DNA of 64,000 nucleotides. Origin: Bacteroidota bacterium. GTDB lineage: Bacteria; Bacteroidota; Bacteroidia; J057; JAJTIE01. Both the position numbers and the translations under genes were made by a program. The notes beneath the pieces were generated by a model. That model was not told where the DNA came from. It worked only from the letters and a program-made list of their open reading frames with translations, and did not search any database. Below, one piece after another: positions 1 to 64,000 of this stretch; within the stretch, counting starts at the first letter, position 1, and each line of letters opens with the position of its first letter. The stretch covers positions 31,547 to 95,546 of the forward strand of contig JAJTIE010000003.1 of NCBI GenBank assembly GCA_021300195.1. The letters run 5' to 3'.

Positions 1-581
1 CGCATGGGTGGCAGCCGCACAAGCGAGAATAGCAAAACAGGCAAACTAAGCAGTGCCAGAAAAACAAATGGCCCATGCCAGCCCCAGCGGTTGGCCACTA
101 GCAGCCCCAGGGGCAGGCCCACAGCCGATGCTACCGAAAAACTGCCCATTACAATGCCCATGGCATAGCCGCGCCGCTCGCCAGGCACCTCATCGCCGAT
201 AATAGCGAGCACGCTGCTGCTAAGCAAGCCACCACAGGCACCGGCCAGGATGCGGCAGCCCACCAGCACCCCATAGCCAGGGGCCAGGGCACACCCCACT
301 GTACTGGCTATAAAGCCCGTATAGAGGACGAGTAGAAAGGACTTCCGATCAAATCGATCGGCTATGTAGCCACCCAGCAGGCTGGCCACCCCTGCGCTAA
401 ACTGGTAGGCTGCCACCATCAGCCCAAACTGGCTACTATTGATATGAAACACCTCCTTAAACCGGGGGCCTAGCGGCATCACGATCATGAAGTCTACCAC
501 ATGGGTAAACTGAATGAGCGCCAGGGTAAGCAGCAGGTACAGTTCGGCGCGGGGGGCGCGGCCAGAAAGGATAGAAAGCAT
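1..581 (-). CDS. MFS transporter, N-terminal part (the 3' end of the gene lies beyond the left edge of the window)
   Basis: Absent from the ORF track because it runs off the edge. My minus-strand translation from the ATG (complement of 579-581) gives MLSILSGRAPRAELYLLLTLALIQFTHVVDFMIVMPLGP...GGYIADRFDRKSFLL... This shows consecutive hydrophobic helices and an MFS motif-A-like loop (D-R-x-x-R-K). Confidence 0.75.
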   Translation of the reverse strand, partial: MLSILSGRAPRAELYLLLTLALIQFTHVVDFMIVMPLGPRFKEVFHINSSQFGLMVAAYQFSAGVASLLGGYIADRFDRKSFLLVLYTGFIASTVGCALAPGYGVLVGCRILAGACGGLLSSSVLAIIGDEVPGERRGYAMGIVMGSFSVASAVGLPLGLLVANRWGWHGPFVFLALLSLPVLLFSLVRLPPM

Positions 582-1114
582 GGAGGCTGTAACAGAAGAT
601 AAACGCGAATAAGTTTTCGATCCCAAAAATGCTTTCCCACAGGCCTCCTACCGCCGCTCGCTTGTCAGGCAGATACGCATACGAGATAGGGCACAGTCCC
701 AAAAACGGCTCGTTAAAATCGCGTCAGAACAGGTTGTATCAAATGTTTTGCAACCAAGCTAGTCAATAGGTTGGGATTGTATACTAGTGCTATCCTGCTT
801 TTTATAGGCTAGCTGTGCACATTCCGAGATGAGCATACCAATAGATGCGCGTGACCTCGATGGGGATCACGACCGTTTACTGGAATTCATTTCGCGTGCA
901 CCCCAGGCTGATGCTAGATGCGGTGGACGAACGTCTGCTTGCTTTTGAAAAGTTGGGTGATAAGCTCACAGCCAAAAATGGGGGCGTGAAGACCTAAGCT
1001 GTACAGGGGACAGCCAGCAGGGCCAAAGAAAGGAAGCGCAAGTGTTGCTGAAACGGTGCCTTTCCGAGAGGTGTTCCCGGGACTGGGGTGGCACTCGGGC
1101 CTACCCGGGATTTA

Positions 1115-2845
1115 TCAAACTTGAGTAGTTGGTAGTGTAAACCAAAAGCATGCGCCCACACCATTCGGACCTGTCGTTACGCCCATGTTGCCACCTTGGG
1201 CAAGTACAAACTCATGGGCGATGGCCAACCCCAAGCCATAACTCTTGCCCCGCCCAGCAATGGAGAAGGTGGCAAAACGATCGAAGAGCTTCTGCCGTAT
1301 ATCCTCCGGTATATCTGGCCCCTGGTCGGTTACGCTAAACCGAAGGTGCGCCCCTTCCGTGCTAAACCCTAGTTGAATACTGCCGCCATCCGGACTATAG
1401 CGCAGGGCGTTACCCAATAGATTTATCAGGATCCAAAGTGTCTTTTCGGGGTCGGCCTGAATGAGATGGGGCGGATGGTCGGGCGGCAATAACATGTTGA
1501 TCTGCCGCTGTGCAGCCTGGGTGTGTAGTGTAGTTACGGCCTCGCGCACCAGGGTCTGGGCTTCTATGGTCTGTGGTTTTAGCTGCACACCTACAGCCTC
1601 CAGCCTGGACATGTCGAGCAGTGAGTGTACCAGCTGCTGCATGCGGCTGCTCTCTTGCTGTAGGCGCTCAATTAGTTCTTGCTGCTCGCCATTCAGGCTG
1701 CCTATTCGGTGGTCTCTTAATAGTTGCAGGCTTAGCTGAAAGGTAGCAATGGGGGTATTCAGTTCGTGCGAAACAGTAGCCAGAAAATTGCTTTTGGCCT
1801 GGTGCGCCTGGTGCACCTCTGTTACATTATGAAGCACTAGTAGCGTGCCCAGATATTGCTGTTCCGGATTATCTTGCTGCAAGTTTAGGTAATGTTTTTC
1901 GGGGATGAAGTAGCGCGTTTTTCCATTCGCCTGCAATACTTCCAGCGGTTGCTGAGGCGCTTTTTTCAGGCTCCATAGCTCCCTAAAAAGGTCATTCTTT
2001 GCAGCCAGCTCGCTGGCATCGGCAGTGGCGAGCTGCTGTAGGGGGGGCAGGCCTAGGGCCAATGCCGCCACCGGATTGAAGGCCAATAGCTGTTGTTTGT
2101 GGTCCAGCAAGACCAGGCCATCGGGCATCGTTTTCAGCACCTCATGCAGCCGCATTTTTTCCTGCATCAGTTCGGCAAAGCTGCTTTGGCGATACACCTC
2201 CAGCTCCTGCGCCATCTGATTAAAGGTATGCGCCATCTGTCCCAGTTCATCTTTTCTGTGGGCATCCATACGGTGGTGGTAGTCTCCTCGCGCTATGGCT
2301 TCCATGCTCTCGGATATCTGACGTATGGGGGCCAGCACAGCTGGGGGAAAGTAGCTGAAGAAGAATACCAGCGACAGGATAACACAGCCAGCCAGTGTTA
2401 TTAGCATGCGCCCATACCAGGTGGCCGTTTCTTGTGCTTGCACCTCCTTGGCCTCCAGTGCGTCCAGATTCAGGTCTTCTATATACTGCACCTCATGGGC
2501 TATACGGGGTAGCAGGGCTACATTGGGCTGTTTTTGATAATCAGAAAGCAATTGCTCTAGCCGGTACACGGCCGTTTGCTCACCCGGCTCAGTTATATTC
2601 TCGCTCTCCTGCTTGCTAGTTATCCTTAAGTGCCTCAGTACTTCTCTGTTCTCGGGGTTTTGGATTAGCCGTTCTACGGCATTCTGCATGGTGTGGGTGT
2701 AGCGCAGCGATAGCAGGTTAGCTGTCATACGGTTGGCAGCATCCTGTTCCAGCCTGTAGAAGGCAATGCCACCGGCTAGCATAACGATGAAGACAAGGCC
2801 GATCAGGATGCCAATACTCCAGTAGATTTTGGTTTTGAGGGTCAT
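1115..2845 (-). CDS. Membrane sensor histidine kinase of the kdp locus (TM-HAMP-PAS-HisKA-HATPase), the kinase half of a split KdpD
   Basis: 576-aa ORF with two N-terminal TM segments. It has the H-box SHELNTPI, the N-box LLGNALRYS, and G-boxes DQGPDIP and GLGLAIA. It shares a 4-nt ATGA overlap with the upstream KdpD-N gene. Confidence 0.85.
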   Translation of the reverse strand: MTLKTKIYWSIGILIGLVFIVMLAGGIAFYRLEQDAANRMTANLLSLRYTHTMQNAVERLIQNPENREVLRHLRITSKQESENITEPGEQTAVYRLEQLLSDYQKQPNVALLPRIAHEVQYIEDLNLDALEAKEVQAQETATWYGRMLITLAGCVILSLVFFFSYFPPAVLAPIRQISESMEAIARGDYHHRMDAHRKDELGQMAHTFNQMAQELEVYRQSSFAELMQEKMRLHEVLKTMPDGLVLLDHKQQLLAFNPVAALALGLPPLQQLATADASELAAKNDLFRELWSLKKAPQQPLEVLQANGKTRYFIPEKHYLNLQQDNPEQQYLGTLLVLHNVTEVHQAHQAKSNFLATVSHELNTPIATFQLSLQLLRDHRIGSLNGEQQELIERLQQESSRMQQLVHSLLDMSRLEAVGVQLKPQTIEAQTLVREAVTTLHTQAAQRQINMLLPPDHPPHLIQADPEKTLWILINLLGNALRYSPDGGSIQLGFSTEGAHLRFSVTDQGPDIPEDIRQKLFDRFATFSIAGRGKSYGLGLAIAHEFVLAQGGNMGVTTGPNGVGACFWFTLPTTQV

Positions 2846-3951
2846 GGTTTTGCCAGAATAAGTAAATCAAAGGGGTGGGTATGGTCAGAGCTCGTAAGCT
2901 GCCTTACCAGGTCGCCCCGCCAGAATAGTTGCCAACGCGTGCGCCGTGTTTGGCCCAATACCAGCAGAGAAATCTGTTCTTTTTCGATATGAGCCAGGAG
3001 TGTTTGGGCAATGTTTTGGCCGGGCAGCGTCTGCACCTTGCCGCCCATTTCAGCTGCCAGCTTAAAGAGATTCAGCAGACTGCGCTGCCGCGCCAGGGCA
3101 ATGGTATTGGGGTCTTCGCTCCGGGTTTGTACATACACAGCTTGCCATTCCGCGCCGTTCAGGCTAGCAAGCTGTGCCGTGCGGCGCAGCAGCCATTTGC
3201 CGGTCTGCTCGTTGGTACTGATACTTACGGCTATGCGCTGCGGGCCCACGCGCTGCGCAGTGGGCAGCAGCAGGTTGATGCGGCGGCTCACCACCTGTGC
3301 CGCCAGCTGTAGGGCCAGCCGCCGCAGCTGTAGCAGGTTGTCCTCCTGAAAGAAGTGGCCAAAGGCCTGCTCTGCCCTTCCAGCCTCATACACCTTTCCT
3401 TCCTGTATGCGCTGAAGGAGTTCTTCTGTACTCAAGTCTACGTGTACCAGTTGATCCGCCTGCTCTACAAACTGAAAAGGCACCCGCTCCTGTACAGGCG
3501 CCTGCACAATACGACTTACCTCGTCACTTAGGGTGTCCACATGCTGTATGTTGACAGCGGTGATAACGCTGATACCGGCATCTAGCAGCGCCTCCACGTC
3601 CTGCCAGCGCTTTTCGTGCTGGCTGCCTGGGGCGTTGGTGTGCGCCAGTTCGTCTACCAGTACTACCAGCGGTTTGCGGCGCAGCACCTCCTCCAGGTCC
3701 AGCTCTTCTATGGCCTTGCCCCGGTAGTACACCACTCTGGGGGGTATCTGTGGTATGCCGTTCAGCAACGTCCGTGTTTCGAGCCTGCCATGGGTAACCA
3801 CCACACCTGCCTGCACATCCACCCCCTTGGCCAGCAGCTGGTGGGCTTCGGTGAGCATACGGTAGGTTTTGCCCACACCGGGCGCCATGCCCAGGTATAC
3901 TTTCAGGTGGCCGCGGGCTCGTTTCTGCAAAAGGTTGCCAAACTCCATCAT
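2842..3951 (-). CDS. kdpD: KdpD N-terminal sensor domain plus Usp-like domain protein (soluble half of a split KdpD)
   Basis: 369-aa ORF with the P-loop GMAPGVGKTYRML typical of the KdpD N-terminal domain. The Usp-like C-terminal half has no TM or kinase domain. It is translationally overlapped with both neighbouring genes. Confidence 0.85.
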   Translation of the reverse strand: MMEFGNLLQKRARGHLKVYLGMAPGVGKTYRMLTEAHQLLAKGVDVQAGVVVTHGRLETRTLLNGIPQIPPRVVYYRGKAIEELDLEEVLRRKPLVVLVDELAHTNAPGSQHEKRWQDVEALLDAGISVITAVNIQHVDTLSDEVSRIVQAPVQERVPFQFVEQADQLVHVDLSTEELLQRIQEGKVYEAGRAEQAFGHFFQEDNLLQLRRLALQLAAQVVSRRINLLLPTAQRVGPQRIAVSISTNEQTGKWLLRRTAQLASLNGAEWQAVYVQTRSEDPNTIALARQRSLLNLFKLAAEMGGKVQTLPGQNIAQTLLAHIEKEQISLLVLGQTRRTRWQLFWRGDLVRQLTSSDHTHPFDLLILAKP

Positions 3952-5012
3952 TCTATCTTGATGCTGAGGGCGGCCGTCAGCATCCAGCGGCGATTGGTGT
4001 CTTTATCTTTCTCGGGAAAAATGTCGGCGCCGGCCTGTAGGTAGCGTGCCTCTAGCCGCAGCATAGCCAGCGCAGTAGGCATATAGTCCAGGCCCAGGCT
4101 GCCGCCATACACTTCCACACCGGGGCCACTGGCCGTTGCACTGGCCAGGTTGGCTGCCTTCGGGTCGTTGTAATATTCTGCCCGTAGGCTGCTGCGCCAT
4201 TCCTTGGCCCAGCGATAGCTTGTTATGCAGTTGGCCGTATGCCATAGCTGGCTATCAGGGTTCTTTGGTGCAATCTTGTCCTGCTGACTTCCAACATCGA
4301 ATAAAGCCAGAATGCTAAACTTATCCGACGGTGCCCAGTAGGCATACAGGTCTACAAAATATCGCATACGGTTGCTCAGGCTGTCAGTAGTCTGTTCATT
4401 GCCCACATAGGTACTGGCATTCAACAGCAGTCGGTCGCCGTTCTTGTATTGCAGCTGACCTATAAAGGACTTGGCGTCGTTGGTTTCACGTATGTTTTGC
4501 CAGCCATTTACCATATAGGCATAGCCAGTTAGCCGCTCGCCCAGGGGCAGGGTAAGGCGTGCTCCGGCCAAGTAGTAGGGCGAATTTTCGGCCGAGAAGC
4601 TGCGGGTGTAGGTGGGCAGGTCGTGGCTCAGCGCCCCCTCGTAGCCAAAGGGCGAGGGCAAGATGCCCGCGTCCAACCAGATGCCATTGTGCAGGCGCAG
4701 GCCGCCATAGGCATCTACCAGATAGCGCAGTTCGGCAGGCTCGGCTGCATAGTTGGCAGCCATGTAGGTGCCAAATGCGGGGGTAGCCTGCAGGCGGTAG
4801 CGGTCTGCGCTGTAGGTCAGCTTCAGGGCCAGCAGATTCAGGTTAAAGTTGTTGTGCTGGTTGGCTACATAGAAGTAGGGGCGACTGCGGCCGAGTGTAT
4901 GGCCTATGTCGTACCCATAGTAGCCATCCAGATAGGCACTTATGTGCAGGGTGCTGTCTTGTGCCCGCAGGGTAGATAAAATCAAAGCCAGGAAGAGGAA
5001 AACGCTTTTCAT
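3948..5012 (-). CDS. Outer-membrane porin-like beta-barrel protein embedded in the kdp operon
   Basis: 354-aa ORF with signal peptide MKSVFLFLALILSTLRAQ. The sequence is Y/G/N-rich with an alternating beta-strand pattern. It has 4-nt overlaps with kdpC upstream and kdpD-N downstream. Confidence 0.6.
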   Translation of the reverse strand: MKSVFLFLALILSTLRAQDSTLHISAYLDGYYGYDIGHTLGRSRPYFYVANQHNNFNLNLLALKLTYSADRYRLQATPAFGTYMAANYAAEPAELRYLVDAYGGLRLHNGIWLDAGILPSPFGYEGALSHDLPTYTRSFSAENSPYYLAGARLTLPLGERLTGYAYMVNGWQNIRETNDAKSFIGQLQYKNGDRLLLNASTYVGNEQTTDSLSNRMRYFVDLYAYWAPSDKFSILALFDVGSQQDKIAPKNPDSQLWHTANCITSYRWAKEWRSSLRAEYYNDPKAANLASATASGPGVEVYGGSLGLDYMPTALAMLRLEARYLQAGADIFPEKDKDTNRRWMLTAALSIKIE

Positions 5013-5587
5013 TTCTGTGATTTTAGCGGAAATTTCTGGTCGAGTGCAAGGTTTAGCTCCAAAACATTGACAACAGCCAAACCATATAGGCCCAGCAGAG
5101 GTTCTACCGTGTTTTGCGCAATGAGGGCTTCGATTTGGCCGGTCTTAGCACCCCGTGCTTTGGCAATACGGGCTGCCTGCAGGTGGGCAGCGTAGGGTGT
5201 CAGGTGGGGGTCTATACCGCTGCCGCTGGCTGTAAGCAGCAGGCTGGGGATAGCTATAGCAGATGTGCCGGGATTTTGTACCCAAAAAGTGTCGCGGGCG
5301 GCCTTTACGGCTGCCAAGTGATCGGGGTTGGTAGGGCCTTTATTGCTGCCGCCAGTGGCTGCCGCATTGTAGCCCACCGCCGAAGGTCTGCCATGGAAGT
5401 AGTGAGAAGCGGCAAAGGCCTGCCCTACGTTGGCAAAGCCTACCAGCTTGCCCCGATGGTACACCGGCGACCCAGCAGCCCGCTCCGGCACTAGGGTGCC
5501 TATGCCGAGGATGAGGGCCGGATACAACACCCCAAACACAAGCAGGGTGAAGAGAAACAGGCGAAGTGTGATGAATAGTGTGCGCAT
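5009..5587 (-). CDS. kdpC: Potassium-transporting ATPase subunit C
   Basis: Single N-terminal TM and the conserved ASGSGIDPHLTP motif. I chose the start at MRTLFITL (ATG complement 5585-5587), 4 nt after the kdpB stop. The ORF-track start at 5617 would overlap kdpB by 26 nt. Confidence 0.85.
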   Translation of the reverse strand: MRTLFITLRLFLFTLLVFGVLYPALILGIGTLVPERAAGSPVYHRGKLVGFANVGQAFAASHYFHGRPSAVGYNAAATGGSNKGPTNPDHLAAVKAARDTFWVQNPGTSAIAIPSLLLTASGSGIDPHLTPYAAHLQAARIAKARGAKTGQIEALIAQNTVEPLLGLYGLAVVNVLELNLALDQKFPLKSQK

Positions 5588-5591
5588 GGCA

Positions 5592-7589
5592 TTAGAAGAG
5601 TTGAAGTACAAGGTCAATCAGTTTGATACCGACAAAGGGCGTGAGCAGGCCGCCCAGGCCATACACCAGCAGGTTGTACCGCAGCAGGCGTAGTGCACCT
5701 ACGGGGCGATAAGCCACCCCACGCAATGCCAGGGGCACCAGTGCGGGAATAATGAGTGCATTGAAGATGACTGCGGACAAGATGGCGCTCTGGGGTGAAG
5801 CTAGCTGCATCACATTCAGCACCTCCATACCCGGTATGCTCACCATAAAGAGCGCGGGCAGGATGGCAAAATACTTGGCAACATCATTGGCAATAGAGAA
5901 GGTGGTGAGCGCCCCCCGGGTAATGAGGAGCTGCTTGCCTATCTCCACCACTTCTATCAATTTGGTGGGGTCGTTGTCCAGGTCTACCATGTTGGCCGCT
6001 TCTTTAGCAGCCTGGGTTCCGCTGTTCATGGCTACCCCCACATCGGCCTGCGCCAGCGCTGGTGCGTCGTTGGTCCCATCGCCCATCATCGCTACCATGT
6101 GCCCTTCGGCCTGTGCTTTTTGTATATACGCTAGTTTATCCTGTGGTTTGGCTTCGGCAATGAAATCATCCACGCCCGCCTTTTGCGCGATGTAGGCGGC
6201 TGTTAGGGGGTTATCCCCGGTTACCATCACCGTCTTTACCCCCATCCTGCGTAGCCGCTCAAAGCGGGCCTCTATTCCGGGCTTCAGTATGTCCTCCAGC
6301 TGTATCACCCCCCGCACCTGCTCATTCTTGAGTAGCACCAGCGGCGTACCCCCATTCTGGGCGATGGTGGCCACCCGCTGCACCACCTCCTGGCTCATCT
6401 CGTAGCCCGCCTTTTCGGCTTTGTGGCGCATGGCATCGGTGGCCCCTTTGCGGAGGCGTGTACCATCGGGCAGGTCTACACCACTGCTACGTGTTTCGGC
6501 AGAAAAGGGTACAAAGGTACCCGTGGTAGCGGTAGGCCTGGCTCCATTTCTCAGTGCCAGCTCCACGATGGACTTACCCTCGGGTGTCGTGTCTGCCAGG
6601 CTGGCTATCAGGCATTCCTGCACAAAGTCCTCTGCCGCCACTCCCGGCGCAGGCCAGAGCGCAGTGGCGCGCCTGTTGCCCAGGGTTATGGTGCCCGTCT
6701 TATCCAGCAGCAGGGTGTCTATGTCTCCGGCTGTTTCTACGGCTTTGCCACTCTTGGCCAGCACATTGGCCCGCAGGGCCCGCTCCATACCTGCTATGCC
6801 TATGGCACTGAGCAGGCCCCCGATGGTAGTGGGAATGAGGCAAACAAACAGGGCAATGAGTGAGGCTATGGAGAGCGCCGTATTGGCATAATTGCCGAAG
6901 GGACGTAACGTGACAGTCACTATGAGAAAGATGAGCGTGAACGATGCCAGCAGCAGGGTAAGCGCCACTTCGTTGGGCGTTTTTTGCCGTTTGGCTCCCT
7001 CTACCAGTGCGATCATCTGGTCCAGAAAGGTGTGGCCCGGTTCGCTGGACACGCGCACCACAATGCGGTCGCTCAGCACAGTGGTGCCCCCCGTTACGCT
7101 GCTGCGGTCGCCACCGGCTTCGCGTATCACAGGGGCTGATTCGCCCGTTATGGCGGATTCATCTATGCTGGCCATCCCCTCCACGATCTCTCCATCAGTA
7201 GGCACCATGTCGCCTTTCTCACAGACAAAGAGGTTGCCGCTTGAGAGGCTGGTGGCACTCACCTGGGTTTCGCTACCATCGGCAGCTAGCAGGCGGGCAG
7301 GGGTGTCGCGCCGTGTTTTGCGCAGGCTGGCGGCCTGGGCCTTGCCACGGGCTTCGGCTATACCCTCGGCAAAGTTGGCAAACAGCAGGGTGAGCAGCAG
7401 CAGCAGGCTGATGGAAACATTGTAGGTAAGTTCTGCAACAGGGCCTGTGGCCGTCACCAGGCCCATCAGCAGGGTGCCCACCCACACGGTGAACATCACC
7501 GGATTTTTGACCTGAACCCTGGGGTCCAGTTTGTAGACGGACGCCGCCAGCGCCTGGCGGGCTTGTGCGGCTGTAAATAGCTTGAACAT
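5592..7589 (-). CDS. kdpB: Potassium-transporting P-type ATPase subunit B
   Basis: 665 aa with the DKTGTIT phosphorylation motif, MVTGDN and [10 protein letters not shown]. Confidence 0.95.
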
Positions 7590-7597
7590 AGCGGTGT

Positions 7598-9292
7598 TTA
7601 GATGAGGGTGAGATATTCGGCCACGGGGCCCAGGGCCAAAGCCGGGAAAAAGGCCAGCGCACTCAGTATGAGCACGACAAAGAAGAGCAGCAGGCCAAAG
7701 GTGAAGTTGTCTGTACGCAGAGAGCCTCCCGTTTCGGGCAGGGTCTGTTTGGCAGCCAGCAGCCCCCCTATAGCTACCGGCCCTATGATGGGCAGGAAGC
7801 GAGCCAGCAGCATGATAATGCCTGTGGCATAGTTCCAGAAGGGTGTATTATCGCCCAGCCCCTCAAAGCCAGAACCGTTGTTGGCTGATGAGCTGGTCAT
7901 TTCGTACAGCATCTCGCTAAAACCATGGTAGCCGGGGTTGGCCAGCCATCCGGTAGCATCGCCTTGGGTAGCCTGAATGTGGGCCGCCAGCCCCGTGCCC
8001 AATAGTATCAGCAGCGGGTGCAACAGAAATACCAGTGCCGCCAGCTTGATTTCGCGCGGCTCCAGCTTCTTCCCCCACAACTCGGGCGTGCGGCCTATCA
8101 TCAGGCCACCCATAAAGACCGCCAGCACCACAAATACATACATGTTCAGCAAGCCTACGCCCACACCGCCCCAAAAGGCGTTTACCATCATGCCCAGCAG
8201 CAGGAAGGTGCCGGAAAGTGCGGTAAAGCTGTCGTGCATGGCATTGACCGACCCATTGCTGGTGCAGGTGGTGGTAACGCCCCACAGGGCGGAGAGGCCC
8301 GGCCCAAAGCGTGACTCCTTGCCCTCCATGCTGCCGTCGGGCTGATAGATATCCATTTGGGCAAGTGCTGCATTGCCCTGCACCTCCTGGTACACGGTGG
8401 GCAGCAGCAGCAGGCACAGGTAGCCCGCCATCATCACCCCATACAGCATCCACCCCAGGCGGGGTCGGCCTATGTATCGCCCAAAAGCAAATACCATGGC
8501 CATAGGCAGCAGCAGGATGGCCATCCACTCCAGCAGGTTGCTGGTCACGGTGGGGTTTTCCAGTGGGTGGGCAGAGTTGGGGCCAAAATAGCCACCGCCG
8601 TTGGTGCCCAGCTGCTTGATGGCCACCATGGGGGCAGAGGGGCCACGTGCAATGGTCTGCGTGGCACCCTCTAGGGTAGTCGCCTGTGCGGCACCCTCCA
8701 GCGTAGCGGGCACGCCATCTACCAGCAGGGCCACAGCCAGCAGTATAGCCAGCGGGAGCAGTATGCGTGTGGCGCTTTTCAGAAAAAACACATAGAAATT
8801 GCCCACCAGACCATTGCGGCTCTGGGTTATGGCGCGCATCACTAGCACCAGGGCGGCCATGCCCGTGGCTGCCGATACAAACTGCAGGTAGCAAAACACC
8901 AGCAGCTGGGTGAAGTAGCTGGCCCCCGTTTCGCCACTATAGTGCTGCAGGTTGGTATTGGTCATGAAGCTGATGGCGGTGTTGAAAGCCTGATGAAAGG
9001 GCATGTTGGGTATGCCATCAGGGTTAAGCGGCAGGCTGGCCTGAACCATAAGGATGACCAGCGCCCACAGGAAGAATAAGCCATTCAGCACCAGCAGGGC
9101 CAGCAGGTTCTTCTGCCAGCTATGCTCGGCTGCGGGGTCTATGCCCGCCAGGCGCAAGAGGCGACGCTCTAGCGGTGTCAGGAAGTCGAGCAGGGTGCGT
9201 TCGCCCCTGTAAACACGGGCCATGTAGCGGCCCAGCGGGTAGGCGAGCAGGGTGGTAACTGCTAATAGCAGCAACAAGGAGAGGTAGAGCAT
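7598..9292 (-). CDS. kdpA: Potassium-transporting ATPase subunit A
   Basis: 564-aa polytopic membrane protein located between kdpF and kdpB. Its size and N-terminus ([28 protein letters not shown]) fit KdpA. Confidence 0.9.
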
Positions 9293-9294
9293 GG

Positions 9295-9375
9295 CTAAAA
9301 TCTTTCGGGGTAAATGAGTACGTACAGCAGGTAGCCCGATAGGACTATGCAGGTAATCAACAGGAATACATCCAT
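9295..9375 (-). CDS. kdpF: KdpF, 26-aa single-TM subunit of the Kdp complex (below the ORF-track size cutoff)
   Basis: My translation gives MDVFLLITCIVLSGYLLYVLIYPERF. Its TAG stop lies 2 nt before the kdpA ATG. The hydrophobic helix and the C-terminal Y-x-L-I-x-x-E-x-F pattern resemble E. coli KdpF (...GYLVYALINAEAF). Confidence 0.7.
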   Translation of the reverse strand: MDVFLLITCIVLSGYLLYVLIYPERF

Positions 9376-9401
9376 ACGACAGGTGGTTTTAGCACCTCCT
9401 T

Positions 9402-9417
9402 ATTCAACCCTGTGCCA
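9402..9417 (-). promoter_or_regulatory. Candidate sigma-54 (-24/-12) promoter of kdpFABC, with an imperfect -12 element
   Basis: The minus strand reads TGGCACAGGGTTGAAT about 27 nt upstream of the kdpF ATG. The -24 TGGCAC is perfect. The -12 reads TTGA instead of TTGC and the spacing is one nt short. A sigma-54-dependent activator gene lies directly upstream. Confidence 0.3.
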
Positions 9418-9441
9418 GCACTTACATCTTTTTTTTATTAC

Positions 9442-9454
9442 ATTGATAATCAAT
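9442..9454. promoter_or_regulatory. Palindrome ATTGAT-A-ATCAAT, a candidate activator binding site
   Basis: Perfect 6+1+6 inverted repeat in the AT-rich kdp leader, about 30 nt upstream of the -24 element. Confidence 0.3.
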
Positions 9455-9494
9455 TAAATAAAGTAAAATATAGACCTGCGCCACCGCAAAAGAC

Positions 9495-9509
9495 CTATCA
9501 TATTGATAG
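9495..9509. promoter_or_regulatory. Palindrome CTATCA-TAT-TGATAG, a candidate activator binding site
   Basis: Perfect 6+3+6 inverted repeat. It shares the TTGATA core with the 9442-9454 palindrome, and the two centres are about 54 bp (roughly 5 helical turns) apart. Confidence 0.3.
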
Positions 9510-9534
9510 ACCCGATTCTCAGAATGATAAATTT

Positions 9535-10839
9535 CTAACCCTCTAGCTGGTACTTATCCAGCTTGCGGTACAGGGTAGCTATGCCTATGCCCAGTGCCTC
9601 GGCGGCTTTACTCTTGTTTCCACCACACAGTTTCAGGGTCTGTAGTATGTGCGCCCGCTCCAGCTCCTCTAGCCGCTGTGGCATTGCCGCTGTGGTGTCA
9701 GGGTGCAGCACATACACCGGCAGATGCTCGGGTAGTATTTCTGCTCCGGCCGAAACGATGGCGGCCCGCTCCAGGGCATTGCGCAGCTCTCGTATATTGC
9801 CCGGCCAGGGATACTGTTCCAGTATGGTAGCCGCCACAGTGGATATGGCCGAAAGGTGGTTACTGGCGTGCAAAAAGTGGCGTGCCAGTAGCAGTATGTC
9901 TTGCGTGCGTGCTCGCAGCGCAGGTAGGGCAATCTCAAATACTGCCAGGCGATAATAGAGGTCGGCCCTGAAAGTCTGCTCGGCCACCCGCGTGGGCAGG
10001 TGCCGGTGGGTGGCGGCAATCATGCGTGCATCCAGGCGCATTTCGGTGGTATCGCCCAGGCGCATGTAGCCGTTGCCATCCAGTACTCGCAGCAGCTTGG
10101 CCTGTAGGTTTAGGGGCATTTCGCCTATTTCGTCCAGAAAGAGGGTGCCGCCCTTGGCTGCCGCCAGCAGGCCGGGCTTGTCAGCCAGCGCCCCCGTAAA
10201 TGCTCCTTTTTTGTAGCCAAATAGTTCACTCTCCAGCATCTCGGCCGGTATGGCTGCACAGTTGATGGCCACAAAGGGGCCACCTGCCCGGCTGCTACCC
10301 TGATGGATGGCGCGCGCAAACTGCTCTTTGCCGGTGCCTGTTTCGCCTGTCAGCAGTACAGTGGCTGCTGTGGGTGCTACCTGCCGGGCATGCGCCACCG
10401 CAGCGGCAAAAGCCGGTGCCCGGCCTACTAGTGCACCCCATCCCGTGGCTCCGGCAAGGTTGTTCGTCTGGCTGGCAGCCTGCTGTGCCGCCAGCGCCAC
10501 CCGCTGTAGCAGCAGGTGCTCGCTGTCGCCCTTTACCAGATAGTCAAAAGCCCCGCGCCGCATAGCCTCTACCCCATCGGCAATAGAGCCCTGCGCCGTG
10601 AGTACAATAAAAGCCGAAGTAGGCGACTGCTTGAGCAGGACAGGCAGGGCCCCCAGCCCATTCCCATCAGGCAGCCGCACATCCAGCAGCACTACCTGCG
10701 GTCGGTGCTTCAGCAGCTGCTTTTTACCCACCTCCAGGCTAGCAGCCTCTGCCACCACATAGCCCTCCAGCGCCAGTATGCGGGCATAGAGGCTACGCAG
10801 GTTCGGTTCGTCGTCTATAATCAGGCAGCTGGTAGACAT
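9535..10839 (-). CDS. Sigma-54-dependent response regulator (REC, AAA+ and Fis-type HTH; NtrC family)
   Basis: REC domain (CLIIDDEPN...[11 protein letters not shown]), Walker [15 protein letters not shown] loop, ESELFGY, and C-terminal [20 protein letters not shown] placed the start at [10 protein letters not shown] (10839) because a -7 box sits 6 nt upstream. The ORF track extends to 10905. Confidence 0.9.
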
Positions 10840-10845
10840 CCAGCA

Positions 10846-10853
10846 CAAAGGTA
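10846..10853 (-). promoter_or_regulatory. Bacteroidetes -7 promoter box TACCTTTG
   Basis: Matches TAnnTTTG on the minus strand, 6 nt upstream of the ATG at 10839. Confidence 0.4.
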
Positions 10854-11063
10854 GAGGGAATCCATATCTCCGCACCGATTGTAAGCCGCCTCCTTCTTCG
10901 GCCATTCCAATGAGAAACAGGCGTGAAGCCCGCTAGAGGCGCAACAGTCATGCATGTGTAAGTTCCGAAGTATGAAATTTCACCGAGAACTAGCTTGTCA
11001 GCCTGCTCAAACAACACGAGCAAGGCGTAGCCGTGGCCGACCTTTGCCGCTCATACAGGATAC

Positions 11064-11699
11064 TCAGCCAGCCAGGTCGCGATATTGCTCCGCAAGGGTA
11101 TCAGCCTTGTCGTAGTCCAGCTCAAACACATCCAGGCTGGCCAGGTCTCGAAAGGAAATGGCGGGCAGCGGGCCATCCAGCTCCGTCAGCAGCCGGGCTC
11201 CGGCCCCATCCAGGTTCAGGATCAGGTTGGGCAGCAGGGGCATCAGCCGCTGCACGTATTCGGCCAGGCCCGGGCTATAGTGCGTTGTGCCCACATCCAG
11301 GGCAACCGGGCACAGCTCCAGCCAGGCGCACTGGCTAGCCAGCTGCCGCAGGGCCGCTGGCTGGGGCAGCGGCAGGGTATCCAGGTTCAGGCAGCATATC
11401 AGCTGCTGGTGGTGCAGGGTCGCTGGCAGCGCCCCTGTCGGGCTATCCATCGTCAGCTGGATAAGGCCCTTGTACGCAGGACTGGCTTGTAGCCACGCCT
11501 CCGCTCCCGCATGGTCGGTGCCAAAGTCGAGCACAATCTCTGGGCCACTCAGCCAGTCGGTTATCTCGGCTATGGTGTCTTCGGCAAGCTTCCGTATATG
11601 GCCACGCTCCAGGCAGAAGCTTATCATCCCTGCATCCAGGGCCGCGCAGTAGCGGGCATCCTGTAGCGTAACAATGTGGTTGACCTTGATAACAGCCAT
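11064..11699 (-). CDS. Hypothetical protein whose N-terminus weakly resembles phosphoribosylanthranilate isomerase (TrpF) but lacks its conserved residues
   Basis: 211-aa ORF that ends 1 nt from the GNAT gene upstream. The N-terminus IKVNHIVTLQDARYCAALDAGMISFCLE recalls the TrpF start (K-I-C-G-I-T...), but the KICG motif is absent. Confidence 0.45.
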   Translation of the reverse strand: MAVIKVNHIVTLQDARYCAALDAGMISFCLERGHIRKLAEDTIAEITDWLSGPEIVLDFGTDHAGAEAWLQASPAYKGLIQLTMDSPTGALPATLHHQQLICCLNLDTLPLPQPAALRQLASQCAWLELCPVALDVGTTHYSPGLAEYVQRLMPLLPNLILNLDGAGARLLTELDGPLPAISFRDLASLDVFELDYDKADTLAEQYRDLAG

Positions 11700-11700
11700 G

Positions 11701-12147
11701 CTAGCCCTCCGCTTGACTCTTATACTCCACTTCCATGGTAAACTCCCGCTCGTCTACCTGCCCCAGGCGACGAAAACCATTCTGGTAGAACACATACTCG
11801 GCCACCGCGTTTTCCCGGGCTATGGAGGTTCGGATGGCTTTCACGTCGCGCTTGTCAAAGATGTATTTTTTTGCCAGCTCTATGGCCCGGGTGCCATAGC
11901 CATTGCCCTGCTCATATTGGTCGATCATGATCCGGCTGATCCAGTATACGCCCGCCCAGTAGGCCACAATCATCATGCCCACCAGGCGCTGGTCCTTGTA
12001 GATGCCCAGCACCTCGCTCTGTGGCTCAAACTTGGCCTGGGCAATGCTAAACAGATTGTCGGGGATAAACTTTTGCTGCTCCTCCTCTACCCGTAGGCTT
12101 AGCACGCGTTCCCAGTTGGCTATCGTTAGCGGTTCTATGCGGATCAT
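11701..12147 (-). CDS. GNAT family N-acetyltransferase
   Basis: Acetyl-CoA binding segment Q-x-x-G-x-G (QYEQGNGYGTRAIELA). I placed the start at MIRIEPLTIANW (12147), 6 nt downstream of a -7 box. The ORF track extends to 12237. Confidence 0.8.
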   Translation of the reverse strand: MIRIEPLTIANWERVLSLRVEEEQQKFIPDNLFSIAQAKFEPQSEVLGIYKDQRLVGMMIVAYWAGVYWISRIMIDQYEQGNGYGTRAIELAKKYIFDKRDVKAIRTSIARENAVAEYVFYQNGFRRLGQVDEREFTMEVEYKSQAEG

Positions 12148-12153
12148 AAGCTG

Positions 12154-12161
12154 CAAACTTA
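12154..12161 (-). promoter_or_regulatory. Bacteroidetes -7 promoter box TAAGTTTG
   Basis: Matches TAnnTTTG on the minus strand, 6 nt upstream of the ATG at 12147. Confidence 0.4.
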
Positions 12162-12317
12162 CGGCTTTCGTCCTCATTCCTGCTACCTTTATTCGGGTAG
12201 GGCTGGGCAAAATACATGTACTTGGCCCAATAGCCACCCCGCACAGCCCACAGGCTGGCGCATGTGAGGCCAGAGTGTGTATCTTGCGTGCGTATTGTAG
12301 TCAAAAGCTCCATTTTT

Positions 12318-12884
12318 ATGGCCAGAAACAGTATTTCGTACCCACAGCCCCAGGATGACCAGACGGTCTACAGCTGGACAGAAGCAGAAAAAGCAACCCT
12401 GGAGAAACACATTGCGAAGTATCCGGAGAAGCGCTCGGCCGTAATGCCGGCCCTCTGGATGGCGCAGGAAAAGTGGGGCTGGCTGCCCCAGGGTGCCATA
12501 CAGCTGGTGGCCGATACACTTGGCATGAGCTTTGCGCAGGTGTGGGGGGTGGCCACCTTCTACACCATGTATCTGAAAGAGCACAAGGCACCCAACCTGC
12601 TGGAAGTGTGCACCTGCTTTAGCTGTGGCGAGTGTGGGGGCCGAGAGCTGTATGCCGCTGCCCGCCAGAAGCTGAATGTGAACGAAGACGGCGTAAGTGC
12701 CGATGGGAAAATCTATCTGCGCGAGGCAGAGTGCCTGGGGGCATGCGATAGCGCCACGGTGGTGCAGATAAACAACCGCCGCCTGCGCTATAATGTAGAT
12801 GAGGCCCAGCTGGAGGCCATAATCAGCCAACTGCGCGAGGGGGAAACATTTGATTTCCAATCGGTTCCACTAGCAAAACAATAG
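12318..12884 (+). CDS. nuoE: NADH-quinone oxidoreductase subunit E-like [2Fe-2S] thioredoxin-like ferredoxin
   Basis: Cys pattern C-x4-C (VCTCFSC) and C-x3-C (ECLGAC), with a NuoE-like N-terminal helical region (AVMPALWMAQEKWGWL). I placed the start at the ATG at 12318 (MARNSISYPQ). Confidence 0.8.
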   Translation: MARNSISYPQPQDDQTVYSWTEAEKATLEKHIAKYPEKRSAVMPALWMAQEKWGWLPQGAIQLVADTLGMSFAQVWGVATFYTMYLKEHKAPNLLEVCTCFSCGECGGRELYAAARQKLNVNEDGVSADGKIYLREAECLGACDSATVVQINNRRLRYNVDEAQLEAIISQLREGETFDFQSVPLAKQ

Positions 12885-12887
12885 ACG

Positions 12888-14000
12888 ATGGACTGGACAC
12901 CCGCTGTACTGATGCTCTCAGACGGTACCGTCTTCGAAGGCAGGGCCTGTGGTGCCCTGGGTACTACTATGGGCGAATTGTGCTTCAACACCGGCATGAC
13001 GGGCTACCAGGAGATTTTCTCAGACCCCTCTTACCTGGGGCAGATCATTACCATGACCACCCCACACATAGGAAACTATGGTGCTGTGCCCCAGGAGATG
13101 GAAAGCGACAGCCCGAGGGTGGCCGGTGTGGTGATCCGCAGCTTCAGCGAGCTGTACAGCCGGGCTGGCCAGGCAGAGAGCCTACAGGCGCATCTGGCCA
13201 GAAACGGAGTGGTGGGCATCTCCGGTATCGACACACGCTCTCTGGTACGGCACATACGCGAGCGCGGAGCTATGAACGCCATCATCTCCAGCGAAACAAC
13301 CCACACCAAAACCCTGCTGACCCAACTGGCAGCCTGCCCCAGCATGGAGGGACAAGAGCTGAGTAGCAAGGTATCGACCCACGAGCCGTACTGGACCGGG
13401 CCAGAAGATGCCGCACTGCGCGTGGCAGCGCTAGACCTGGGCATGAAGCGCAGTATAACTACCTGCCTGACCGATCGCGGGCTGCGTGTAAAGGTATTCC
13501 CGGCAAAAACCCCGGCCCAAACGCTACTGGCGGAGGATGTAGCAGGCTTCTTCCTGAGCAATGGCCCGGGCGACCCGGCCATTATGGACTACGCAATAGA
13601 AACCGCCAAAAGCCTGATAGAAAGCCGAAAACCCGTGTTTGGCATCTGCCTGGGGCACCAGATCATTGCCCTGGCTGCCGGGGCCCAGACAGAAAAAATG
13701 CGCTTTGGCCACCATGGTACCAACCACCCGGTAAAGAATCTGTTAACCGGCAAAAGTGAGATAACCAGCCAGAACCACGGCTTTGTGGTGCGGGAGGAAA
13801 GCCTGAAACCCCTCCCTAACGTAGAAGTAACCCATAGACACCTGAACGACAACTCGGTGGCAGGCCTGCGCCTGAAGGATCGACCGGTATTATGCGTGCA
13901 ATACCACCCCGAGGCTGGCCCCGGGCCGCATGATAGCCGGTATTTGTTCGACCATTTTGTGGAGCTGCTTGCAGCAGAGAAGCTGGACAAAACCCCCTAG
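12888..14000 (+). CDS. carA: Carbamoyl-phosphate synthase small (glutamine amidotransferase) subunit
   Basis: 370 aa with the N-terminal CPSase small-chain domain and GATase active site GICLGHQ. The start lies 3 nt after the nuoE-like stop. Confidence 0.95.
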   Translation: MDWTPAVLMLSDGTVFEGRACGALGTTMGELCFNTGMTGYQEIFSDPSYLGQIITMTTPHIGNYGAVPQEMESDSPRVAGVVIRSFSELYSRAGQAESLQAHLARNGVVGISGIDTRSLVRHIRERGAMNAIISSETTHTKTLLTQLAACPSMEGQELSSKVSTHEPYWTGPEDAALRVAALDLGMKRSITTCLTDRGLRVKVFPAKTPAQTLLAEDVAGFFLSNGPGDPAIMDYAIETAKSLIESRKPVFGICLGHQIIALAAGAQTEKMRFGHHGTNHPVKNLLTGKSEITSQNHGFVVREESLKPLPNVEVTHRHLNDNSVAGLRLKDRPVLCVQYHPEAGPGPHDSRYLFDHFVELLAAEKLDKTP

Positions 14001-14238
14001 CAGGGAGAACAAACTACCAGGGTCCTTATTCCGACCCGCCAGTCGGTACAACCCAATATTGAACTGCCCGGATCCACGGCGAACCGAGAACAGGGGCCAA
14101 CTCAAAAACACAGGGGAACCCCGTGCAACCCTTGGCGACACTTAGCCGTACAAATAGCCGTAGGCGACAAACAAGCGTAGTGCTGCGGGGCGAATCTATT
14201 CTTTACAATTTATTTAAGGAAATCAGAAAAAAATTACG

Positions 14239-14246
14239 TAGCTTTG
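14239..14246 (+). promoter_or_regulatory. Bacteroidetes -7 promoter box TAGCTTTG
   Basis: Matches TAnnTTTG (extended form TAGCTTTGCC), 47 nt upstream of the ATG at 14294. Confidence 0.4.
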
Positions 14247-14293
14247 CCCGGTAAACTACCGAAAAGATCAGGTTTACTTCGATTTATCTATCA

Positions 14294-16042
14294 ATGATAC
14301 AGAAACGGTATACGCTTCACTTGCTTCTTCTTTGTGTGCTCTTCACCCACAAGGCATCTGCCCAGTTCTATAATGCGGGCGCTCCGATCCATGTCCAGTC
14401 TGGCGGTTCCATCTACGTGTCGGCAACCAATCTGGTGAACACCAGCAACGGAGCCAATGTAGGCACCGTGGACAACTATGGTGAGATCAGGATTGTAAAT
14501 GGTGGATTCACGAACAGCAGCACCGCTACGGCCACGTTGCGCAACGGAAGCACCCTGCGCATGACCGGGAACTTTACGAATACCAGCACGCTGACGGCCG
14601 AAAACACCAGCCTCGTGCATTTTGACGGCGCCGGGGCCACAACCCCAGGCGTTCAGCAGGTGAGAACCAACCTGGCCGCCTCTGCTGTGATGGCAGCTGC
14701 CAGCCTGCCCGCTACCAACGTATTTGGCCGCGTGCTACTCACAACCCCCGGGCTAGATATGAGCGGCGTGGCTGGCCAAGCCCTGGCTGTTACCGACCAC
14801 ATCGACTTCAGCAACACTGGCATGCAGGCCAATATTATTGACCTGGGCGGGAGCGACCTGGTACTAGGCCCCAATGCCAGCTACAACAACAGCATAGTGG
14901 ACATACCCGGTGCCGCAAGCCCGAATGCAAACCACCAGCGAGAGATGGTTGTAGGCGGCGATATCGTGCACTTCACCTCTGCAGGCCGCACCCTGTACCA
15001 GTTCCCCCTGGGGGGTACTAACGGCCCCAGCGGCCGCACCTTGCAGTCACTAAGGATTACCACCAGTGGGAATGTAACTCCAGACGTGGACCGCTTTGTA
15101 GCCAGCTGGCAGCCTGCCAAGATGCCCAACATAACAGTGTCAAACTGCCTGAGCACCGACAATCAGCTGATGCAATGGACCGGCACGTGGGCCTGGGAGG
15201 CCTTTCGACACAATACCGGTACTACAGCCTCTGTTCCAGCCCTAACCGGGGGACGTGAATACAACATCAATCTGAGATCCGTAGACGCAAACACGGGCGG
15301 GAACGCTGCCGGGACGGTTATTGTGCACGGCACTACCGCCATACCCACATCTGTACCTGTCAGTAGTATCGCCCACTGTACCCCACCCGATCCTTATGAT
15401 CTTTCGTCTCAAAATCCGATGACAAGCTTCAGTTCTGGTGCAGGCTATACCATTAGCCCCACACCTCTGCCTGTGGAGAACCTGAGGCTACGTGCCAGCG
15501 AAGCTGGAGACTTTATCAGCCTGAACTGGAGTACCAGCAGCGAGATAAACAGTAGTCACTATATTCTGGAGCGCAGCCTTGATGGACTAAGCTACACAGC
15601 CGTATCGCAAAACATTGCTGCAGCCGGGTTTACAGATAATGCCAGCTTCTATAAGCACAACGACCATGGCGTTTCTTTCAACACCACCTACTACTACCGT
15701 GTACAGCAGTACGACCTGGATGGAGCTTCTTCTACCAGCAACGTGGTGCAAGCCATGCTGACGGCAGGGAATAACGGTTTCCGGGCCAGCTTTATGCCAA
15801 ACCCTGCTACCAACACCCTGCGCCTGAGCGTATTCAGCCCACGGGCCCAGACCGTAACTTACCGCATGTATGATTACAGCGGAAAGCTGGTGGTAACCAA
15901 CACCCTGGAAGTAGAGCAAGGAAGCAGCACGGTAGATGCCAGCCATGTACTAAACCGACTAGCCACAGGCACCTACGCCATTGTACTGGAAGCAGGTGGA
16001 GAGCAGATTCACCAGCGCCTGGCACACATGAAAGGCGAGTAG
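14294..16042 (+). CDS. Secreted beta-helix/Pmp-repeat-like protein with a T9SS type A C-terminal sorting domain
   Basis: Signal peptide (LLLLCVLFTHKASAQ) and N-terminal FxxN-type repeats (FTNSS, FTNTS). A beta-sandwich module (FISLNWST...YYYRVQQYDLDG) precedes a final ~80 aa with the typical T9SS CTD pattern (MPNPATNTL...GTYAIVLEAGGEQIHQRL). Confidence 0.7.
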   Translation: MIQKRYTLHLLLLCVLFTHKASAQFYNAGAPIHVQSGGSIYVSATNLVNTSNGANVGTVDNYGEIRIVNGGFTNSSTATATLRNGSTLRMTGNFTNTSTLTAENTSLVHFDGAGATTPGVQQVRTNLAASAVMAAASLPATNVFGRVLLTTPGLDMSGVAGQALAVTDHIDFSNTGMQANIIDLGGSDLVLGPNASYNNSIVDIPGAASPNANHQREMVVGGDIVHFTSAGRTLYQFPLGGTNGPSGRTLQSLRITTSGNVTPDVDRFVASWQPAKMPNITVSNCLSTDNQLMQWTGTWAWEAFRHNTGTTASVPALTGGREYNINLRSVDANTGGNAAGTVIVHGTTAIPTSVPVSSIAHCTPPDPYDLSSQNPMTSFSSGAGYTISPTPLPVENLRLRASEAGDFISLNWSTSSEINSSHYILERSLDGLSYTAVSQNIAAAGFTDNASFYKHNDHGVSFNTTYYYRVQQYDLDGASSTSNVVQAMLTAGNNGFRASFMPNPATNTLRLSVFSPRAQTVTYRMYDYSGKLVVTNTLEVEQGSSTVDASHVLNRLATGTYAIVLEAGGEQIHQRLAHMKGE

Positions 16043-16067
16043 GTAACTAAAAATATCTCGTCATTAA

Positions 16068-16109
16068 GCGAGGGGGGTCGGAATATGTTCCGGCCCCCCT
16101 CGCTTTTTA
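16068..16109 (+). terminator. Rho-independent terminator
   Basis: GCGAGGGGGG, a 16-nt loop, then CCCCCCTCGC followed by TTTTTAT, 25 nt after the stop at 16042. Confidence 0.75.
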
Positions 16110-16590
16110 TAGAGCGTTGCATTCCAAGGGCCCCTATTCCGAGCTACGATGCGGCATACTGGGAACAGGGTCTGAGAAGAATGCCAGCAGACTGACAGAC
16201 CGGGTGTCATATCCGAAGCATACACTCCCTTCACCCAGAACACAAAGAACATAACAAGGCATCCATGCCAGCCCAAGCAGGGCTCGGACTAGCCATACAA
16301 GACCAGCCAGAGTCTGGCGGCATAGGGGGCCAGTTCCCGTCTCCTCTCCACCCCACCGCCCAACATAAAAAGTTGAACGTGTAAAAAGCAGGCACCGCAC
16401 TACTGCACCCAGACGGGCACAGGCCAATTAATCCCCCCCCGCCGCCACCACCCGGCAAAAGGCACTAACTGAAGTCCGCGGATAGACTATGCATTGAAAG
16501 GAACATGCCAGTTGCCAGGGAGCTTATTCGCTCGAGACAAGGAACCCTCCAGAACAGAAGTTGGGACAAAAACGAGGGCGAGAGAAAAGG

Positions 16591-16627
16591 CCAAACAGAG
16601 AAAAGGGTAAGCGGAACCGCCTACCCC
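16591..16627 (-). terminator. Rho-independent terminator of the rplU-rpmA operon (the hairpin could also act on the plus strand)
   Basis: The minus strand reads GGGTAGGCGGTTCCGCTTACCC followed by TTTTCTCTGTTT, about 95 nt after the rpmA stop. Confidence 0.6.
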
Positions 16628-16719
16628 TTATTTAGGTCTTTATTATACGCTTATCTACTCTCTCCTTCGAGTGAGAATGTCAGAACCCAGAGAACGGGAA
16701 TGGAGAAAAGAACCTCGCC

Positions 16720-16977
16720 TTATTCCGCAATCGGGTCTACGTGTACGTACTTGCGTCCCTTACGCTCGCTGAAGTTAACGGTTCCGCTGGCCAGGGCGAA
16801 GAGGGTATGATCCCTGCCCACGCCCACATTCCGACCGGCATGTGTGGCGGTGCCCCGCTGGCGGATCAGGATATTGCCTGCCTTGGCATATTGGCCACCA
16901 AAGAGCTTAACACCAAGTCGCTTGCTCTCGCTCTCTCGACCGTTTTTACTACTACCTACGCCTTTCTTGTGTGCCAT
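16720..16977 (-). CDS. rpmA: 50S ribosomal protein L27
   Basis: [29 protein letters not shown]... is the canonical L27 N-terminus. Confidence 0.97.
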
Positions 16978-16991
16978 GACGAATAAAGGGA

Positions 16992-17303
16992 TTAAGCGTT
17001 GATTGCTTCGATTTGAATTTTGGTCAGGTACTGACGATGGCCGTGTGTTTTCTTGTAACCCTTGCGGCGTTTCTTTTTGAAAACCAGTACCTTGTCATCT
17101 TTCAGATGACTCAGCACCTTTGCCTGCACAGTGGCACCCTTTACATAGGGTTTTCCAATCTGTACTTTATTGCCATCGGCAACCAGCATCACATCTTCCA
17201 GGGTAAGCACCTCGCCCTCCGCCTGAGGCAGGCGGTTGACATACAGATATTGATCTGCACTTACTTTGAATTGGTGACCAGCGATTTGAACTACTGCAAA
17301 CAT
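16992..17303 (-). CDS. rplU: 50S ribosomal protein L21
   Basis: [14 protein letters not shown]... is the canonical L21 start. I moved the start to the internal ATG at 17303. The ORF-track extension to 17387 is upstream leader. Confidence 0.95.
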
Positions 17304-17322
17304 TTCTGGATAATTGAGCCTG

Positions 17323-17330
17323 CAAAGATA
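17323..17330 (-). promoter_or_regulatory. Bacteroidetes -7 promoter box TATCTTTG
   Basis: Perfect TAnnTTTG on the minus strand, 19 nt upstream of the rplU ATG. Confidence 0.45.
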
Positions 17331-17409
17331 GGACATGTCGCGCCGAATCAAAAGCATTTTAAAATAAAAAACTTGGGAAGTTTGCACCGGGCGTGCTTAT
17401 CTTGAGTGC

Positions 17410-18288
17410 ATGGAACAGGATTTTTCTTTTTTGAGTGAGGCCGACGTGGCCAATGCCGACGAGCAGCACCTGGAGGCCTACGCGCAGCGCCTGGCTGCGG
17501 CCTTTGAGGCAAAGCCCACTGTAGCACTTGCGCAGGAGTGGCTGCGGGCGCAGCTGGCCCTGCGCAGGCCCGAGGTGCTAGCCAACTGCCTGGAGCGAGT
17601 GCGCAGCTGGCTGGACGAGATCCTGGGCCTGAAAACGGAGGAGGAAGCGACTGAAGACGAGTTGCTGCTGCTCATCCAGTGGAACGAGACGACCCTGCTG
17701 TGGTACCGGATGCAAGCCCGCCTGTCCGATAAGTTTGAGGAGCTGGCCTACTACGAAGAGATCCTGCACCATACATCCGCCCGCACCGAACCCAGGCTGC
17801 GGCTGGCTGGCCACCAGGCCCGCATACGCCTGCTGTGGGCCTGGCAGCTGTGGACGCAGCAGCGCCGCCAGCTGGGGCTAGGCCACAGCCTGCCCGCCGA
17901 GGTGGAGGGCTGGCTGGCCCAGCAACAGGCAGCCTGCGAAACCGAGGCCCGAGCTGAACTGGAAGCCTGGCAGGCCGAGGGAGAGCTACCGGCAGCCTTT
18001 GGCCTAAAACGGGAACTGGCCCTGCACCTGATGAGAAATGACAAACCGAATGAAGGCCTGGTGCGGCTAAAGGAGCTGGTAACAGACTGTGGCCTGCTGC
18101 CAGACTACCACGCTGGCATGCTCGGAGAGCGGCTGGAGGAGCTGGGCGAGATACTGAGCCAGTATGGCAAGGTGGAGGCTGCCCAGCGCTACCTGCACCA
18201 GGCACTAGCGGCCTACCAGGAGGCAGGCGAGGAATGGGAGGTGCACGCCGCCCAGGTGGAGAGCAGACTACAGGAGCTGGCACGGTAA
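17410..18288 (+). CDS. Hypothetical helical (TPR-like) protein
   Basis: 292-aa ORF rich in A/L/E/Q, with amphipathic-helix character and a TPR-like C-terminus (AAQRYLHQALAAYQEAGEEWE). I recognised no catalytic motif. Confidence 0.5.
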   Translation: MEQDFSFLSEADVANADEQHLEAYAQRLAAAFEAKPTVALAQEWLRAQLALRRPEVLANCLERVRSWLDEILGLKTEEEATEDELLLLIQWNETTLLWYRMQARLSDKFEELAYYEEILHHTSARTEPRLRLAGHQARIRLLWAWQLWTQQRRQLGLGHSLPAEVEGWLAQQQAACETEARAELEAWQAEGELPAAFGLKRELALHLMRNDKPNEGLVRLKELVTDCGLLPDYHAGMLGERLEELGEILSQYGKVEAAQRYLHQALAAYQEAGEEWEVHAAQVESRLQELAR

Positions 18289-18309
18289 AGATACGCCACT
18301 CAGCACGCC

Positions 18310-18423
18310 CTACTCCACCAGGAAGCGAAACACCTGCCTACCTTGGCGCAGCAGGTATAGGCCCCCAGCCAAGGGGTTAGGGGACACATACCGAACTGAC
18401 CCTTGCGCCCCACTATCACCCTG
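18310..18423 (-). pseudogene. Possible remnant of a T9SS C-terminal sorting domain (37 codons between stops)
   Basis: The minus-strand frame reads QGDSGAQGSVRYVSPNPLAGGLYLLRQGRQVFRFLVE then a stop. It contains the SPNP and G-L-Y-L-L-R elements characteristic of the start and end of T9SS type A CTDs, but they are collapsed together and the frame has no start codon. Confidence 0.25.
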
Positions 18424-18440
18424 CTATCACCCTGCTATCG
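18413..18440. repeat. 11-bp tandem direct repeat, 2.5 copies (CTATCACCCTG)
   Basis: CTATCACCCTG CTATCACCCTG CTATCG read directly from the sequence. Confidence 0.8.
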
Positions 18441-18489
18441 CGTGTGGTGTGGAAGCTGTACCAGCTGATGCGCCTACGGGTCTGCCCGG

Positions 18490-19038
18490 CTAAAAGGGCG
18501 ACGCAAAATCTGCCAGGCGTGGATTACGCAGGTCTTTTTCGCTCAGGATGGGCGCTTGCACCTCCCAGTCTATAGCCAGGGCGGGATCGTCCCAGGCCAA
18601 GCCGCCCTCGCTGGGCTGGTGGTAGTAGTTGCTGCACTTGTAGTAGAACAGGCAGTGCTCGCTCAGCACACTGAAGCCATGGGCAAATCCCTCGGGCACC
18701 AGCAGCATATTCATCTTCTGGCTGTCGAGCACCACCGCGTATGCACGCCCATAGGTGGGCGAGCCTGTGCGGATATCTACCACCACGTCCTTTACCTGCC
18801 CGTGCAGGCAGCACACCAGCTTGGCCTGGGCGTGGGGCGGCGCCTGAAAGTGCAGGCCCCGCACGGTGCCCTGTGTGCTGCGGCTCAGGTTATCCTGCAC
18901 CCAGGTGTGCCCGCCTAGCAGCTCGCGCCACTCTTCCAGGTTGAATAGCTCCAGGAAGAAGCCACGTGCGTCTCCAAATACACGGGGTTGTAACTCAATC
19001 AGGTCGGGGATGGGGGTGGGGATGATTTCAGGCTTCAT
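18490..19038 (-). CDS. rfbC: dTDP-4-dehydrorhamnose 3,5-epimerase
   Basis: 182 aa with GDARGFFLE, RGLHFQ and the cupin fold pattern typical of RmlC. Confidence 0.93.
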   Translation of the reverse strand: MKPEIIPTPIPDLIELQPRVFGDARGFFLELFNLEEWRELLGGHTWVQDNLSRSTQGTVRGLHFQAPPHAQAKLVCCLHGQVKDVVVDIRTGSPTYGRAYAVVLDSQKMNMLLVPEGFAHGFSVLSEHCLFYYKCSNYYHQPSEGGLAWDDPALAIDWEVQAPILSEKDLRNPRLADFASPF

Positions 19039-19240
19039 GAGTGCGTGTTATTATGAGTCTAAAGCGCTAGTATTTGTGGGTAGGTAGTTCCGTAGGATCC
19101 ATACTATCTGACGTGCCTTCCCGCTTCCTATTCGCGATTTCGTGAGGAATTCTTCATTGATCTGTGGTCCGATGTCTGTGTTTCAGGTTTATCAGCTCTA
19201 TCCCGTTCTGGGTCAGACTATCCGCTTTCCCCTATAGCCG

Positions 19241-20188
19241 CTAAGCGTTGATAACCGTCTGGCGGAAGTACGCCAGGGTTTTTTCCAGTCCCTCTGCGCG
19301 GTCTACCCTGGGCTCCCAGCCTAGTAGGGCTTTGGCGCGGCTAATGTCTGGCCTGCGCACCTTGGGGTCGTCGGCAGGCAGGGGCTTGTAGGCTATCCGG
19401 CTTGTGCTCTCGGGCACCAGGCGCAGCACCTCTTCGGCAAACTGCTTGATGGTAATTTCGGCAGGGTTTCCGATGTTTACGGGCTCGGTTTCATTGCTCA
19501 TCAGCAGGCGATAGATGCCCTCTACCAGGTCGTCCACGTAGCAGAAGCTGCGCGTTTGGCTGCCATCTCCAAACACGGTGAGGTCTTCATTGCGCAGAGC
19601 CTGGCCTACAAATGCGGGCAGGGCGCGTCCATCATCCAGGCGCATGCGGGGGCCGTAGGTATTGAAGATGCGGATGATGCGCGTCTCTACCCCGTGGTAG
19701 CGGTGGTAGGCCATGGTGAGTGCTTCCATGAAGCGCTTGGCCTCATCGTACACACCCCGAAAGCCGATGGGGTTTACATTGCCCCAGTAGTCCTCTTTCT
19801 GTGGATGCACCAGGGGGTCTCCGTACACCTCGCTGGTGCTGGCCACCAGCACGCGAGCCTGCTTGGCACGGGCCAGGCCCAATATCTTGTGCGTACCCAG
19901 GGCACCCACTTTCATGGTCTGTATGGGTAGTTTCAGGTAGTCTATGGGGCTGGCCGGGCTGGCAAAGTGCAGGATGTAGTGCAGCTCGCCCGCCACATGC
20001 ACATAGTTGGTAATATCGTGGTGTACAAACACAAAGTCCTCGTGGGCAAAGAGGTGCTCAATGTTGTTCAGGCTGCCGGTAATCAGGTTATCCATGCATA
20101 CCACAGCAAAGCCTTCGGCCAGCATACGGTCGCACAGGTGGCTACCCAGGAAGCCGGCGCCGCCGGTAATGAGCACTTTCTTTTTCAT
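19241..20188 (-). CDS. UDP-glucuronate decarboxylase (UDP-xylose synthase), an SDR-family enzyme
   Basis: Rossmann motif [16 protein letters not shown], catalytic YDEAKR, and overall UXS-like sequence. I placed the start at [10 protein letters not shown] (ATG complement 20186-20188). Confidence 0.9.
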
Positions 20189-20282
20189 GGGATGTGGGGA
20201 ATAGGCGGTAAAAATAGCAAGCTTCGGCCAAAGCACACCTATTGTTTCGTGTCGGTTGGGGATTCAGCACCCGGTACGCGCC

Positions 20283-22271
20283 TTACCAGATGAAGGCCAG
20301 GCTTGCTAGCCAGGTACGGCCTGGCATGGGGAAGGCGCGAATAACGGCGTAGGACTCATCTAGCAGGTTTTGTCCACTCAGGCCCAGCTGTAGGTAGTGG
20401 GCTTGGCTAGCAGCCGGCAGGGGGTGGGTGTAGCGCAGCCAGGCATCCACCAGGGTGTAGGGGGGCAGGTAGGTAAGGGCGGATGCCTGCAGGCTGCTGA
20501 AGCGCCAACCCACATGGCTAAGCTGCCCCCCTGCCGAGATGCGGCCATAGGTGGCAGTGATGCCCATGCGGATCAGCTCTTGGGGGGTGTAGGGCAGCAG
20601 AGCCCCATCGGACACCGACCGGTCTCGTGCCTCCATCCGGGTATAGGTGTAGTGCAGCTGCCAGTGGCGGCTGGGGTTCCACTCCGCAGCCAGCTCCAGG
20701 CCCAGGCTTTCAGTCAGGCCCAGGCCCAGGGTGCTCCAGCGCACGGGCGATAGAGGGATGCTCACAATCTTGCTGCGGGTTTCATTCACAAAGCCCGTTA
20801 GCTGCACAAACCAGCGCGGGTGCTTCAGGGCCAGGCCCAGGTCCAGCTGGCGGGTGTGCTCGGCCTGCAGGCTGGGGTTGCCAAAGTTTCGGAAGTACAG
20901 CTCGTTGAAGGTAGGTAGCCGGTAGCCGCTGGTACCGTGTGCAAATACGCTCTTTACCAGCTGCTGCCCCCGGCTCAGGCGCAGTTCCAGGCTCAGGTTG
21001 GGCAGGGGTCCGTAGTCGGTGCTGCTGTTGTGCCTGTAGCTCAAGCGATGGCTGAGCAGCCAGGGGCGTTGCGCCTGCCCTATCTGGCTTAGCCCCTGGT
21101 AGGCCAGGCCCAGGTTGGCCTGGATGCGCTGCGTAGTGGGCAGGGCTGCCTCTGCGTCGGCCAGGTTATTGCTGCGCAGGTGGTCATACTGCAGCTGCGC
21201 CACGGCCTGCAGGCTGTGCAGGCTATGGGCTGTAGCCTGGTATTGCCAGCTGTAGTCGGCCTGCGCCAGGTAGTTCTGGTTTTGGTACCACTGGTCTGGC
21301 TGCACATTCATGTTGTCAAACTGCTGCTTAGCACTGAGTGCCCCGCTACGCCTCCACCTGCCGCCCTGGGGAGCCGATTGGTGCCTGTACTGCAGGTAGT
21401 GGAAGAGCAGATCCTGCTCCAGGCGGGGCCCACTGGTGCTGGGCTGCACGCCTTTCACAATCGGCTGTGGAATGTTTTGCCGGTTCCGGTAGCCTAGCCC
21501 CAAGTATTCCAGGCTAGCCTTTTCCGACAATAAGTAGCGGTAGCGTATCAGGCCCTGCTGGTTTTGGTACTCGGCGTGCTGGCGGGTACCCGTGGCCTCA
21601 TCCAGCCGGTAGGGATAGTTGTCTTGCGCAGTGCTGTAGTGGTAGCCCAGGTCCAGTTCGTGGCGGGTTCGGGTGCGGTTCAGGCTCAGGGCTGCATCTC
21701 GGGCACCGTAGCTGCCTGTAGCCAGCTGCAGCTTCAGGCGGTTGTGCAGGTTGCCCGTTTGTAGGTCCACATTGCCGGCCTGGGCATTCTGTACCAGCCC
21801 GCCGGCAGTACTGCGCACCTCCACCCGGCCAAAGGCCGAGAGATAAAAGTTAGCCAGATTCACCACCCCCAGCTGGCTGTTGCTCAGCGGAATACCGGCT
21901 ATGCTAACCGTTGTCTGGTTGGTGGCAAAGCCCCGTATGCTCAGGGTTTTGATGCCCCCATGGCCACCATAGTCTTGCAGGTAGGCCCCCTGCAGGCCCT
22001 GCAGAGCGGCTGCCAGGCCCAGGCCTGCGGTGGCAAAGTTGCCCAAGCTGTCGGCTTGGTATTGCAGGGTGCCATACTGATTGTAGTAGGCGGTGCGGGT
22101 GCCAATTACCGTCAAGCCCGGTAGCACCAGGGTAGCGCTGTCTTTCTCTGCCCCGGGGGTCTGCGCCCTGCCCGATGCCAGGCAGCCTGCCACTGCCAAC
22201 AAAAAAACAAGATGAGTCAGCCCACACTTTCCCCCTGGCGCGTTGTGCCCGATGCGCAGCCCAGCATTCAT
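20283..22271 (-). CDS. TonB-dependent outer-membrane receptor
   Basis: Plug-domain segment KTLSIRGFATNQTTVSIAGIPL, a long beta-barrel, and a C-terminal aromatic residue (...LASLAFIW). I prefer the start at the ATG at 22271 (MNAGLRIG...LLAVAGCLASGRAQ). The ORF track begins at a TTG at 22328. Confidence 0.85.
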   Translation of the reverse strand: MNAGLRIGHNAPGGKCGLTHLVFLLAVAGCLASGRAQTPGAEKDSATLVLPGLTVIGTRTAYYNQYGTLQYQADSLGNFATAGLGLAAALQGLQGAYLQDYGGHGGIKTLSIRGFATNQTTVSIAGIPLSNSQLGVVNLANFYLSAFGRVEVRSTAGGLVQNAQAGNVDLQTGNLHNRLKLQLATGSYGARDAALSLNRTRTRHELDLGYHYSTAQDNYPYRLDEATGTRQHAEYQNQQGLIRYRYLLSEKASLEYLGLGYRNRQNIPQPIVKGVQPSTSGPRLEQDLLFHYLQYRHQSAPQGGRWRRSGALSAKQQFDNMNVQPDQWYQNQNYLAQADYSWQYQATAHSLHSLQAVAQLQYDHLRSNNLADAEAALPTTQRIQANLGLAYQGLSQIGQAQRPWLLSHRLSYRHNSSTDYGPLPNLSLELRLSRGQQLVKSVFAHGTSGYRLPTFNELYFRNFGNPSLQAEHTRQLDLGLALKHPRWFVQLTGFVNETRSKIVSIPLSPVRWSTLGLGLTESLGLELAAEWNPSRHWQLHYTYTRMEARDRSVSDGALLPYTPQELIRMGITATYGRISAGGQLSHVGWRFSSLQASALTYLPPYTLVDAWLRYTHPLPAASQAHYLQLGLSGQNLLDESYAVIRAFPMPGRTWLASLAFIW

Positions 22272-22338
22272 GCTGCCAAGATACGGCAACCACGTGCCCC
22301 GAAGTTCGTATATTGGCTCCGCATTCAATGTATCGCAT

Positions 22339-23148
22339 ATGTTCTACGCACGCACGCTCCTGCTTGTCCTTTTGCTCAGCCCGGTGCTGTTTCAGGCCTG
22401 TAGTCGCGACGAAGATGGGCGGACAACGGTCAATCTGTTCTCGCTGGAAGACGACAAGCGACTGGGAGAGCAGCTGGCGGCAGAAATAGCGGCAGACCCG
22501 GCAACGTATCCGCTGCTGGATCCGGCCGCCTACCCCACGGCTTATGCCGAGCTGGAGCGGATCAAGGCCGCGCTGCTGAATAGTGGAGCGGTGAAGTACA
22601 AAGATGAGTTTGTGTGGCAGCTGCGTATTATCCGGGACGACAGTGTGCTTAATGCCTTTTGTGCCCCGGGCGGATACATCTACGTATACACGGGGCTCAT
22701 CAAGTTTCTGGACAAGGAGAGCGAGCTGGCCGGGGTGCTGGGGCACGAGATAGCCCATGCCGACCTGCGCCACACCACCGATGCCCTGACCCGCCAGTAT
22801 GGGGTGCAGCTGCTGTTCGACATTGTGCTGGGCAACAACCAGGGTGCCATAGGCCAGCTGGCGCAGGGGCTGCTGGGCCTGGGCTATAGCCGCGGCAACG
22901 AAACCCAGTCTGACGAAGCCAGTGTGCGCATGCTGTGCGCTACCGACTGGGAACCCACCGGCACGGCGGGCTTTTTCCAAAAGCTGATAGACGAGGGTGC
23001 TGGCGGGGGCGCCCCTGAGTTTCTGAGTACCCACCCGAACCCCGACAACCGGGTCTCGGACATCAACGCCAAGGCCACCGAGCTGAACTGTCCGCCCGGC
23101 GAGGGTTTTGCCACACGCTACGAGATGCTGAAGGCTGCCCTACCCTAG
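22339..23148 (+). CDS. M48-family zinc metalloprotease lipoprotein
   Basis: HEIAH zinc motif (GVLGHEIAHADLRH). Lipoprotein-type signal MFYARTLLLVLLLSPVLFQAC when the start is placed at the ATG at 22339. Confidence 0.85.
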   Translation: MFYARTLLLVLLLSPVLFQACSRDEDGRTTVNLFSLEDDKRLGEQLAAEIAADPATYPLLDPAAYPTAYAELERIKAALLNSGAVKYKDEFVWQLRIIRDDSVLNAFCAPGGYIYVYTGLIKFLDKESELAGVLGHEIAHADLRHTTDALTRQYGVQLLFDIVLGNNQGAIGQLAQGLLGLGYSRGNETQSDEASVRMLCATDWEPTGTAGFFQKLIDEGAGGGAPEFLSTHPNPDNRVSDINAKATELNCPPGEGFATRYEMLKAALP

Positions 23149-23209
23149 GGGATAGCGGCAGCGAGCCGTGGGCTGCCCCGCTTGGATGTGCCCCCATGCC
23201 GTAGGAGTT

Positions 23210-24457
23210 TTATTCGGAGGTTTTGGGGTCGCCCTTATGCTTTACCACCAGCATACTGATGTCGTCGCTATTGGGCGTGCCTGCCCCAAATGCCTCTATG
23301 AGCCCAAGTATATCGTCCACGATTTCCCGGGCGCTCAGGTGCTTTATCTCTTCCAGCCGGTGCTGTAGGCGCTCAGCACCCAGCAGCTCCTTATCGGCAT
23401 TCTCCTGCTCCACCACGCCATCGCTGTAGGCAAACAGTACATCGCCCGGATGAAAGCTGGCAAAACCTACCTCATACGTCTCTATAGGGAGGATGCCCAG
23501 GGGTATACTTCCCTTGTTCAGCTCCTCCATCCCACCCTCTGTCTTTAGTAGAAAAGGGGGATTGTGTCCAGCATTGATGTATTCAATAGAATTATCGGTC
23601 AGGTTGATCTTGCCGAAGAAGATGGTTACAAACCGCTCATAGTGTGTGAGGCGTGCTATGGCCTGGTGCAGGCGGTGCAGGATGACGTAGTAGGAGGCAT
23701 CTGTCTCGATCAGGGCCCGCAGGTTTGCCTGTATGTTTGCTACTAGCATGGCGGCAGCTATGCCCTTTCCGGCCGCATCGGCTATGCAGACAAAGATCTC
23801 ATCGTCTTCGAGGATAACCAGATCGTAGAAGTCGCCCGCCACCTTGTAGTGGGCAATGCAGCGGCCATGTATATCCAGGTCCTCCAGCAGGTCAAAGTCT
23901 GACGGCAGGCTGTCTTGCTGTATTCGGCTAGCCACATCTAGCTCATTCTGGATGCGCACCTGCTGTTTTTTTTCGTCAAAGAGTCGGATTTTCTCCAGGA
24001 TGATGATCATGAAGCTGCCCACTGTCTCGATAAAGATCAGGTCATTCATCACCTCGGCATCCGATTCGGCAAAGTCTGCTATCAGCATCCAGGCTATAGG
24101 CGCGTCGCGGTTGCTCCCCAGGGGTACTGCATATTCCACCCCCATTGCCAGCAGGGGGCCATCTGCTATGCGGGTGGCTTCTCGTATGCCCTGTAGCCAG
24201 GTGCCGGCATCGGGCTGTGGCGGGTCGAAACCGAAGTTGTACTCCACCTTCAGCTTCTGGTCGGCCAGGCTTACAAACAGCAGGCGCTCTACGCCCAGCT
24301 GCCTGCGTATGGTGCTTACCACCTTCTCCATTACCTCCTGCTCCGAGCTGCGCGGCGTTACCGACCGAACCAGCTCCAGCATGGCCTGCGCCTCCTGCCG
24401 CTTCAGCTTCAGCAGTGTGGTGGGGTCGGTGGTATTATACTCGTTCTCTGCCCGCAT
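23210..24457 (-). CDS. PP2C/SpoIIE-family serine phosphatase with an N-terminal GAF-like sensor domain (RsbU-like)
   Basis: VAGDFYDLV and downstream metal-binding Asp motifs of the SpoIIE domain, preceded by a GAF-like region. I placed the start at MRAENEYN (24457) to avoid overlap with the upstream permease gene. Confidence 0.8.
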   Translation of the reverse strand: MRAENEYNTTDPTTLLKLKRQEAQAMLELVRSVTPRSSEQEVMEKVVSTIRRQLGVERLLFVSLADQKLKVEYNFGFDPPQPDAGTWLQGIREATRIADGPLLAMGVEYAVPLGSNRDAPIAWMLIADFAESDAEVMNDLIFIETVGSFMIIILEKIRLFDEKKQQVRIQNELDVASRIQQDSLPSDFDLLEDLDIHGRCIAHYKVAGDFYDLVILEDDEIFVCIADAAGKGIAAAMLVANIQANLRALIETDASYYVILHRLHQAIARLTHYERFVTIFFGKINLTDNSIEYINAGHNPPFLLKTEGGMEELNKGSIPLGILPIETYEVGFASFHPGDVLFAYSDGVVEQENADKELLGAERLQHRLEEIKHLSAREIVDDILGLIEAFGAGTPNSDDISMLVVKHKGDPKTSE

Positions 24458-24479
24458 GCCTGGTACAAACATCGGCCAA

Positions 24480-25586
24480 TCAGTGCGCCCGCGGATCGAG
24501 CGCATCTCTAAGCCCAAGGGCTACTAAGTTAAGCGAGAGGATCAACATAGCAATGCAAATACCCGGAAAAACCGCCAACCACCAGCCGTGATCAAACAGG
24601 ATGAACGCATATCCTTCCTGGATCATGCCCCCCCAGCTGGGCGTGGGGGGCGCAATGCCCAGGCCCAGAAAGCTCAGCCCTGCCTCTAGCAGGATAGCCG
24701 TGGCAAAACTGCTGCATGCCAGGATGATGATGGGCCCGGTCATATTCGGCAGGATGTGGTGCCTCAGCACCCGCAGATGGCTGTAGCCCAATACACGTGC
24801 AGCCTGTACCCAGGCCTGCTGCCTCAGGCCTAGCACCTGCCCACGCACCACCCTCGCCAGGTCTATCCATATACTCAGGGCAATGGCCCACACCAGCTGC
24901 TGCACGCCCTTGCCCAGCACATAGGCCAGGCTGATGGCCAGCAGCAGGCTCGGCAGGCTCCAGATGACCGTCATACCAAACTGTATACCCCGGTCTGCCC
25001 AGCCACCCAGATAGCCGGCCAGGCTGCCTAGCCCCACACCCAGGGCCAGGCTGGCGGCTACGGCTAGCAGGCCGATGCCCAGGCTAACCCGCGTGCCCAG
25101 CAGGATGCGGCTCAGCACATCGCGGCCAAAAGCATCGGTACCCAGCCAAAACCGAACCCGTTCGATGCGATACGCCTCGCCGGGGGCCAGGGGGCGCTGC
25201 TCGGGCTGCCCCTCCAGACCCGTGTAGTGCAGCTGGCCCTGCTGATGGCGTACCGTGGGCGTGTAGACCGGCAGGTAGGTGGCCCCGTCTGTGGTGCCCT
25301 GCCACCAGCGGGTCAGCAGGCCCTCGCTGGGGGTAGCTGCCGGGCGATACACCACCAGCAGGATGGCCTGGCTGCCAGGCGGGCGCTTGGCCAGGGCCGG
25401 CAGCTGCCGGTTGGCCGCCGTGCTGGCATCGGGCAGCAGTAGGTAGCCCAGCAGGCCAGTAAGCCCAAACAGCAGCAGCACACCCAGGGCCAGTAGCGAA
25501 AGGGGGTTGTGCCGAAACCTGCGCCAGGCTATGGCCGTGGGCGAGCGGGTGGAACCTGGCTCGCCAGGCAGGTTAGGCCCGGCCAT
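24480..25586 (-). CDS. ABC transporter permease, oligopeptide/dipeptide (OppC/DppC) type
   Basis: Six-TM layout, an extended periplasmic N-terminal loop, and the EAA-like loop QAARVLGYSHLRVLRHHILPN. Confidence 0.85.
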   Translation of the reverse strand: MAGPNLPGEPGSTRSPTAIAWRRFRHNPLSLLALGVLLLFGLTGLLGYLLLPDASTAANRQLPALAKRPPGSQAILLVVYRPAATPSEGLLTRWWQGTTDGATYLPVYTPTVRHQQGQLHYTGLEGQPEQRPLAPGEAYRIERVRFWLGTDAFGRDVLSRILLGTRVSLGIGLLAVAASLALGVGLGSLAGYLGGWADRGIQFGMTVIWSLPSLLLAISLAYVLGKGVQQLVWAIALSIWIDLARVVRGQVLGLRQQAWVQAARVLGYSHLRVLRHHILPNMTGPIIILACSSFATAILLEAGLSFLGLGIAPPTPSWGGMIQEGYAFILFDHGWWLAVFPGICIAMLILSLNLVALGLRDALDPRAH

Positions 25587-25854
25587 TATGCTTCATCAGC
25601 CCCTCCCGTGTGGCCAGGTAGTGGTAGGCGCCCATGTCGTCCGCATCGTGGAAAAAGGTGGGCAGGTAGTCTTGCGCCTGCTCGTCAAAGGCCATAACCT
25701 GCACCAGCCGCCTGGCAATCAGCTCCTTCAGCTCTGCACCCACAATAGCCGGGCTGGCTCCTGCCTCGGCCACAATGGTCTCGAAGGGCTCTACAAAATA
25801 CAGGGAGTCCAGTATGCGAAACTGGAGCTCATTCAAGTCCGGGGCTGCTTCCAT
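25573..25854 (-). CDS. Hypothetical small protein (93 aa)
   Basis: An ORF with plausible composition that overlaps the permease start by 14 nt. I recognised no motif. Confidence 0.4.
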   Translation of the reverse strand: MEAAPDLNELQFRILDSLYFVEPFETIVAEAGASPAIVGAELKELIARRLVQVMAFDEQAQDYLPTFFHDADDMGAYHYLATREGLMKHNGRA

Positions 25855-25977
25855 CTTGTGTGCAAAATACGGCGATACAACCCGTAACCAAAAAATGAAT
25901 ATCTGCCAGGGTGCGGAAAATAGCCGCGCGGACTAAAATATTCTCGATCAGAATTTGGTGCCTTCGTAGCCACTGTC

Positions 25978-25985
25978 TATCTTTG
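25978..25985 (+). promoter_or_regulatory. Bacteroidetes -7 promoter box TATCTTTG for tRNA-Lys
   Basis: TATCTTTGCCCC lies 36 nt upstream of the mature tRNA 5' end. Confidence 0.45.
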
Positions 25986-26020
25986 CCCCTCTTTCGAGCA
26001 TTGTTCGATAAGAGGGAAAT

Positions 26021-26097
26021 GACTCCGTAGCTCAGTTGGCTAGAGCATCTGACTTTTAATCAGAGGGTCCTGGGTTCGAATCCCAGCGGAGTCACCA
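26021..26097 (+). tRNA. tRNA-Lys (anticodon UUU), with CCA encoded
   Basis: GACTCCGTAGCTCAGTTGGCTAGAGCATCTGACTTTTAATCAGAGGGTCCTGGGTTCGAATCCCAGCGGAGTCACCA folds as a cloverleaf. It has a 7-bp acceptor stem (GACTCCG/CGGAGTC), anticodon loop CTTTTAA and T-loop GGTTCGAATCC. Confidence 0.95.
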
Positions 26098-26102
26098 CAC
26101 AC

Positions 26103-26134
26103 AAAAGCCGATCTTTTACCGATCGGCTTTTTTT
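26103..26134 (+). terminator. Rho-independent terminator
   Basis: AAAAGCCGATC, a loop, then GATCGGCTTTT followed by a T-run, immediately after the tRNA. Confidence 0.8.
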
Positions 26135-26294
26135 GTGCGAATCCTGTGTATGTGCCCGTACACGGCTTATGTTACAGAGATGTTCCCGGCTTTTGTACCG
26201 GGGCTTGGCAGGCTTTGTTTAAGGCGATTTTAAGCCTGGCTTCAGGTTCCGTTAAGGCAGTAATCAGATATTTGAAGCAAAATGGTACCCTGAC

Positions 26295-26963
26295 ATGAGG
26301 ATCTTGGTAGTAGAGGACGAGGCAGGCATAGCTGCCTTCCTGAAACAGGGGCTGGAGGAAGAAGCCTATGCCGTGGATGTATACCCCGATGGCAGGCAGG
26401 GCCTGGACATAGCCCTTAGCGGGGTGTATGACCTGCTGCTGCTAGACTGGACCCTGCCCGGGCTGAGCGGACTGGAGCTGTGCCGCAGGTTCCGAAAGGA
26501 GTTTCCGCATACGCCGGTTATTTTCCTCACAGCCCGGGATACCGTGCAAGAGGCCATCCTGGGCCTACAGTCTGGGGCGAATGATTACATCCGAAAGCCC
26601 TTCCACTTCGACGAGCTGCTCGAGCGAATTCGTGTCCAGCTGCGCCCCCAGGCTGGCGGGCACCACTGCTTCAGCCTAGGAGACATCAGCCTGGATGCCG
26701 AGGCACACCGGGTGGAGCGCGGAGGCGAAGAGATTCGGCTTACCCGCAAGGAGTTTGCCCTGCTGGAGTACCTGCTGCGAAACAAGGGACGGGTGTGCCG
26801 CCGAACCCGCATCATGGAGCAGGTGTGGGACATACACTACGAGGCCAACACAGGTGTGATAGACGTATATATTAATGCGCTGAGAAAAAAACTGGGCCTT
26901 ACCCAAGAGGATGAACGCATCCAAACCATACGGGGGGTAGGATATATGGCTGTAGAACCATGA
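26295..26963 (+). CDS. OmpR-family response regulator (CusR/CopR-like, heavy-metal type)
   Basis: REC domain (LLLDWTLPGLSGLELCRRFR) plus a winged-helix C-terminus (IQTIRGVGYMAV). It has a 4-nt overlap with the kinase gene. Confidence 0.92.
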   Translation: MRILVVEDEAGIAAFLKQGLEEEAYAVDVYPDGRQGLDIALSGVYDLLLLDWTLPGLSGLELCRRFRKEFPHTPVIFLTARDTVQEAILGLQSGANDYIRKPFHFDELLERIRVQLRPQAGGHHCFSLGDISLDAEAHRVERGGEEIRLTRKEFALLEYLLRNKGRVCRRTRIMEQVWDIHYEANTGVIDVYINALRKKLGLTQEDERIQTIRGVGYMAVEP

Positions 26964-28399
26964 GTATCCGGCTGAAAGACCGCGTGGCCCTGTACTATAT
27001 GGCCGCCACAGCCCTGCTGATGGCGCTGGCATTTGTAGCGCTCTACCTGGGTGTACGGCACGCCGTTATCCGAAACCTGGATGAGCTGCTGGCCTACGAG
27101 GCAGAGAAGCACCTGGCAGAGGTGGAAGCAGGGAGCACAGGCCTGTACTTTCGCAACCGGCAGGAGCTGGAGGAGCGAGAACACCGCGAAATCCAGACAA
27201 ACCCCATCTTCATCCAGCTGATGAGCACCAAGGGAAAGGTGATGGACAGATCGCCCAACCTGAAGGAATACTTCCTGAAACTGGACACCCTGGCACGGCA
27301 GCGCTACCGAAATGCCGAGCTGGGGCACACCGCCATACGCCAGATACAGGTGCCCGTGCTACAGCAGGGGCGGGTGCAGGGCTACCTGCTGGCGGCTCTG
27401 TCTCTGCAGTCTGCCCGATCTATCCTGCTGCAGCTGGGGCAGATACTTGTTTTGGCCTACGTGCTGCTGCTGCTGGGCTCCTACGCCGTCTCGCGCTTTC
27501 TGGCAGGCCGCAGCATCCGGCCTATACAAAAGATGACCGACACCCTCTCGCACCTTAGCCGGCAAGACCTGCAGCGGCGCGTGCCCCTGCCCGAGCACCG
27601 GGACGAGCTGTACCGGTTGGCCACCAGCTTCAATGACCTGCTAGACCGCATAGAGCAGGCTATGCAGCGCGAAAGACAATTCACCTCCGATGCCTCGCAC
27701 GAGCTGCGCACCCCCCTATCGGTACTGCGTGGCACGCTGGAGGTGCTGATACGCCGACAAAGAAGCGCTACCGACTACGAAGAAAAAATACGCTACTGCC
27801 TGGGTGAGATAGACCGAATGACCAGAATAACCGATCAGCTGCTGCTGCTGGCACGGCTGGAGCAGGGGGAAGACCTGCGGGCGGAAGCGTGGAGCGAGCT
27901 GCCCAGCCTGATAGACGAAACCCTGTGCCTGCTGCAAGCACCTATCCAGGAGAAGGGCCTACAGGTACGCTACACCCTGGCAGAGCCGGCTGTGGGCCAC
28001 CACATGGCTGTGCCGCACAGCTACACCCGCTTTATCTTGGACAATGTAATAGGTAATGCTGTAAAGTATGCCTACTCGGGCACGCCACTGACGATAGACC
28101 TGAGCCTGGCCGATACCGGCCCCGTGTGCCGCATCCAGGATGCGGGGGTAGGCATCCGCGAGGAGGACCTGAAGCAGGTGTTCGACAGCTTCTATCGGTC
28201 GGATGCGATGACAAACCGGCACATATCCGGCCATGGCCTGGGCCTGAGCGTGGTAAAGAAGTGTGCCGATGCCATAGGTGCCCGGGTAGAGATACAGAGC
28301 CGGCAGGGGCTGGGAACCACCGTGACGCTTTTTTTCACCAAATTGAACCAGGCAGATACAGGGCTTGGTGCCCATACACGAAGCCCGGAAAAGATTTAA
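26960..28399 (+). CDS. Sensor histidine kinase (CusS-like: two TM, HAMP, HisKA, HATPase)
   Basis: H-box SDASHELRTPLSVLRG and G-box GHGLGLSVVKK, with a periplasmic loop between two TM segments. Confidence 0.9.
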   Translation: MSIRLKDRVALYYMAATALLMALAFVALYLGVRHAVIRNLDELLAYEAEKHLAEVEAGSTGLYFRNRQELEEREHREIQTNPIFIQLMSTKGKVMDRSPNLKEYFLKLDTLARQRYRNAELGHTAIRQIQVPVLQQGRVQGYLLAALSLQSARSILLQLGQILVLAYVLLLLGSYAVSRFLAGRSIRPIQKMTDTLSHLSRQDLQRRVPLPEHRDELYRLATSFNDLLDRIEQAMQRERQFTSDASHELRTPLSVLRGTLEVLIRRQRSATDYEEKIRYCLGEIDRMTRITDQLLLLARLEQGEDLRAEAWSELPSLIDETLCLLQAPIQEKGLQVRYTLAEPAVGHHMAVPHSYTRFILDNVIGNAVKYAYSGTPLTIDLSLADTGPVCRIQDAGVGIREEDLKQVFDSFYRSDAMTNRHISGHGLGLSVVKKCADAIGARVEIQSRQGLGTTVTLFFTKLNQADTGLGAHTRSPEKI

Positions 28400-28477
28400 G
28401 GAGATCTTAAGAGACCGGTAAGAAGCGGCTAAGCCTGTACCCCTACTTTTGGTACACCTAATTCAGGAAACCCGCTC

Positions 28478-31400
28478 ATGCTAGACCAAATTATCCAATA
28501 CAGCATCCGGAACAAGCTGATCGTAGTGCTCTTCTCACTGGGCATTGTGGGCTTTGGCCTGTATGCACTCAGCGAGATACCCATAGGGGCGGTGCCCGAT
28601 GTTACCAACAATCAGGTACAGATCATCACCACCTCGCGCAACCTGGCTACCGAAGACGTAGAGAAGTTTCTGACCTACCCGGTGGAGCTGGAGATGGCCA
28701 ACCTGCCGGGTGTGAAAGAAATCCGGTCTATCTCTAAATTCGGACTCTCTGTCGTAACCGTCGTGTTCGAAGACCGGATAGGCACCTACCTGCCCCGGCA
28801 GCTGATAGCAGAGAAGATAAAGGCCGCCGAGGAAAAGATCCCGTCCGGCTTTGGCAAACCCTTCATGGGGCCTATTACCACCGGGCTGGGCGAAATCTAC
28901 CAGTATGTGATAGAGGTAGACAGCGCACACCGCAGAGACTATACGCTGAGCGACCTACGCACCATCCAAGACTGGACCATAAAGCGGCAACTAGCTGGTA
29001 TACCCGGCGTGGTGGAGGTGAACACCTGGGGGGGGCACCTGAAGCAGTATGAGGTGGCCGTAAACCCCGAGAAGCTGCGAAGCCTCGATATTTCGCTCAC
29101 ACAGGTATTTTCGGCCCTCAGCCGCAACAATAGCATTGCTGGCGGCGGGTACATAGAGAAGACCGACCAGACCTACTTTATCCGAGGCGAGGGCCTGCTA
29201 CGCACCACCGATGATATAGCGCGTATTGTAATAGAAACCCGGGCCGGCACACCGGTGCTGGTGCGCGATGTAGCCACCGTGGGCTTTGGACATGCCACCC
29301 GCTTTGGAGCTGTTACCGGCAATGGCAAGGGCGAGTACGTGCTGGGCCAAGTAATGATGCTGAAGGATGCCAACTCGAAAGCGGTGATAGAAGCCGTGAA
29401 GGCACGCGTGGCGCAGATCTCTACCTCGCTGCCCCCCGGTGTGTCCATCAACCCCTTTCTGGAGCGCAGCGAGCTGATCGGAAAAACCAGCTTCACCATC
29501 TTGGAAAACCTGATACTGGGCTGCCTCATCGTCATCTTTGTGGTTATCCTGCTGCTGGGAAACATACGGTCGGGCCTGGTGGTGGCTTCCGTTATTCCGC
29601 TCTGCCTGCTGTTTGCGCTCTCGCTCATGTACATTTTTGGCGTAGATGCCAACCTGATGAGCCTCGGAGCCATAGATTTTGGCATTATCATAGACGGTGC
29701 GGTCATCATCATCGAATACATAGCCTTCCGGATCAGCGCACAGCGTGCCAGCCTGCTGGGCCTGCCACGCGCACAGCAGCAGGCACGCATAGACGAGATT
29801 ACCCATAGCGGAGCTACCAAAATGATGCACTCTGCCGTGTTTGGCCAGGTTATCATCATACTGGTGTTTATCCCCATCCTCTCGCTGGTGGGGGTAGAGG
29901 GGAAGATGTTTCGCCCCATGGCCCTGGTCTTCTGTTTTGCTCTGCTAGGGGCTATGCTTCTGTGCTTTACCTACGTGCCGGTCATGGCCTCGCTCTTCAT
30001 CCGCCCTGCCGCATCCGAACGGGATAACCCATCGAAACGGCTGATCCGCTTTCTCGACCGCCTGTACCGGCCCTCCATCCTATGGGCGCTACGCCGAAAA
30101 GCCCTGGTGCTGGGGGCAGCAATAGGCCTGCTGCTGGGGGTGTTTTTCCTCTTCACCCGCATGGGTGGCGAGTTTGTGCCCACACTGGATGAGGGCGATT
30201 TTGTGATCCAGCCGGTGCTAAAAACCGGCACCACCCTCACAAACACAACCCACATGACTACACGAATAGAGAAAATCCTGAAACGCTTTCCCGAGGTAAA
30301 GCAGGTAGTGAGCCGCATAGGCGCTGCCGAGGTGCCCACGGACCCCATGTCGATGGAAGAGAGTGATGTGATTATCAAGCTGCTGCCTCAGTCGGAATGG
30401 ACCTCGGCCACCAGCAAGGATGCCCTGGCGGATACCTTCAAGGCAGCCCTGGCGGAAATTCCGGGTGTGGACTTTGAGTTTACGCAGCCGATCGAAATGC
30501 GCTTCAACGAGCTGATAACAGGTGTGCGGGCCGACCTGGCCATCAAGATATTCGGCGAGGACCTGGACCTGCTGTACAAAAAGGCCCTGGAGGTAGAGCA
30601 AGCCATACAGGGCATAGAGGGTGCCGCAGACATAACCGTGGAAAAGGTGGCAGGGCTGCCCCAGATATCTGTGCAGTACGACCGGCAGAAGATAGCCAAG
30701 TACGGCCTGAATGTGGAAGACCTGAACCTGCTGGTTACCTCGGGCTTTGCCGGTGCCACGGCGGGCACCCTGTTCGAGGGCGAAAAGCAGTTTGACCTTG
30801 TGCTACGCTTCGACCCCGAGCACCGCCATGGGATAGAGGATATAGAGATGGCAAGCGTGCAGCTGCCAGATGGCGGGCAGCTGCCGCTAAGTGAGCTGGC
30901 CACCGTGCGCTATAGCACCGGCCCCGCCAAAATATCGCGCGACAACACAAAGAGAAGAATCGTGATCGGGGTAAACGTGCGAAACCGCGACCTGGAATCG
31001 GTGGTGGCCGATGTGCAGCAGGCCATAGCGCGGCAGGTGGTGCTCCCCCGGGGCTATAGCATAGACTATGGGGGGCAGTTTGAGAACCTGCGCACGGCGC
31101 GGGGCCGGCTCGCGATAGCCGTACCCATTGCCCTGGTTCTCATCTTCATTCTGCTTCACTTTGCGTTTGGCTCCCTGCGCGAGGCACTGATTATCTACAG
31201 CGCCATCCCCATGTCTGCCGTAGGTGGGGTGCTGCTGCTCTACCTGCGGGATATGCCCTTTAGCATCTCGGCCGGGGTAGGCTTCATTGCCCTGTTTGGC
31301 ATTGCGGTGCTGAATGGCATTGTGCTAATCGAGGAATTCCGCGAGCTAAAGGCACATGGGGTGCATAATATCCACCGGCGCATCCTGCTGGGTACACGAA

Positions 31401-32857
31401 ACCGGCTGCGGCCCGTGCTGCTTACTGCCAGTGCTGCCGCCATGGGCTTCCTGCCCATGGCCATCTCTACCTCGGCCGGGGCCGAGGTGCAGCGCCCACT
31501 GGCCACTGTGGTAGTAGGTGGCCTGGTATCGGCCACCCTGCTTACCCTCATTGTGCTGCCGGTGCTCTATGCTGTTTTCGACCAACGCGCAAAAAAGAAA
31601 AAACTGCTAGCCCCGCATAGTCTACCCGTGCTAGCTGCCCTGCTACTGGGCCTGGGCCTGGTGCTGCCCACAGGCACGGCACGTGCCCAGCAAACGGCTG
31701 CACCTGTAGCCGCGCATCGGGCCATCTCGGTAGAGCAGGCCATAGAGATCGCCCTGCAGCGCAATGCCGGCCTGGGCGCATCGGCCCAGCGGGCAAATCT
31801 GGGCCAGCAGCTAGTAGGCACCGGCATAGACATCGGAAAGACCGAGATCTACTACGGCCGAGACGAGAACAACATAGCCCCAAACAACCTGCCACTAAAT
31901 GTGTGGGGCATCAACCAGGCCCTACAGTTCCCCACCGTGTACGGTGCCCAGCAGCGGGCGCTGCGGGCACAGGCCACCCTGGCGCAAGACCGCTATGCCA
32001 TAGACCGGCAGCGCCTGCAGAAGGAGGTGACCTGGGCCTACTATGAGGTAGTGTACTGGGAGCAGATGCAGCGGCAGTACCGCCTGCTAGACAGCATCTA
32101 CCAAAGCTTTCGACAGGGGGCCGACCGCAGGCAGGCAGCAGGAGAAACCAACTACCTGGAGCAGCTAACGGCCCAAACCAAGGCCGACCAGGTGCACGTG
32201 CAGCTGCTGCAGATCCGGCAGAATGTACAAGGTGCCTACAGCCGCCTGCAGCAGTGGATGCAGGCAGACACCGCCTACCGGGTGCAAGACACCGCCCTGG
32301 TGCGCCTGCTACCCACACCCATAGATAGCCTGACGCATCCGGTGCTGGCCTACTACCAGGATGCCATCCTGGCAAGCCAGGCGCAGTGGAAGCTGGCGCG
32401 CCAGCGGCTACTGCCCGACCTAAACCTAACCGCCTTCTACGGCACCAACAATGGAACCGGCAGGCAGGGCTACTCCGGCTTTCAGGTAGGCCTGGCGGTG
32501 CCCCTGTGGTTTGGTGCCCAGAAGGCCCGAATCGCCTCGACCCGTACGGAGCAGACTGTCCTGCAGCTGCAGAACGAAGACTACCGCCGGCAGCTGCTGG
32601 CCCGCTATGAAGCCCTGCTGGCCGAGCGCACCCGGCACGAGCAGCAGCTGGATTTCTACAAAAACACCGGCAAAGCCCTGGTGCACCAAACGCGCCTGCA
32701 CGCAGGAGCTGCCTTCCGGGCCGGCGAGATAGACTACCTGGAATTCGTGCAGCTGCAAGAGCGTGCTGCCGAACTGGAGTTCTCCTACCTCACGTCCCTG
32801 TATCAATACAACCGGGCTGTGCTGGATGCCAACTATTTGATTGACTTTTTACCATGA
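28478..32857 (+). CDS. CzcA/CusA-type heavy-metal RND efflux pump fused in frame to a CzcC/TolC-family outer-membrane factor
   Basis: 1459-aa continuous ORF. Residues 1 to about 1040 have the RND architecture (MLDQIIQYSIRNKLIVV..., two large periplasmic loops, 12-TM pattern). Next comes KKKK plus the hydrophobic LLAPHSLPVLAALLLGLGLVLPTGTARA. Residues from about 1075 to 1459 are OMF-like (ISVEQAIEIALQRN, ETNYLEQLTAQ, GEIDYLEFVQLQ). Confidence 0.85.
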   Translation: MLDQIIQYSIRNKLIVVLFSLGIVGFGLYALSEIPIGAVPDVTNNQVQIITTSRNLATEDVEKFLTYPVELEMANLPGVKEIRSISKFGLSVVTVVFEDRIGTYLPRQLIAEKIKAAEEKIPSGFGKPFMGPITTGLGEIYQYVIEVDSAHRRDYTLSDLRTIQDWTIKRQLAGIPGVVEVNTWGGHLKQYEVAVNPEKLRSLDISLTQVFSALSRNNSIAGGGYIEKTDQTYFIRGEGLLRTTDDIARIVIETRAGTPVLVRDVATVGFGHATRFGAVTGNGKGEYVLGQVMMLKDANSKAVIEAVKARVAQISTSLPPGVSINPFLERSELIGKTSFTILENLILGCLIVIFVVILLLGNIRSGLVVASVIPLCLLFALSLMYIFGVDANLMSLGAIDFGIIIDGAVIIIEYIAFRISAQRASLLGLPRAQQQARIDEITHSGATKMMHSAVFGQVIIILVFIPILSLVGVEGKMFRPMALVFCFALLGAMLLCFTYVPVMASLFIRPAASERDNPSKRLIRFLDRLYRPSILWALRRKALVLGAAIGLLLGVFFLFTRMGGEFVPTLDEGDFVIQPVLKTGTTLTNTTHMTTRIEKILKRFPEVKQVVSRIGAAEVPTDPMSMEESDVIIKLLPQSEWTSATSKDALADTFKAALAEIPGVDFEFTQPIEMRFNELITGVRADLAIKIFGEDLDLLYKKALEVEQAIQGIEGAADITVEKVAGLPQISVQYDRQKIAKYGLNVEDLNLLVTSGFAGATAGTLFEGEKQFDLVLRFDPEHRHGIEDIEMASVQLPDGGQLPLSELATVRYSTGPAKISRDNTKRRIVIGVNVRNRDLESVVADVQQAIARQVVLPRGYSIDYGGQFENLRTARGRLAIAVPIALVLIFILLHFAFGSLREALIIYSAIPMSAVGGVLLLYLRDMPFSISAGVGFIALFGIAVLNGIVLIEEFRELKAHGVHNIHRRILLGTRNRLRPVLLTASAAAMGFLPMAISTSAGAEVQRPLATVVVGGLVSATLLTLIVLPVLYAVFDQRAKKKKLLAPHSLPVLAALLLGLGLVLPTGTARAQQTAAPVAAHRAISVEQAIEIALQRNAGLGASAQRANLGQQLVGTGIDIGKTEIYYGRDENNIAPNNLPLNVWGINQALQFPTVYGAQQRALRAQATLAQDRYAIDRQRLQKEVTWAYYEVVYWEQMQRQYRLLDSIYQSFRQGADRRQAAGETNYLEQLTAQTKADQVHVQLLQIRQNVQGAYSRLQQWMQADTAYRVQDTALVRLLPTPIDSLTHPVLAYYQDAILASQAQWKLARQRLLPDLNLTAFYGTNNGTGRQGYSGFQVGLAVPLWFGAQKARIASTRTEQTVLQLQNEDYRRQLLARYEALLAERTRHEQQLDFYKNTGKALVHQTRLHAGAAFRAGEIDYLEFVQLQERAAELEFSYLTSLYQYNRAVLDANYLIDFLP

Positions 32858-34008
32858 AAATGCTTCCCATAAAACCTGCAACCCTACTCCTGTGCGGGCT
32901 GCTGCTAGCCGCATGCAGCTCGGGCACAGACTCTGCCAGCTCCGATGCAAAGAGTAAGGCTGCTGCCGTACCGGCTACGGTAAAGCTTACGGCCCGGCAG
33001 TTTGCATCCTCGGGCATGGCCCTGGGTAAGATAGAACCGCATGACTTCCGGCAAGTGGTGCGAGCAAATGGCGTACTGGATGTGCCGCCAGACCGGCGCG
33101 TAACCATTAGCTCCTACTTTGGCGGCACGGTGCGAGATATACCCAAACTGGAGGGCCAGTATGTGCGGCATGGCGAGGTGCTGCTCTCGCTAGAGAGTCC
33201 GGAGTTTGTGCAGATCCAGCAGGACTACCTGGAGGCGCAGGGCAGGCTAACGTATCTGAAATCGGACTATGAGCGACAAAAGGAGCTGGTAAAGGACAAA
33301 GTAACCTCCGAAAAAACGTATCTGAAGGCAGAATCAGACTACGCCGTAACCCGGGTACAGGTGGCCTCGCTGGCCAAAAAACTTAGCCTCATGAACATAG
33401 ACCCCTCCGGACTTAGCGCAGAAAAATTGCAGAGCGTAATCTACATGCGGGCGCCCATCAGCGGATACATTACCCGGATAGACGTAAACCGGGGCGACTT
33501 CCTGAACGCCGCCGCCGCCGGCATACAGATGGTGAACACCGAGCACCTGCACCTGGAACTCAATGTATTCGAGAAAGACCTGCCCAAGATACAGGAGGGG
33601 CAGGCCATCCAGTTCAGCATTCAGCAGGACCCAGGCACTACCTACAGGGCCACCGTGCACCTGGTGAATAAGGCCATAGACCCGAAGACCCGTACCATAC
33701 GCGTGCACGGGCACCTGGCAGATGCAGCGGCAGCACGCTTCAGCCCAGGCATGTATGTAGAGGCCGCTATCTCTACGGTATCTACCTCCAGGCCCGCCCT
33801 GCCCGCAGATGCAGTAGTGGCGCTAGGCAGCAGGAAGTATGTGCTGATGGCAGCGGGCCAGCCAGATAGCACCGGAACCCTGCTGAAGCGGGTGGAAGTA
33901 GAGACTGGCCTGGCCGACGAGGAGGCCATAGAGATAAAGAACGCCAACACCCTGCCCGCAGGTGCACAGTACCTGGTGCGGGGTGCCTTCGGGCTGATAA
34001 ACGAGTAG
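32854..34008 (+). CDS. Efflux RND periplasmic adaptor (CzcB/CusB, HlyD family) lipoprotein
   Basis: Lipobox LLLAAC, a coiled-coil hairpin region and beta-barrel domain pattern. It has an ATGA overlap with the preceding ORF. Confidence 0.88.
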   Translation: MKMLPIKPATLLLCGLLLAACSSGTDSASSDAKSKAAAVPATVKLTARQFASSGMALGKIEPHDFRQVVRANGVLDVPPDRRVTISSYFGGTVRDIPKLEGQYVRHGEVLLSLESPEFVQIQQDYLEAQGRLTYLKSDYERQKELVKDKVTSEKTYLKAESDYAVTRVQVASLAKKLSLMNIDPSGLSAEKLQSVIYMRAPISGYITRIDVNRGDFLNAAAAGIQMVNTEHLHLELNVFEKDLPKIQEGQAIQFSIQQDPGTTYRATVHLVNKAIDPKTRTIRVHGHLADAAAARFSPGMYVEAAISTVSTSRPALPADAVVALGSRKYVLMAAGQPDSTGTLLKRVEVETGLADEEAIEIKNANTLPAGAQYLVRGAFGLINE

Positions 34009-34084
34009 CCCGCTGCAGAACCCGGCTGGTGCCAGCACCTGGGGGTTTCGGTATCCGCGCATTTTTGTCTACTTTTAGGCTGGG

Positions 34085-36352
34085 ATGAAGTCTGGTCAAG
34101 TCTTGCTACGCCTTGCAGGCCTGCTGGCTAGCCTGATGCCTGTGGCCCCCGGGCTACAGGCGCAGGAGCTGAAGCTGATGCACAGCCGATCGGTATACCT
34201 GCGCTACAGCAATACTGAGCAGGGGGCTGGCAGTAGCGCTGAACCCTATCTGGACTTTGAAAACATCAACAAAATCCCCTATTACACGGACAAAGACAGC
34301 CGAAACCGAATACAGGACCTGACCCAGGAAGCAGCCACCAACTACCCGGAACTACAGCAAGAAATGCTGGACTATGTGCTGAAGTTTGGGATACAAAACT
34401 TTGGCCAGCAGTACGACCTGGACCTGATATGGCAGCTGGGCCAGCTGCACGAGCTGCAGCAAGACACCACTACCGCCATGCTGCTATACAGCATAGCCCT
34501 AAACAACCACAGCCAGCACTACCCACAGGTACGCAAGTACTACGAGGCCCTGTACGCCCCCGCCCACAGCGAGTGGGTAGACCTGGACTACTACTACCGG
34601 GTGGTGGAGGCACGCCGAAAGATAGACACCCTGATTCCGCCCCGGAAGGTATTGCTGCGCCTGGATAGCACCATCAACGCCGTGAACAAGCCGGACTATG
34701 CCCCCTACATGCACCCCTACGGCGATGTGCTGATCTACACCAGCCGCCGTAGCGAGCTGGACCTGGTAGCCGGGCCAGACGCACAGCCGGCCGAGGACCT
34801 GTACTACAGCCTGCCCGACCCCGTTACGGGCAAGTGGACCCCGAGCGAGCGATTCTCCGACAACATAAATTCGGCCTACAATGAGGGGTCGGCCTGCCTG
34901 AACCAGGAGGGCATCCAGCTCATCTTCAGCCGCTGCAATGCACCCGATGGCCTGGGCCTGTGCGACCTGTACATAAGCAGCTGGAAGAATGGCACCTGGA
35001 CGCAGGCCGTAAACCTGGGGCCTAACGTAAACAGCCCCGACTGGGACAGCCACCCCTGCCTGAGCCCCGACGGACGCATACTATACTTTGTGAGCAACCG
35101 GGGGGGCGGCTTTGGCCGTACGGACATCTGGATGTGCCGCCGAAACAAAGACGGCAGCTTTCAACCTGCCGAAAACCTGGGCCCCGTGGTAAACACCATC
35201 GAGGATGAGGTAACGCCCTTTTTGCACCCCATCAATGAGACCCTGTACTTTAGCAGCACCGGGCACCTGCATGGCAATGGCGGCTTCGACATATACAAAA
35301 CCCGCCAGGCAAACCGCCAGTGGGAGCAGCCCCGAAACCTGGGCCCCCTGGTGAACGGCCCGCAGGATGAGTACTATTTCTCCATCGACCGGAAGGGAGA
35401 AAACCTGTTCTACGCCCGTTCGAGCGAGCAAAACGCCCGCGATTTCGACATCTACTCCTTCCCCATGCCCATGGAGGCCAGGCCCGATGCCGTATACAAG
35501 CTGAAAGGCTACCTGATAGACAGCCTTACCCAAAAGCCCATAAACGGCATTGTGGTGGCCATAGACCTGGATAAGGGGGTAGAAATAGCCCCCGTACATA
35601 TTAATAGCACCGGCTACTTCGAGTTCAACCTGGTGAACAACCGGCAGTACCAGCTGCTCATCCTGGGCGAGAATGCCTTCCGGATAGAAGACCAAAGCGG
35701 CCTGAGCCAAGACAGTGTCTTCGCCATCCTGGAGCAAAGCATTCTCCACCTGAAGCCCGTTGTATTCGGCCAGCTTACCTTTGCGGCAGACGATGCGGGC
35801 ATCAACCCCGTGGTGAAGGAGAAGCTGGCCCCCCTGGTGGAATTTCTGAAGCGGCACCCGGGCAGTAGGCTGGAGATACGGGGCCACACCGACAGCGACG
35901 GGAAACCTGGCTACAACCTGAAACTGAGCCGAGAGCGGGCCCAGAACATAAAAACCTACCTGATAGAGCAAACAGGCATGCCCGACCTGAAGATAGCGGC
36001 CCAGGGCTATGGAGACACGCGCCCCGTATTCCCCAATGATAGCCCTGCCCACAAGGCACGAAACCGGCGGGTAGAGTTCGAAATCTTCCTGCCCGAGGCG
36101 GAACGCCAAAACATCCTGCGCAGGCACCAGCCACCCGTGCAGCTGAGCCTGAACCCCCAGGCGCTGGACACCCTGCCCGATGACCAGCTACGCAAGTACG
36201 AAGAAGAAATACTGAACGAGGGGCTGGATGACCTGGAAGCGCAGCTGGAAGCACAGACGGAAGACCCCCTGCCGGTGCCCGACGAACCTGCATTCCGGTT
36301 TATGAAACCCGAACTGGAGGCACCACGGGAAACCGAACCAAACGAAAAATGA
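34085..36352 (+). CDS. PorE-like protein: TPR-like N-terminus, TolB-type (PD40) beta-propeller, carboxypeptidase-regulatory-like domain and OmpA_C peptidoglycan-binding domain
   Basis: Signal peptide, then PD40-like repeats (PCLSPDGRILYFVSNRGGGFGRTDIW, LYFSSTG...GGFDIYKT, LFYARS...DFDIYSF). A CRD-like segment follows (LKGYLIDSLTQKPINGIVVAIDL). The OmpA motif is RLEIRGHTDSDGKPGYNLKLSRERAQ...NRRVEFEI. The last ~100 aa form an acidic C-terminal tail. Confidence 0.7.
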   Translation: MKSGQVLLRLAGLLASLMPVAPGLQAQELKLMHSRSVYLRYSNTEQGAGSSAEPYLDFENINKIPYYTDKDSRNRIQDLTQEAATNYPELQQEMLDYVLKFGIQNFGQQYDLDLIWQLGQLHELQQDTTTAMLLYSIALNNHSQHYPQVRKYYEALYAPAHSEWVDLDYYYRVVEARRKIDTLIPPRKVLLRLDSTINAVNKPDYAPYMHPYGDVLIYTSRRSELDLVAGPDAQPAEDLYYSLPDPVTGKWTPSERFSDNINSAYNEGSACLNQEGIQLIFSRCNAPDGLGLCDLYISSWKNGTWTQAVNLGPNVNSPDWDSHPCLSPDGRILYFVSNRGGGFGRTDIWMCRRNKDGSFQPAENLGPVVNTIEDEVTPFLHPINETLYFSSTGHLHGNGGFDIYKTRQANRQWEQPRNLGPLVNGPQDEYYFSIDRKGENLFYARSSEQNARDFDIYSFPMPMEARPDAVYKLKGYLIDSLTQKPINGIVVAIDLDKGVEIAPVHINSTGYFEFNLVNNRQYQLLILGENAFRIEDQSGLSQDSVFAILEQSILHLKPVVFGQLTFAADDAGINPVVKEKLAPLVEFLKRHPGSRLEIRGHTDSDGKPGYNLKLSRERAQNIKTYLIEQTGMPDLKIAAQGYGDTRPVFPNDSPAHKARNRRVEFEIFLPEAERQNILRRHQPPVQLSLNPQALDTLPDDQLRKYEEEILNEGLDDLEAQLEAQTEDPLPVPDEPAFRFMKPELEAPRETEPNEK

Positions 36353-36552
36353 GGACACCTGCACGATGCCCTACGGCACCGATACAGACGGCACAACATA
36401 CAACTCAAACGGCATTTTGTACCGTCCAGCCCTATCGCGGTGGATTTAGAAATCCAAAGGCCTATATTTACGTTGTTTTATCAAGATCAGGCAAAAAAGT
36501 GTTTTTCTTCTTGTTTTGACTTAATTTCAAGCGTTTTTTTCTAAAATCCATT

Positions 36553-39500
36553 ATGAGAATTCACCAAGTAGCTTGCTCCCTGCTATTCGTGGCGGTCCTC
36601 TTTTGCCTTGGGGCTCGTTCCGCATCGGCCCAGATACCGTGGACCGAGAACTTTAACGATGCAGGTGCGACAGCACGCTGGATAACCCAGGATGCGCCTG
36701 GTTCCAAAACCAACCCCACTCCGGGGGGCATCAGCGGGCTGGTGTACAACACTGCGGCAGGTGTGCTTACCAATGGCGTGTATCCAAACTACTGGATCAT
36801 CAACAACCGGAATGCCTCAGACCCAGCTACCCGCACCAGCCAGGGCCAGCTGCGTGGGGCTAACTGTGGCGGGGCAGGCACCAACAATAGCCTGCACATA
36901 ACTCACCCAGCCACGGACCCCGGCATAGTGAACCGGCCTTTTAGCGACCTGCTGCAAGAGCCAGTAGACGGGGGAGATGCCTACTGGCCCCTGTCGGCCT
37001 CCAGCGGCAGCGAAACCGTGGACAACTCCGCATCTTCCGACCAGATTGCCTACCTGAATCCGACCAGTGCCATCAGCACCGTAGGGGCCAAGAACCTGAT
37101 CCTCAGTTTCGATGCCTTTATCTATGCGGATCTGGATCTACTGGGAGAACAACCCCTTACAAGCCAATCTGTTGTAGGATCGAGAGACGGTGGGACCACC
37201 TGGGTGGTAATCGCAGAAGACCTGGAGCAAATTTGGGTCCAACAAGGCCCCAACTGTGCTTCGGGCTGGCGGCGCATCAGCCTGGGCCTGCCTGCGGCCT
37301 TGTACAACAGTAGCAACGTGATTATTGGGTTCCGGTGGCGGAACAGGGGACTACTAGGCTCCATTGACGCACGCAACTTTTCGCCCCAGGCCGGTGGATT
37401 CAACGTAGACAACCTGCGCATAGAGGAAGGGGCTGACCCGGTGCTGGCATCGGCACAAGACATTGTTTCCCCCTGTAAAAACCAGACCCAAACCTTCTCT
37501 AACACCACCAATACTCTGGTTCGGGGCATTACCTACCGCTGGGACGTATCGCCCACCGGAAACTTCACGGTGGTAGCGGGGCAGGCGAATACCAACCTGG
37601 TGGACAACTTTGGCAACCTGCGGCTCCGCTTTACGGCCAATGGTACCTACAATGTGGTACTGCGCGGCACCACGGCCACTGGCCAGGTGCTTAGCCCGGT
37701 TAGCTATACGGTAACGGTAGCCAACTGCCCGCCAGATGTAGACTTTACCACCGCACAGATATCTCAGGTAGTCTGTTCCACCTCGCCCTCCCCCGTTAAC
37801 GGCAGCAGTACACGCATCAAGTTCAAAAACCTCACTACCTCTTTCCCTGCACTAGGCACCTATAGCTGGAACATACCCGATGCTGTGTATGTAAACGGGA
37901 CCAATGCCAATAGCCCGGAGCCCGAAGTAGAGTTTAGCACCGTGGGTGCCAAAACCGTAAGCCTGACGGTAACCAACGCCGAGGGCAACGCCACCGAAAC
38001 CAAAAACAACTACATAGACGTGCGGGACTGCCAGTGCGAGCTGATTACTACTCCAAGCAACGTAACCCTGCTGAACGAGAATTTCCAGACAAATAATACG
38101 AATGCCCTCTTGACTGGCGGGGGATGGCAGTTTACGGATGTAGCATTCAATACTGGTCAGTTTTCTGGCACACATGCCTGGCAAGTGAACAGCGATTATG
38201 GGCCAACGTCCATTGGGGCTGGTGGTATAGCACTGTGCTTTGCACTTGGCACAAATACGACTCCGAACCAGCCAATGGCCATTACGGGTGCACCGCAAAG
38301 CAACTACCTGCATGTAACGGCACCCGGTCTGACAGCCGGTGCTGGATTTTGCTTCACGGGTTCTGGCCAGAACGCACTTCACTTCACTACCACACCCGGG
38401 CAGAACATACGGGCACGCACGCCCCTACTAGATGCCACGGGGTTGACCAATATTCAGATTGATTTTCAATACTTGGCCTGCGATGCCACAAATGCAAGGG
38501 TTCGCTACCTAAACCAAACGGGCACCCAGATAGGTGCAACGGTAAATCTGGCAACAGCCGCTACCTGGACTGCAAGAAATATAGCTGCAGCGGCACTAGA
38601 CGGACAGATATTCCGGGTAGAGTTTGAATGGAACACGACATCGGCCTGTGGCCCGGCTTTTTCCATAGACGAGCTGCTTATCCGCAGCGTAACCGGTGGT
38701 GCGGCAGGCCCCGCTACCTTTGTGTGCCCGGTGCCCACCACCCTCTGCCCCGGCCAAACCTTTACGGTGCCCTTCAATGCCGCCGGTACCTGGGCTGCCG
38801 GAAACAACTTCCTGGTGCAGCTGTCTAACGCCAGCGGTTCCTTTGGCTCCCCTACCCAGATAGGCAGCCTGAACAACCAGGTGGGCACCAACCTTACTGG
38901 GCTGAATGCCACCGTTACCATCCCTGCTGGCCTGGGTGCAGGCACGGGCTACCGCATCCGGGTGGTGGGTAGTGCACCACAGGGCGGCGCCCAGACCAAC
39001 AATGACAATGGCAGCAACATAACGGTGGCACTCCGCCCCGCTGCCAAGGCCGTTAGTGGGCCCACGAGTGTATGTGTGGGCAGCCTGGCCCAAACCTACA
39101 GCATCCCGGCGGGCAGCACCTCCTCCTACACCTGGGGTGTGACTACCGGTGTGGAGGGTACCGACTGGGAGATCGTAAGCGGCCAGGGCACCAACAGCCT
39201 GCGGATCCGCTGGATAACTACCTCCAACCGCACCCTGCGCGTAACCGAGAGCAACAGCTGCGGAGACCGGGTGAATGACCTGGCAGTGGCTGTTACCGGT
39301 GGGCCGGTGATACCCGACCTGCAGACGGGCGATGTGGCGGTGTGTATCAACACCTCGGACACCTATGCCGTGCCTGCCGACCCCAGCATCGTAACCTGGG
39401 AGTGGACTGCCACAAACGGCACCATCACGGGCCCCAATAACACCAATAGCGTAAACGTAACCTGGGCGGCTACCCCCGGCCCGGCATCGCTGCGCCTGCG

Positions 39501-41358
39501 TGCCGTAAACAGCTGCACCGAAACCGTCCGCACCTATAGCGTGGATATCAGCAGTGGTGCACCCACCGGCCCCTTTACGCTATCGGGCCCCGCCAACCCC
39601 TGTAGCAACCAGATCTTCAACATCATTGCCACACCCAGCACAGGCTTCACCTACGACTGGGAGGTGAATGGCCCCGGCCTGGGCGGCTTTACCGATGTGG
39701 AGGATGCCGTAACGGCAGGCGTAGCCACCGTACAGGGATCCACAAACAGTGGCCTGCTGTCCATTGCCTTCGTAAATGCAGGCACCTATGAGGTGCGCCT
39801 GAATGTGGACAACGGCTGTGCCCCGCTGAACAATGCCGCCAACGGCACCTATACGGTGCTGGCTGGGCCCACGCCAACCCTCACCAGCAACGGTGGCACG
39901 GCACCTATTACGTACTGCCAGGCCGACAACACCACCAATTTTGCGGTTACGTTTAGCCCTTCGACTGGCGTGGTGGTAGATAGATGGGAGCTGAGCCTGG
40001 ATGGAGGCAGCACCTACACCACAGTGCCGAGTAGCGCTACCCTAACCAGCCTCACGGTGAATGACATAGGCGAAGCGCGACGCTACCGCGTGCGGTACAA
40101 CGCTGGCCTGTGTACAGACCTGCTGGCCAATGCCCCGCTGATAGACTTTGAGCCCCTGCCCAACCCGCAGGCCAGCGTACCCACAGAGGTGCAGAGCGGT
40201 GAGAGCATCACCACCGCTACCGTAACGGCGCCCACTACAGGCACAGGCCCCTTCGAGGTATACTTCCGCCCCACCGGGGGGGCCGATACCCTGAGTAACA
40301 GCCTGAATGAATTCCCCAGAATTCCCTCTCCGGGGGGCACTATCACCCTCCCACCCTTCAGCTACACCACCAGTGTAGACGGAACCAACTTCATCTACAG
40401 CCTGAGCATGCGAGACCTGGGTAGCCCAGACCGATGCGAGACCGATGTGATAGGCCAAACCGTGCTGGTGCGCGTGCTGGGCCTGGGTGCACCGGTGGCA
40501 GACAAGGCGACCTACTGCACAGACGAGCTAGTCCGCATCAGCTTCACCGCACAGGGCACCTACGACCCCGGAAACCAGTTCTCCGTAGAGGTGATTAACA
40601 ACTTGGGTACCACCGTGGCTACCCTGGCTAATGTAACCAGCCCTGCTACCCTAAACCTGCGGACAGCCGGTATCCGTGGCGGCGTGTACAACCTGCGTGT
40701 GCGCTCCAGCTCGCCTGTCCGCTCCGCCGACGGTACAATCAGCTTTACGGTATTGAATCTTCCGGATCCCGTATTTGAGCTGCGCGATGAGAATGGACAG
40801 GCCAGCACGGTGTTTCTCAAGGTGAATGACTTTGTGCAGGTAAACGGCCCCTTCTATACCGGTACTACCAACATAGGTAACCCCAACATCAACTGCCGAT
40901 GGGTGATCCAGCATCCGCTGGGGAATGTGGTATGCGAGGAGTGCGATTTCCTGGCCAACTGCGTACTGCCCCCCTACACCGGCCCCGAGGGACCGCGCAC
41001 CTACACCGCCATCCTGGTGATGGACAACCAGGGCTGTGAAAGCTCAGACACCCTGCTCTTTGAGGTGCGCCCGGATGTTACGCCCATTGGCCTGCCCACC
41101 TTCTTCTCGCCCAACAAGGATGGCGTAAACGATGTGTTCCAGGTAGATCCCACCCGGTTCCAGTCCTTTACACTCGAGATCTTCAGCCGAAACGGACAGA
41201 TGGTATTCTCCACTGGCCTGAATGGATTTAAGGCTTGGGATGGCACCTTTGATGGCGGAGGCGATGCGCCAGAGGGCGTGTACTTCGTTCACTTCAAGGG
41301 AGTAGACCAGTTTGGAAAATCCTTCGATAAAACATCCACGCTAACGCTGCTCCGCTAG
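36553..41358 (+). CDS. Large (1601 aa) cell-surface adhesin-like protein with Ig/PKD-like repeats and a T9SS type B (gliding-motility-associated, CHU_C) C-terminal domain
   Basis: Signal peptide (LFVAVLFCLGARSASAQ) and many Cys-bracketed Ig-like modules. The C-terminus PTFFSPNKDGVNDVFQV...LEIFSRNGQMVFST...WDGTFDGGGDAPEGVYFVHF matches the type B CTD pattern. Confidence 0.85.
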   Translation: MRIHQVACSLLFVAVLFCLGARSASAQIPWTENFNDAGATARWITQDAPGSKTNPTPGGISGLVYNTAAGVLTNGVYPNYWIINNRNASDPATRTSQGQLRGANCGGAGTNNSLHITHPATDPGIVNRPFSDLLQEPVDGGDAYWPLSASSGSETVDNSASSDQIAYLNPTSAISTVGAKNLILSFDAFIYADLDLLGEQPLTSQSVVGSRDGGTTWVVIAEDLEQIWVQQGPNCASGWRRISLGLPAALYNSSNVIIGFRWRNRGLLGSIDARNFSPQAGGFNVDNLRIEEGADPVLASAQDIVSPCKNQTQTFSNTTNTLVRGITYRWDVSPTGNFTVVAGQANTNLVDNFGNLRLRFTANGTYNVVLRGTTATGQVLSPVSYTVTVANCPPDVDFTTAQISQVVCSTSPSPVNGSSTRIKFKNLTTSFPALGTYSWNIPDAVYVNGTNANSPEPEVEFSTVGAKTVSLTVTNAEGNATETKNNYIDVRDCQCELITTPSNVTLLNENFQTNNTNALLTGGGWQFTDVAFNTGQFSGTHAWQVNSDYGPTSIGAGGIALCFALGTNTTPNQPMAITGAPQSNYLHVTAPGLTAGAGFCFTGSGQNALHFTTTPGQNIRARTPLLDATGLTNIQIDFQYLACDATNARVRYLNQTGTQIGATVNLATAATWTARNIAAAALDGQIFRVEFEWNTTSACGPAFSIDELLIRSVTGGAAGPATFVCPVPTTLCPGQTFTVPFNAAGTWAAGNNFLVQLSNASGSFGSPTQIGSLNNQVGTNLTGLNATVTIPAGLGAGTGYRIRVVGSAPQGGAQTNNDNGSNITVALRPAAKAVSGPTSVCVGSLAQTYSIPAGSTSSYTWGVTTGVEGTDWEIVSGQGTNSLRIRWITTSNRTLRVTESNSCGDRVNDLAVAVTGGPVIPDLQTGDVAVCINTSDTYAVPADPSIVTWEWTATNGTITGPNNTNSVNVTWAATPGPASLRLRAVNSCTETVRTYSVDISSGAPTGPFTLSGPANPCSNQIFNIIATPSTGFTYDWEVNGPGLGGFTDVEDAVTAGVATVQGSTNSGLLSIAFVNAGTYEVRLNVDNGCAPLNNAANGTYTVLAGPTPTLTSNGGTAPITYCQADNTTNFAVTFSPSTGVVVDRWELSLDGGSTYTTVPSSATLTSLTVNDIGEARRYRVRYNAGLCTDLLANAPLIDFEPLPNPQASVPTEVQSGESITTATVTAPTTGTGPFEVYFRPTGGADTLSNSLNEFPRIPSPGGTITLPPFSYTTSVDGTNFIYSLSMRDLGSPDRCETDVIGQTVLVRVLGLGAPVADKATYCTDELVRISFTAQGTYDPGNQFSVEVINNLGTTVATLANVTSPATLNLRTAGIRGGVYNLRVRSSSPVRSADGTISFTVLNLPDPVFELRDENGQASTVFLKVNDFVQVNGPFYTGTTNIGNPNINCRWVIQHPLGNVVCEECDFLANCVLPPYTGPEGPRTYTAILVMDNQGCESSDTLLFEVRPDVTPIGLPTFFSPNKDGVNDVFQVDPTRFQSFTLEIFSRNGQMVFSTGLNGFKAWDGTFDGGGDAPEGVYFVHFKGVDQFGKSFDKTSTLTLLR

Positions 41359-41375
41359 GGCAGGCGGTGCGGCAG

Positions 41376-41409
41376 AAAAGGGGGATGACCATAGGTCATC
41401 CCCCTTTTT
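41376..41409 (+). terminator. Rho-independent terminator
   Basis: AAAAGGGGGATGACC, loop ATA, then GGTCATCCCCCTTTT followed by TG TTT, 18 nt after the adhesin stop. Confidence 0.85.
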
Positions 41410-41473
41410 GTTTGTTTAAACGAAGCCTGTAGGACATTACAAGAGACTGCCACACGAGATGAGGAAGTAGTTG

Positions 41474-41481
41474 TATCTTTG
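41474..41481 (+). promoter_or_regulatory. Bacteroidetes -7 promoter box TATCTTTG
   Basis: Perfect TAnnTTTG. It lies inside the 5' end of the ORF-track call (41471), which argues for a downstream start codon. Confidence 0.4.
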
Positions 41482-41500
41482 TGTAATAACCAAGCTGCCA

Positions 41501-42265
41501 TTGGAGAAACGAAGACTACATGTATGCCTGACACCCGCGCTGCTTCCCACATTCCGGGTAGAGGAGTATGTGGTGGTGGTGATAGACATACTACGTGCCA
41601 CTACCAGCATGTGTGTGGCCTTTGGGCACAAGGTGGCCAGCATAGTACCGGTAGAGACGGTAGACGAATGCGCCGCATGGAAGGAGCGCGGCTACCTGGG
41701 TGCTGCCGAGCGGAATGGTGAGATGATACCTGGCTTTGATTTTGGTAATAGCCCATTCAGCTACATGCGCGACGACATTGCCGGGAAGCATATAGCCATG
41801 ACCACAACAAACGGCACCCAGGCCCTGCACCAGGCCCACCGCCTGGGTGCACAGCAGATCATCATCGGTGCCTTTAGCAACATGAGTGTGCTGAATGAGT
41901 ATCTGCTATCAGTAGAGCAGCATGTACTGCTGCTATGCAGTGGCTGGAAGCAGCGCCTGAATATGGAGGACACCATCTTTGCAGGTGCCATAGCCCGCAC
42001 CATCGGGGGCCAGTTTGATGCGATGGACGATGCCGCCCAGGTGGCCCGCACCTTCTACTGGAGTGCCAACCTGCAGAAGCGCAGATTTTTTGAGCGCAGC
42101 AGCCACTACAACCGCCTGGTACACCTCAACCTGCAAAATGATGTGAAATACTGCCTGCAGCGCGATACGCAGGCTGTACTACCTATGTACCGGGATGGAC
42201 GGATCCTGGATGCACTGGCCCCAAACTATACAAGCCTCTTGTCGGAACCGGTTATCGCTTCGTAG
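41501..42265 (+). CDS. 2-phosphosulfolactate phosphatase (ComB) family protein
   Basis: VVVIDILRATTSM and AAERNGEMIPGFDFGNSP motifs of the ComB family. My tentative start is the in-frame TTG at 41501 (MEKRRLHVCLTP), downstream of the -7 box. The ORF-track start is 41471. Confidence 0.75.
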   Translation: MEKRRLHVCLTPALLPTFRVEEYVVVVIDILRATTSMCVAFGHKVASIVPVETVDECAAWKERGYLGAAERNGEMIPGFDFGNSPFSYMRDDIAGKHIAMTTTNGTQALHQAHRLGAQQIIIGAFSNMSVLNEYLLSVEQHVLLLCSGWKQRLNMEDTIFAGAIARTIGGQFDAMDDAAQVARTFYWSANLQKRRFFERSSHYNRLVHLNLQNDVKYCLQRDTQAVLPMYRDGRILDALAPNYTSLLSEPVIAS

Positions 42266-42301
42266 CGATGCACCGGGGCAGCCTCGAATACAATACTCGC
42301 C

Positions 42302-42913
42302 ATGCACCACCTGATCGTCCTGCTCACACTGCTGCGCTGTGCGTACGCTGGCGGTGTACCCAGTGTGGATCTGGGTTCATTTGTGGCAGAGGTGGTGGAT
42401 GACCAGGTGGTGTGCAGCTGGATGACTACGGAAGAGAAGCTCCAGGGTCATTTTTACATCCAGCAGAGTGAAAATGGCTATCTGTGGGAAACCATAGGCA
42501 GGGTGGAGGCAAAGGGCCCCGCCCAGTCCAAGCAGTACTATCATTTTAGCCACGTGGGCAACCACCGGCTGCCCTATTATCGCCTGGTTTTTCAGTCGCT
42601 CAGTGGGCTGCAGGATATTCTGGCTACAGAGAAGGTCGATTTCTATGCGCACATTCAGTTCCATACAGCCGAACTGGACCGCGAGACCGGCGTTTTCCAC
42701 CTGGGGTATCTGATTGACAAGAACAAGCGGCTGCTGATACGGCTATACGACAAGATAGGCCAACAGGTGTATACAGACCACCTGCCCAGCGGATCGGCAG
42801 GTACGTATGCCTACGACCTGAACCTGCGGCGACTCGGGCGGGGCTCCTTTCTACTCGTTGTTACCCAAGAGGAGTACAACCTGAACGTAGCGGAATATCG
42901 ATTTACGTACTAG
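42302..42913 (+). CDS. Small secreted protein with a beta-sandwich module and a T9SS type A CTD-like tail
   Basis: N-terminal signal-like segment. The module VVCSWMTTEE...FYIQQSENGYLWETIG...YYRLVFQS is paralogous to modules in the 14294 and 48902 proteins. The C-terminal LLIRLYDKIGQQVY...GSFLLVVTQEE is CTD-like. Confidence 0.5.
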   Translation: MHHLIVLLTLLRCAYAGGVPSVDLGSFVAEVVDDQVVCSWMTTEEKLQGHFYIQQSENGYLWETIGRVEAKGPAQSKQYYHFSHVGNHRLPYYRLVFQSLSGLQDILATEKVDFYAHIQFHTAELDRETGVFHLGYLIDKNKRLLIRLYDKIGQQVYTDHLPSGSAGTYAYDLNLRRLGRGSFLLVVTQEEYNLNVAEYRFTY

Positions 42914-43054
42914 GCACCTGCTGGGGTGTGGGCGCCCGCGCTACCTCCGGCAAGCCGTGCTGTACACACCCGCTGAACGGGTGCACCAGGCCACTGGCCT
43001 ACATCGTGCAGGGCGGGGGGACGGGGCAGCCGTGCCCATTGCCGGCAGGGGGGC

Positions 43055-45247
43055 TTAGCGGATAAAGAGGATCTCGCGATACTTGGGCAGCTGCCACAGG
43101 CTGTCGTCCACCAGGTTCTCCAGCTGGTCGGCATGCTGGCGTATACGGTCGTATAGGGGCTTTACTTGTTCAGCAAAGGTATGCGCCTGTTTGAAGGTAT
43201 CCGGCTCGGCATTCGCCTGTGCACGTACTGCACGCATTTCGGCTATCAGCTTGCGTATGGCAGAGATGTGGCTGCTTATCTCGCGTGCCTGTTCCTTCAG
43301 TTCATCGGCCTCCGTACTCAGGCCCATTTCCTTCAGTCCGCGGTAGGTATCGGCCAGCTGTTTCTGATAGCGCTGGGCACTGGCCACTATGTGCGTATTG
43401 GCCAGCTCCTCGGCCAGCAGGCTCTCTATCTCCACTTTTTTGATATAGTGGTCCAGTTTGATCTCGGCCCGCGCGTGCAGCTCGCTTTCGGCCAGCACCT
43501 TGGTGGCACCAAATACCGCTACGCTCTTTGGGCTGATGTAGGCCTCCTGGGCTTCTGCGGCGTTTCGTATGGTTTTCAGGCCCCGGCTTTGGGCTATCTG
43601 TAGCCATTCTTCGCTGTAGTTGTCTCCGTTGAAAATAATCGCCTTGCTGGCCTCGTAGGTGCGGCGTAGCTCGGCTATCAGGGCAGCTTCCTTCGCCTCG
43701 CCCTGGGCTATGCGCTGGTCTACCGCCACACGGAACTGCTGCAGCTGGTGGGCCACAATGGTATTGAGCACAATCATGGGCTCGCTGGTATTGGCACTGC
43801 TGCCGCAGGCGCGAAACTCAAACTTGTTGCCCGTGAAGGGGAAGGGGGAGGTTCGGTTTCGGTCGGTATTATCTCGCTCCAGGCTGGGTACGGCAGGCAT
43901 ATCCATGGGCATCTTGCTCTTGTTTGCCTTGCTGCTATCTGCCTCCAGCCCCTGTGCCATAAAGGCCTCCAGCACCTCCTGGATCTGCTGGCCGGTGAAT
44001 ACACTAATGATGGCCGGTGGAGCCTCGTTGGCACCTAGTCTGTACTCATTGCCCGCACTGGTGATGCTGGCCAGCAGCAGATCGGCATGCTGGTATACGG
44101 CGTGTATGGTATTGATGAAGAAGGTGAGGAACTGCAGGTTGCCCATGGGGTCTTTGCCCGGACTTAGCAGGTTTACGCCTGTATCGGTGGCCAGGCTCCA
44201 GTTGTTGTGCTTTCCACTGCCATTTATGCCGGCAAAGGGTTTTTCGTGCAGCAGTGCCCGCAGGCCGTTTCGGCGGGCTACGCGGTCTAGCACATCCATC
44301 AGCAGCTGGTTGTGGTCTACGGCCGTATTCACGTCTTCAAAGTGGGGGGCACACTCAAACTGGCTGGGTGCCACCTCGTTGTGGCGGGTTTTTACGGGGA
44401 TGCCCAGTTTGTAGCACTCAGTTTCAAAGTCTACCATAAAGTCCAGCACCCGCTCGGGGATGCTGCCAAAGTAGTGGTCCTCTAGCTGCTGGCCGCGGGC
44501 TGCAGGCAGGCCAAAGAGGGTGCGGCCAGTCATCACCAGGTCTGGCCGGTTGTTGTAGAACTTTTCGTCTATGATAAAATACTCTTGCTCCCAGCCCAGG
44601 GTGGCCGTTACGCGCTGCACCCGGGGGTCGAAGTACTGAGCTACGGCCGTGGCTGCCTTGTCCACACGGTCCAGGCTCTTTAGCAGCGGGGTTTTGAAGT
44701 CGAGCGCCTCGCCGGTGTAGCTGATGAAAATAGACGGGATGCAGAGGGTACGGCTCTTGCCCGTCTCCATGAGGAATGCGGGGCTAGAGGGGTCCCAGGC
44801 GGTGTAGCCGCGTGCCTCAAAGGTATTGCGCAGGCCCCCGCTGGTAAAGCTGCTGGCATCGGGCTCTTGCTGGATCAGGCTCTCTACACTAAAGCGCTCA
44901 ATGGCCTGGGTATTATTGCCCGAGGTAAGGAAGCTGTCATGCTTCTCGGCTACCTGGCCGGTGAGTGGCTGAAACCAGTGTGTATAGTGGGTTGCCCCTC
45001 GGTCCATGGCCCAGTTCTTTAGGCCCAGGGCTACCTGCTCTGCCACCTCATGGCTCACATTGGTGCCTTTTTCGATGGCATTTACTACACTCTGGTAGGC
45101 CTCCTGGCTCAGGTACTCCTTCATGGCAGGCCGGTCGAACACATTCTTGCCAAACAACTTGGAGATGCGGGTCTCTTCGGCCAGGCCCAGGGTCTGGCCG
45201 GCAGATTTTACTTTGCGGGTAATAGAGTCGATGATACTGCTACGCAT
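43055..45247 (-). CDS. glnN: Glutamine synthetase type III
   Basis: About 730 aa when started at MRSSIIDSIT (ATG complement 45245-45247). GSIII-like N-terminus (ISKLFGKNVFDRPAMKEYLSQEAY) and a catalytic core with NGSGKHNNWS. Confidence 0.9.
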   Translation of the reverse strand: MRSSIIDSITRKVKSAGQTLGLAEETRISKLFGKNVFDRPAMKEYLSQEAYQSVVNAIEKGTNVSHEVAEQVALGLKNWAMDRGATHYTHWFQPLTGQVAEKHDSFLTSGNNTQAIERFSVESLIQQEPDASSFTSGGLRNTFEARGYTAWDPSSPAFLMETGKSRTLCIPSIFISYTGEALDFKTPLLKSLDRVDKAATAVAQYFDPRVQRVTATLGWEQEYFIIDEKFYNNRPDLVMTGRTLFGLPAARGQQLEDHYFGSIPERVLDFMVDFETECYKLGIPVKTRHNEVAPSQFECAPHFEDVNTAVDHNQLLMDVLDRVARRNGLRALLHEKPFAGINGSGKHNNWSLATDTGVNLLSPGKDPMGNLQFLTFFINTIHAVYQHADLLLASITSAGNEYRLGANEAPPAIISVFTGQQIQEVLEAFMAQGLEADSSKANKSKMPMDMPAVPSLERDNTDRNRTSPFPFTGNKFEFRACGSSANTSEPMIVLNTIVAHQLQQFRVAVDQRIAQGEAKEAALIAELRRTYEASKAIIFNGDNYSEEWLQIAQSRGLKTIRNAAEAQEAYISPKSVAVFGATKVLAESELHARAEIKLDHYIKKVEIESLLAEELANTHIVASAQRYQKQLADTYRGLKEMGLSTEADELKEQAREISSHISAIRKLIAEMRAVRAQANAEPDTFKQAHTFAEQVKPLYDRIRQHADQLENLVDDSLWQLPKYREILFIR

Positions 45248-45349
45248 GGCTACAGGAAAAAAAGAATGGGCGGATAAACCTGGCGCGAATATCGGCAATT
45301 CGAGTCTATTCGCATCGCTTGCGCACAATAATACCGGAGGAAATGGAGC

Positions 45350-46597
45350 CTAGTGCCGCATGGCCTCTACAGGGTCCATACGTGCCGCCAGGTAGCTGGG
45401 TATCAGGCCACTTATCAGGCCAATGAGCACACTGAGCAGCAGGCCCAGGGCCAGATCCCAGGGGGCTATCGCCACACTGAGGCCCAGGGCCAGCCTGCTA
45501 ACAATGAGCTGGGCTACCCCCGCCAGCACAAACAGGAGCAGGATACCCAGCAGGCCACCCAGCAGGCACAGGCTTACACTCTCTAGCAGGAACTGCAGCA
45601 GGATAAAGCCCCGTGTGCTACCCAGTGCCTTCTGGATGCCAATCTCGCGGGTGCGCTCCTTCACGCTTACAAACATGATGTTGGCTATACCAAAGCCCCC
45701 TACGAGCAGCGAGAGCAGGCTAATAAACACGCCGCCGGTATTGAGCACCTCAAAAATCTGGTTCACACTCTGCACCAGGCTCTCCTGCTTGTTGATGGCA
45801 AAGTCGTTCTCCTGGTCGGGCCGCAGTCCGCGGGCAATGCGCATCTGGCCCATCACCTGGTTTTCCAGTGCTTGCAGCTCCTCATAGCGGCGGGCCTTTA
45901 CGGCAATTACTTTATCGATGGCGCGCTGCTCAATCTGATAAAGCTGGGCCATCAGGGCATAGGGGATGATCAGGTCCTCGTCTGCACTACTGCCAAAGAG
46001 GCTAAGGCCCGCCTGCTCCAGCACACCGATGACGCGCAACTGCTGACCACGAAAACGCAGCGTGCGGCCCAGGGCTGGCTGGCTGCCAAAAAGGCTGCGG
46101 GCCACCTGCTGGCCCAGGATGCATACCTTTCGCCCGCTCTGTGCCTCGTAGGGCGAAAAGTCTCGGCCACTGGCCAGCCTGCTGCCCGATAGGTACAGGT
46201 AGTCCTGCGTTACCCCCCTAAGCTTCACACCCGTGGCTGTACGGCCCTGCTGGCTCAGCTCCACACCGTTCAGGTCTGCCTGAAAGTACAGGGCATCGGC
46301 CAGGCCGCCGAGGCTATTGCGCAGCCTTACATAGTGCGTGTAGCGCATCTTGTCGCGGTTCACGTACTGGTACCAGTCTTCGCTATTGTCCTTCCAGGGC
46401 CAGTGGTGTACAAAAATAACCGTGTTACCAAGGCTGTTCAGGTTGGCACTCAGGCCCTCCTTCATTGTGTTCACCAGGGTGAAAACAAAGGTGATGGTGA
46501 AAATGCCAAAGCTGATACCCAGGATGGTGAGTAGGGCACGCAGCCGGTAGCCCCGTATGCTGCGCAGGGCAAAGCGCAAGGCCTCGATGAACTTCAT
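45350..46597 (-). CDS. ABC transporter permease, FtsX/MacB type
   Basis: N-terminal TM, a large periplasmic MacB-like domain, and a C-terminal FtsX 3-TM bundle ([21 protein letters not shown]). Confidence 0.85.
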
Positions 46598-46683
46598 TTG
46601 CGTTTCCGGCTGAAAGCTTCCAAATTAGCACGCTTTTTTGCATACGCGCAGCACCACTTTTATTTTCCCTATCGGAATACCGC

Positions 46684-47730
46684 ATGAAGCTTTCAGAATT
46701 TGACTTCTCCGTACCAGAAAAACTGGTAGCCCAATATCCCGCCGAACCCCGTGACGCGTCTCGCATGATGGTGGTGCACCGCGAATCGCAAACCATAGAG
46801 CACCGGCAGTTCAAAGATATTCTGGAATACTTTGGCGATGGGGATGTGCTGATTATGAATGACAGCAAGGTATTTCCGGCCCGTCTGTATGGCAGCAAGG
46901 AGAAAACCGGTGCCAAGATCGAGGTATTCCTGCTGCGGGAACTGAATGCCGACAGCCGCCTGTGGGATGTGGTGGTAGACCCTGCCCGGAAAATACGGGT
47001 GGGCAACAAGCTCTTCTTTGGCGACAATGACCTGGTGGCCGAGGTGGTGGACAACACCACCAGCCGGGGGCGCACCATTCGCTTCCTCTTCGACGGTACG
47101 GAGGAGGATTTCTACAAAGTGGTGGACAAGCTGGGCGAAACCCCCCTGCCCGACTACATTAAGCGGCCGGTAGAGCCAGAAGACCGCGAGCGCTACCAAA
47201 CGGTGTTTGCCCGGCACAAGGGGTCGGTAGCGGCACCCGAGAGTGGGTTCCACTTCTCGCGCGAGGTGCTGAAGCGCCTGGAGCTACAGGGGGTGGAGCA
47301 TGGCTTCGTAACCCTGCACACGGGCCTGGGCAGCTTTCGCGAGGTGGAAGTGGAAGACCTGAGCAAGCACAAAATGGACAGCGAAACCTACATCATAGGC
47401 GACGAAATAGCCCGCCTGGTGAATGCCGCCAAGCAGAAAAAGAAGAAGGTATGTGCCGTAGGGGCTACTACCATGCGTGCCATAGAGAGCAGTGTGAGCG
47501 CAGCCAAGCTGCTAAACCCCAGCAAGGGCTGGACAGACAAGTTTATCTTTCCACCCTATGATTTTTCGATCTCCAACTGCTTCCTTACCAACCTGAACCC
47601 GCCTAAAAGCACGGTGGTGATGATGGCGGCGGCCTTTATGGGCTATGAGTTCATGCTACATGCCTACCAAGAGGCCGTGAAGGAGAAATACCGCTTCTAC
47701 TGCTATGGCGATGCCATGCTTATTCTATAG
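46684..47730 (+). CDS. queA: S-adenosylmethionine:tRNA ribosyltransferase-isomerase
   Basis: [31 protein letters not shown] is the canonical QueA N-terminus, and the 348-aa length fits. Confidence 0.95.
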
Positions 47731-47771
47731 CCTGGGTCTACCCCCCGTTTGCGCCACCTGCCCTAGCCCGC

Positions 47772-48524
47772 TTGGCCGTGGCTAGGCTCCCTGTGCTGGC
47801 GGCCCTGGTAGTTGCCGGGGGCGTAGGCAGCCGTATGGGCCTGGATCGGCCCAAGCAGTTTGCCCTACTAGGGGGCGTACCCATCCTGGTGCATACACTA
47901 CGCACACTGTGCAGCTATGCCCCTGGGCTGGATGCCATCCAGCTGGTAATGCACCCCGACTGGCACAGCCACACAGCGCACCTGCTGGACACCTATCTGC
48001 CAGGGGAGGGCGCACGCATCCAGCTAAGCAGGGGAGGAGCCACCCGTACCGAGAGTGTAGAGAATGGACTGCACGCCCTGGCCGATAGACTGAACGACCG
48101 GGGGGATGACACGGCCCACTGCCTGGTGGCCATCCAGGATGGGGTGCGGCCCTTCCTGAACCACCGCCTGCTGGCCGACAGCTATGCCAGTGCACAGCAG
48201 CACGGCAGCGGGGTGTGCGCCGTACCGGTAAAGAGTAGCCTGCGCCTGCGTACCCCGGGCGGTAGCCAGGCCGTAGACCGCAGCCTGTACTATGCGGTAC
48301 AGACCCCGCAGACCTTTCGGCTAGACTTGATCCGGAAGGCCTATGCACAGCGTAACACCGCCCCCACCCAGCCCTATACCGACGATGCCAGCGTACTGGA
48401 AGCCCATGGTACCCCCGTGCACCTGTGCGCGGGCGACTACGACAACCTAAAGATCACCAGCCCGGCCGATATAGAGGTGGGCGAGATGATACTGAAAAGG
48501 GAGCAAGTAAGAAAAGACAACTAA
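47772..48524 (+). CDS. ispD: 2-C-methyl-D-erythritol 4-phosphate cytidylyltransferase
   Basis: VVAGGVGSRMGLDRPKQF nucleotide-binding motif, 250 aa, TTG start in the ORF track. Confidence 0.9.
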   Translation: MAVARLPVLAALVVAGGVGSRMGLDRPKQFALLGGVPILVHTLRTLCSYAPGLDAIQLVMHPDWHSHTAHLLDTYLPGEGARIQLSRGGATRTESVENGLHALADRLNDRGDDTAHCLVAIQDGVRPFLNHRLLADSYASAQQHGSGVCAVPVKSSLRLRTPGGSQAVDRSLYYAVQTPQTFRLDLIRKAYAQRNTAPTQPYTDDASVLEAHGTPVHLCAGDYDNLKITSPADIEVGEMILKREQVRKDN

Positions 48525-48642
48525 CTATACATCTAATTTAAATCGGACTTATTTTCTGGGGGGGGGACGTCACCTGCCTTTGGCCCTCATAAATCGGGCG
48601 GTAGGCTATTGGGTGTTCTGGTCTGCGGCATGTGCGCCCCCT

Positions 48643-48668
48643 GACAACCGGAAGAGACAACCGGAAGA
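48643..48668. repeat. 13-bp perfect tandem duplication (GACAACCGGAAGA, two copies)
   Basis: Read directly from the sequence: GACAACCGGAAGA GACAACCGGAAGA. It lies about 70 nt beyond the 3' end of tRNA-Ser. Confidence 0.85.
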
Positions 48669-48735
48669 TCAGGCCACGCCCCCCGGCTGTAGCGGCAACG
48701 CTGGCACGGATTGGTGCCGGGGGTGGGCAGGCGCT

Positions 48736-48826
48736 GCAGAGAGTGAGGGATTCGAACCCTCGATTCAGCGTGAACTGAATACTCGCTTTCCAGGCGAGCC
48801 CGATCGACCACTCTGGCAACTCTCTG
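48736..48826 (-). tRNA. tRNA-Ser (anticodon GGA), long variable arm, CCA not encoded (ends uncertain by 1-2 nt)
   Basis: The minus strand reads CAGAGAGTTGCCAGAGTGGTCGATCGGGCTCGCCTGGAAAGCGAGTATTCAGTTCACGCTGAATCGAGGGTTCGAATCCCTCACTCTCTG. It has anticodon loop CTGGAAA, a long extra arm and T-loop GGTTCGAATCC. Confidence 0.9.
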
Positions 48827-48865
48827 TGGTTATGGAAACAAAAGCCCCCCGGGCGACGGGCGGGG

Positions 48866-48873
48866 CAAAGATA
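48866..48873 (-). promoter_or_regulatory. Bacteroidetes -7 promoter box TATCTTTG for tRNA-Ser
   Basis: The minus strand reads TTATCTTTGCCCC, 40 nt upstream of the tRNA 5' end. The extended box is identical to the one upstream of tRNA-Lys. Confidence 0.45.
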
Positions 48874-48901
48874 ACAGATTCGGCCCAAGTTTAAAAGTCT
48901 C

Positions 48902-50143
48902 TCAGGGCTGGGGGGCCGTTACCCTGAGTTTCTTATAGAATCGGCCCTCTTCCGTGCTGGCCACAATCCAATAGGTGCCCTCGGCTATGTCTGTGGTAAG
49001 CTCCAGCAGGTTCTGCACGGTGGCAAAAACGGGGCCCTGAAACAGCAGGTGAATCAGCTGGCCCTCCGCTGAGAGGAGTGCAATATTCACCTCCTGGCTA
49101 TAAGCGCTGCTAAACCGGATGCCTACCTCCTTGGGCAGCTGGGTACGGGCCGGATACACCTCTAGCCAGAAGGGTACGGGCACTTCTCGGGTTACTACCT
49201 GTACCACTTTGCTTTCTATCAGTCTTCCATCTCTATCCTGTGCCTGTAGCCGGTAGTACCATATACTGTCCTGCCCGGGCAGCTGGCTGTCTGGGTAGGT
49301 GTAGCCCGTTACCTGCTGCGTTTTGCCCTTTTGTGCATCCAGTTTGGCAATCGTGCGGAAGGTGCTGCGGTTGGCGCTGCGCTGTATTTCTATCCGCGTC
49401 AGCTGGTCTTCAAAGGCCGTGTTCCATTTCAGGGTAACCACTTCGTCCTGATAGCGGGCCTTAAAGTCGATGAACGCTGTAACGGGATAGAGGTTCAGGT
49501 CTTGGGTGGCCGATATTACCCGCCACTCGCCGCGTATGCGCTCAAAGCCGATTGCCGGATCTTCTCCCAGTGGAAAGTAGCCCCACACCGGGTGTGCATA
49601 GCCCGGCAGCCGGTAGGGGATCACCGTCCGGTTGCCCAGAATAAAGCGGCCACTATCGGGCAGAAAGGGGGCATCGGGCCGCTGGCAGTGATAAAAGGCC
49701 GATATGGGCTGCAAGCGGGCATTGAGGAGGGCTACAAGGTTTCCCTCCACTTTCTTTTCGTAAAAGCGAATCAGAAAGTCTGGCGCCTGGCCCAGCTCCA
49801 GGTCTATATTAGGCTTACCCCGCTTATACTTGGCCATGCGGTAGGTGGTGCCCGGGTAGAGCCGGGTGCCGGAGGGGAAACGCAGGGTATAGTCGCGCGT
49901 TACCAGATAATACTGGTCTAGCAGGATGGTACGCCCCGTGCCATTATATAGCTCCACCTCATGCAGGTTGTTTGCCAGGTAGTCTCCGGGGATGAAGCGG
50001 GTAATCTCCAGCCCAGCCTGCCCGTGGGCCACAGGGCTCAGGAGTGCAATGCACAGGCACACGAGGGCACTCCAGCGCCTGCATGTACACAGCACATGCA
50101 AGACCGGGCTGTGCTGGTGCCTGCTAGCCCTGAAACACCGCAA
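48902..50143 (-). CDS. Secreted protein with a lamin-tail-like (LTD) domain, a beta-sandwich module and a T9SS type A CTD
   Basis: Signal-like N-terminus and an LTD-like segment (EITRFIPGDYLANNLHEVELYNGTGRTILLDQYYLV). The module VVTLKWNT...IEIQRSANRSTF...WYYRLQAQDRDG precedes a CTD-like tail (GTYWIVASTEEGRFYKKLRV). The 5' end overlaps the tyrS 3' end by 20 nt, so the true start may be internal. Confidence 0.65.
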   Translation of the reverse strand: MRCFRASRHQHSPVLHVLCTCRRWSALVCLCIALLSPVAHGQAGLEITRFIPGDYLANNLHEVELYNGTGRTILLDQYYLVTRDYTLRFPSGTRLYPGTTYRMAKYKRGKPNIDLELGQAPDFLIRFYEKKVEGNLVALLNARLQPISAFYHCQRPDAPFLPDSGRFILGNRTVIPYRLPGYAHPVWGYFPLGEDPAIGFERIRGEWRVISATQDLNLYPVTAFIDFKARYQDEVVTLKWNTAFEDQLTRIEIQRSANRSTFRTIAKLDAQKGKTQQVTGYTYPDSQLPGQDSIWYYRLQAQDRDGRLIESKVVQVVTREVPVPFWLEVYPARTQLPKEVGIRFSSAYSQEVNIALLSAEGQLIHLLFQGPVFATVQNLLELTTDIAEGTYWIVASTEEGRFYKKLRVTAPQP

Positions 50144-51410
50144 GGTGGTACTTTTTTTTGCCGGTTTGCAGCAGCAGATAACGGTTTCCGAGCAGGTCGT
50201 TCAGCCCCAGGGTTTGGGTCTCGGTTACAGCCTGCTTGTTTACCCGTATGCCGCCGCCCTTCAGCAGCCGGCGGGCCTCGCTCTTGCTGGGCACGGCCCC
50301 GGCATCAGCCAGCAGGTCGGCTATGGCTATAGGCTCCTGTAGCTTGCTCAGGGGGAGCTGGGTGGTAGGTACCCCCTCGAAAATCTCATGAAAGTCGCGT
50401 TCGGACAGGGCCTGCATCGTTTCCAGGCTTGCCTGGCCAAAGAGCACCTCGCTAGCCTGTATGGCTTTCTCCAGGGCAGCATCCCCATGGATGCGGCGGG
50501 TCATCTCCAGGGCAAGTGCCCGCTGGCCGATGCGTGCCCCGGGGTTTTGTGCCTGCTCACCTATCAGCTGTTCAATCTCGGCACGGGGCCTTAGGCTAAA
50601 TACCTTGAGGAGCTTGCCAACCTCATCATCTGCCGCATTCAGCCAGAACTGGTAGAACTTGTAGGGCGAAGTGAGCCGTGCATCTAGCCAGATATTCCCC
50701 TGCTCGCTTTTGCCAAACTTGCTGCCGTCTGCGCGTGTAAGCAGGGGGCATATAAGGCCGTGGGCCTCGGCACCATCTATCCGGCGGATCAGCTCGATGC
50801 CACTGGTAATGTTCCCCCATTGATCGCTGCCCCCCATCTGCACCCGCACGCCGTGGTGCTTGTGCAGGTAGTAGAAGTCGTAGGCCTGTAGCAGCTGGTA
50901 GCTAAACTCGGTATAGCTGATGCCGGTTTCCAGCCGGCTCTGCACCGAATCTTTGGCCAGCATATAGTTCAGCGTCATGTGTTTGCCCACGTCTCGCAGG
51001 AAGTCCAGGAACCGGAAGTGCTCGAACCACTCCCGGTTATCAACGATGTGGGCGGCCTGGGTGCCATCAAAATCCAGAAAATGCTGGAGCTGTAGGCGGA
51101 TACACGCCACATTGTGCTGAATCTCCTCTGCCCCCAGCAGTTTTCGTTCACTCCGTTTGCCACTCGGGTCGCCTATCATGCCGGTGGCCCCCCCCACCAG
51201 CAGCAGCGGACGGTGGCCACTGCGCTGCAGGTGTACCAGCAGCATCAGGCTGGCCAGGTTTCCCACATGCAGGCTATCGGCCGTGGGGTCAAAGCCCATG
51301 TAGGCCCGGGCACCGGGCTGCACAAAGGCCGCGACAGCCCCCGGGGTTTGGTCTTGCAGCAGGCCACGCCAAGCCAGTTCGTCGATGAAAAGTGACCGGT
51401 TATTTTGCAT
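50124..51410 (-). CDS. tyrS: Tyrosine--tRNA ligase
   Basis: HIGH-type motif (DSLHVGNL), KMSKS-type motif (KFGKS), and a C-terminal S4-like domain. Confidence 0.95.
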   Translation of the reverse strand: MQNNRSLFIDELAWRGLLQDQTPGAVAAFVQPGARAYMGFDPTADSLHVGNLASLMLLVHLQRSGHRPLLLVGGATGMIGDPSGKRSERKLLGAEEIQHNVACIRLQLQHFLDFDGTQAAHIVDNREWFEHFRFLDFLRDVGKHMTLNYMLAKDSVQSRLETGISYTEFSYQLLQAYDFYYLHKHHGVRVQMGGSDQWGNITSGIELIRRIDGAEAHGLICPLLTRADGSKFGKSEQGNIWLDARLTSPYKFYQFWLNAADDEVGKLLKVFSLRPRAEIEQLIGEQAQNPGARIGQRALALEMTRRIHGDAALEKAIQASEVLFGQASLETMQALSERDFHEIFEGVPTTQLPLSKLQEPIAIADLLADAGAVPSKSEARRLLKGGGIRVNKQAVTETQTLGLNDLLGNRYLLLQTGKKKYHLAVFQG

Positions 51411-51623
51411 TTGATGGTTTCTAAAGATACAGGGGCCTTTTGACCGGGTAAATTAGCAGCTTTGCACACAATTTTACGATTTTCCCCCGAATCACAGTTC
51501 CCTACCCCATCGTCCCCGCACTCCTGCGCCCTGCATAGCCAGCACAAAAGCTGCCATCGGCAAAATAGCGTAGCCCATTATGCGGTATAATTATTCGAAA
51601 ATAGTATTTACAAATTCAGAAAA

Positions 51624-53060
51624 ATGCACATATTGCATCCTATAAAATCACGGTACGTTCCTATCTTCACTACTACAGCCTTCACTGCCATGGCATATTC
51701 ACGCTTACTTTCACCTAGCCTCAAGCGTATGTTCCGCATAAGACCTGCATTTTGCTTCTCTGTTTTTGTCCTATTCATTAGCCTGTGGGCCCCGGGGCGG
51801 CTGCTAGCACAGCCAGGCGCAGCTTTTGCCAAAGAGGGAATCGCCGCCATGCGTGCCAAAAATTACGATCAAGCTGTAGGGAAGTTTGACCAGGCTATTC
51901 AGGCCGAGAGCTCAAATTACCGCTATTATGTACTGAAGGGCCAGGCCCTGGTTCGCCTAAAGCGCACGCCCGATGCCATACGTGCCTATGAGGGTGCCAC
52001 ACGTGCCAATCCGGGTTTTGCCGATGGATACAAGATGATTGGCCTGCTCTATATTAAGCAAAAGGACTACGGCAATGCCGTTACGAGCTTGAACAAGGCC
52101 TTTGATGCAGAGACCGACAAGTCGAAGAAGCTGGGCTACAAACTGATGACGGCCAAACTGCTGCTGCAGCTGAATAAATACAACGAAGCCCTGGCAGAGC
52201 TGAATCAGGCAAAGCAAATACAGCCAAACGATACCCGAATAGCAGCTACTGAAGGGCAAATCCACATCAAAAACAGCAACTGGCAGGCTGCCTACGATAC
52301 CTATGGCCAGGCGGAGCAGATGGCCCGAAACCAACAGCAAAGCGGTTGTGCCATTGGTCAGTTTCAGGCAGGCAAGGCCGTAGCCGCCTCCAAGCTGGGG
52401 CGCGAGGCCGAGTTTAAGAGCACGGTAGAGGCCCTTAAGCAGTCTTGCCCCAAGATGGCCAGCTATGCAACGAACATGGTACGCGCTTCTGGTTCCGGTC
52501 GTTTCCTGGCCACAGCCAACGGCTACCTGAAGGCTGATGCCTACGAAGAAGCCATTCAGTGGATCAACAAAGCCATAGAGTCTGGCGACAACAAGGCAGC
52601 CGTGCACAAATTTGCCGCAGTTGTATACTACAAGGCCGGGCAACCCTCTGTTGCCATCGATCACTTCAAGAAATCGGCCGAGGCCACGCCAGAACCCGAA
52701 AAACGCCTGGCTATATACGCTCAGCTTGCCAAGCTTCAGTTTAACTCGCAAGATTATAGCGGTGCTATACAAAGCATAGACCTGATTACGGCTAGCAAGC
52801 CCAACCCAGGTTTGTCCTTTATGAAGGCCCAAGCCCAATACAACCTGGGGCAGTATGCCGCTGCAGTTCAAACCGCCGAGGCGGTGTATGCCAAAGCGGA
52901 GACTGCTGCTCCCGCCCTTAAGGCCAAATACCAATTCTTCATCGGCCTGGCAAGCAAAAAAGCTGGTAACACAGAAAAAGCACGTGTCGCATTCAAAAAT
53001 GCTGCCGTAGGCCCCTTCAAGCTGGCTGCTACCGAAGAAATGAAATCTATGGCCCAATAG
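51624..53060 (+). CDS. Secreted tetratricopeptide-repeat protein
   Basis: Signal-like segment (FCFSVFVLFISLWAPGRLLAQ) and multiple 34-residue TPR units (for example AIRAYEGATRANPGFADGYKMIGLLYIKQKDYGNAV). The true start is probably one of the internal Met codons. Confidence 0.75.
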   Translation: MHILHPIKSRYVPIFTTTAFTAMAYSRLLSPSLKRMFRIRPAFCFSVFVLFISLWAPGRLLAQPGAAFAKEGIAAMRAKNYDQAVGKFDQAIQAESSNYRYYVLKGQALVRLKRTPDAIRAYEGATRANPGFADGYKMIGLLYIKQKDYGNAVTSLNKAFDAETDKSKKLGYKLMTAKLLLQLNKYNEALAELNQAKQIQPNDTRIAATEGQIHIKNSNWQAAYDTYGQAEQMARNQQQSGCAIGQFQAGKAVAASKLGREAEFKSTVEALKQSCPKMASYATNMVRASGSGRFLATANGYLKADAYEEAIQWINKAIESGDNKAAVHKFAAVVYYKAGQPSVAIDHFKKSAEATPEPEKRLAIYAQLAKLQFNSQDYSGAIQSIDLITASKPNPGLSFMKAQAQYNLGQYAAAVQTAEAVYAKAETAAPALKAKYQFFIGLASKKAGNTEKARVAFKNAAVGPFKLAATEEMKSMAQ

Positions 53061-53082
53061 GCCTACCGTTATCCGCTTATAC

Positions 53083-53108
53083 AGGGCATCTGGCGATGCC
53101 CTTTTTTT
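53083..53108 (+). terminator. Rho-independent terminator
   Basis: AGGGCATC, loop TGGC, GATGCCCT followed by TTTTTT. Confidence 0.85.
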
Positions 53109-53147
53109 ATACCATCCGCCCCATTCTCGCTCTTCATCCTCCGCACC

Positions 53148-53648
53148 ATGCAGGCCCCCAGCCGCTTATCCGTTGCCTACCTCGCTAGTCTTCTCTTGCT
53201 CATACTGCTGGGCATGGGTTGCAAAAACCAGTACCTGGTGGGCTATATGGACACCGAAACGTTTGCTGCCAGGTGCAAGTGGCGGCATACCCTGGACTAC
53301 GACTACAAACCTCGTTTCCCCGAATATGTAGACAGCTTGCGTGCACTGCCCGACAGCTTCTCGGCTACCATTGTACTGGGCACCTGGTGCAACGATAGCC
53401 GAAAATGGGTGCGCCGCTTTTTTGCCCTACGGCAGGCCATGCCCCTACGCGAGGTAGAGATTGTAGCCGTAGACACCACCAAGCGAGACGAGCGGGGCTA
53501 CTACCAGCGCTACAACTACGATTCTATCCCGGTCTTCATATTCCGGCGCGAGGCAGAGATAGGCCGCATCTACGTGAAGCCCGTTCGGCCCCGGCGCTCT
53601 ATCGAGCGCGATATTTATCGAATTGTAAAGCCTGGGGGTACGCACTAG
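53148..53648 (+). CDS. Thioredoxin-fold lipoprotein (hypothetical)
   Basis: Lipobox LLGMGC and a single-Cys W-C-x-x-S site (GTWCNDSRKW) in a thioredoxin-like spacing. Confidence 0.5.
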   Translation: MQAPSRLSVAYLASLLLLILLGMGCKNQYLVGYMDTETFAARCKWRHTLDYDYKPRFPEYVDSLRALPDSFSATIVLGTWCNDSRKWVRRFFALRQAMPLREVEIVAVDTTKRDERGYYQRYNYDSIPVFIFRREAEIGRIYVKPVRPRRSIERDIYRIVKPGGTH

Positions 53649-53679
53649 TCCGTTAGTCTTTTTTTCGCACCTTTGCACC

Positions 53680-54786
53680 ATGCTCAAGACCCCCATGCAC
53701 GCCTGGCACCTGGCCCACGGTGCCTCTATGATGCCATTTGCCGGCTATGACATGCCGGTACGCTACACCAGCGACAAACAAGAGCACCTGTGTGTGCGCG
53801 AAAAGGTAGGCATCTTTGATGTAAGCCACATGGGCGAGTTCCTGCTGCGTGGCCCCCATGCCCTGCAGCTACTTCAGCAGCTTACCTCCAATGACGTGAG
53901 CAAGCTCGCCGTAGGCAAGGCACAATACAACTGCATGCCCAATGAGCAGGGCGGGATTGTGGATGACCTGATTGTATACCGGCTGGAGGAACAGCTATAC
54001 CTGGTGGTGGTAAATGCCGCTAACATTCAAAAGGACTGGGACTGGATCTCTGGCCGAAACAACCTGGGTGTAGAGATGGAGAACCTATCGGACCAGACGG
54101 CGCTGATGGCTGTGAGTGGCCCCCTGGTGCTACAGACCCTGCAGGGGCTAACCGACCTGCCAATCGGCGACCTGCCGTTCTACGCCTTTACAAAGGGCAA
54201 GATAGCGGGTATAGATAATGTACTGATTGCCACTACCGGCTACACCGGCGAGCGCACCTTTGAGCTGTATGTGCGCACCGAGCACGCACAGGCCCTGTGG
54301 GATGCCGTGATGAAGGCCGGTGCACCCTATGGCATTCAGCCCATTGGGCTGGGTGCGCGAGACACGCTGCGCCTGGAGATGGGCTATATGCTCTACGGCA
54401 ATGACATTACCGACACCACCAGCCCGCTGGAGGCTGGCTTGGGCTGGATTACCAAGCTGGACAAAGGTGTGGATATGACCCAGGCAGACTACCTGCGCCG
54501 GCAAAAGGAAACAGGAATACAAACCCGCCTGGTAGCCCTGGAGCTGCAGGAACGCGGGATACCGCGCAGCCACCTGCCCATCCTGAAAGATGGCAAGACA
54601 GTGGGTGTGGTAACCAGTGGCTCCTTTAGCCCCAGCCTGAATAAGGGGATAGGCCTGGGCTATGTGCCCAAAGAACTAAGCAGCCTGGATACCGAGCTGG
54701 ATATCCTTGTGCGGGAAAAGCCCCTGAGGGCTAAGGTGGTGAAAGCTCCCTTTCTGAAAGAAACCAGTTTGTCTCAACTCAAGTAA
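53680..54786 (+). CDS. gcvT: Glycine cleavage system aminomethyltransferase T
   Basis: MLKTPMHAWHLAHGASMMPFAGYDMPVRYTS...GIFDVSHMGEF is the canonical GcvT N-terminus. Confidence 0.95.
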   Translation: MLKTPMHAWHLAHGASMMPFAGYDMPVRYTSDKQEHLCVREKVGIFDVSHMGEFLLRGPHALQLLQQLTSNDVSKLAVGKAQYNCMPNEQGGIVDDLIVYRLEEQLYLVVVNAANIQKDWDWISGRNNLGVEMENLSDQTALMAVSGPLVLQTLQGLTDLPIGDLPFYAFTKGKIAGIDNVLIATTGYTGERTFELYVRTEHAQALWDAVMKAGAPYGIQPIGLGARDTLRLEMGYMLYGNDITDTTSPLEAGLGWITKLDKGVDMTQADYLRRQKETGIQTRLVALELQERGIPRSHLPILKDGKTVGVVTSGSFSPSLNKGIGLGYVPKELSSLDTELDILVREKPLRAKVVKAPFLKETSLSQLK

Positions 54787-54787
54787 T

Positions 54788-55195
54788 ATGGAAAAGCAAA
54801 GAGATCTACAGCCTGAGGATCAGGAAGTGATAGAAAGCTACCTGCAGCTATTCGAGGAAATGATGGCCGAGGAGCAGGTAAACCGCACAAACTACGATGC
54901 GGCCCTGCTGGAAGACCTGTATCAGGCCCTGCTGGAAGACACTGAGACAGACGAAGATGTAGACTACCTGGTATATCAGGTGGGTGTACTGCTGGGCCAC
55001 CTGCTGGCACGCGACCATGGCTACCAATGGCAGCACATTACCGATGAAGACGGCGAGACGCTCATTTTGGTGCGCGGAGAGGATGAGCCTGTTTATGTCT
55101 TTGACCTGGTGTACAACCTGCTGGAAGACGAGTCTAGCGAGACCGAAGAGCCCGACCTCTTCTTCGAGGCCTTTATAGAGAGCGTACGGGCCTAG
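54788..55195 (+). CDS. Hypothetical, highly acidic 135-aa protein
   Basis: Very rich in Asp/Glu with a single Lys. The start lies 1 nt after the gcvT stop. It has no lipoyl-lysine motif, so it is not GcvH. Confidence 0.5.
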   Translation: MEKQRDLQPEDQEVIESYLQLFEEMMAEEQVNRTNYDAALLEDLYQALLEDTETDEDVDYLVYQVGVLLGHLLARDHGYQWQHITDEDGETLILVRGEDEPVYVFDLVYNLLEDESSETEEPDLFFEAFIESVRA

Positions 55196-55211
55196 TCGGC
55201 TTGCCCGGCTT

Positions 55212-55955
55212 CTACACCGCCTGGGTATCCCACAGCAGTTCGTCGAAGCGGAAGAATCCCCTGCGCCCAATGATCTTCTCGGCAGCAACAACTGCCCCCA
55301 GGGCAAAGCCCCGCCGATTATGCGCCTCGTGCGTCAGGCTGATCGTATCCTCGTAGCCGGTATAGCTCACGGTATGTATGCCTACAATCTTGCCCGCCCG
55401 CACACTGCCTATACTTAGTTCGTCGGCCATGGGTGCGCGCTTGGCCAGGTCGGCAGGGGTTGCGTAGCTGCGCTTTCGTTCCAGCCGCTCCACTATCTGC
55501 TCGGCCAGGCTAAGGGCTGTGCCACTGGGGCTATCTTGCTTGTGGGCATGGTGGCGGTCCTCTATAAACACATCGTAGCCCGGATGGGCGTTCATGATCT
55601 CGGCCAGCTGCTTATTGAGCCGGAATAGAATGTTCATACCCAAGCTAAAGTTGCTGGCATATACCAGGCTGGTGCCCTGGCTCAGCACCCGTTCCCGGAT
55701 ATTTTCGCGCATTTCCTCCCAGCCTGTGGTGCCAACCACCAGGGGGATAGACTTGGGTATCAATCGCTCCAGATTGACCCGAACAGCATCGGGCTGTGTA
55801 AATTCAATAACAACGTCCGTGTTTCCCTGGCTAATGGCCTGTAGGTCTTCCTGATTGTCCGCGTGGATCTTGTACACAATTTCGTGTCCGCGCTCCAGAG
55901 CAATTTCTTCTATCTCGCGCCCCATCCTTCCATATCCTACAATCGATATCCGCAT
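55212..55955 (-). CDS. dapB: 4-hydroxy-tetrahydrodipicolinate reductase
   Basis: MRISIVGYGRMGREI Rossmann start, EDRHHAHKQDSPSGTA catalytic segment, 247 aa. Confidence 0.93.
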   Translation of the reverse strand: MRISIVGYGRMGREIEEIALERGHEIVYKIHADNQEDLQAISQGNTDVVIEFTQPDAVRVNLERLIPKSIPLVVGTTGWEEMRENIRERVLSQGTSLVYASNFSLGMNILFRLNKQLAEIMNAHPGYDVFIEDRHHAHKQDSPSGTALSLAEQIVERLERKRSYATPADLAKRAPMADELSIGSVRAGKIVGIHTVSYTGYEDTISLTHEAHNRRGFALGAVVAAEKIIGRRGFFRFDELLWDTQAV

Positions 55956-56038
55956 GCTTCGAAAATACGGCTTTTAGCTGGCATCACAAGCTGGGCTTGC
56001 CCCCACGCATTTCGGCTGCCAGCAAGTGGGCCCAGCCC

Positions 56039-56716
56039 CTACTCTGTCGCTGGTGGGCTCTCTTCTCGGTGCTTTCCGTCGCCCTTTCGATGGTAGTACC
56101 ACTTTACCGGCTTGCTGTACAGCTCGGTGCCTGGGTTCCGGCGGATCCAGAAGCCCAGGCGGATTTGCGCCATGGGCAACCAAAACTGTCCGCTTGCGGG
56201 GTCGGCTTCAGCGGCACTTGCGGCCTTATATTTCTCCATGGCGTAGAGGACACCCAGGTTTACATCCAGGTACATCAGTCCCTGGGGGCGCAGGTCTATC
56301 CGCAGGCCGACCAGTAGCTGGTACAAATCCAGGTCTCTAACCCGACTGTTACCCGCTCTGTTTGCCGCTGTAAGGCCCCAGTCATCGTGCCAGGAGGCCT
56401 CTAGCATGGCTGCGATATAACGATTGCCGGGGTCCAGTCGCTTCAGGTAAAAGAGCTTTTGGCTTAGCCCAACCGACAGATACCCCAGGCCCGGTGCCAA
56501 ATGCAGGCTTGTGCCGCGGAAGCCCAGATCTGCGCTAGCCTTGCCGTACATATACGTCCCGCCCAGCCCTAGCGACCCACCCAGCTGTAAACGAGGCCGT
56601 GTGTTGAACTGCGCCTGTAGCCGGTAGGGGGGCAACAGGAGCAGGGGCAGCAGGAGCAAGAAAAAAAACCCTGCCCACCTGTATGGCCCGGAGTATGTAG
56701 TGACACGAAGGGGCAT
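56039..56716 (-). CDS. Hypothetical outer-membrane beta-barrel-like protein
   Basis: Signal-like N-terminus (FFFLLLLPLLLLPPYRLQAQ) and alternating hydrophobic beta-strand patterns. I recognised no named motif. Confidence 0.5.
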   Translation of the reverse strand: MPLRVTTYSGPYRWAGFFFLLLLPLLLLPPYRLQAQFNTRPRLQLGGSLGLGGTYMYGKASADLGFRGTSLHLAPGLGYLSVGLSQKLFYLKRLDPGNRYIAAMLEASWHDDWGLTAANRAGNSRVRDLDLYQLLVGLRIDLRPQGLMYLDVNLGVLYAMEKYKAASAAEADPASGQFWLPMAQIRLGFWIRRNPGTELYSKPVKWYYHRKGDGKHREESPPATE

Positions 56717-56724
56717 GCTGTAGC

Positions 56725-58725
56725 CTACGCAGCCTTGGCCGGTGAAACCCCTATGCTGCGGATCCCGCGCACCAGAATCTCCCAGTCCATGGACAGACTA
56801 TAGTGGTGGGCATAATGATAGTCCAGCTTATTTTTCTCTTTCCGGCTCAGAATACGGCCCTTGGTGCGACTGCTAAGCAGCCCCTCCAGGGTCAGCACCC
56901 CGTGCTTAATGCGCGGTAGCTCAGGCTGTGTTCCGTCTATGTAGCCTACCAGGTGCCGCTTGCCCATCAGCACAGACACAAGTGCGCGGATGGCGGACCC
57001 TGGGGCTCGATATAGCCAGGCCGTAAGGGGAAAGCACAGCAGCAGCAGCAGGCTGGCGGCATAGTCAAACACCTGCTTGCGAAAACGAACCTCTGGGTGC
57101 TCTAGCCGAGCATGCAGGGGCTGGCTGGCGGCACTGCTCAGGATCACGTTAGGCCCAATCAGATAGTCGGCCTGGTGGGGTACAATCTTGAAGTGGATGT
57201 GCTGGCTAGCCAGGCTCGTCATATGGCGGATGATCTCGTGTGTACTGAGCGACTGATTGCAGAACACAACTTCTTCTATCTTGTAGTAGCGGATGATCTC
57301 GTCCAGCTGGCCCGCCACGCCCAGCACATCGCCCTGGTGCATCTGCGCGTCCTTTCCCGTGTCATTGGGCAGCACGATGCCCACGCATACATGGGGGTAG
57401 TAGATCTGCTCGGCCAGCAGGTATTGCACCCGCTCGGCCTCTTGCCGGCTGCCCACTATCAAGTAGCGGCGCTGCGGAATCTGGTCCAGGAATAAACTGC
57501 CGCCCCGCATAAAGGTGGCGATGGCGCGCAGCAGGATGGTACTTAGCAGGGTGGCAGCCGCAATCAGCAATACTGTGCCCCGGCTAATATTGAGGTCCTG
57601 GAAAATAAAGTTGAGGGTGGCTATTCCGATAAAGCCAAACAAAGAGCCCAGTGCTGCAAGGCGAAGCCTGTAGGGCCTGGCATAAGCGCCCACGGATAGG
57701 AGCAGCAGCACAAAGGTGGTGGCATAGATGGGCGCCAGTATGGCCAGGTAGAAACGGTCTGACAGCAGGCTTGTATCCTGCTGTAGCACCTGCTGGTCGT
57801 AGAGCATACCCATGCTGAGGCTTATGCCATAGATGACGATCCACTCCAGCAGCGGGAAAAGACTGCGGCTAAGCACGCGGCTGCCGATGGACAACGAGGC
57901 GCGGAAGTAAATGGCCAGCTGAATGAGGAGCATAAAAAGGCGCCGCCGCCCTTTACTGAAGTGCTTTTCGGCAAAAATCAGCATGGCGCGGTAAAACACC
58001 AGCACATAGTTCAGGCTCCCCTTCCGGGTACTCTCGCCCTTGTAGTGTATAATCTGCGTGCCGCTGAAGTAGTGGTTTTCGTATCCGGCCTGGGTAATGC
58101 GATAGCTCAGGTCTATATCCTCGCCATACATAAAGTAGTCTTCATCCAGGTAGCCGATCTCCTCCAGCATCTGCCTGCGCAGAAACATACAGGCGCCCGA
58201 CAGTACTTCCACGCGGTGGTTTTTATTCGGGTCCAGGTACGAGAGGTGATAGCGACCAAACCGCCTACTGCGTGGAAATAGACGAGCCAGGCCGAACACC
58301 TTGTAGAACGCTACCCAGGGCGTGGGCAGTGCCCGCTTGCTCTCGGGCAGGAACTCGCCCTTTCCATTCACCATCTTTACGCCCAGCCCGCCTGCCCTTG
58401 GGTGGGCATCCAGGTAGGCCAGTACCTTAGTAAAGGTGTCTTCCTCCACAATGGTATCGGGATTCAGCAGCACCACGTATTCTCCACGGCTCTGTGCAAT
58501 GGCCTGGTTATTGGCTTTGCTGAAACCCACGTTGTCTCGGTTCGCAATCAGCTTTACCCAGGGGTAGTGCTTGCGAAGCATGGCCAAGCTGCCATCTACC
58601 GAGTTGTTGTCTACCACAAACACCTCTGCGGGCAGATGCTGAATAGCCCGCTGCACCGACGTGAGCGCCTGTGCCAGAAAGTGCTTGACATTGTAGTTTA
58701 CAAGTATGATAGAGAGTTTCAGCAT
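56725..58725 (-). CDS. Family 2 glycosyltransferase fused to a multi-TM region and a degenerate bacterial-sugar-transferase-like C-terminus
   Basis: N-terminal GT2 signature (SIILVNYNVKHFL...VFVVDNNSVDGS...NPD), then about five TM segments. The C-terminus begins like an undecaprenyl-phosphate sugar transferase (FRKQVFDYAASLLLLLCFPL) but lacks the catalytic core. Confidence 0.8.
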   Translation of the reverse strand: MLKLSIILVNYNVKHFLAQALTSVQRAIQHLPAEVFVVDNNSVDGSLAMLRKHYPWVKLIANRDNVGFSKANNQAIAQSRGEYVVLLNPDTIVEEDTFTKVLAYLDAHPRAGGLGVKMVNGKGEFLPESKRALPTPWVAFYKVFGLARLFPRSRRFGRYHLSYLDPNKNHRVEVLSGACMFLRRQMLEEIGYLDEDYFMYGEDIDLSYRITQAGYENHYFSGTQIIHYKGESTRKGSLNYVLVFYRAMLIFAEKHFSKGRRRLFMLLIQLAIYFRASLSIGSRVLSRSLFPLLEWIVIYGISLSMGMLYDQQVLQQDTSLLSDRFYLAILAPIYATTFVLLLLSVGAYARPYRLRLAALGSLFGFIGIATLNFIFQDLNISRGTVLLIAAATLLSTILLRAIATFMRGGSLFLDQIPQRRYLIVGSRQEAERVQYLLAEQIYYPHVCVGIVLPNDTGKDAQMHQGDVLGVAGQLDEIIRYYKIEEVVFCNQSLSTHEIIRHMTSLASQHIHFKIVPHQADYLIGPNVILSSAASQPLHARLEHPEVRFRKQVFDYAASLLLLLCFPLTAWLYRAPGSAIRALVSVLMGKRHLVGYIDGTQPELPRIKHGVLTLEGLLSSRTKGRILSRKEKNKLDYHYAHHYSLSMDWEILVRGIRSIGVSPAKAA

Positions 58726-59342
58726 CAGGCTTCGGTGGGTAGCAGGTAGTCGGTTCGGTGCATAAGCGAGCGGCCCAGGGTCAGCTCATCGGTATAGGCC
58801 AGGTCGCTACCCATAGGTATGCCCCGGGCGATATTGGTCATGCGAATGGGTACACCCCTCAGTTTTTTTACGATATAAAAGGCCGTTGTTTCGCCCTCCA
58901 TGGTGGAGCTTAGTGCCAGGATCAGCTCCTCGGTGCCCTGGGTATGCACACGCTGCACCAGGGAATCTATATTTAGGTCTGAGGGGCCGGTGCCGTTCAT
59001 CGGGTGGATCAAACCACCCAGCAAATGATATTGACCCTGGTACTGGCCAGTACGCTCTATGGCCATCAGGTCTCGTACATCCTCCACTACACAGATTTGC
59101 TTGTCGTTTCGGCGTGTATTCAGGCAGATGTTGCAGCGCGGGCCGTCGCTTATATTAAAACACTGCTGGCAGTACTGGGTACGCGTCTTCAGCTCTATCA
59201 GTGCGTGCCCTAGGGTCTCGCTCAGGCCATAGGGATCCTTCAGCAGCTGCAGGGCCATGCGCAGGGCTGTCTTCCGCCCAATGCCCGGTAACTGGGCCAG
59301 GGCTTCCACCACTTTTGCTATGGCATCCGAGGGGTACTCCAT
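58725..59342 (-). CDS. recR: Recombination protein RecR
   Basis: HhH motif LPGIGRKTALRMALQLL, Cys4 zinc finger CQQCFNISDGPRCNIC, and Toprim segment ICVVEDVRDLMAIE. I placed the start at MEYPSDAI (59342). Confidence 0.93.
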   Translation of the reverse strand: MEYPSDAIAKVVEALAQLPGIGRKTALRMALQLLKDPYGLSETLGHALIELKTRTQYCQQCFNISDGPRCNICLNTRRNDKQICVVEDVRDLMAIERTGQYQGQYHLLGGLIHPMNGTGPSDLNIDSLVQRVHTQGTEELILALSSTMEGETTAFYIVKKLRGVPIRMTNIARGIPMGSDLAYTDELTLGRSLMHRTDYLLPTEA

Positions 59343-59548
59343 GTACGCATGCAATGAAAACGACGCACAAGTTGGCACTTGCAGTTAAACTTGTGTACCA
59401 AGATAGGTAAAGCCTGTGTTATCTGGGCATGGTACTGGCCGGGCCGACTCATCTTCATGGTTATTTCATTTTTCGATCCGCTTTTTTTCAAGTACTGCCC
59501 GGGCACCGGCTTGTTTACAGCCTATTCAGAATCTGCACGTAATGTTCT

Positions 59549-60331
59549 CTATATGTGGGGATTTTGCTGCCATATCTGCCAGGCTGCCTCGGCCTGTAGC
59601 TCCAGCATTCGCAGTCCATTCTGCACCTGTGCACCCTGGCTGGCACCCGCCTGCATAAAGGCCGTGTCTGCAGGGTTATACACCAGGTCCATCAGCAGAT
59701 GGTGCCCAGTAAGTACTTGATAGGGAATGGGGGGCCTGCTACCCACATCCGGATGCATACCCAGGGGGGTCGTGTTGATGATCAGGGTGTGTGCCCGAAT
59801 CAGACCGGAGTCCAGGTCGGTGTAGGCCAGGTGGTTGGCCCCAGCACCCAGCGGTGTACTGCGGCTTACTAGCGTAATGCCCCTACAGCCGGGTAGCTGA
59901 TGCAGGGCATACTGAACAGCCTTGCTAGCCCCACCACTACCCAGTACCAGTGCGTGGAACGCGTCTGGCAAACTAAACGCTTCCAGTAGTGCCTGCCGGA
60001 AACCGGCCCAATCGGTATTATGCCCTCTCAGTCGCCCGTTGGGCTGAAACTCGATTGTGTTAACTGCGCCAATCCACTCGGCTTCCGGGCTCAGACTGTC
60101 CAGGTACGAGCGGATCTCCTCTTTATAAGGTATGGTAATATTTAGGCCCGAAAGTCGGGGCTCGGCAGCTACCCACTCGCGAAAGCCCACCAGACGCTCC
60201 CGCTCAAAGGCCTCGTACGCATAGGGCAACCCCAGCTGCTCGAACTTGCGCTGGAAGTAAGCCGGAGAAAAGCTGTGTCCCAGCTTCTTACCAACGAGCC
60301 CATACAGTCGCACTATTTTCTTATGTGGCAT
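59549..60331 (-). CDS. aroE: Shikimate dehydrogenase
   Basis: YGLVGKKLGHSFSPAYF substrate-binding N-terminus, GSGGASKAV Rossmann motif, 260 aa. Confidence 0.9.
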   Translation of the reverse strand: MPHKKIVRLYGLVGKKLGHSFSPAYFQRKFEQLGLPYAYEAFERERLVGFREWVAAEPRLSGLNITIPYKEEIRSYLDSLSPEAEWIGAVNTIEFQPNGRLRGHNTDWAGFRQALLEAFSLPDAFHALVLGSGGASKAVQYALHQLPGCRGITLVSRSTPLGAGANHLAYTDLDSGLIRAHTLIINTTPLGMHPDVGSRPPIPYQVLTGHHLLMDLVYNPADTAFMQAGASQGAQVQNGLRMLELQAEAAWQIWQQNPHI

Positions 60332-60487
60332 GAAACTAAATAGCTATCGTACAATATTAGCCCCTGTCGAGTAGATTTTTTCCGGCAAAGACAATATTTA
60401 TATGAAATAAATTTAGGAAAGTATTCGTACAGATTTCTATATTAGCAACCCGAATAGAGTCTGTCCAGCCCTTTGGATCTCGCACCT

Positions 60488-61516
60488 ATGAAAAAACTGA
60501 AGCCCTGTCTACTAGGTTTGCTTGCCCTTGTATATGTTCTGCCAGCTTCGGCCCAGGATCCGCAGTTTTCGCAGTACTATGCAAACAAGCTATGGCTCAG
60601 TCCTGCTTTTGCCGGTTCTGGCATTGGTCCCAGGTTCATCACCAGCTTTCGTTCCCAGTGGTCTGGCATACCGGGTGCATTCCGCACCTTTTCCGCCAGC
60701 TTCGATGCCCCCATCTACTTCGGGAACGTACAGAACGGCATCGGCTTCTCCGTACTGGCCGACCAGGCAGGCGATGGTGCCCTCACTACCCTGCAGCCGC
60801 TGTTTAACTATGCATTTCTGGTTGAGCTTTCCAATCATAGCGGGCTTCGCTTTGGTCTATCGGCAGGCCTGAACATTACCTCGATCGACTTTTTTGCCTT
60901 GCGCTTCCCAGACCAGCTACAGGCCGGGAGTGGTGGCGTAAGCCAGGAGTTCACCGGTGGGGGCGGGCTGTCCAACATCTCGAACAACAACCGGGTGCGT
61001 GAAGAAGTGGGTGCCGGTGTCATCTACTACAATCGGTACCTCTTTGCCGGTGCTACCATAAAGCACATTACGCAGCCTGAGCAGCGGCTGCTGGATGGTG
61101 CCCGCGTAAACAGTGTGGGCACCGAGCGTGTAGACACCCAGCTGCCCAGGATGATCAGCGGCTTTGCCGGCGGCAACATACCCCTGGACCCCCAGCTGAA
61201 AGGTACGATCATGCTTACCCCCACCGTGCTCTATCGTGTTCAGGGGCCCTTTAGCCAGGTGGATGTGGGTACCTACTTCAAATTCGATTACCTGTCCATT
61301 GGTGCCTACTACCGCGCCCTGGGCAATGACGCAATCATAGGCATAGTAGGCATAGACTATAACAACCTGCGCATAGGCTATAGCTATGACTACACCACCA
61401 GCCAGATAACCAACCGAGTAAGCGGTGGCTCGCACGAAATTTCGCTCAGCTACGAGCTGGAGCAGAAGCGCAAACGGCGTAAGCCAAAGCCAAAATTAAC
61501 TTGCCCCAATTTTTAA
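60488..61516 (+). CDS. PorP/SprF-family type IX secretion system membrane protein
   Basis: Signal peptide followed by the family signature AQDPQFSQYYANKLWLSPAFAG, with a beta-barrel pattern throughout. I placed the start at the ATG at 60488 (MKKLKPCLL). The ORF track begins at a TTG at 60473. Confidence 0.85.
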   Translation: MKKLKPCLLGLLALVYVLPASAQDPQFSQYYANKLWLSPAFAGSGIGPRFITSFRSQWSGIPGAFRTFSASFDAPIYFGNVQNGIGFSVLADQAGDGALTTLQPLFNYAFLVELSNHSGLRFGLSAGLNITSIDFFALRFPDQLQAGSGGVSQEFTGGGGLSNISNNNRVREEVGAGVIYYNRYLFAGATIKHITQPEQRLLDGARVNSVGTERVDTQLPRMISGFAGGNIPLDPQLKGTIMLTPTVLYRVQGPFSQVDVGTYFKFDYLSIGAYYRALGNDAIIGIVGIDYNNLRIGYSYDYTTSQITNRVSGGSHEISLSYELEQKRKRRKPKPKLTCPNF

Positions 61517-61541
61517 TTTACCGGGCATTCACTAAATCCGC

Positions 61542-61549
61542 TATCTTTG
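61542..61549 (+). promoter_or_regulatory. Bacteroidetes -7 promoter box TATCTTTG
   Basis: TATCTTTGCC lies 28 nt upstream of the ATG at 61578. Confidence 0.45.
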
Positions 61550-61577
61550 CCACACCTGATCCAAGATTAACTCCTAT

Positions 61578-62843
61578 ATGCTGAACGTAATGAAAAAACC
61601 ATTACTCCTTCTGGCTGTTGCCGCGCTGCTTGCAGGCTGTGCTACAGATATTGAGCGTGCCCCAAGCCAAAGCTCGGTTACTGGCCGGAATACCGAAGAA
61701 ATTGCAGAACACGCCTACTTCAAGCTAAGAGATCTGAAGTATCAGGGTCAGGAGGCGCCTCCAGGCATGGTCTTCATCGAGGGCGGTACCTTCCACATGG
61801 GTGGCGGTGAGCAGGACATTGAGTTTTCGAGCAATAACCGGGAACGCCAGGTATCTGTAACGAGCTTCTATATCGACCAGACAGAAATCACCAACCTGAG
61901 CTGGAAAGAATTTATGGCAGGGCTGGGCGGACAGCAGCAGTTTGAGGCCATGATGCCCGACACCACTGTGTGGTACAGGGAGCTTTCGTATAATGAGCCC
62001 TATGTGCTGTATTACTTTCAGCACCCCGGCTTCCTCCAATATCCGGTAGTGGGGGTAGACTGGTATCAGTGCATGGAGTTTTGCAAGTGGCGTACAAATG
62101 TGCTGAATGAGGACCTGGCTGCACAAGACCCCGAAAGCGTAGCCTACCCGGCTGTGCGCCTGCCAACAGAGGCCGAGTGGGAATATGCGGCACGTGCCGG
62201 ATATGAGCAGGAGAATTACCCCTGGGAGGGCAAGAGCCTCCGCGAGGCAGAAAGCCGGTTTTCCGGAGATTTCAACGCCAACTTCAAGCGCGGACGTGGA
62301 GACTATGCGGGCCGTAGCAACAAAGGCGGTTCCTTCCTGATAGAGGGGCTAAATGACAAATACATGATTCCAGCCCCTGTTACCGCATACATGCCGAACG
62401 AGTTTGGCCTGTATGAGATGGCTGGTAACGTAGGAGAATGGACGCTGGACGTATACCGTGTACTTTCCTACCAGGATGTGGAAGATCTGAACCCATTCCG
62501 CCGCCGCGGTAGGGTAACTGACCCCATGCAGCAGGACATCAGCTATGGACAGGATGGTGGCTCTGCCACTCCATCCGCACAGAACGGTCGCCTGTCGCTT
62601 CTGTATAGCAATCAGGCCGTGAAAGATTATGAGCAAAGCTATATATCCGCTGTGTTTGACCCCGCAGGCTTCGACAATTCCTATGACGACTACGACAACA
62701 CCCGCGTGTATCGTGGTGGCAGCTGGAATGACCCGGCCTATTACCTCACCTGTGGCAGCCGCCGCTTTATGTATGCGGACAGTTCAAGCTCTACCATCGG
62801 CTTCCGCTGTGTAATGACCCGTGTAGGCAGCCCGAGCGAATAG
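61578..62843 (+). CDS. GldJ/GldK(PorK)-like lipoprotein with a formylglycine-generating-enzyme (SUMF1) fold
   Basis: Lipobox LLAGC, then GMVFIEGGTFHMGG, SFYIDQTEITN, RLPTEAEWEYAARAG and RVYRGGSWND. These are the hallmarks of the FGE-sulfatase fold shared by GldJ and GldK/PorK. Confidence 0.8.
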   Translation: MLNVMKKPLLLLAVAALLAGCATDIERAPSQSSVTGRNTEEIAEHAYFKLRDLKYQGQEAPPGMVFIEGGTFHMGGGEQDIEFSSNNRERQVSVTSFYIDQTEITNLSWKEFMAGLGGQQQFEAMMPDTTVWYRELSYNEPYVLYYFQHPGFLQYPVVGVDWYQCMEFCKWRTNVLNEDLAAQDPESVAYPAVRLPTEAEWEYAARAGYEQENYPWEGKSLREAESRFSGDFNANFKRGRGDYAGRSNKGGSFLIEGLNDKYMIPAPVTAYMPNEFGLYEMAGNVGEWTLDVYRVLSYQDVEDLNPFRRRGRVTDPMQQDISYGQDGGSATPSAQNGRLSLLYSNQAVKDYEQSYISAVFDPAGFDNSYDDYDNTRVYRGGSWNDPAYYLTCGSRRFMYADSSSSTIGFRCVMTRVGSPSE

Positions 62844-62885
62844 GCTACCCACCACCCTGGTAAGAACCTTGGATAAAGCCCAGAT

Positions 62886-62918
62886 AAAAGAGGCCGGTAA
62901 GACATACCGGCCTCTTTT
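62886..62918 (+). terminator. Rho-independent terminator
   Basis: AAAAGAGGCCGGTA, loop AGACA, TACCGGCCTCTTTT. Confidence 0.85.
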
Positions 62919-63048
62919 GCATGAAAAAGGATCTTGCTGTTTTCTGTCTTAGGTTGGCGCTTATTTTTGAAGGCTTAATTTTTGTTAAACCCCGAACTCA
63001 ATAGCCGCCCCATCTGTTAGCGGCAAGACTGCATCTAAGCACACGCAC

Positions 63049-64000
63049 GTGAAAATTCCGCTATCGGTAAAAATAATCGATCATCTGTCTGATCGCCTGC
63101 AAAAGAAGTTCAACCCTGCGGAGGTTTCGGATCTTTACCGCTCATTTAGCGAGTACCCAGGCGAAGCTAGCCCACAGCAGCTCTTCAACGAGCTAAATGA
63201 TGTTGGCTCGCATGTGCTGCTGGTTTTTCAGGAGCAGGGGGTGCGCGAGGCAGAGTTTCTGCAGATGCTGGATATGCGCGTACTACCCATCCTGGCTTTT
63301 CGCGGCCAGGATGCGCCCAAGCCCATTTTGGTATTTGCCACCAGCCCACAGCAGGTAGAGGTGCTGGCTGTGGGAGAGCCCGGGGCCAGCCCCGAATGGA
63401 TGGACCCGAGAGAACTGGCCAGCGAACTGTACCGAGAGGAAGACCGGCTGTATGTTGTTACCCACGTGCAGGTAGACCCTACCTACAGCCAGCCCGACGG
63501 CCAGCATCTCTCGCCCGTAAAGCGCCTGTGGCGCCTGTTTTTTGCTGAGCGGAAGGATATCTTCTTCGTATACCTGTATGCCATTGCAGTGGGTCTGCTC
63601 AGCCTTACCACCCCCCTGGGGGTGCAGGCCATCATCGGCCTCATCAGTGGAGGCTTAATTCTGGAGCCGGTTGTGGTGCTCATCGGCTTTGTAATTGTGG
63701 GCACGCTGCTAAGTGGCGTGCTGCAGGTGCTACAGGTCAGCATCGTCGAGTCCATCAAGCAGCGGGTGTTTGCCAAGGCGGCTTTTGAGTTCGCCTTTCG
63801 CATGCCGCGCATCCGGACGGACAGCCTGAAGGACAAGTATGCACCCGAATTGATGAACCGCTTCTTCGAGGTGCTGACCATACAGAAGGGGTTCAGCAAG
63901 ATCCTGACCGATGTACTGAGCAGCCTGCTACAGGTACTCTTTGGCCTACTGCTTCTGGCATTTTATCACCCCTTCTTTATTTTCTTCGGAGCGCTACTCA
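63049..64000 (+). CDS. ABC exporter with an N-terminal C39-peptidase-like (apparently non-catalytic) domain, 5' part only (runs off the right edge)
   Basis: Not in the ORF track because it has no stop in the window. My translation from the GTG at 63049 gives VKIPLSVKIIDHLSDRLQKK... (about 150 aa, soluble, no Cys). The first TM helices of an ABC type-1 exporter membrane domain follow (RLWRLFFAERKDIFFVYLYAIAVGLLSLTTPLGVQAII...). Confidence 0.7.
   Translation, partial: MKIPLSVKIIDHLSDRLQKKFNPAEVSDLYRSFSEYPGEASPQQLFNELNDVGSHVLLVFQEQGVREAEFLQMLDMRVLPILAFRGQDAPKPILVFATSPQQVEVLAVGEPGASPEWMDPRELASELYREEDRLYVVTHVQVDPTYSQPDGQHLSPVKRLWRLFFAERKDIFFVYLYAIAVGLLSLTTPLGVQAIIGLISGGLILEPVVVLIGFVIVGTLLSGVLQVLQVSIVESIKQRVFAKAAFEFAFRMPRIRTDSLKDKYAPELMNRFFEVLTIQKGFSKILTDVLSSLLQVLFGLLLLAFYHPFFIFFGALL

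Follow-up and report, generated by a model that had tools for sequence, protein, structure and literature searches.

A CzcA/CusA-type pump and its outer-membrane factor in one reading frame in Bacteroidota, with a probable internal signal peptidase I site

The described systems closest to the locus studied here are CzcCBA, CusCBA and ZneCAB, in which pump, outer-membrane factor (OMF) and adaptor are encoded by separate genes. The locus lies within a window of 64,000 nucleotides, the whole stretch of DNA that was analysed. It has the same type of RND pump (TIGR00914; ZneA and CusA structures), an OMF of the TolC/CusC fold and a CzcB/CusB-like adaptor, but pump and OMF share one open reading frame (ORF), and the signal peptide of the OMF is therefore internal. 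CusC and OprM carry a lipobox Cys; this is lacking from the window OMF, which has a signal peptidase I-type site with Gln at +1. Keyword searches of the searchable literature found no description of natural RND-OMF fusions.

The cytochrome b/c1 polyprotein FbcH of Bradyrhizobium japonicum was reportedly found by Thöny-Meyer et al., 1989-1991, to be cut at an internal signal peptide. There the signal peptide of a periplasm-facing partner joins it to a polytopic inner-membrane protein whose C-terminus is cytoplasmic, and post-translational cutting yields two subunits in a 1:1 ratio, an arrangement like that considered here. FbcH belongs to an unrelated family, however, and the partner that it releases remains inner-membrane-anchored, whereas the window OMF must reach the outer membrane and its cleavage is a prediction.

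The occurrence of Gln at +1 in signal peptidase I substrates is the Bacteroidetes Q-rule (PMC5837995). Such substrates have a positive n-region, a short h-region, A-x-A and +1 Gln, all of which are found at the window junction. Their signal peptide is N-terminal, whereas that of the window protein occupies aa 1039-1070 behind a 1037-aa, 12-TM pump, and is therefore internal. Judged by these features the segment is expected to work like a signal peptide, but it is not a canonical member of the class.

The fusion gene and its relatives

Pfam places ACR_tran at aa 5-1034 of ORF 28478..32857 and OEP in the C-terminal part, and this order makes the boundary an RND/OMF junction, as a preliminary description of the sequence had supposed. 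The features of the operon are collected in Table 1.

Table 1. Features of the operon and of the pump-channel junction (a slash marks a cut)
Feature	Position	Strand	Evidence
Response regulator (OmpR-type), first gene of the operon	26295..26963	+	Pfam Response_reg and Trans_reg_C
Sensor histidine kinase (HAMP-HisKA-HATPase_c)	26960..28399	+	Pfam; 4-nt overlap with regulator gene
RND-OMF fusion ORF, 1459 aa, CzcA/CusA-type pump and TolC-type OMF	28478..32857	+	ORF list, Pfam, NCBIfam
RND pump domain, aa 1-1037, last element TM12 (...LIVLPVLYAVFDQR)	28478..31588	+	ACR_tran, structure matches
Linker AKKKKLLAPHSLP, aa 1038-1050, basic and cytoplasmic, equivalent to the n-region of the internal signal peptide, with A6-G-A6 (31591-31603)	31589..31627	+	Sequence
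Probably incidental A_AAA_AAG heptamer, in register as at the classical dnaX site of -1 frameshifting	31591..31597	+	Register check
Two out-of-frame TAGs, 31608-31610 (+1 frame) and 31618-31620 (+2 = -1 frame)	31608..31620	+	Sequence
h-region and c-region VLAALLLGLGLVLPTGTARA, aa 1051-1070, proposed 13th TM/internal signal peptide, predicted cut after A1070 (31687/31688)	31628..31687	+	
Predicted mature outer-membrane factor, aa 1071-1459, N-terminal Gln	31688..32854	+	Pfam OEP, AF2, Foldseek
Periplasmic adaptor, CzcB/CusB-type MFP, sequence CCATGAAA	32854..34008	+	Pfam HlyD_D23, NCBIfam TIGR01730

The pump domain covers ACR_tran profile positions 1-1020 of 1021 in one stretch. With the NCBIfam CusA/CzcA model TIGR00914 the score is 1138.7 bits (cut-off 701.45; aa 1-1042), and every multidrug RND model of NCBIfam lies under its own cut-off for the fusion protein. 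The nearest solved structures are ZneA (4k0e, E = 7e-195) and CusA (3k07, E = 6e-180), with whose chains the domain aligns end to end. The charged proton-relay motif of TM4 is D...D...E, in CzcA DFG-DGA-VEN. The translation reads AIDFGIIIDGAVIIIEY, with the D, D and E of the motif present and N replaced by Y.

In the OMF domain OEP is matched in two stretches (75.8 bits, cut-off 22), and the NCBIfam TolC model is weak (24-28 bits, cut-off 225). A phmmer search of PDB sequences with this domain gave nothing at E <= 0.01, and the fold was therefore established from an AF2 model and Foldseek. The model has a mean pLDDT of 85.6, and its OMF part comprises two repeats of two strands with long helices. 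Foldseek matched TolC, SilC, CmeC, CusC and OprM, with E = 1e-15 to 1e-18 and TM scores of 0.64-0.70. The adaptor gene starts at an ATG that shares bases with the TGA ending the fusion gene (ATGA), and the operon has no separate OMF gene.

Relatives of the protein are widespread. The best 119 full-length matches are 1438-1488 aa long with 100% coverage, and come from many Bacteroidota genera. When the RND domain alone was the query the nearest 119 relatives (78-82% identity) were all fused, again with lengths of 1438-1488 aa, and at 80 of 80 genome loci across Bacteroidota one in-frame tblastn match runs through the junction. The fused homologues are 68-72% identical to the window protein (78-82% in the pump domain) and match its architecture along 100% of the length; the linker, the hydrophobic segment and the small-x-small/Q junction are likewise shared. 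The window protein is 17 aa longer: its linker has about 5 more residues (LLAPHS region), with KKKK where the homologues commonly have a sequence of the GHFPKVKVP type, and about 9-10 more lie past the predicted cleavage site (QQTAAPVAAHR). Relatives closer than 72% identity are confined to the same-species cluster (at least 90% identity), differing by 0-3 substitutions; all eight of its member sequences have an identical junction, and five are full-length at 1459 aa. A large family of Bacteroidota metal-efflux pumps carries the outer-membrane channel on the same polypeptide.

The conventional split arrangement envisaged in the preliminary description does exist in relatives. Operons L081, L084 and L085 have the order RND-OMF-MFP, with the RND and OMF genes in different frames and either adjoining or overlapping (ATGA, TGAtATG and an 8-nt overlap), and their OMFs of roughly 400 aa start MKKQLQ...FTHA/QN and similar. 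L081 (GCA_047514455.1) shares the gene order RR-HK-RND-OMF-MFP with the window, and its RND is 73% identical; the regulator gene is equally placed there, as is the kinase gene in both L081 and L082.

It had been proposed that the fusion might be an assembly artefact, or the recent product of a 1-nt indel. Homopolymer tracts are classic sites of indel error, and split and fused relatives do differ by reading frame, as in the ATGA overlap of L081, which would fit either origin. Against this, freshwater metagenomes (12 runs, 11 studies) yield contigs that extend across 31450-31750 with 0 gaps and an identical tract length; these are Logan contigs, in which rare variants are lost, so that they speak to the reproducibility of the tract length only. 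The same 1459-aa protein recurs in several independent MAG and contig depositions, the nearest relatives and the 80 genome loci are all fused, and the linker and signal-peptide region can be aligned with those of the fused homologues. A sequencing or assembly error, or a very recent joining of two genes, is thus hardly conceivable. We also considered TAG 31618 and GTG 31628 as relics of a lineage-specific split ancestor; this was rejected given that the nearest relatives are all fused and the linker is alignable, and an OMF begun at the GTG would have no charged n-region. On these comparisons ORF 28478-32857 is a genuine, ancient Bacteroidota fusion of a CzcA/CusA-type heavy-metal RND pump and a TolC-type OMF.

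Signal-peptide anatomy and probable cleavage at the junction

Among 120 homologues the linker has a net charge of +1 to +7 (median +3) and no conserved sequence, and is followed by an uncharged run whose median length is 18 aa. Of these proteins 114 have S, G or A at -1, 109 have G, S or A at -3, and 117 have Q at +1. In the window protein the corresponding elements are a KKKK n-region, the LPVLAALLLGLGLVL h-region, A-R-A at -3/-1 and Q1071 at +1, the peptide across the junction reading LLAPHSLPVLAALLLGLGLVLPTGTAR-AQQ.... The A-x-A motif ends at 31687, and the segment has the signal-peptide anatomy that was attributed to it at the outset. In the AF2 model TM12 is a helix (model residues 2-23, aa 1017-1038), the linker (aa 1038-1050) has low pLDDT, and a short helix at model residues 31-45 (aa 1046-1060) is followed by a disordered cleavage region and then the OMF fold. 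Relatives that appear to be stand-alone OMFs have A, G or S followed by Q after a hydrophobic run in 48 of 51 cases, at the equivalent place. By this comparison the junction is homologous to genuine N-terminal signal peptides, and appears to be the one that the OMF formerly had.

We therefore favor a model in which the ancient fusion is made as one polyprotein that is cut by signal peptidase I after Ala1070, the A-tract being incidental, and we assign this a probability of roughly 0.7. The C-terminus of the pump would be cytoplasmic, with the four lysines encoded by the tract forming the positively charged n-region. The whole protein would be inserted by the Sec/YidC machinery, and the h-region would enter the membrane as a 13th span, N-in and C-out. 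T-A-R-A/Q-Q would be a signal peptidase I site under the Q-rule. Cutting there would free the OMF into the periplasm for assembly into the outer membrane, its N-terminal Gln probably cyclised, and the pump would retain the signal peptide as an extra C-terminal helix. As pump and channel would arise from one translation event, they would be made 1:1, as a 3:3 assembly requires. Retention of the channel's signal peptide as an internal, probably cleaved element would thus make the fusion viable. We lean toward extending the model to the Bacteroidota CzcA-OMF fusions in general, which would then be true polyproteins, with the OMF freed at an internal Q-rule site, the signal peptide kept as a 13th helix and a phylum-wide route to 1:1 synthesis.

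We infer cleavage at Ala1070 from conservation and geometry, and the alternative is a 13-TM fusion that stays uncut and keeps the OMF domain at the inner membrane by a tether. The signal-like segment lies inside the protein, and an internal signal peptide following 12 TM helices would be an unusual substrate for signal peptidase I; the AF2 helix at the segment would also be compatible with a stable TM span. But small residues at -3/-1 with Gln at +1, the signal peptidase I signature (PMC5837995), occur in >90% of the 120 homologues, and a mere anchor would have no reason to keep this pattern. The h-region is short, like that of a signal peptide, and the stand-alone homologues are, by their sequences, ordinary cleaved OMFs.

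The barrel of an OMF lies in the outer membrane, and the inner membrane is >100 Å from the N-terminal region of the OMF. From the hydrophobic span to the first secondary-structure element of the OMF there are only about 17 residues in the window protein, and roughly 9 fewer in most homologues. A tether of this length cannot span such a distance and, on the known dimensions of TolC and AcrB, would leave the barrel well short of the outer membrane; going by established structures, cleavage would therefore be needed for function. An uncleaved fusion is accordingly unlikely. If the polyprotein is cleaved as proposed, it would provide a clean natural case of signal-peptidase processing of a polytopic-membrane/outer-membrane polyprotein, and would account for the enforcement of a 1:1 stoichiometry where, as in this phylum, there is no translational coupling based on Shine-Dalgarno (SD) sequences.

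The lysine-codon run and the in-frame GTG

The A-tract consists of A6 runs at 31591-31596 and 31598-31603 with G31597 between them, read as AAA AAG AAA AAA, i.e., four lysines. GTG 31628 is in frame with ORF 28478..32857 as codon V1051, and is followed by LAALLLGLGLVLPTGTARA/QQ. When the sequence was re-read the positions first reported for the runs, both TAGs and the GTG were all exact, and it is also true that a 1-nt change in the tract would end the pump shortly afterwards, the alternative frames stopping at TAG 31608-31610 or TAG 31618-31620. An A insertion or a -1 shift gives ...DQRAKK/EKTASPA-stop, so that the C-terminus AKKEKTASPA was correctly predicted. The other predicted terminus, RKKRKNC, is not produced, since an A deletion gives ...DQRAKRKNC-stop or ...DQRAKKKNC-stop.

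How far does this pattern depart from chance? Lysine is encoded across the window by 232 AAA and 387 AAG codons, and its 42 ORFs contain six in-frame A_AAA_AAN heptamers, five other genes carrying one. Equally near stops in both alternative frames are found at 1.3% of positions in ORF 28478..32857, a post hoc figure without correction. In the 80 homologous loci an off-frame stop usually follows closely behind the linker, the median distance being 22 nt in the +1 and 8 nt in the -1 frame. The combination of tract and off-frame stops exceeds chance only weakly, and the A-tract, the two TAGs and the GTG are probably incidental to codons for Lys, Leu and Val rather than a recoding device.

The junction had also been read as a slippage-controlled switch. 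A -1 shift at A_AAA_AAG, or slippage on the A runs, would produce a 12-TM pump ending ...AKKEKTASPA at TAG 31618, and the OMF would be made from GTG 31628. The pump tail so generated resembles those of natural split pumps (FDKKETK-stop and FDKNKNKL-stop). A dnaX-type -1 site has the identical A_AAA_AAG in the correct register and an early -1 stop, which here comes 7 codons on, but compared with such sites and with slippage tracts the junction is without stimulatory downstream structure, SD-like element or conservation, and its A runs are 6 nt rather than at least 9. The preliminary description had asked whether the tract is kept in orthologous loci. A_AAA_AAG is present in only 3 of 80 fused loci, elsewhere in a linker that varies freely, and the five other window genes with in-frame heptamers are ordinary ones. 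Stimulatory RNA structure was sought in 31604-31690 (87 nt), where folding is ordinary (z = 0.16; 110 of 200 shuffles fold as well). The GCTAGC palindromes at 31606-31611 and 31630-31635 are paired in the minimum-energy fold, but were dropped as a stimulatory hairpin because that fold is no better than those of the shuffles. No SD-like stimulator was seen upstream of the heptamer, and the genes of the window are generally without SD motifs.

In many bacteria transcriptional slippage matters from A/T runs of roughly 9 nt (PMC1088944), a length not reached by two 6-base A runs split by a G. No contig of the operon was present in three very small metatranscriptomes, which came from the same study or samples and have no bearing on slippage. 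An OMF begun at GTG 31628 would lack the charged n-region of true stand-alone proteins (MKK..., MKR..., MSRFR...), and the switch would break the 1:1 output of pump and OMF with no evident benefit. Taken together, these observations make a slippage switch very unlikely. AAA-AAA and AAA-AAG can be intrinsically shifty in Escherichia coli in the absence of designed stimulators (PMC1851650), and with a perfect heptamer in register some frameshifted product may exist; low-level -1 frameshifting may thus occur at A_AAA_AAG. It is more speculative that such frameshifting at lysine-codon runs of the linker trims the pump:channel ratio in some species.

Translation of the fusion could alternatively be accompanied by internal initiation of the OMF, whether at GTG 31628 or elsewhere in frame. 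Of 81 junctions, 72 contain an ATG, GTG or TTG in the reading frame, an SD sequence is not required for initiation in Bacteroidota, and a Met with a basic n-region is still recognisable in the fused loci L019 (KNK-MKLKKIFFF) and L083 (RKRK-MKALMVLL). Yet start codons are expected by chance in segments rich in Leu, Val and Met, and show no conservation of position. GTG 31628 itself lies in a plain context, with 4 A at -20 to -1 compared with a mean of 5.2 at real starts, and the product made from it too would be without the charged n-region. We regard such dual expression as quite unlikely.

The three-way reading of artefact, recent fusion or slippage switch is therefore not supported. A plain fusion, which had been listed beforehand as the refuting outcome, is now favored, and its product is most likely cleaved at the signal-peptide site after translation. 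The supposedly slippery sequence amounts to an ordinary stretch of lysine codons within a real fusion gene of long standing, calling for no correction of the annotation and giving no evidence of recoding.

One of four 'stand-alone' cases that were checked, L083/P0129, is truly an open fused ORF. Calls of 'stand-alone' genes on short contigs are therefore unreliable, and in gene calling the OMF part of a fused ORF can there pass for a gene of its own.

Reality and age of the fusion

The open reading frame that joins the RND pump to the OMF contains a full-length ACR_tran domain (amino acids 5-1034) followed C-terminally by OEP repeats in Pfam, and NCBIfam places amino acids 1-1042 in the CusA/CzcA heavy-metal RND family with 1138.7 bits against a cut-off of 701. 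The solved pumps nearest to the RND domain are ZneA and CusA. The C-terminal 390 amino acids are too divergent to give a PDB match by sequence search. An AlphaFold model of this part, calculated from an alignment of 41 sequences, has a mean pLDDT of 85.6 and the two-repeat layout of strands and long helices of OMFs, and Foldseek matches it to TolC, SilC, CmeC, CusC and OprM (E = 1e-16 to 1e-18, TM about 0.65-0.70). The predicted structure shows the C-terminal domain to have an OMF fold.

Logan contigs from 12 freshwater metagenome runs in 11 different studies cover positions 31450-31750 without a gap and differ there by no more than one substitution, rare variants being invisible in these contigs. 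Two of the runs (X7 and X8), listed under different studies and samples, agree in the length (927 nt) and depth (17.4) of their contig and in its longest record. These may be one dataset deposited twice, which would reduce the independent confirmations from 12 runs to 11. The 90% cluster of the fusion protein has eight members drawn from NCBI, JGI, ENA and Logan, all of which contain AKKKKLLAPHSLPV, and the five that are full length, including that of the window, are each 1459 amino acids long. The contigs and the cluster members refute an assembly artifact, one of three readings offered in a preliminary description.

Another of those readings was that the fusion arose recently through a 1-nt indel. 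The best 119 full-length homologs are all 1438-1488 amino acids in length with 100% coverage, and are spread over many genera, which belong to Cytophagales, Flavobacteriales, Saprospirales and other orders. Among organisms that can be cultivated, Fulvivirga maritima, Marivirga, Cyclobacterium and Algoriphagus are examples with a fused ortholog. We also used the pump domain alone as the query, to let split pumps compete on equal terms; its 119 nearest relatives, at 78-82% identity, are fused proteins only. In a one-genome-per-species collection a single in-frame match runs across the junction in 80 of 80 loci, among them Bacteroidales, Chitinophagales (Niabella) and Marinilabiliales. A recent origin is refuted by these data. 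The fusion is genuine and old and has been inherited stably; the locus belongs to a conserved family of such fusions and is ordinary among them. What sets the window protein apart from the other fused homologs is limited to short insertions, one in the linker and one behind the predicted cleavage site (see table), and these account for its length of 1459 rather than about 1442 amino acids. The literature that could be searched yielded no account of RND-OMF fusions in nature or of how they are processed.

One of the fused loci (L050) lies on a 3065-bp contig of a MAG labeled Candidatus Peregrinibacteria. Its junction is of typical Bacteroidales type and near-identical to that of a Bacteroidota locus (L046). 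The contig probably entered the MAG as contamination during binning and would then not represent a CPR gene.

Sequence, frames and conservation at the junction

The junction reads GCA AAA AAG AAA AAA CTG CTA GCC CCG CAT AGT CTA CCC GTG, and its A6 runs, the two off-frame TAG codons and the in-frame GTG are present exactly as originally described. Insertion of an A, or a -1 ribosomal shift, is predicted to give a product ending in DQRAKKEKTASPA, and deletion of an A one ending in DQRAKRKNC or DQRAKKKNC; the second of the two frameshift C-termini first proposed was thus slightly mis-written. Both off-frame stops lie this near at 1.3% of positions in the fusion ORF, a post hoc figure that makes the arrangement locally uncommon. 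Across the 80 loci, the alternative frames usually meet a stop shortly behind the linker, with medians of 22 nt (+1) and 8 nt (-1). The palindrome GCTAGC occurs twice with a spacing of 18 nt, each copy giving one +1-frame TAG. In the minimum-energy fold the two copies are paired, but shuffled sequence folds just as well.

Features of the junction and its surroundings (window coordinates)
Feature	Position	Strand	Remark
Fusion ORF	28478-32857	+	1459 aa
A6 run	31591-31596	+
A6 run	31598-31603	+
LLAPHS	31604-31627	+	about 5 extra linker residues vs 119 fused homologs
GCTAGC, copy 1	31606-31611
TAG	31608-31610	+	+1 frame
TAG	31618-31620	+	+2 (= -1) frame
GTG	31628	+	in frame with fusion ORF
GCTAGC, copy 2	31630-31635
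QQTAAPVAAHR	31688-31720	+	about 9-10 extra Ala/Pro-rich residues vs 119 fused homologs, just after predicted cleavage site
Por_Secre_tail protein	14294-16042	+	582 aa
tRNA-Lys(UUU)	26021-26097	+	about 200 nt upstream of two-component/efflux operon
PD40/OmpA protein	34085-36352	+	755 aa
PKD-repeat protein with CHU_C sorting domain	36553-41358	+	1601 aa
Type III glutamine synthetase	43055-45328	-
tRNA-Ser(GGA)	48736-48825	-

What is conserved at the junction is the anatomy of a signal peptide, not the nucleotides. The linker sequence is freely variable among fused homologs, and the A-tract is not conserved, with a run of at least six A in 15 of the 80 loci, mostly in AT-rich genomes. After TM12 the linker carries a net charge of +1 to +7, and behind it lies an uncharged run whose median length is 18 amino acids. 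Position -3 is G, S or A in 109 of 120 homologs, position -1 is S, G or A in 114, and position +1 is Gln in 117. This corresponds to the Bacteroidetes 'Q-rule', whereby Gln is exposed by signal peptidase I cleavage (PMC5837995). The window has KKKK, then LPVLAALLLGLGLVL, then T-A-R-A/Q-Q, matching these elements, and the A6-G-A6 tract is therefore the n-region written in Lys codons. With AAA usage of 37%, three AAA among four Lys codons are unremarkable. In another fused protein (P0072, 1488 amino acids) the cytoplasmic linker, which runs from TM12 to the hydrophobic segment, is enlarged by a low-complexity insert of about 45 amino acids in which Gly, Gln, Ser and Pro abound (GGGGGGQGGGSKG...QSGGPQSGGPQSGGP...); the linker therefore tolerates large insertions.

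Proposed processing and recoding, and the split counterparts

The features of a signal peptidase I substrate are present and conserved at the junction, for which the best explanation is an internal signal peptide that is probably cleaved. The hydrophobic segment would insert as a thirteenth span and signal peptidase I would cut after A1070. The released OMF would pass to the outer membrane, its N-terminal Gln probably cyclized, and the extra helix would stay with the pump. The span is separated from the first structural element of the OMF by about 17 residues in the window protein, and by roughly 9 fewer in most homologs. By the dimensions of TolC and AcrB-type assemblies, such a tether falls far short of the gap between the inner membrane and an OMF in the outer membrane, and a pump spanning the envelope could not be formed without cleavage. 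Through the fusion, pump and OMF, which assemble 3:3, would necessarily be synthesized 1:1. What favored the fusion in Bacteroidota is a matter of speculation, weak Shine-Dalgarno-based coupling being one possibility. The nearest known mechanistic analog is the FbcH cytochrome b/c1 polyprotein of Bradyrhizobium, which has an internal signal peptide.

The remaining reading of the preliminary description, a slippage-controlled switch between fused and separate products, is unsupported, and we consider a functional switch at the A-tract very improbable. In its favor there is just the heptamer A AAA AAG, in register with the classical dnaX site; in E. coli, Lys-codon sites of this kind can shift even where no stimulator has been engineered (PMC1851650). 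However, an in-register heptamer is found in only 3 of 80 loci, at positions differing from that of the window, and the RNA downstream of the tract is ordinary (z = 0.16). There is no SD-like element at the junction, and the genes of the window are generally without SD motifs. The one at the junction is not special, as six ORFs of the window together contain six in-frame A AAA AAN heptamers. The A runs are also below the length at which transcriptional slippage becomes relevant, roughly 9 nt in many bacteria (PMC1088944). Lastly, an OMF begun at the GTG would be without the charged n-region that all true stand-alone relatives possess. Incidental low-level frameshifting may occur at the Lys-codon tract.

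With only the OMF part as the query, 1.8 billion cluster representatives yielded 2456 matches, the best 150 of which are fused proteins or fragments mixed with OMFs of about 400 amino acids that have an ordinary N-terminal signal peptide. A, G or S followed by Q lies directly behind the hydrophobic run in 48 of 51 stand-alone-looking OMFs. We examined the genome context of four (L081, L083, L084 and L085). The L081 operon has exactly the order of the window: response regulator, histidine kinase, RND pump (1040 amino acids), OMF (401 amino acids) and periplasmic adaptor. Its pump, 73% identical to that of the window, has FDKKETK as its last residues; the pump gene overlaps the start of the OMF gene at ATGA, and the N-terminus of the OMF reads MKKQLQTLSMLIALMGFVVFTHA/QN. 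L084 (TGAtATG) and L085 (8-nt overlap) are also split. The conventional arrangement envisaged in the preliminary description thus exists, but in other lineages. The fourth case (L083 1-1322, protein P0129) had been mis-called from an internal ATG as a 'stand-alone' OMF of 397 amino acids. Its reading frame continues without a stop back to where the 1.3-kb contig begins (VLPVLYAYFDRKGRGRGRKRK-MKALMVLL), and it represents the final part of a fused ORF; fused OMF domains on short contigs can therefore be mis-called as separate genes. The fused junction reads as a pump tail joined to the OMF's own signal peptide. The C-terminus of an RND pump is cytoplasmic, and such a fusion is topologically allowed because both ends are cytoplasmic.

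Operon and neighborhood

Upstream of the fusion gene lie a response regulator and a histidine kinase, and downstream a CzcB/CusB-type adaptor whose ATG overlaps the fusion-gene stop (ATGA). There is no separate OMF gene in the efflux operon, and the split CzcCBA, CusCBA and ZneCAB systems are its functional counterpart. Directly downstream of the operon is a protein with PD40 (WD40-like β-propeller) repeats and an OmpA peptidoglycan-binding domain. This neighbor is also present in another homologous locus (L082) and absent from the split operon L081.

The source is a freshwater Bacteroidota MAG labeled 'Sphingobacteriia bacterium'. The PKD-repeat and Por_Secre_tail proteins are probable type IX secretion cargo, and together with the type III glutamine synthetase they are consistent with a Bacteroidota origin.
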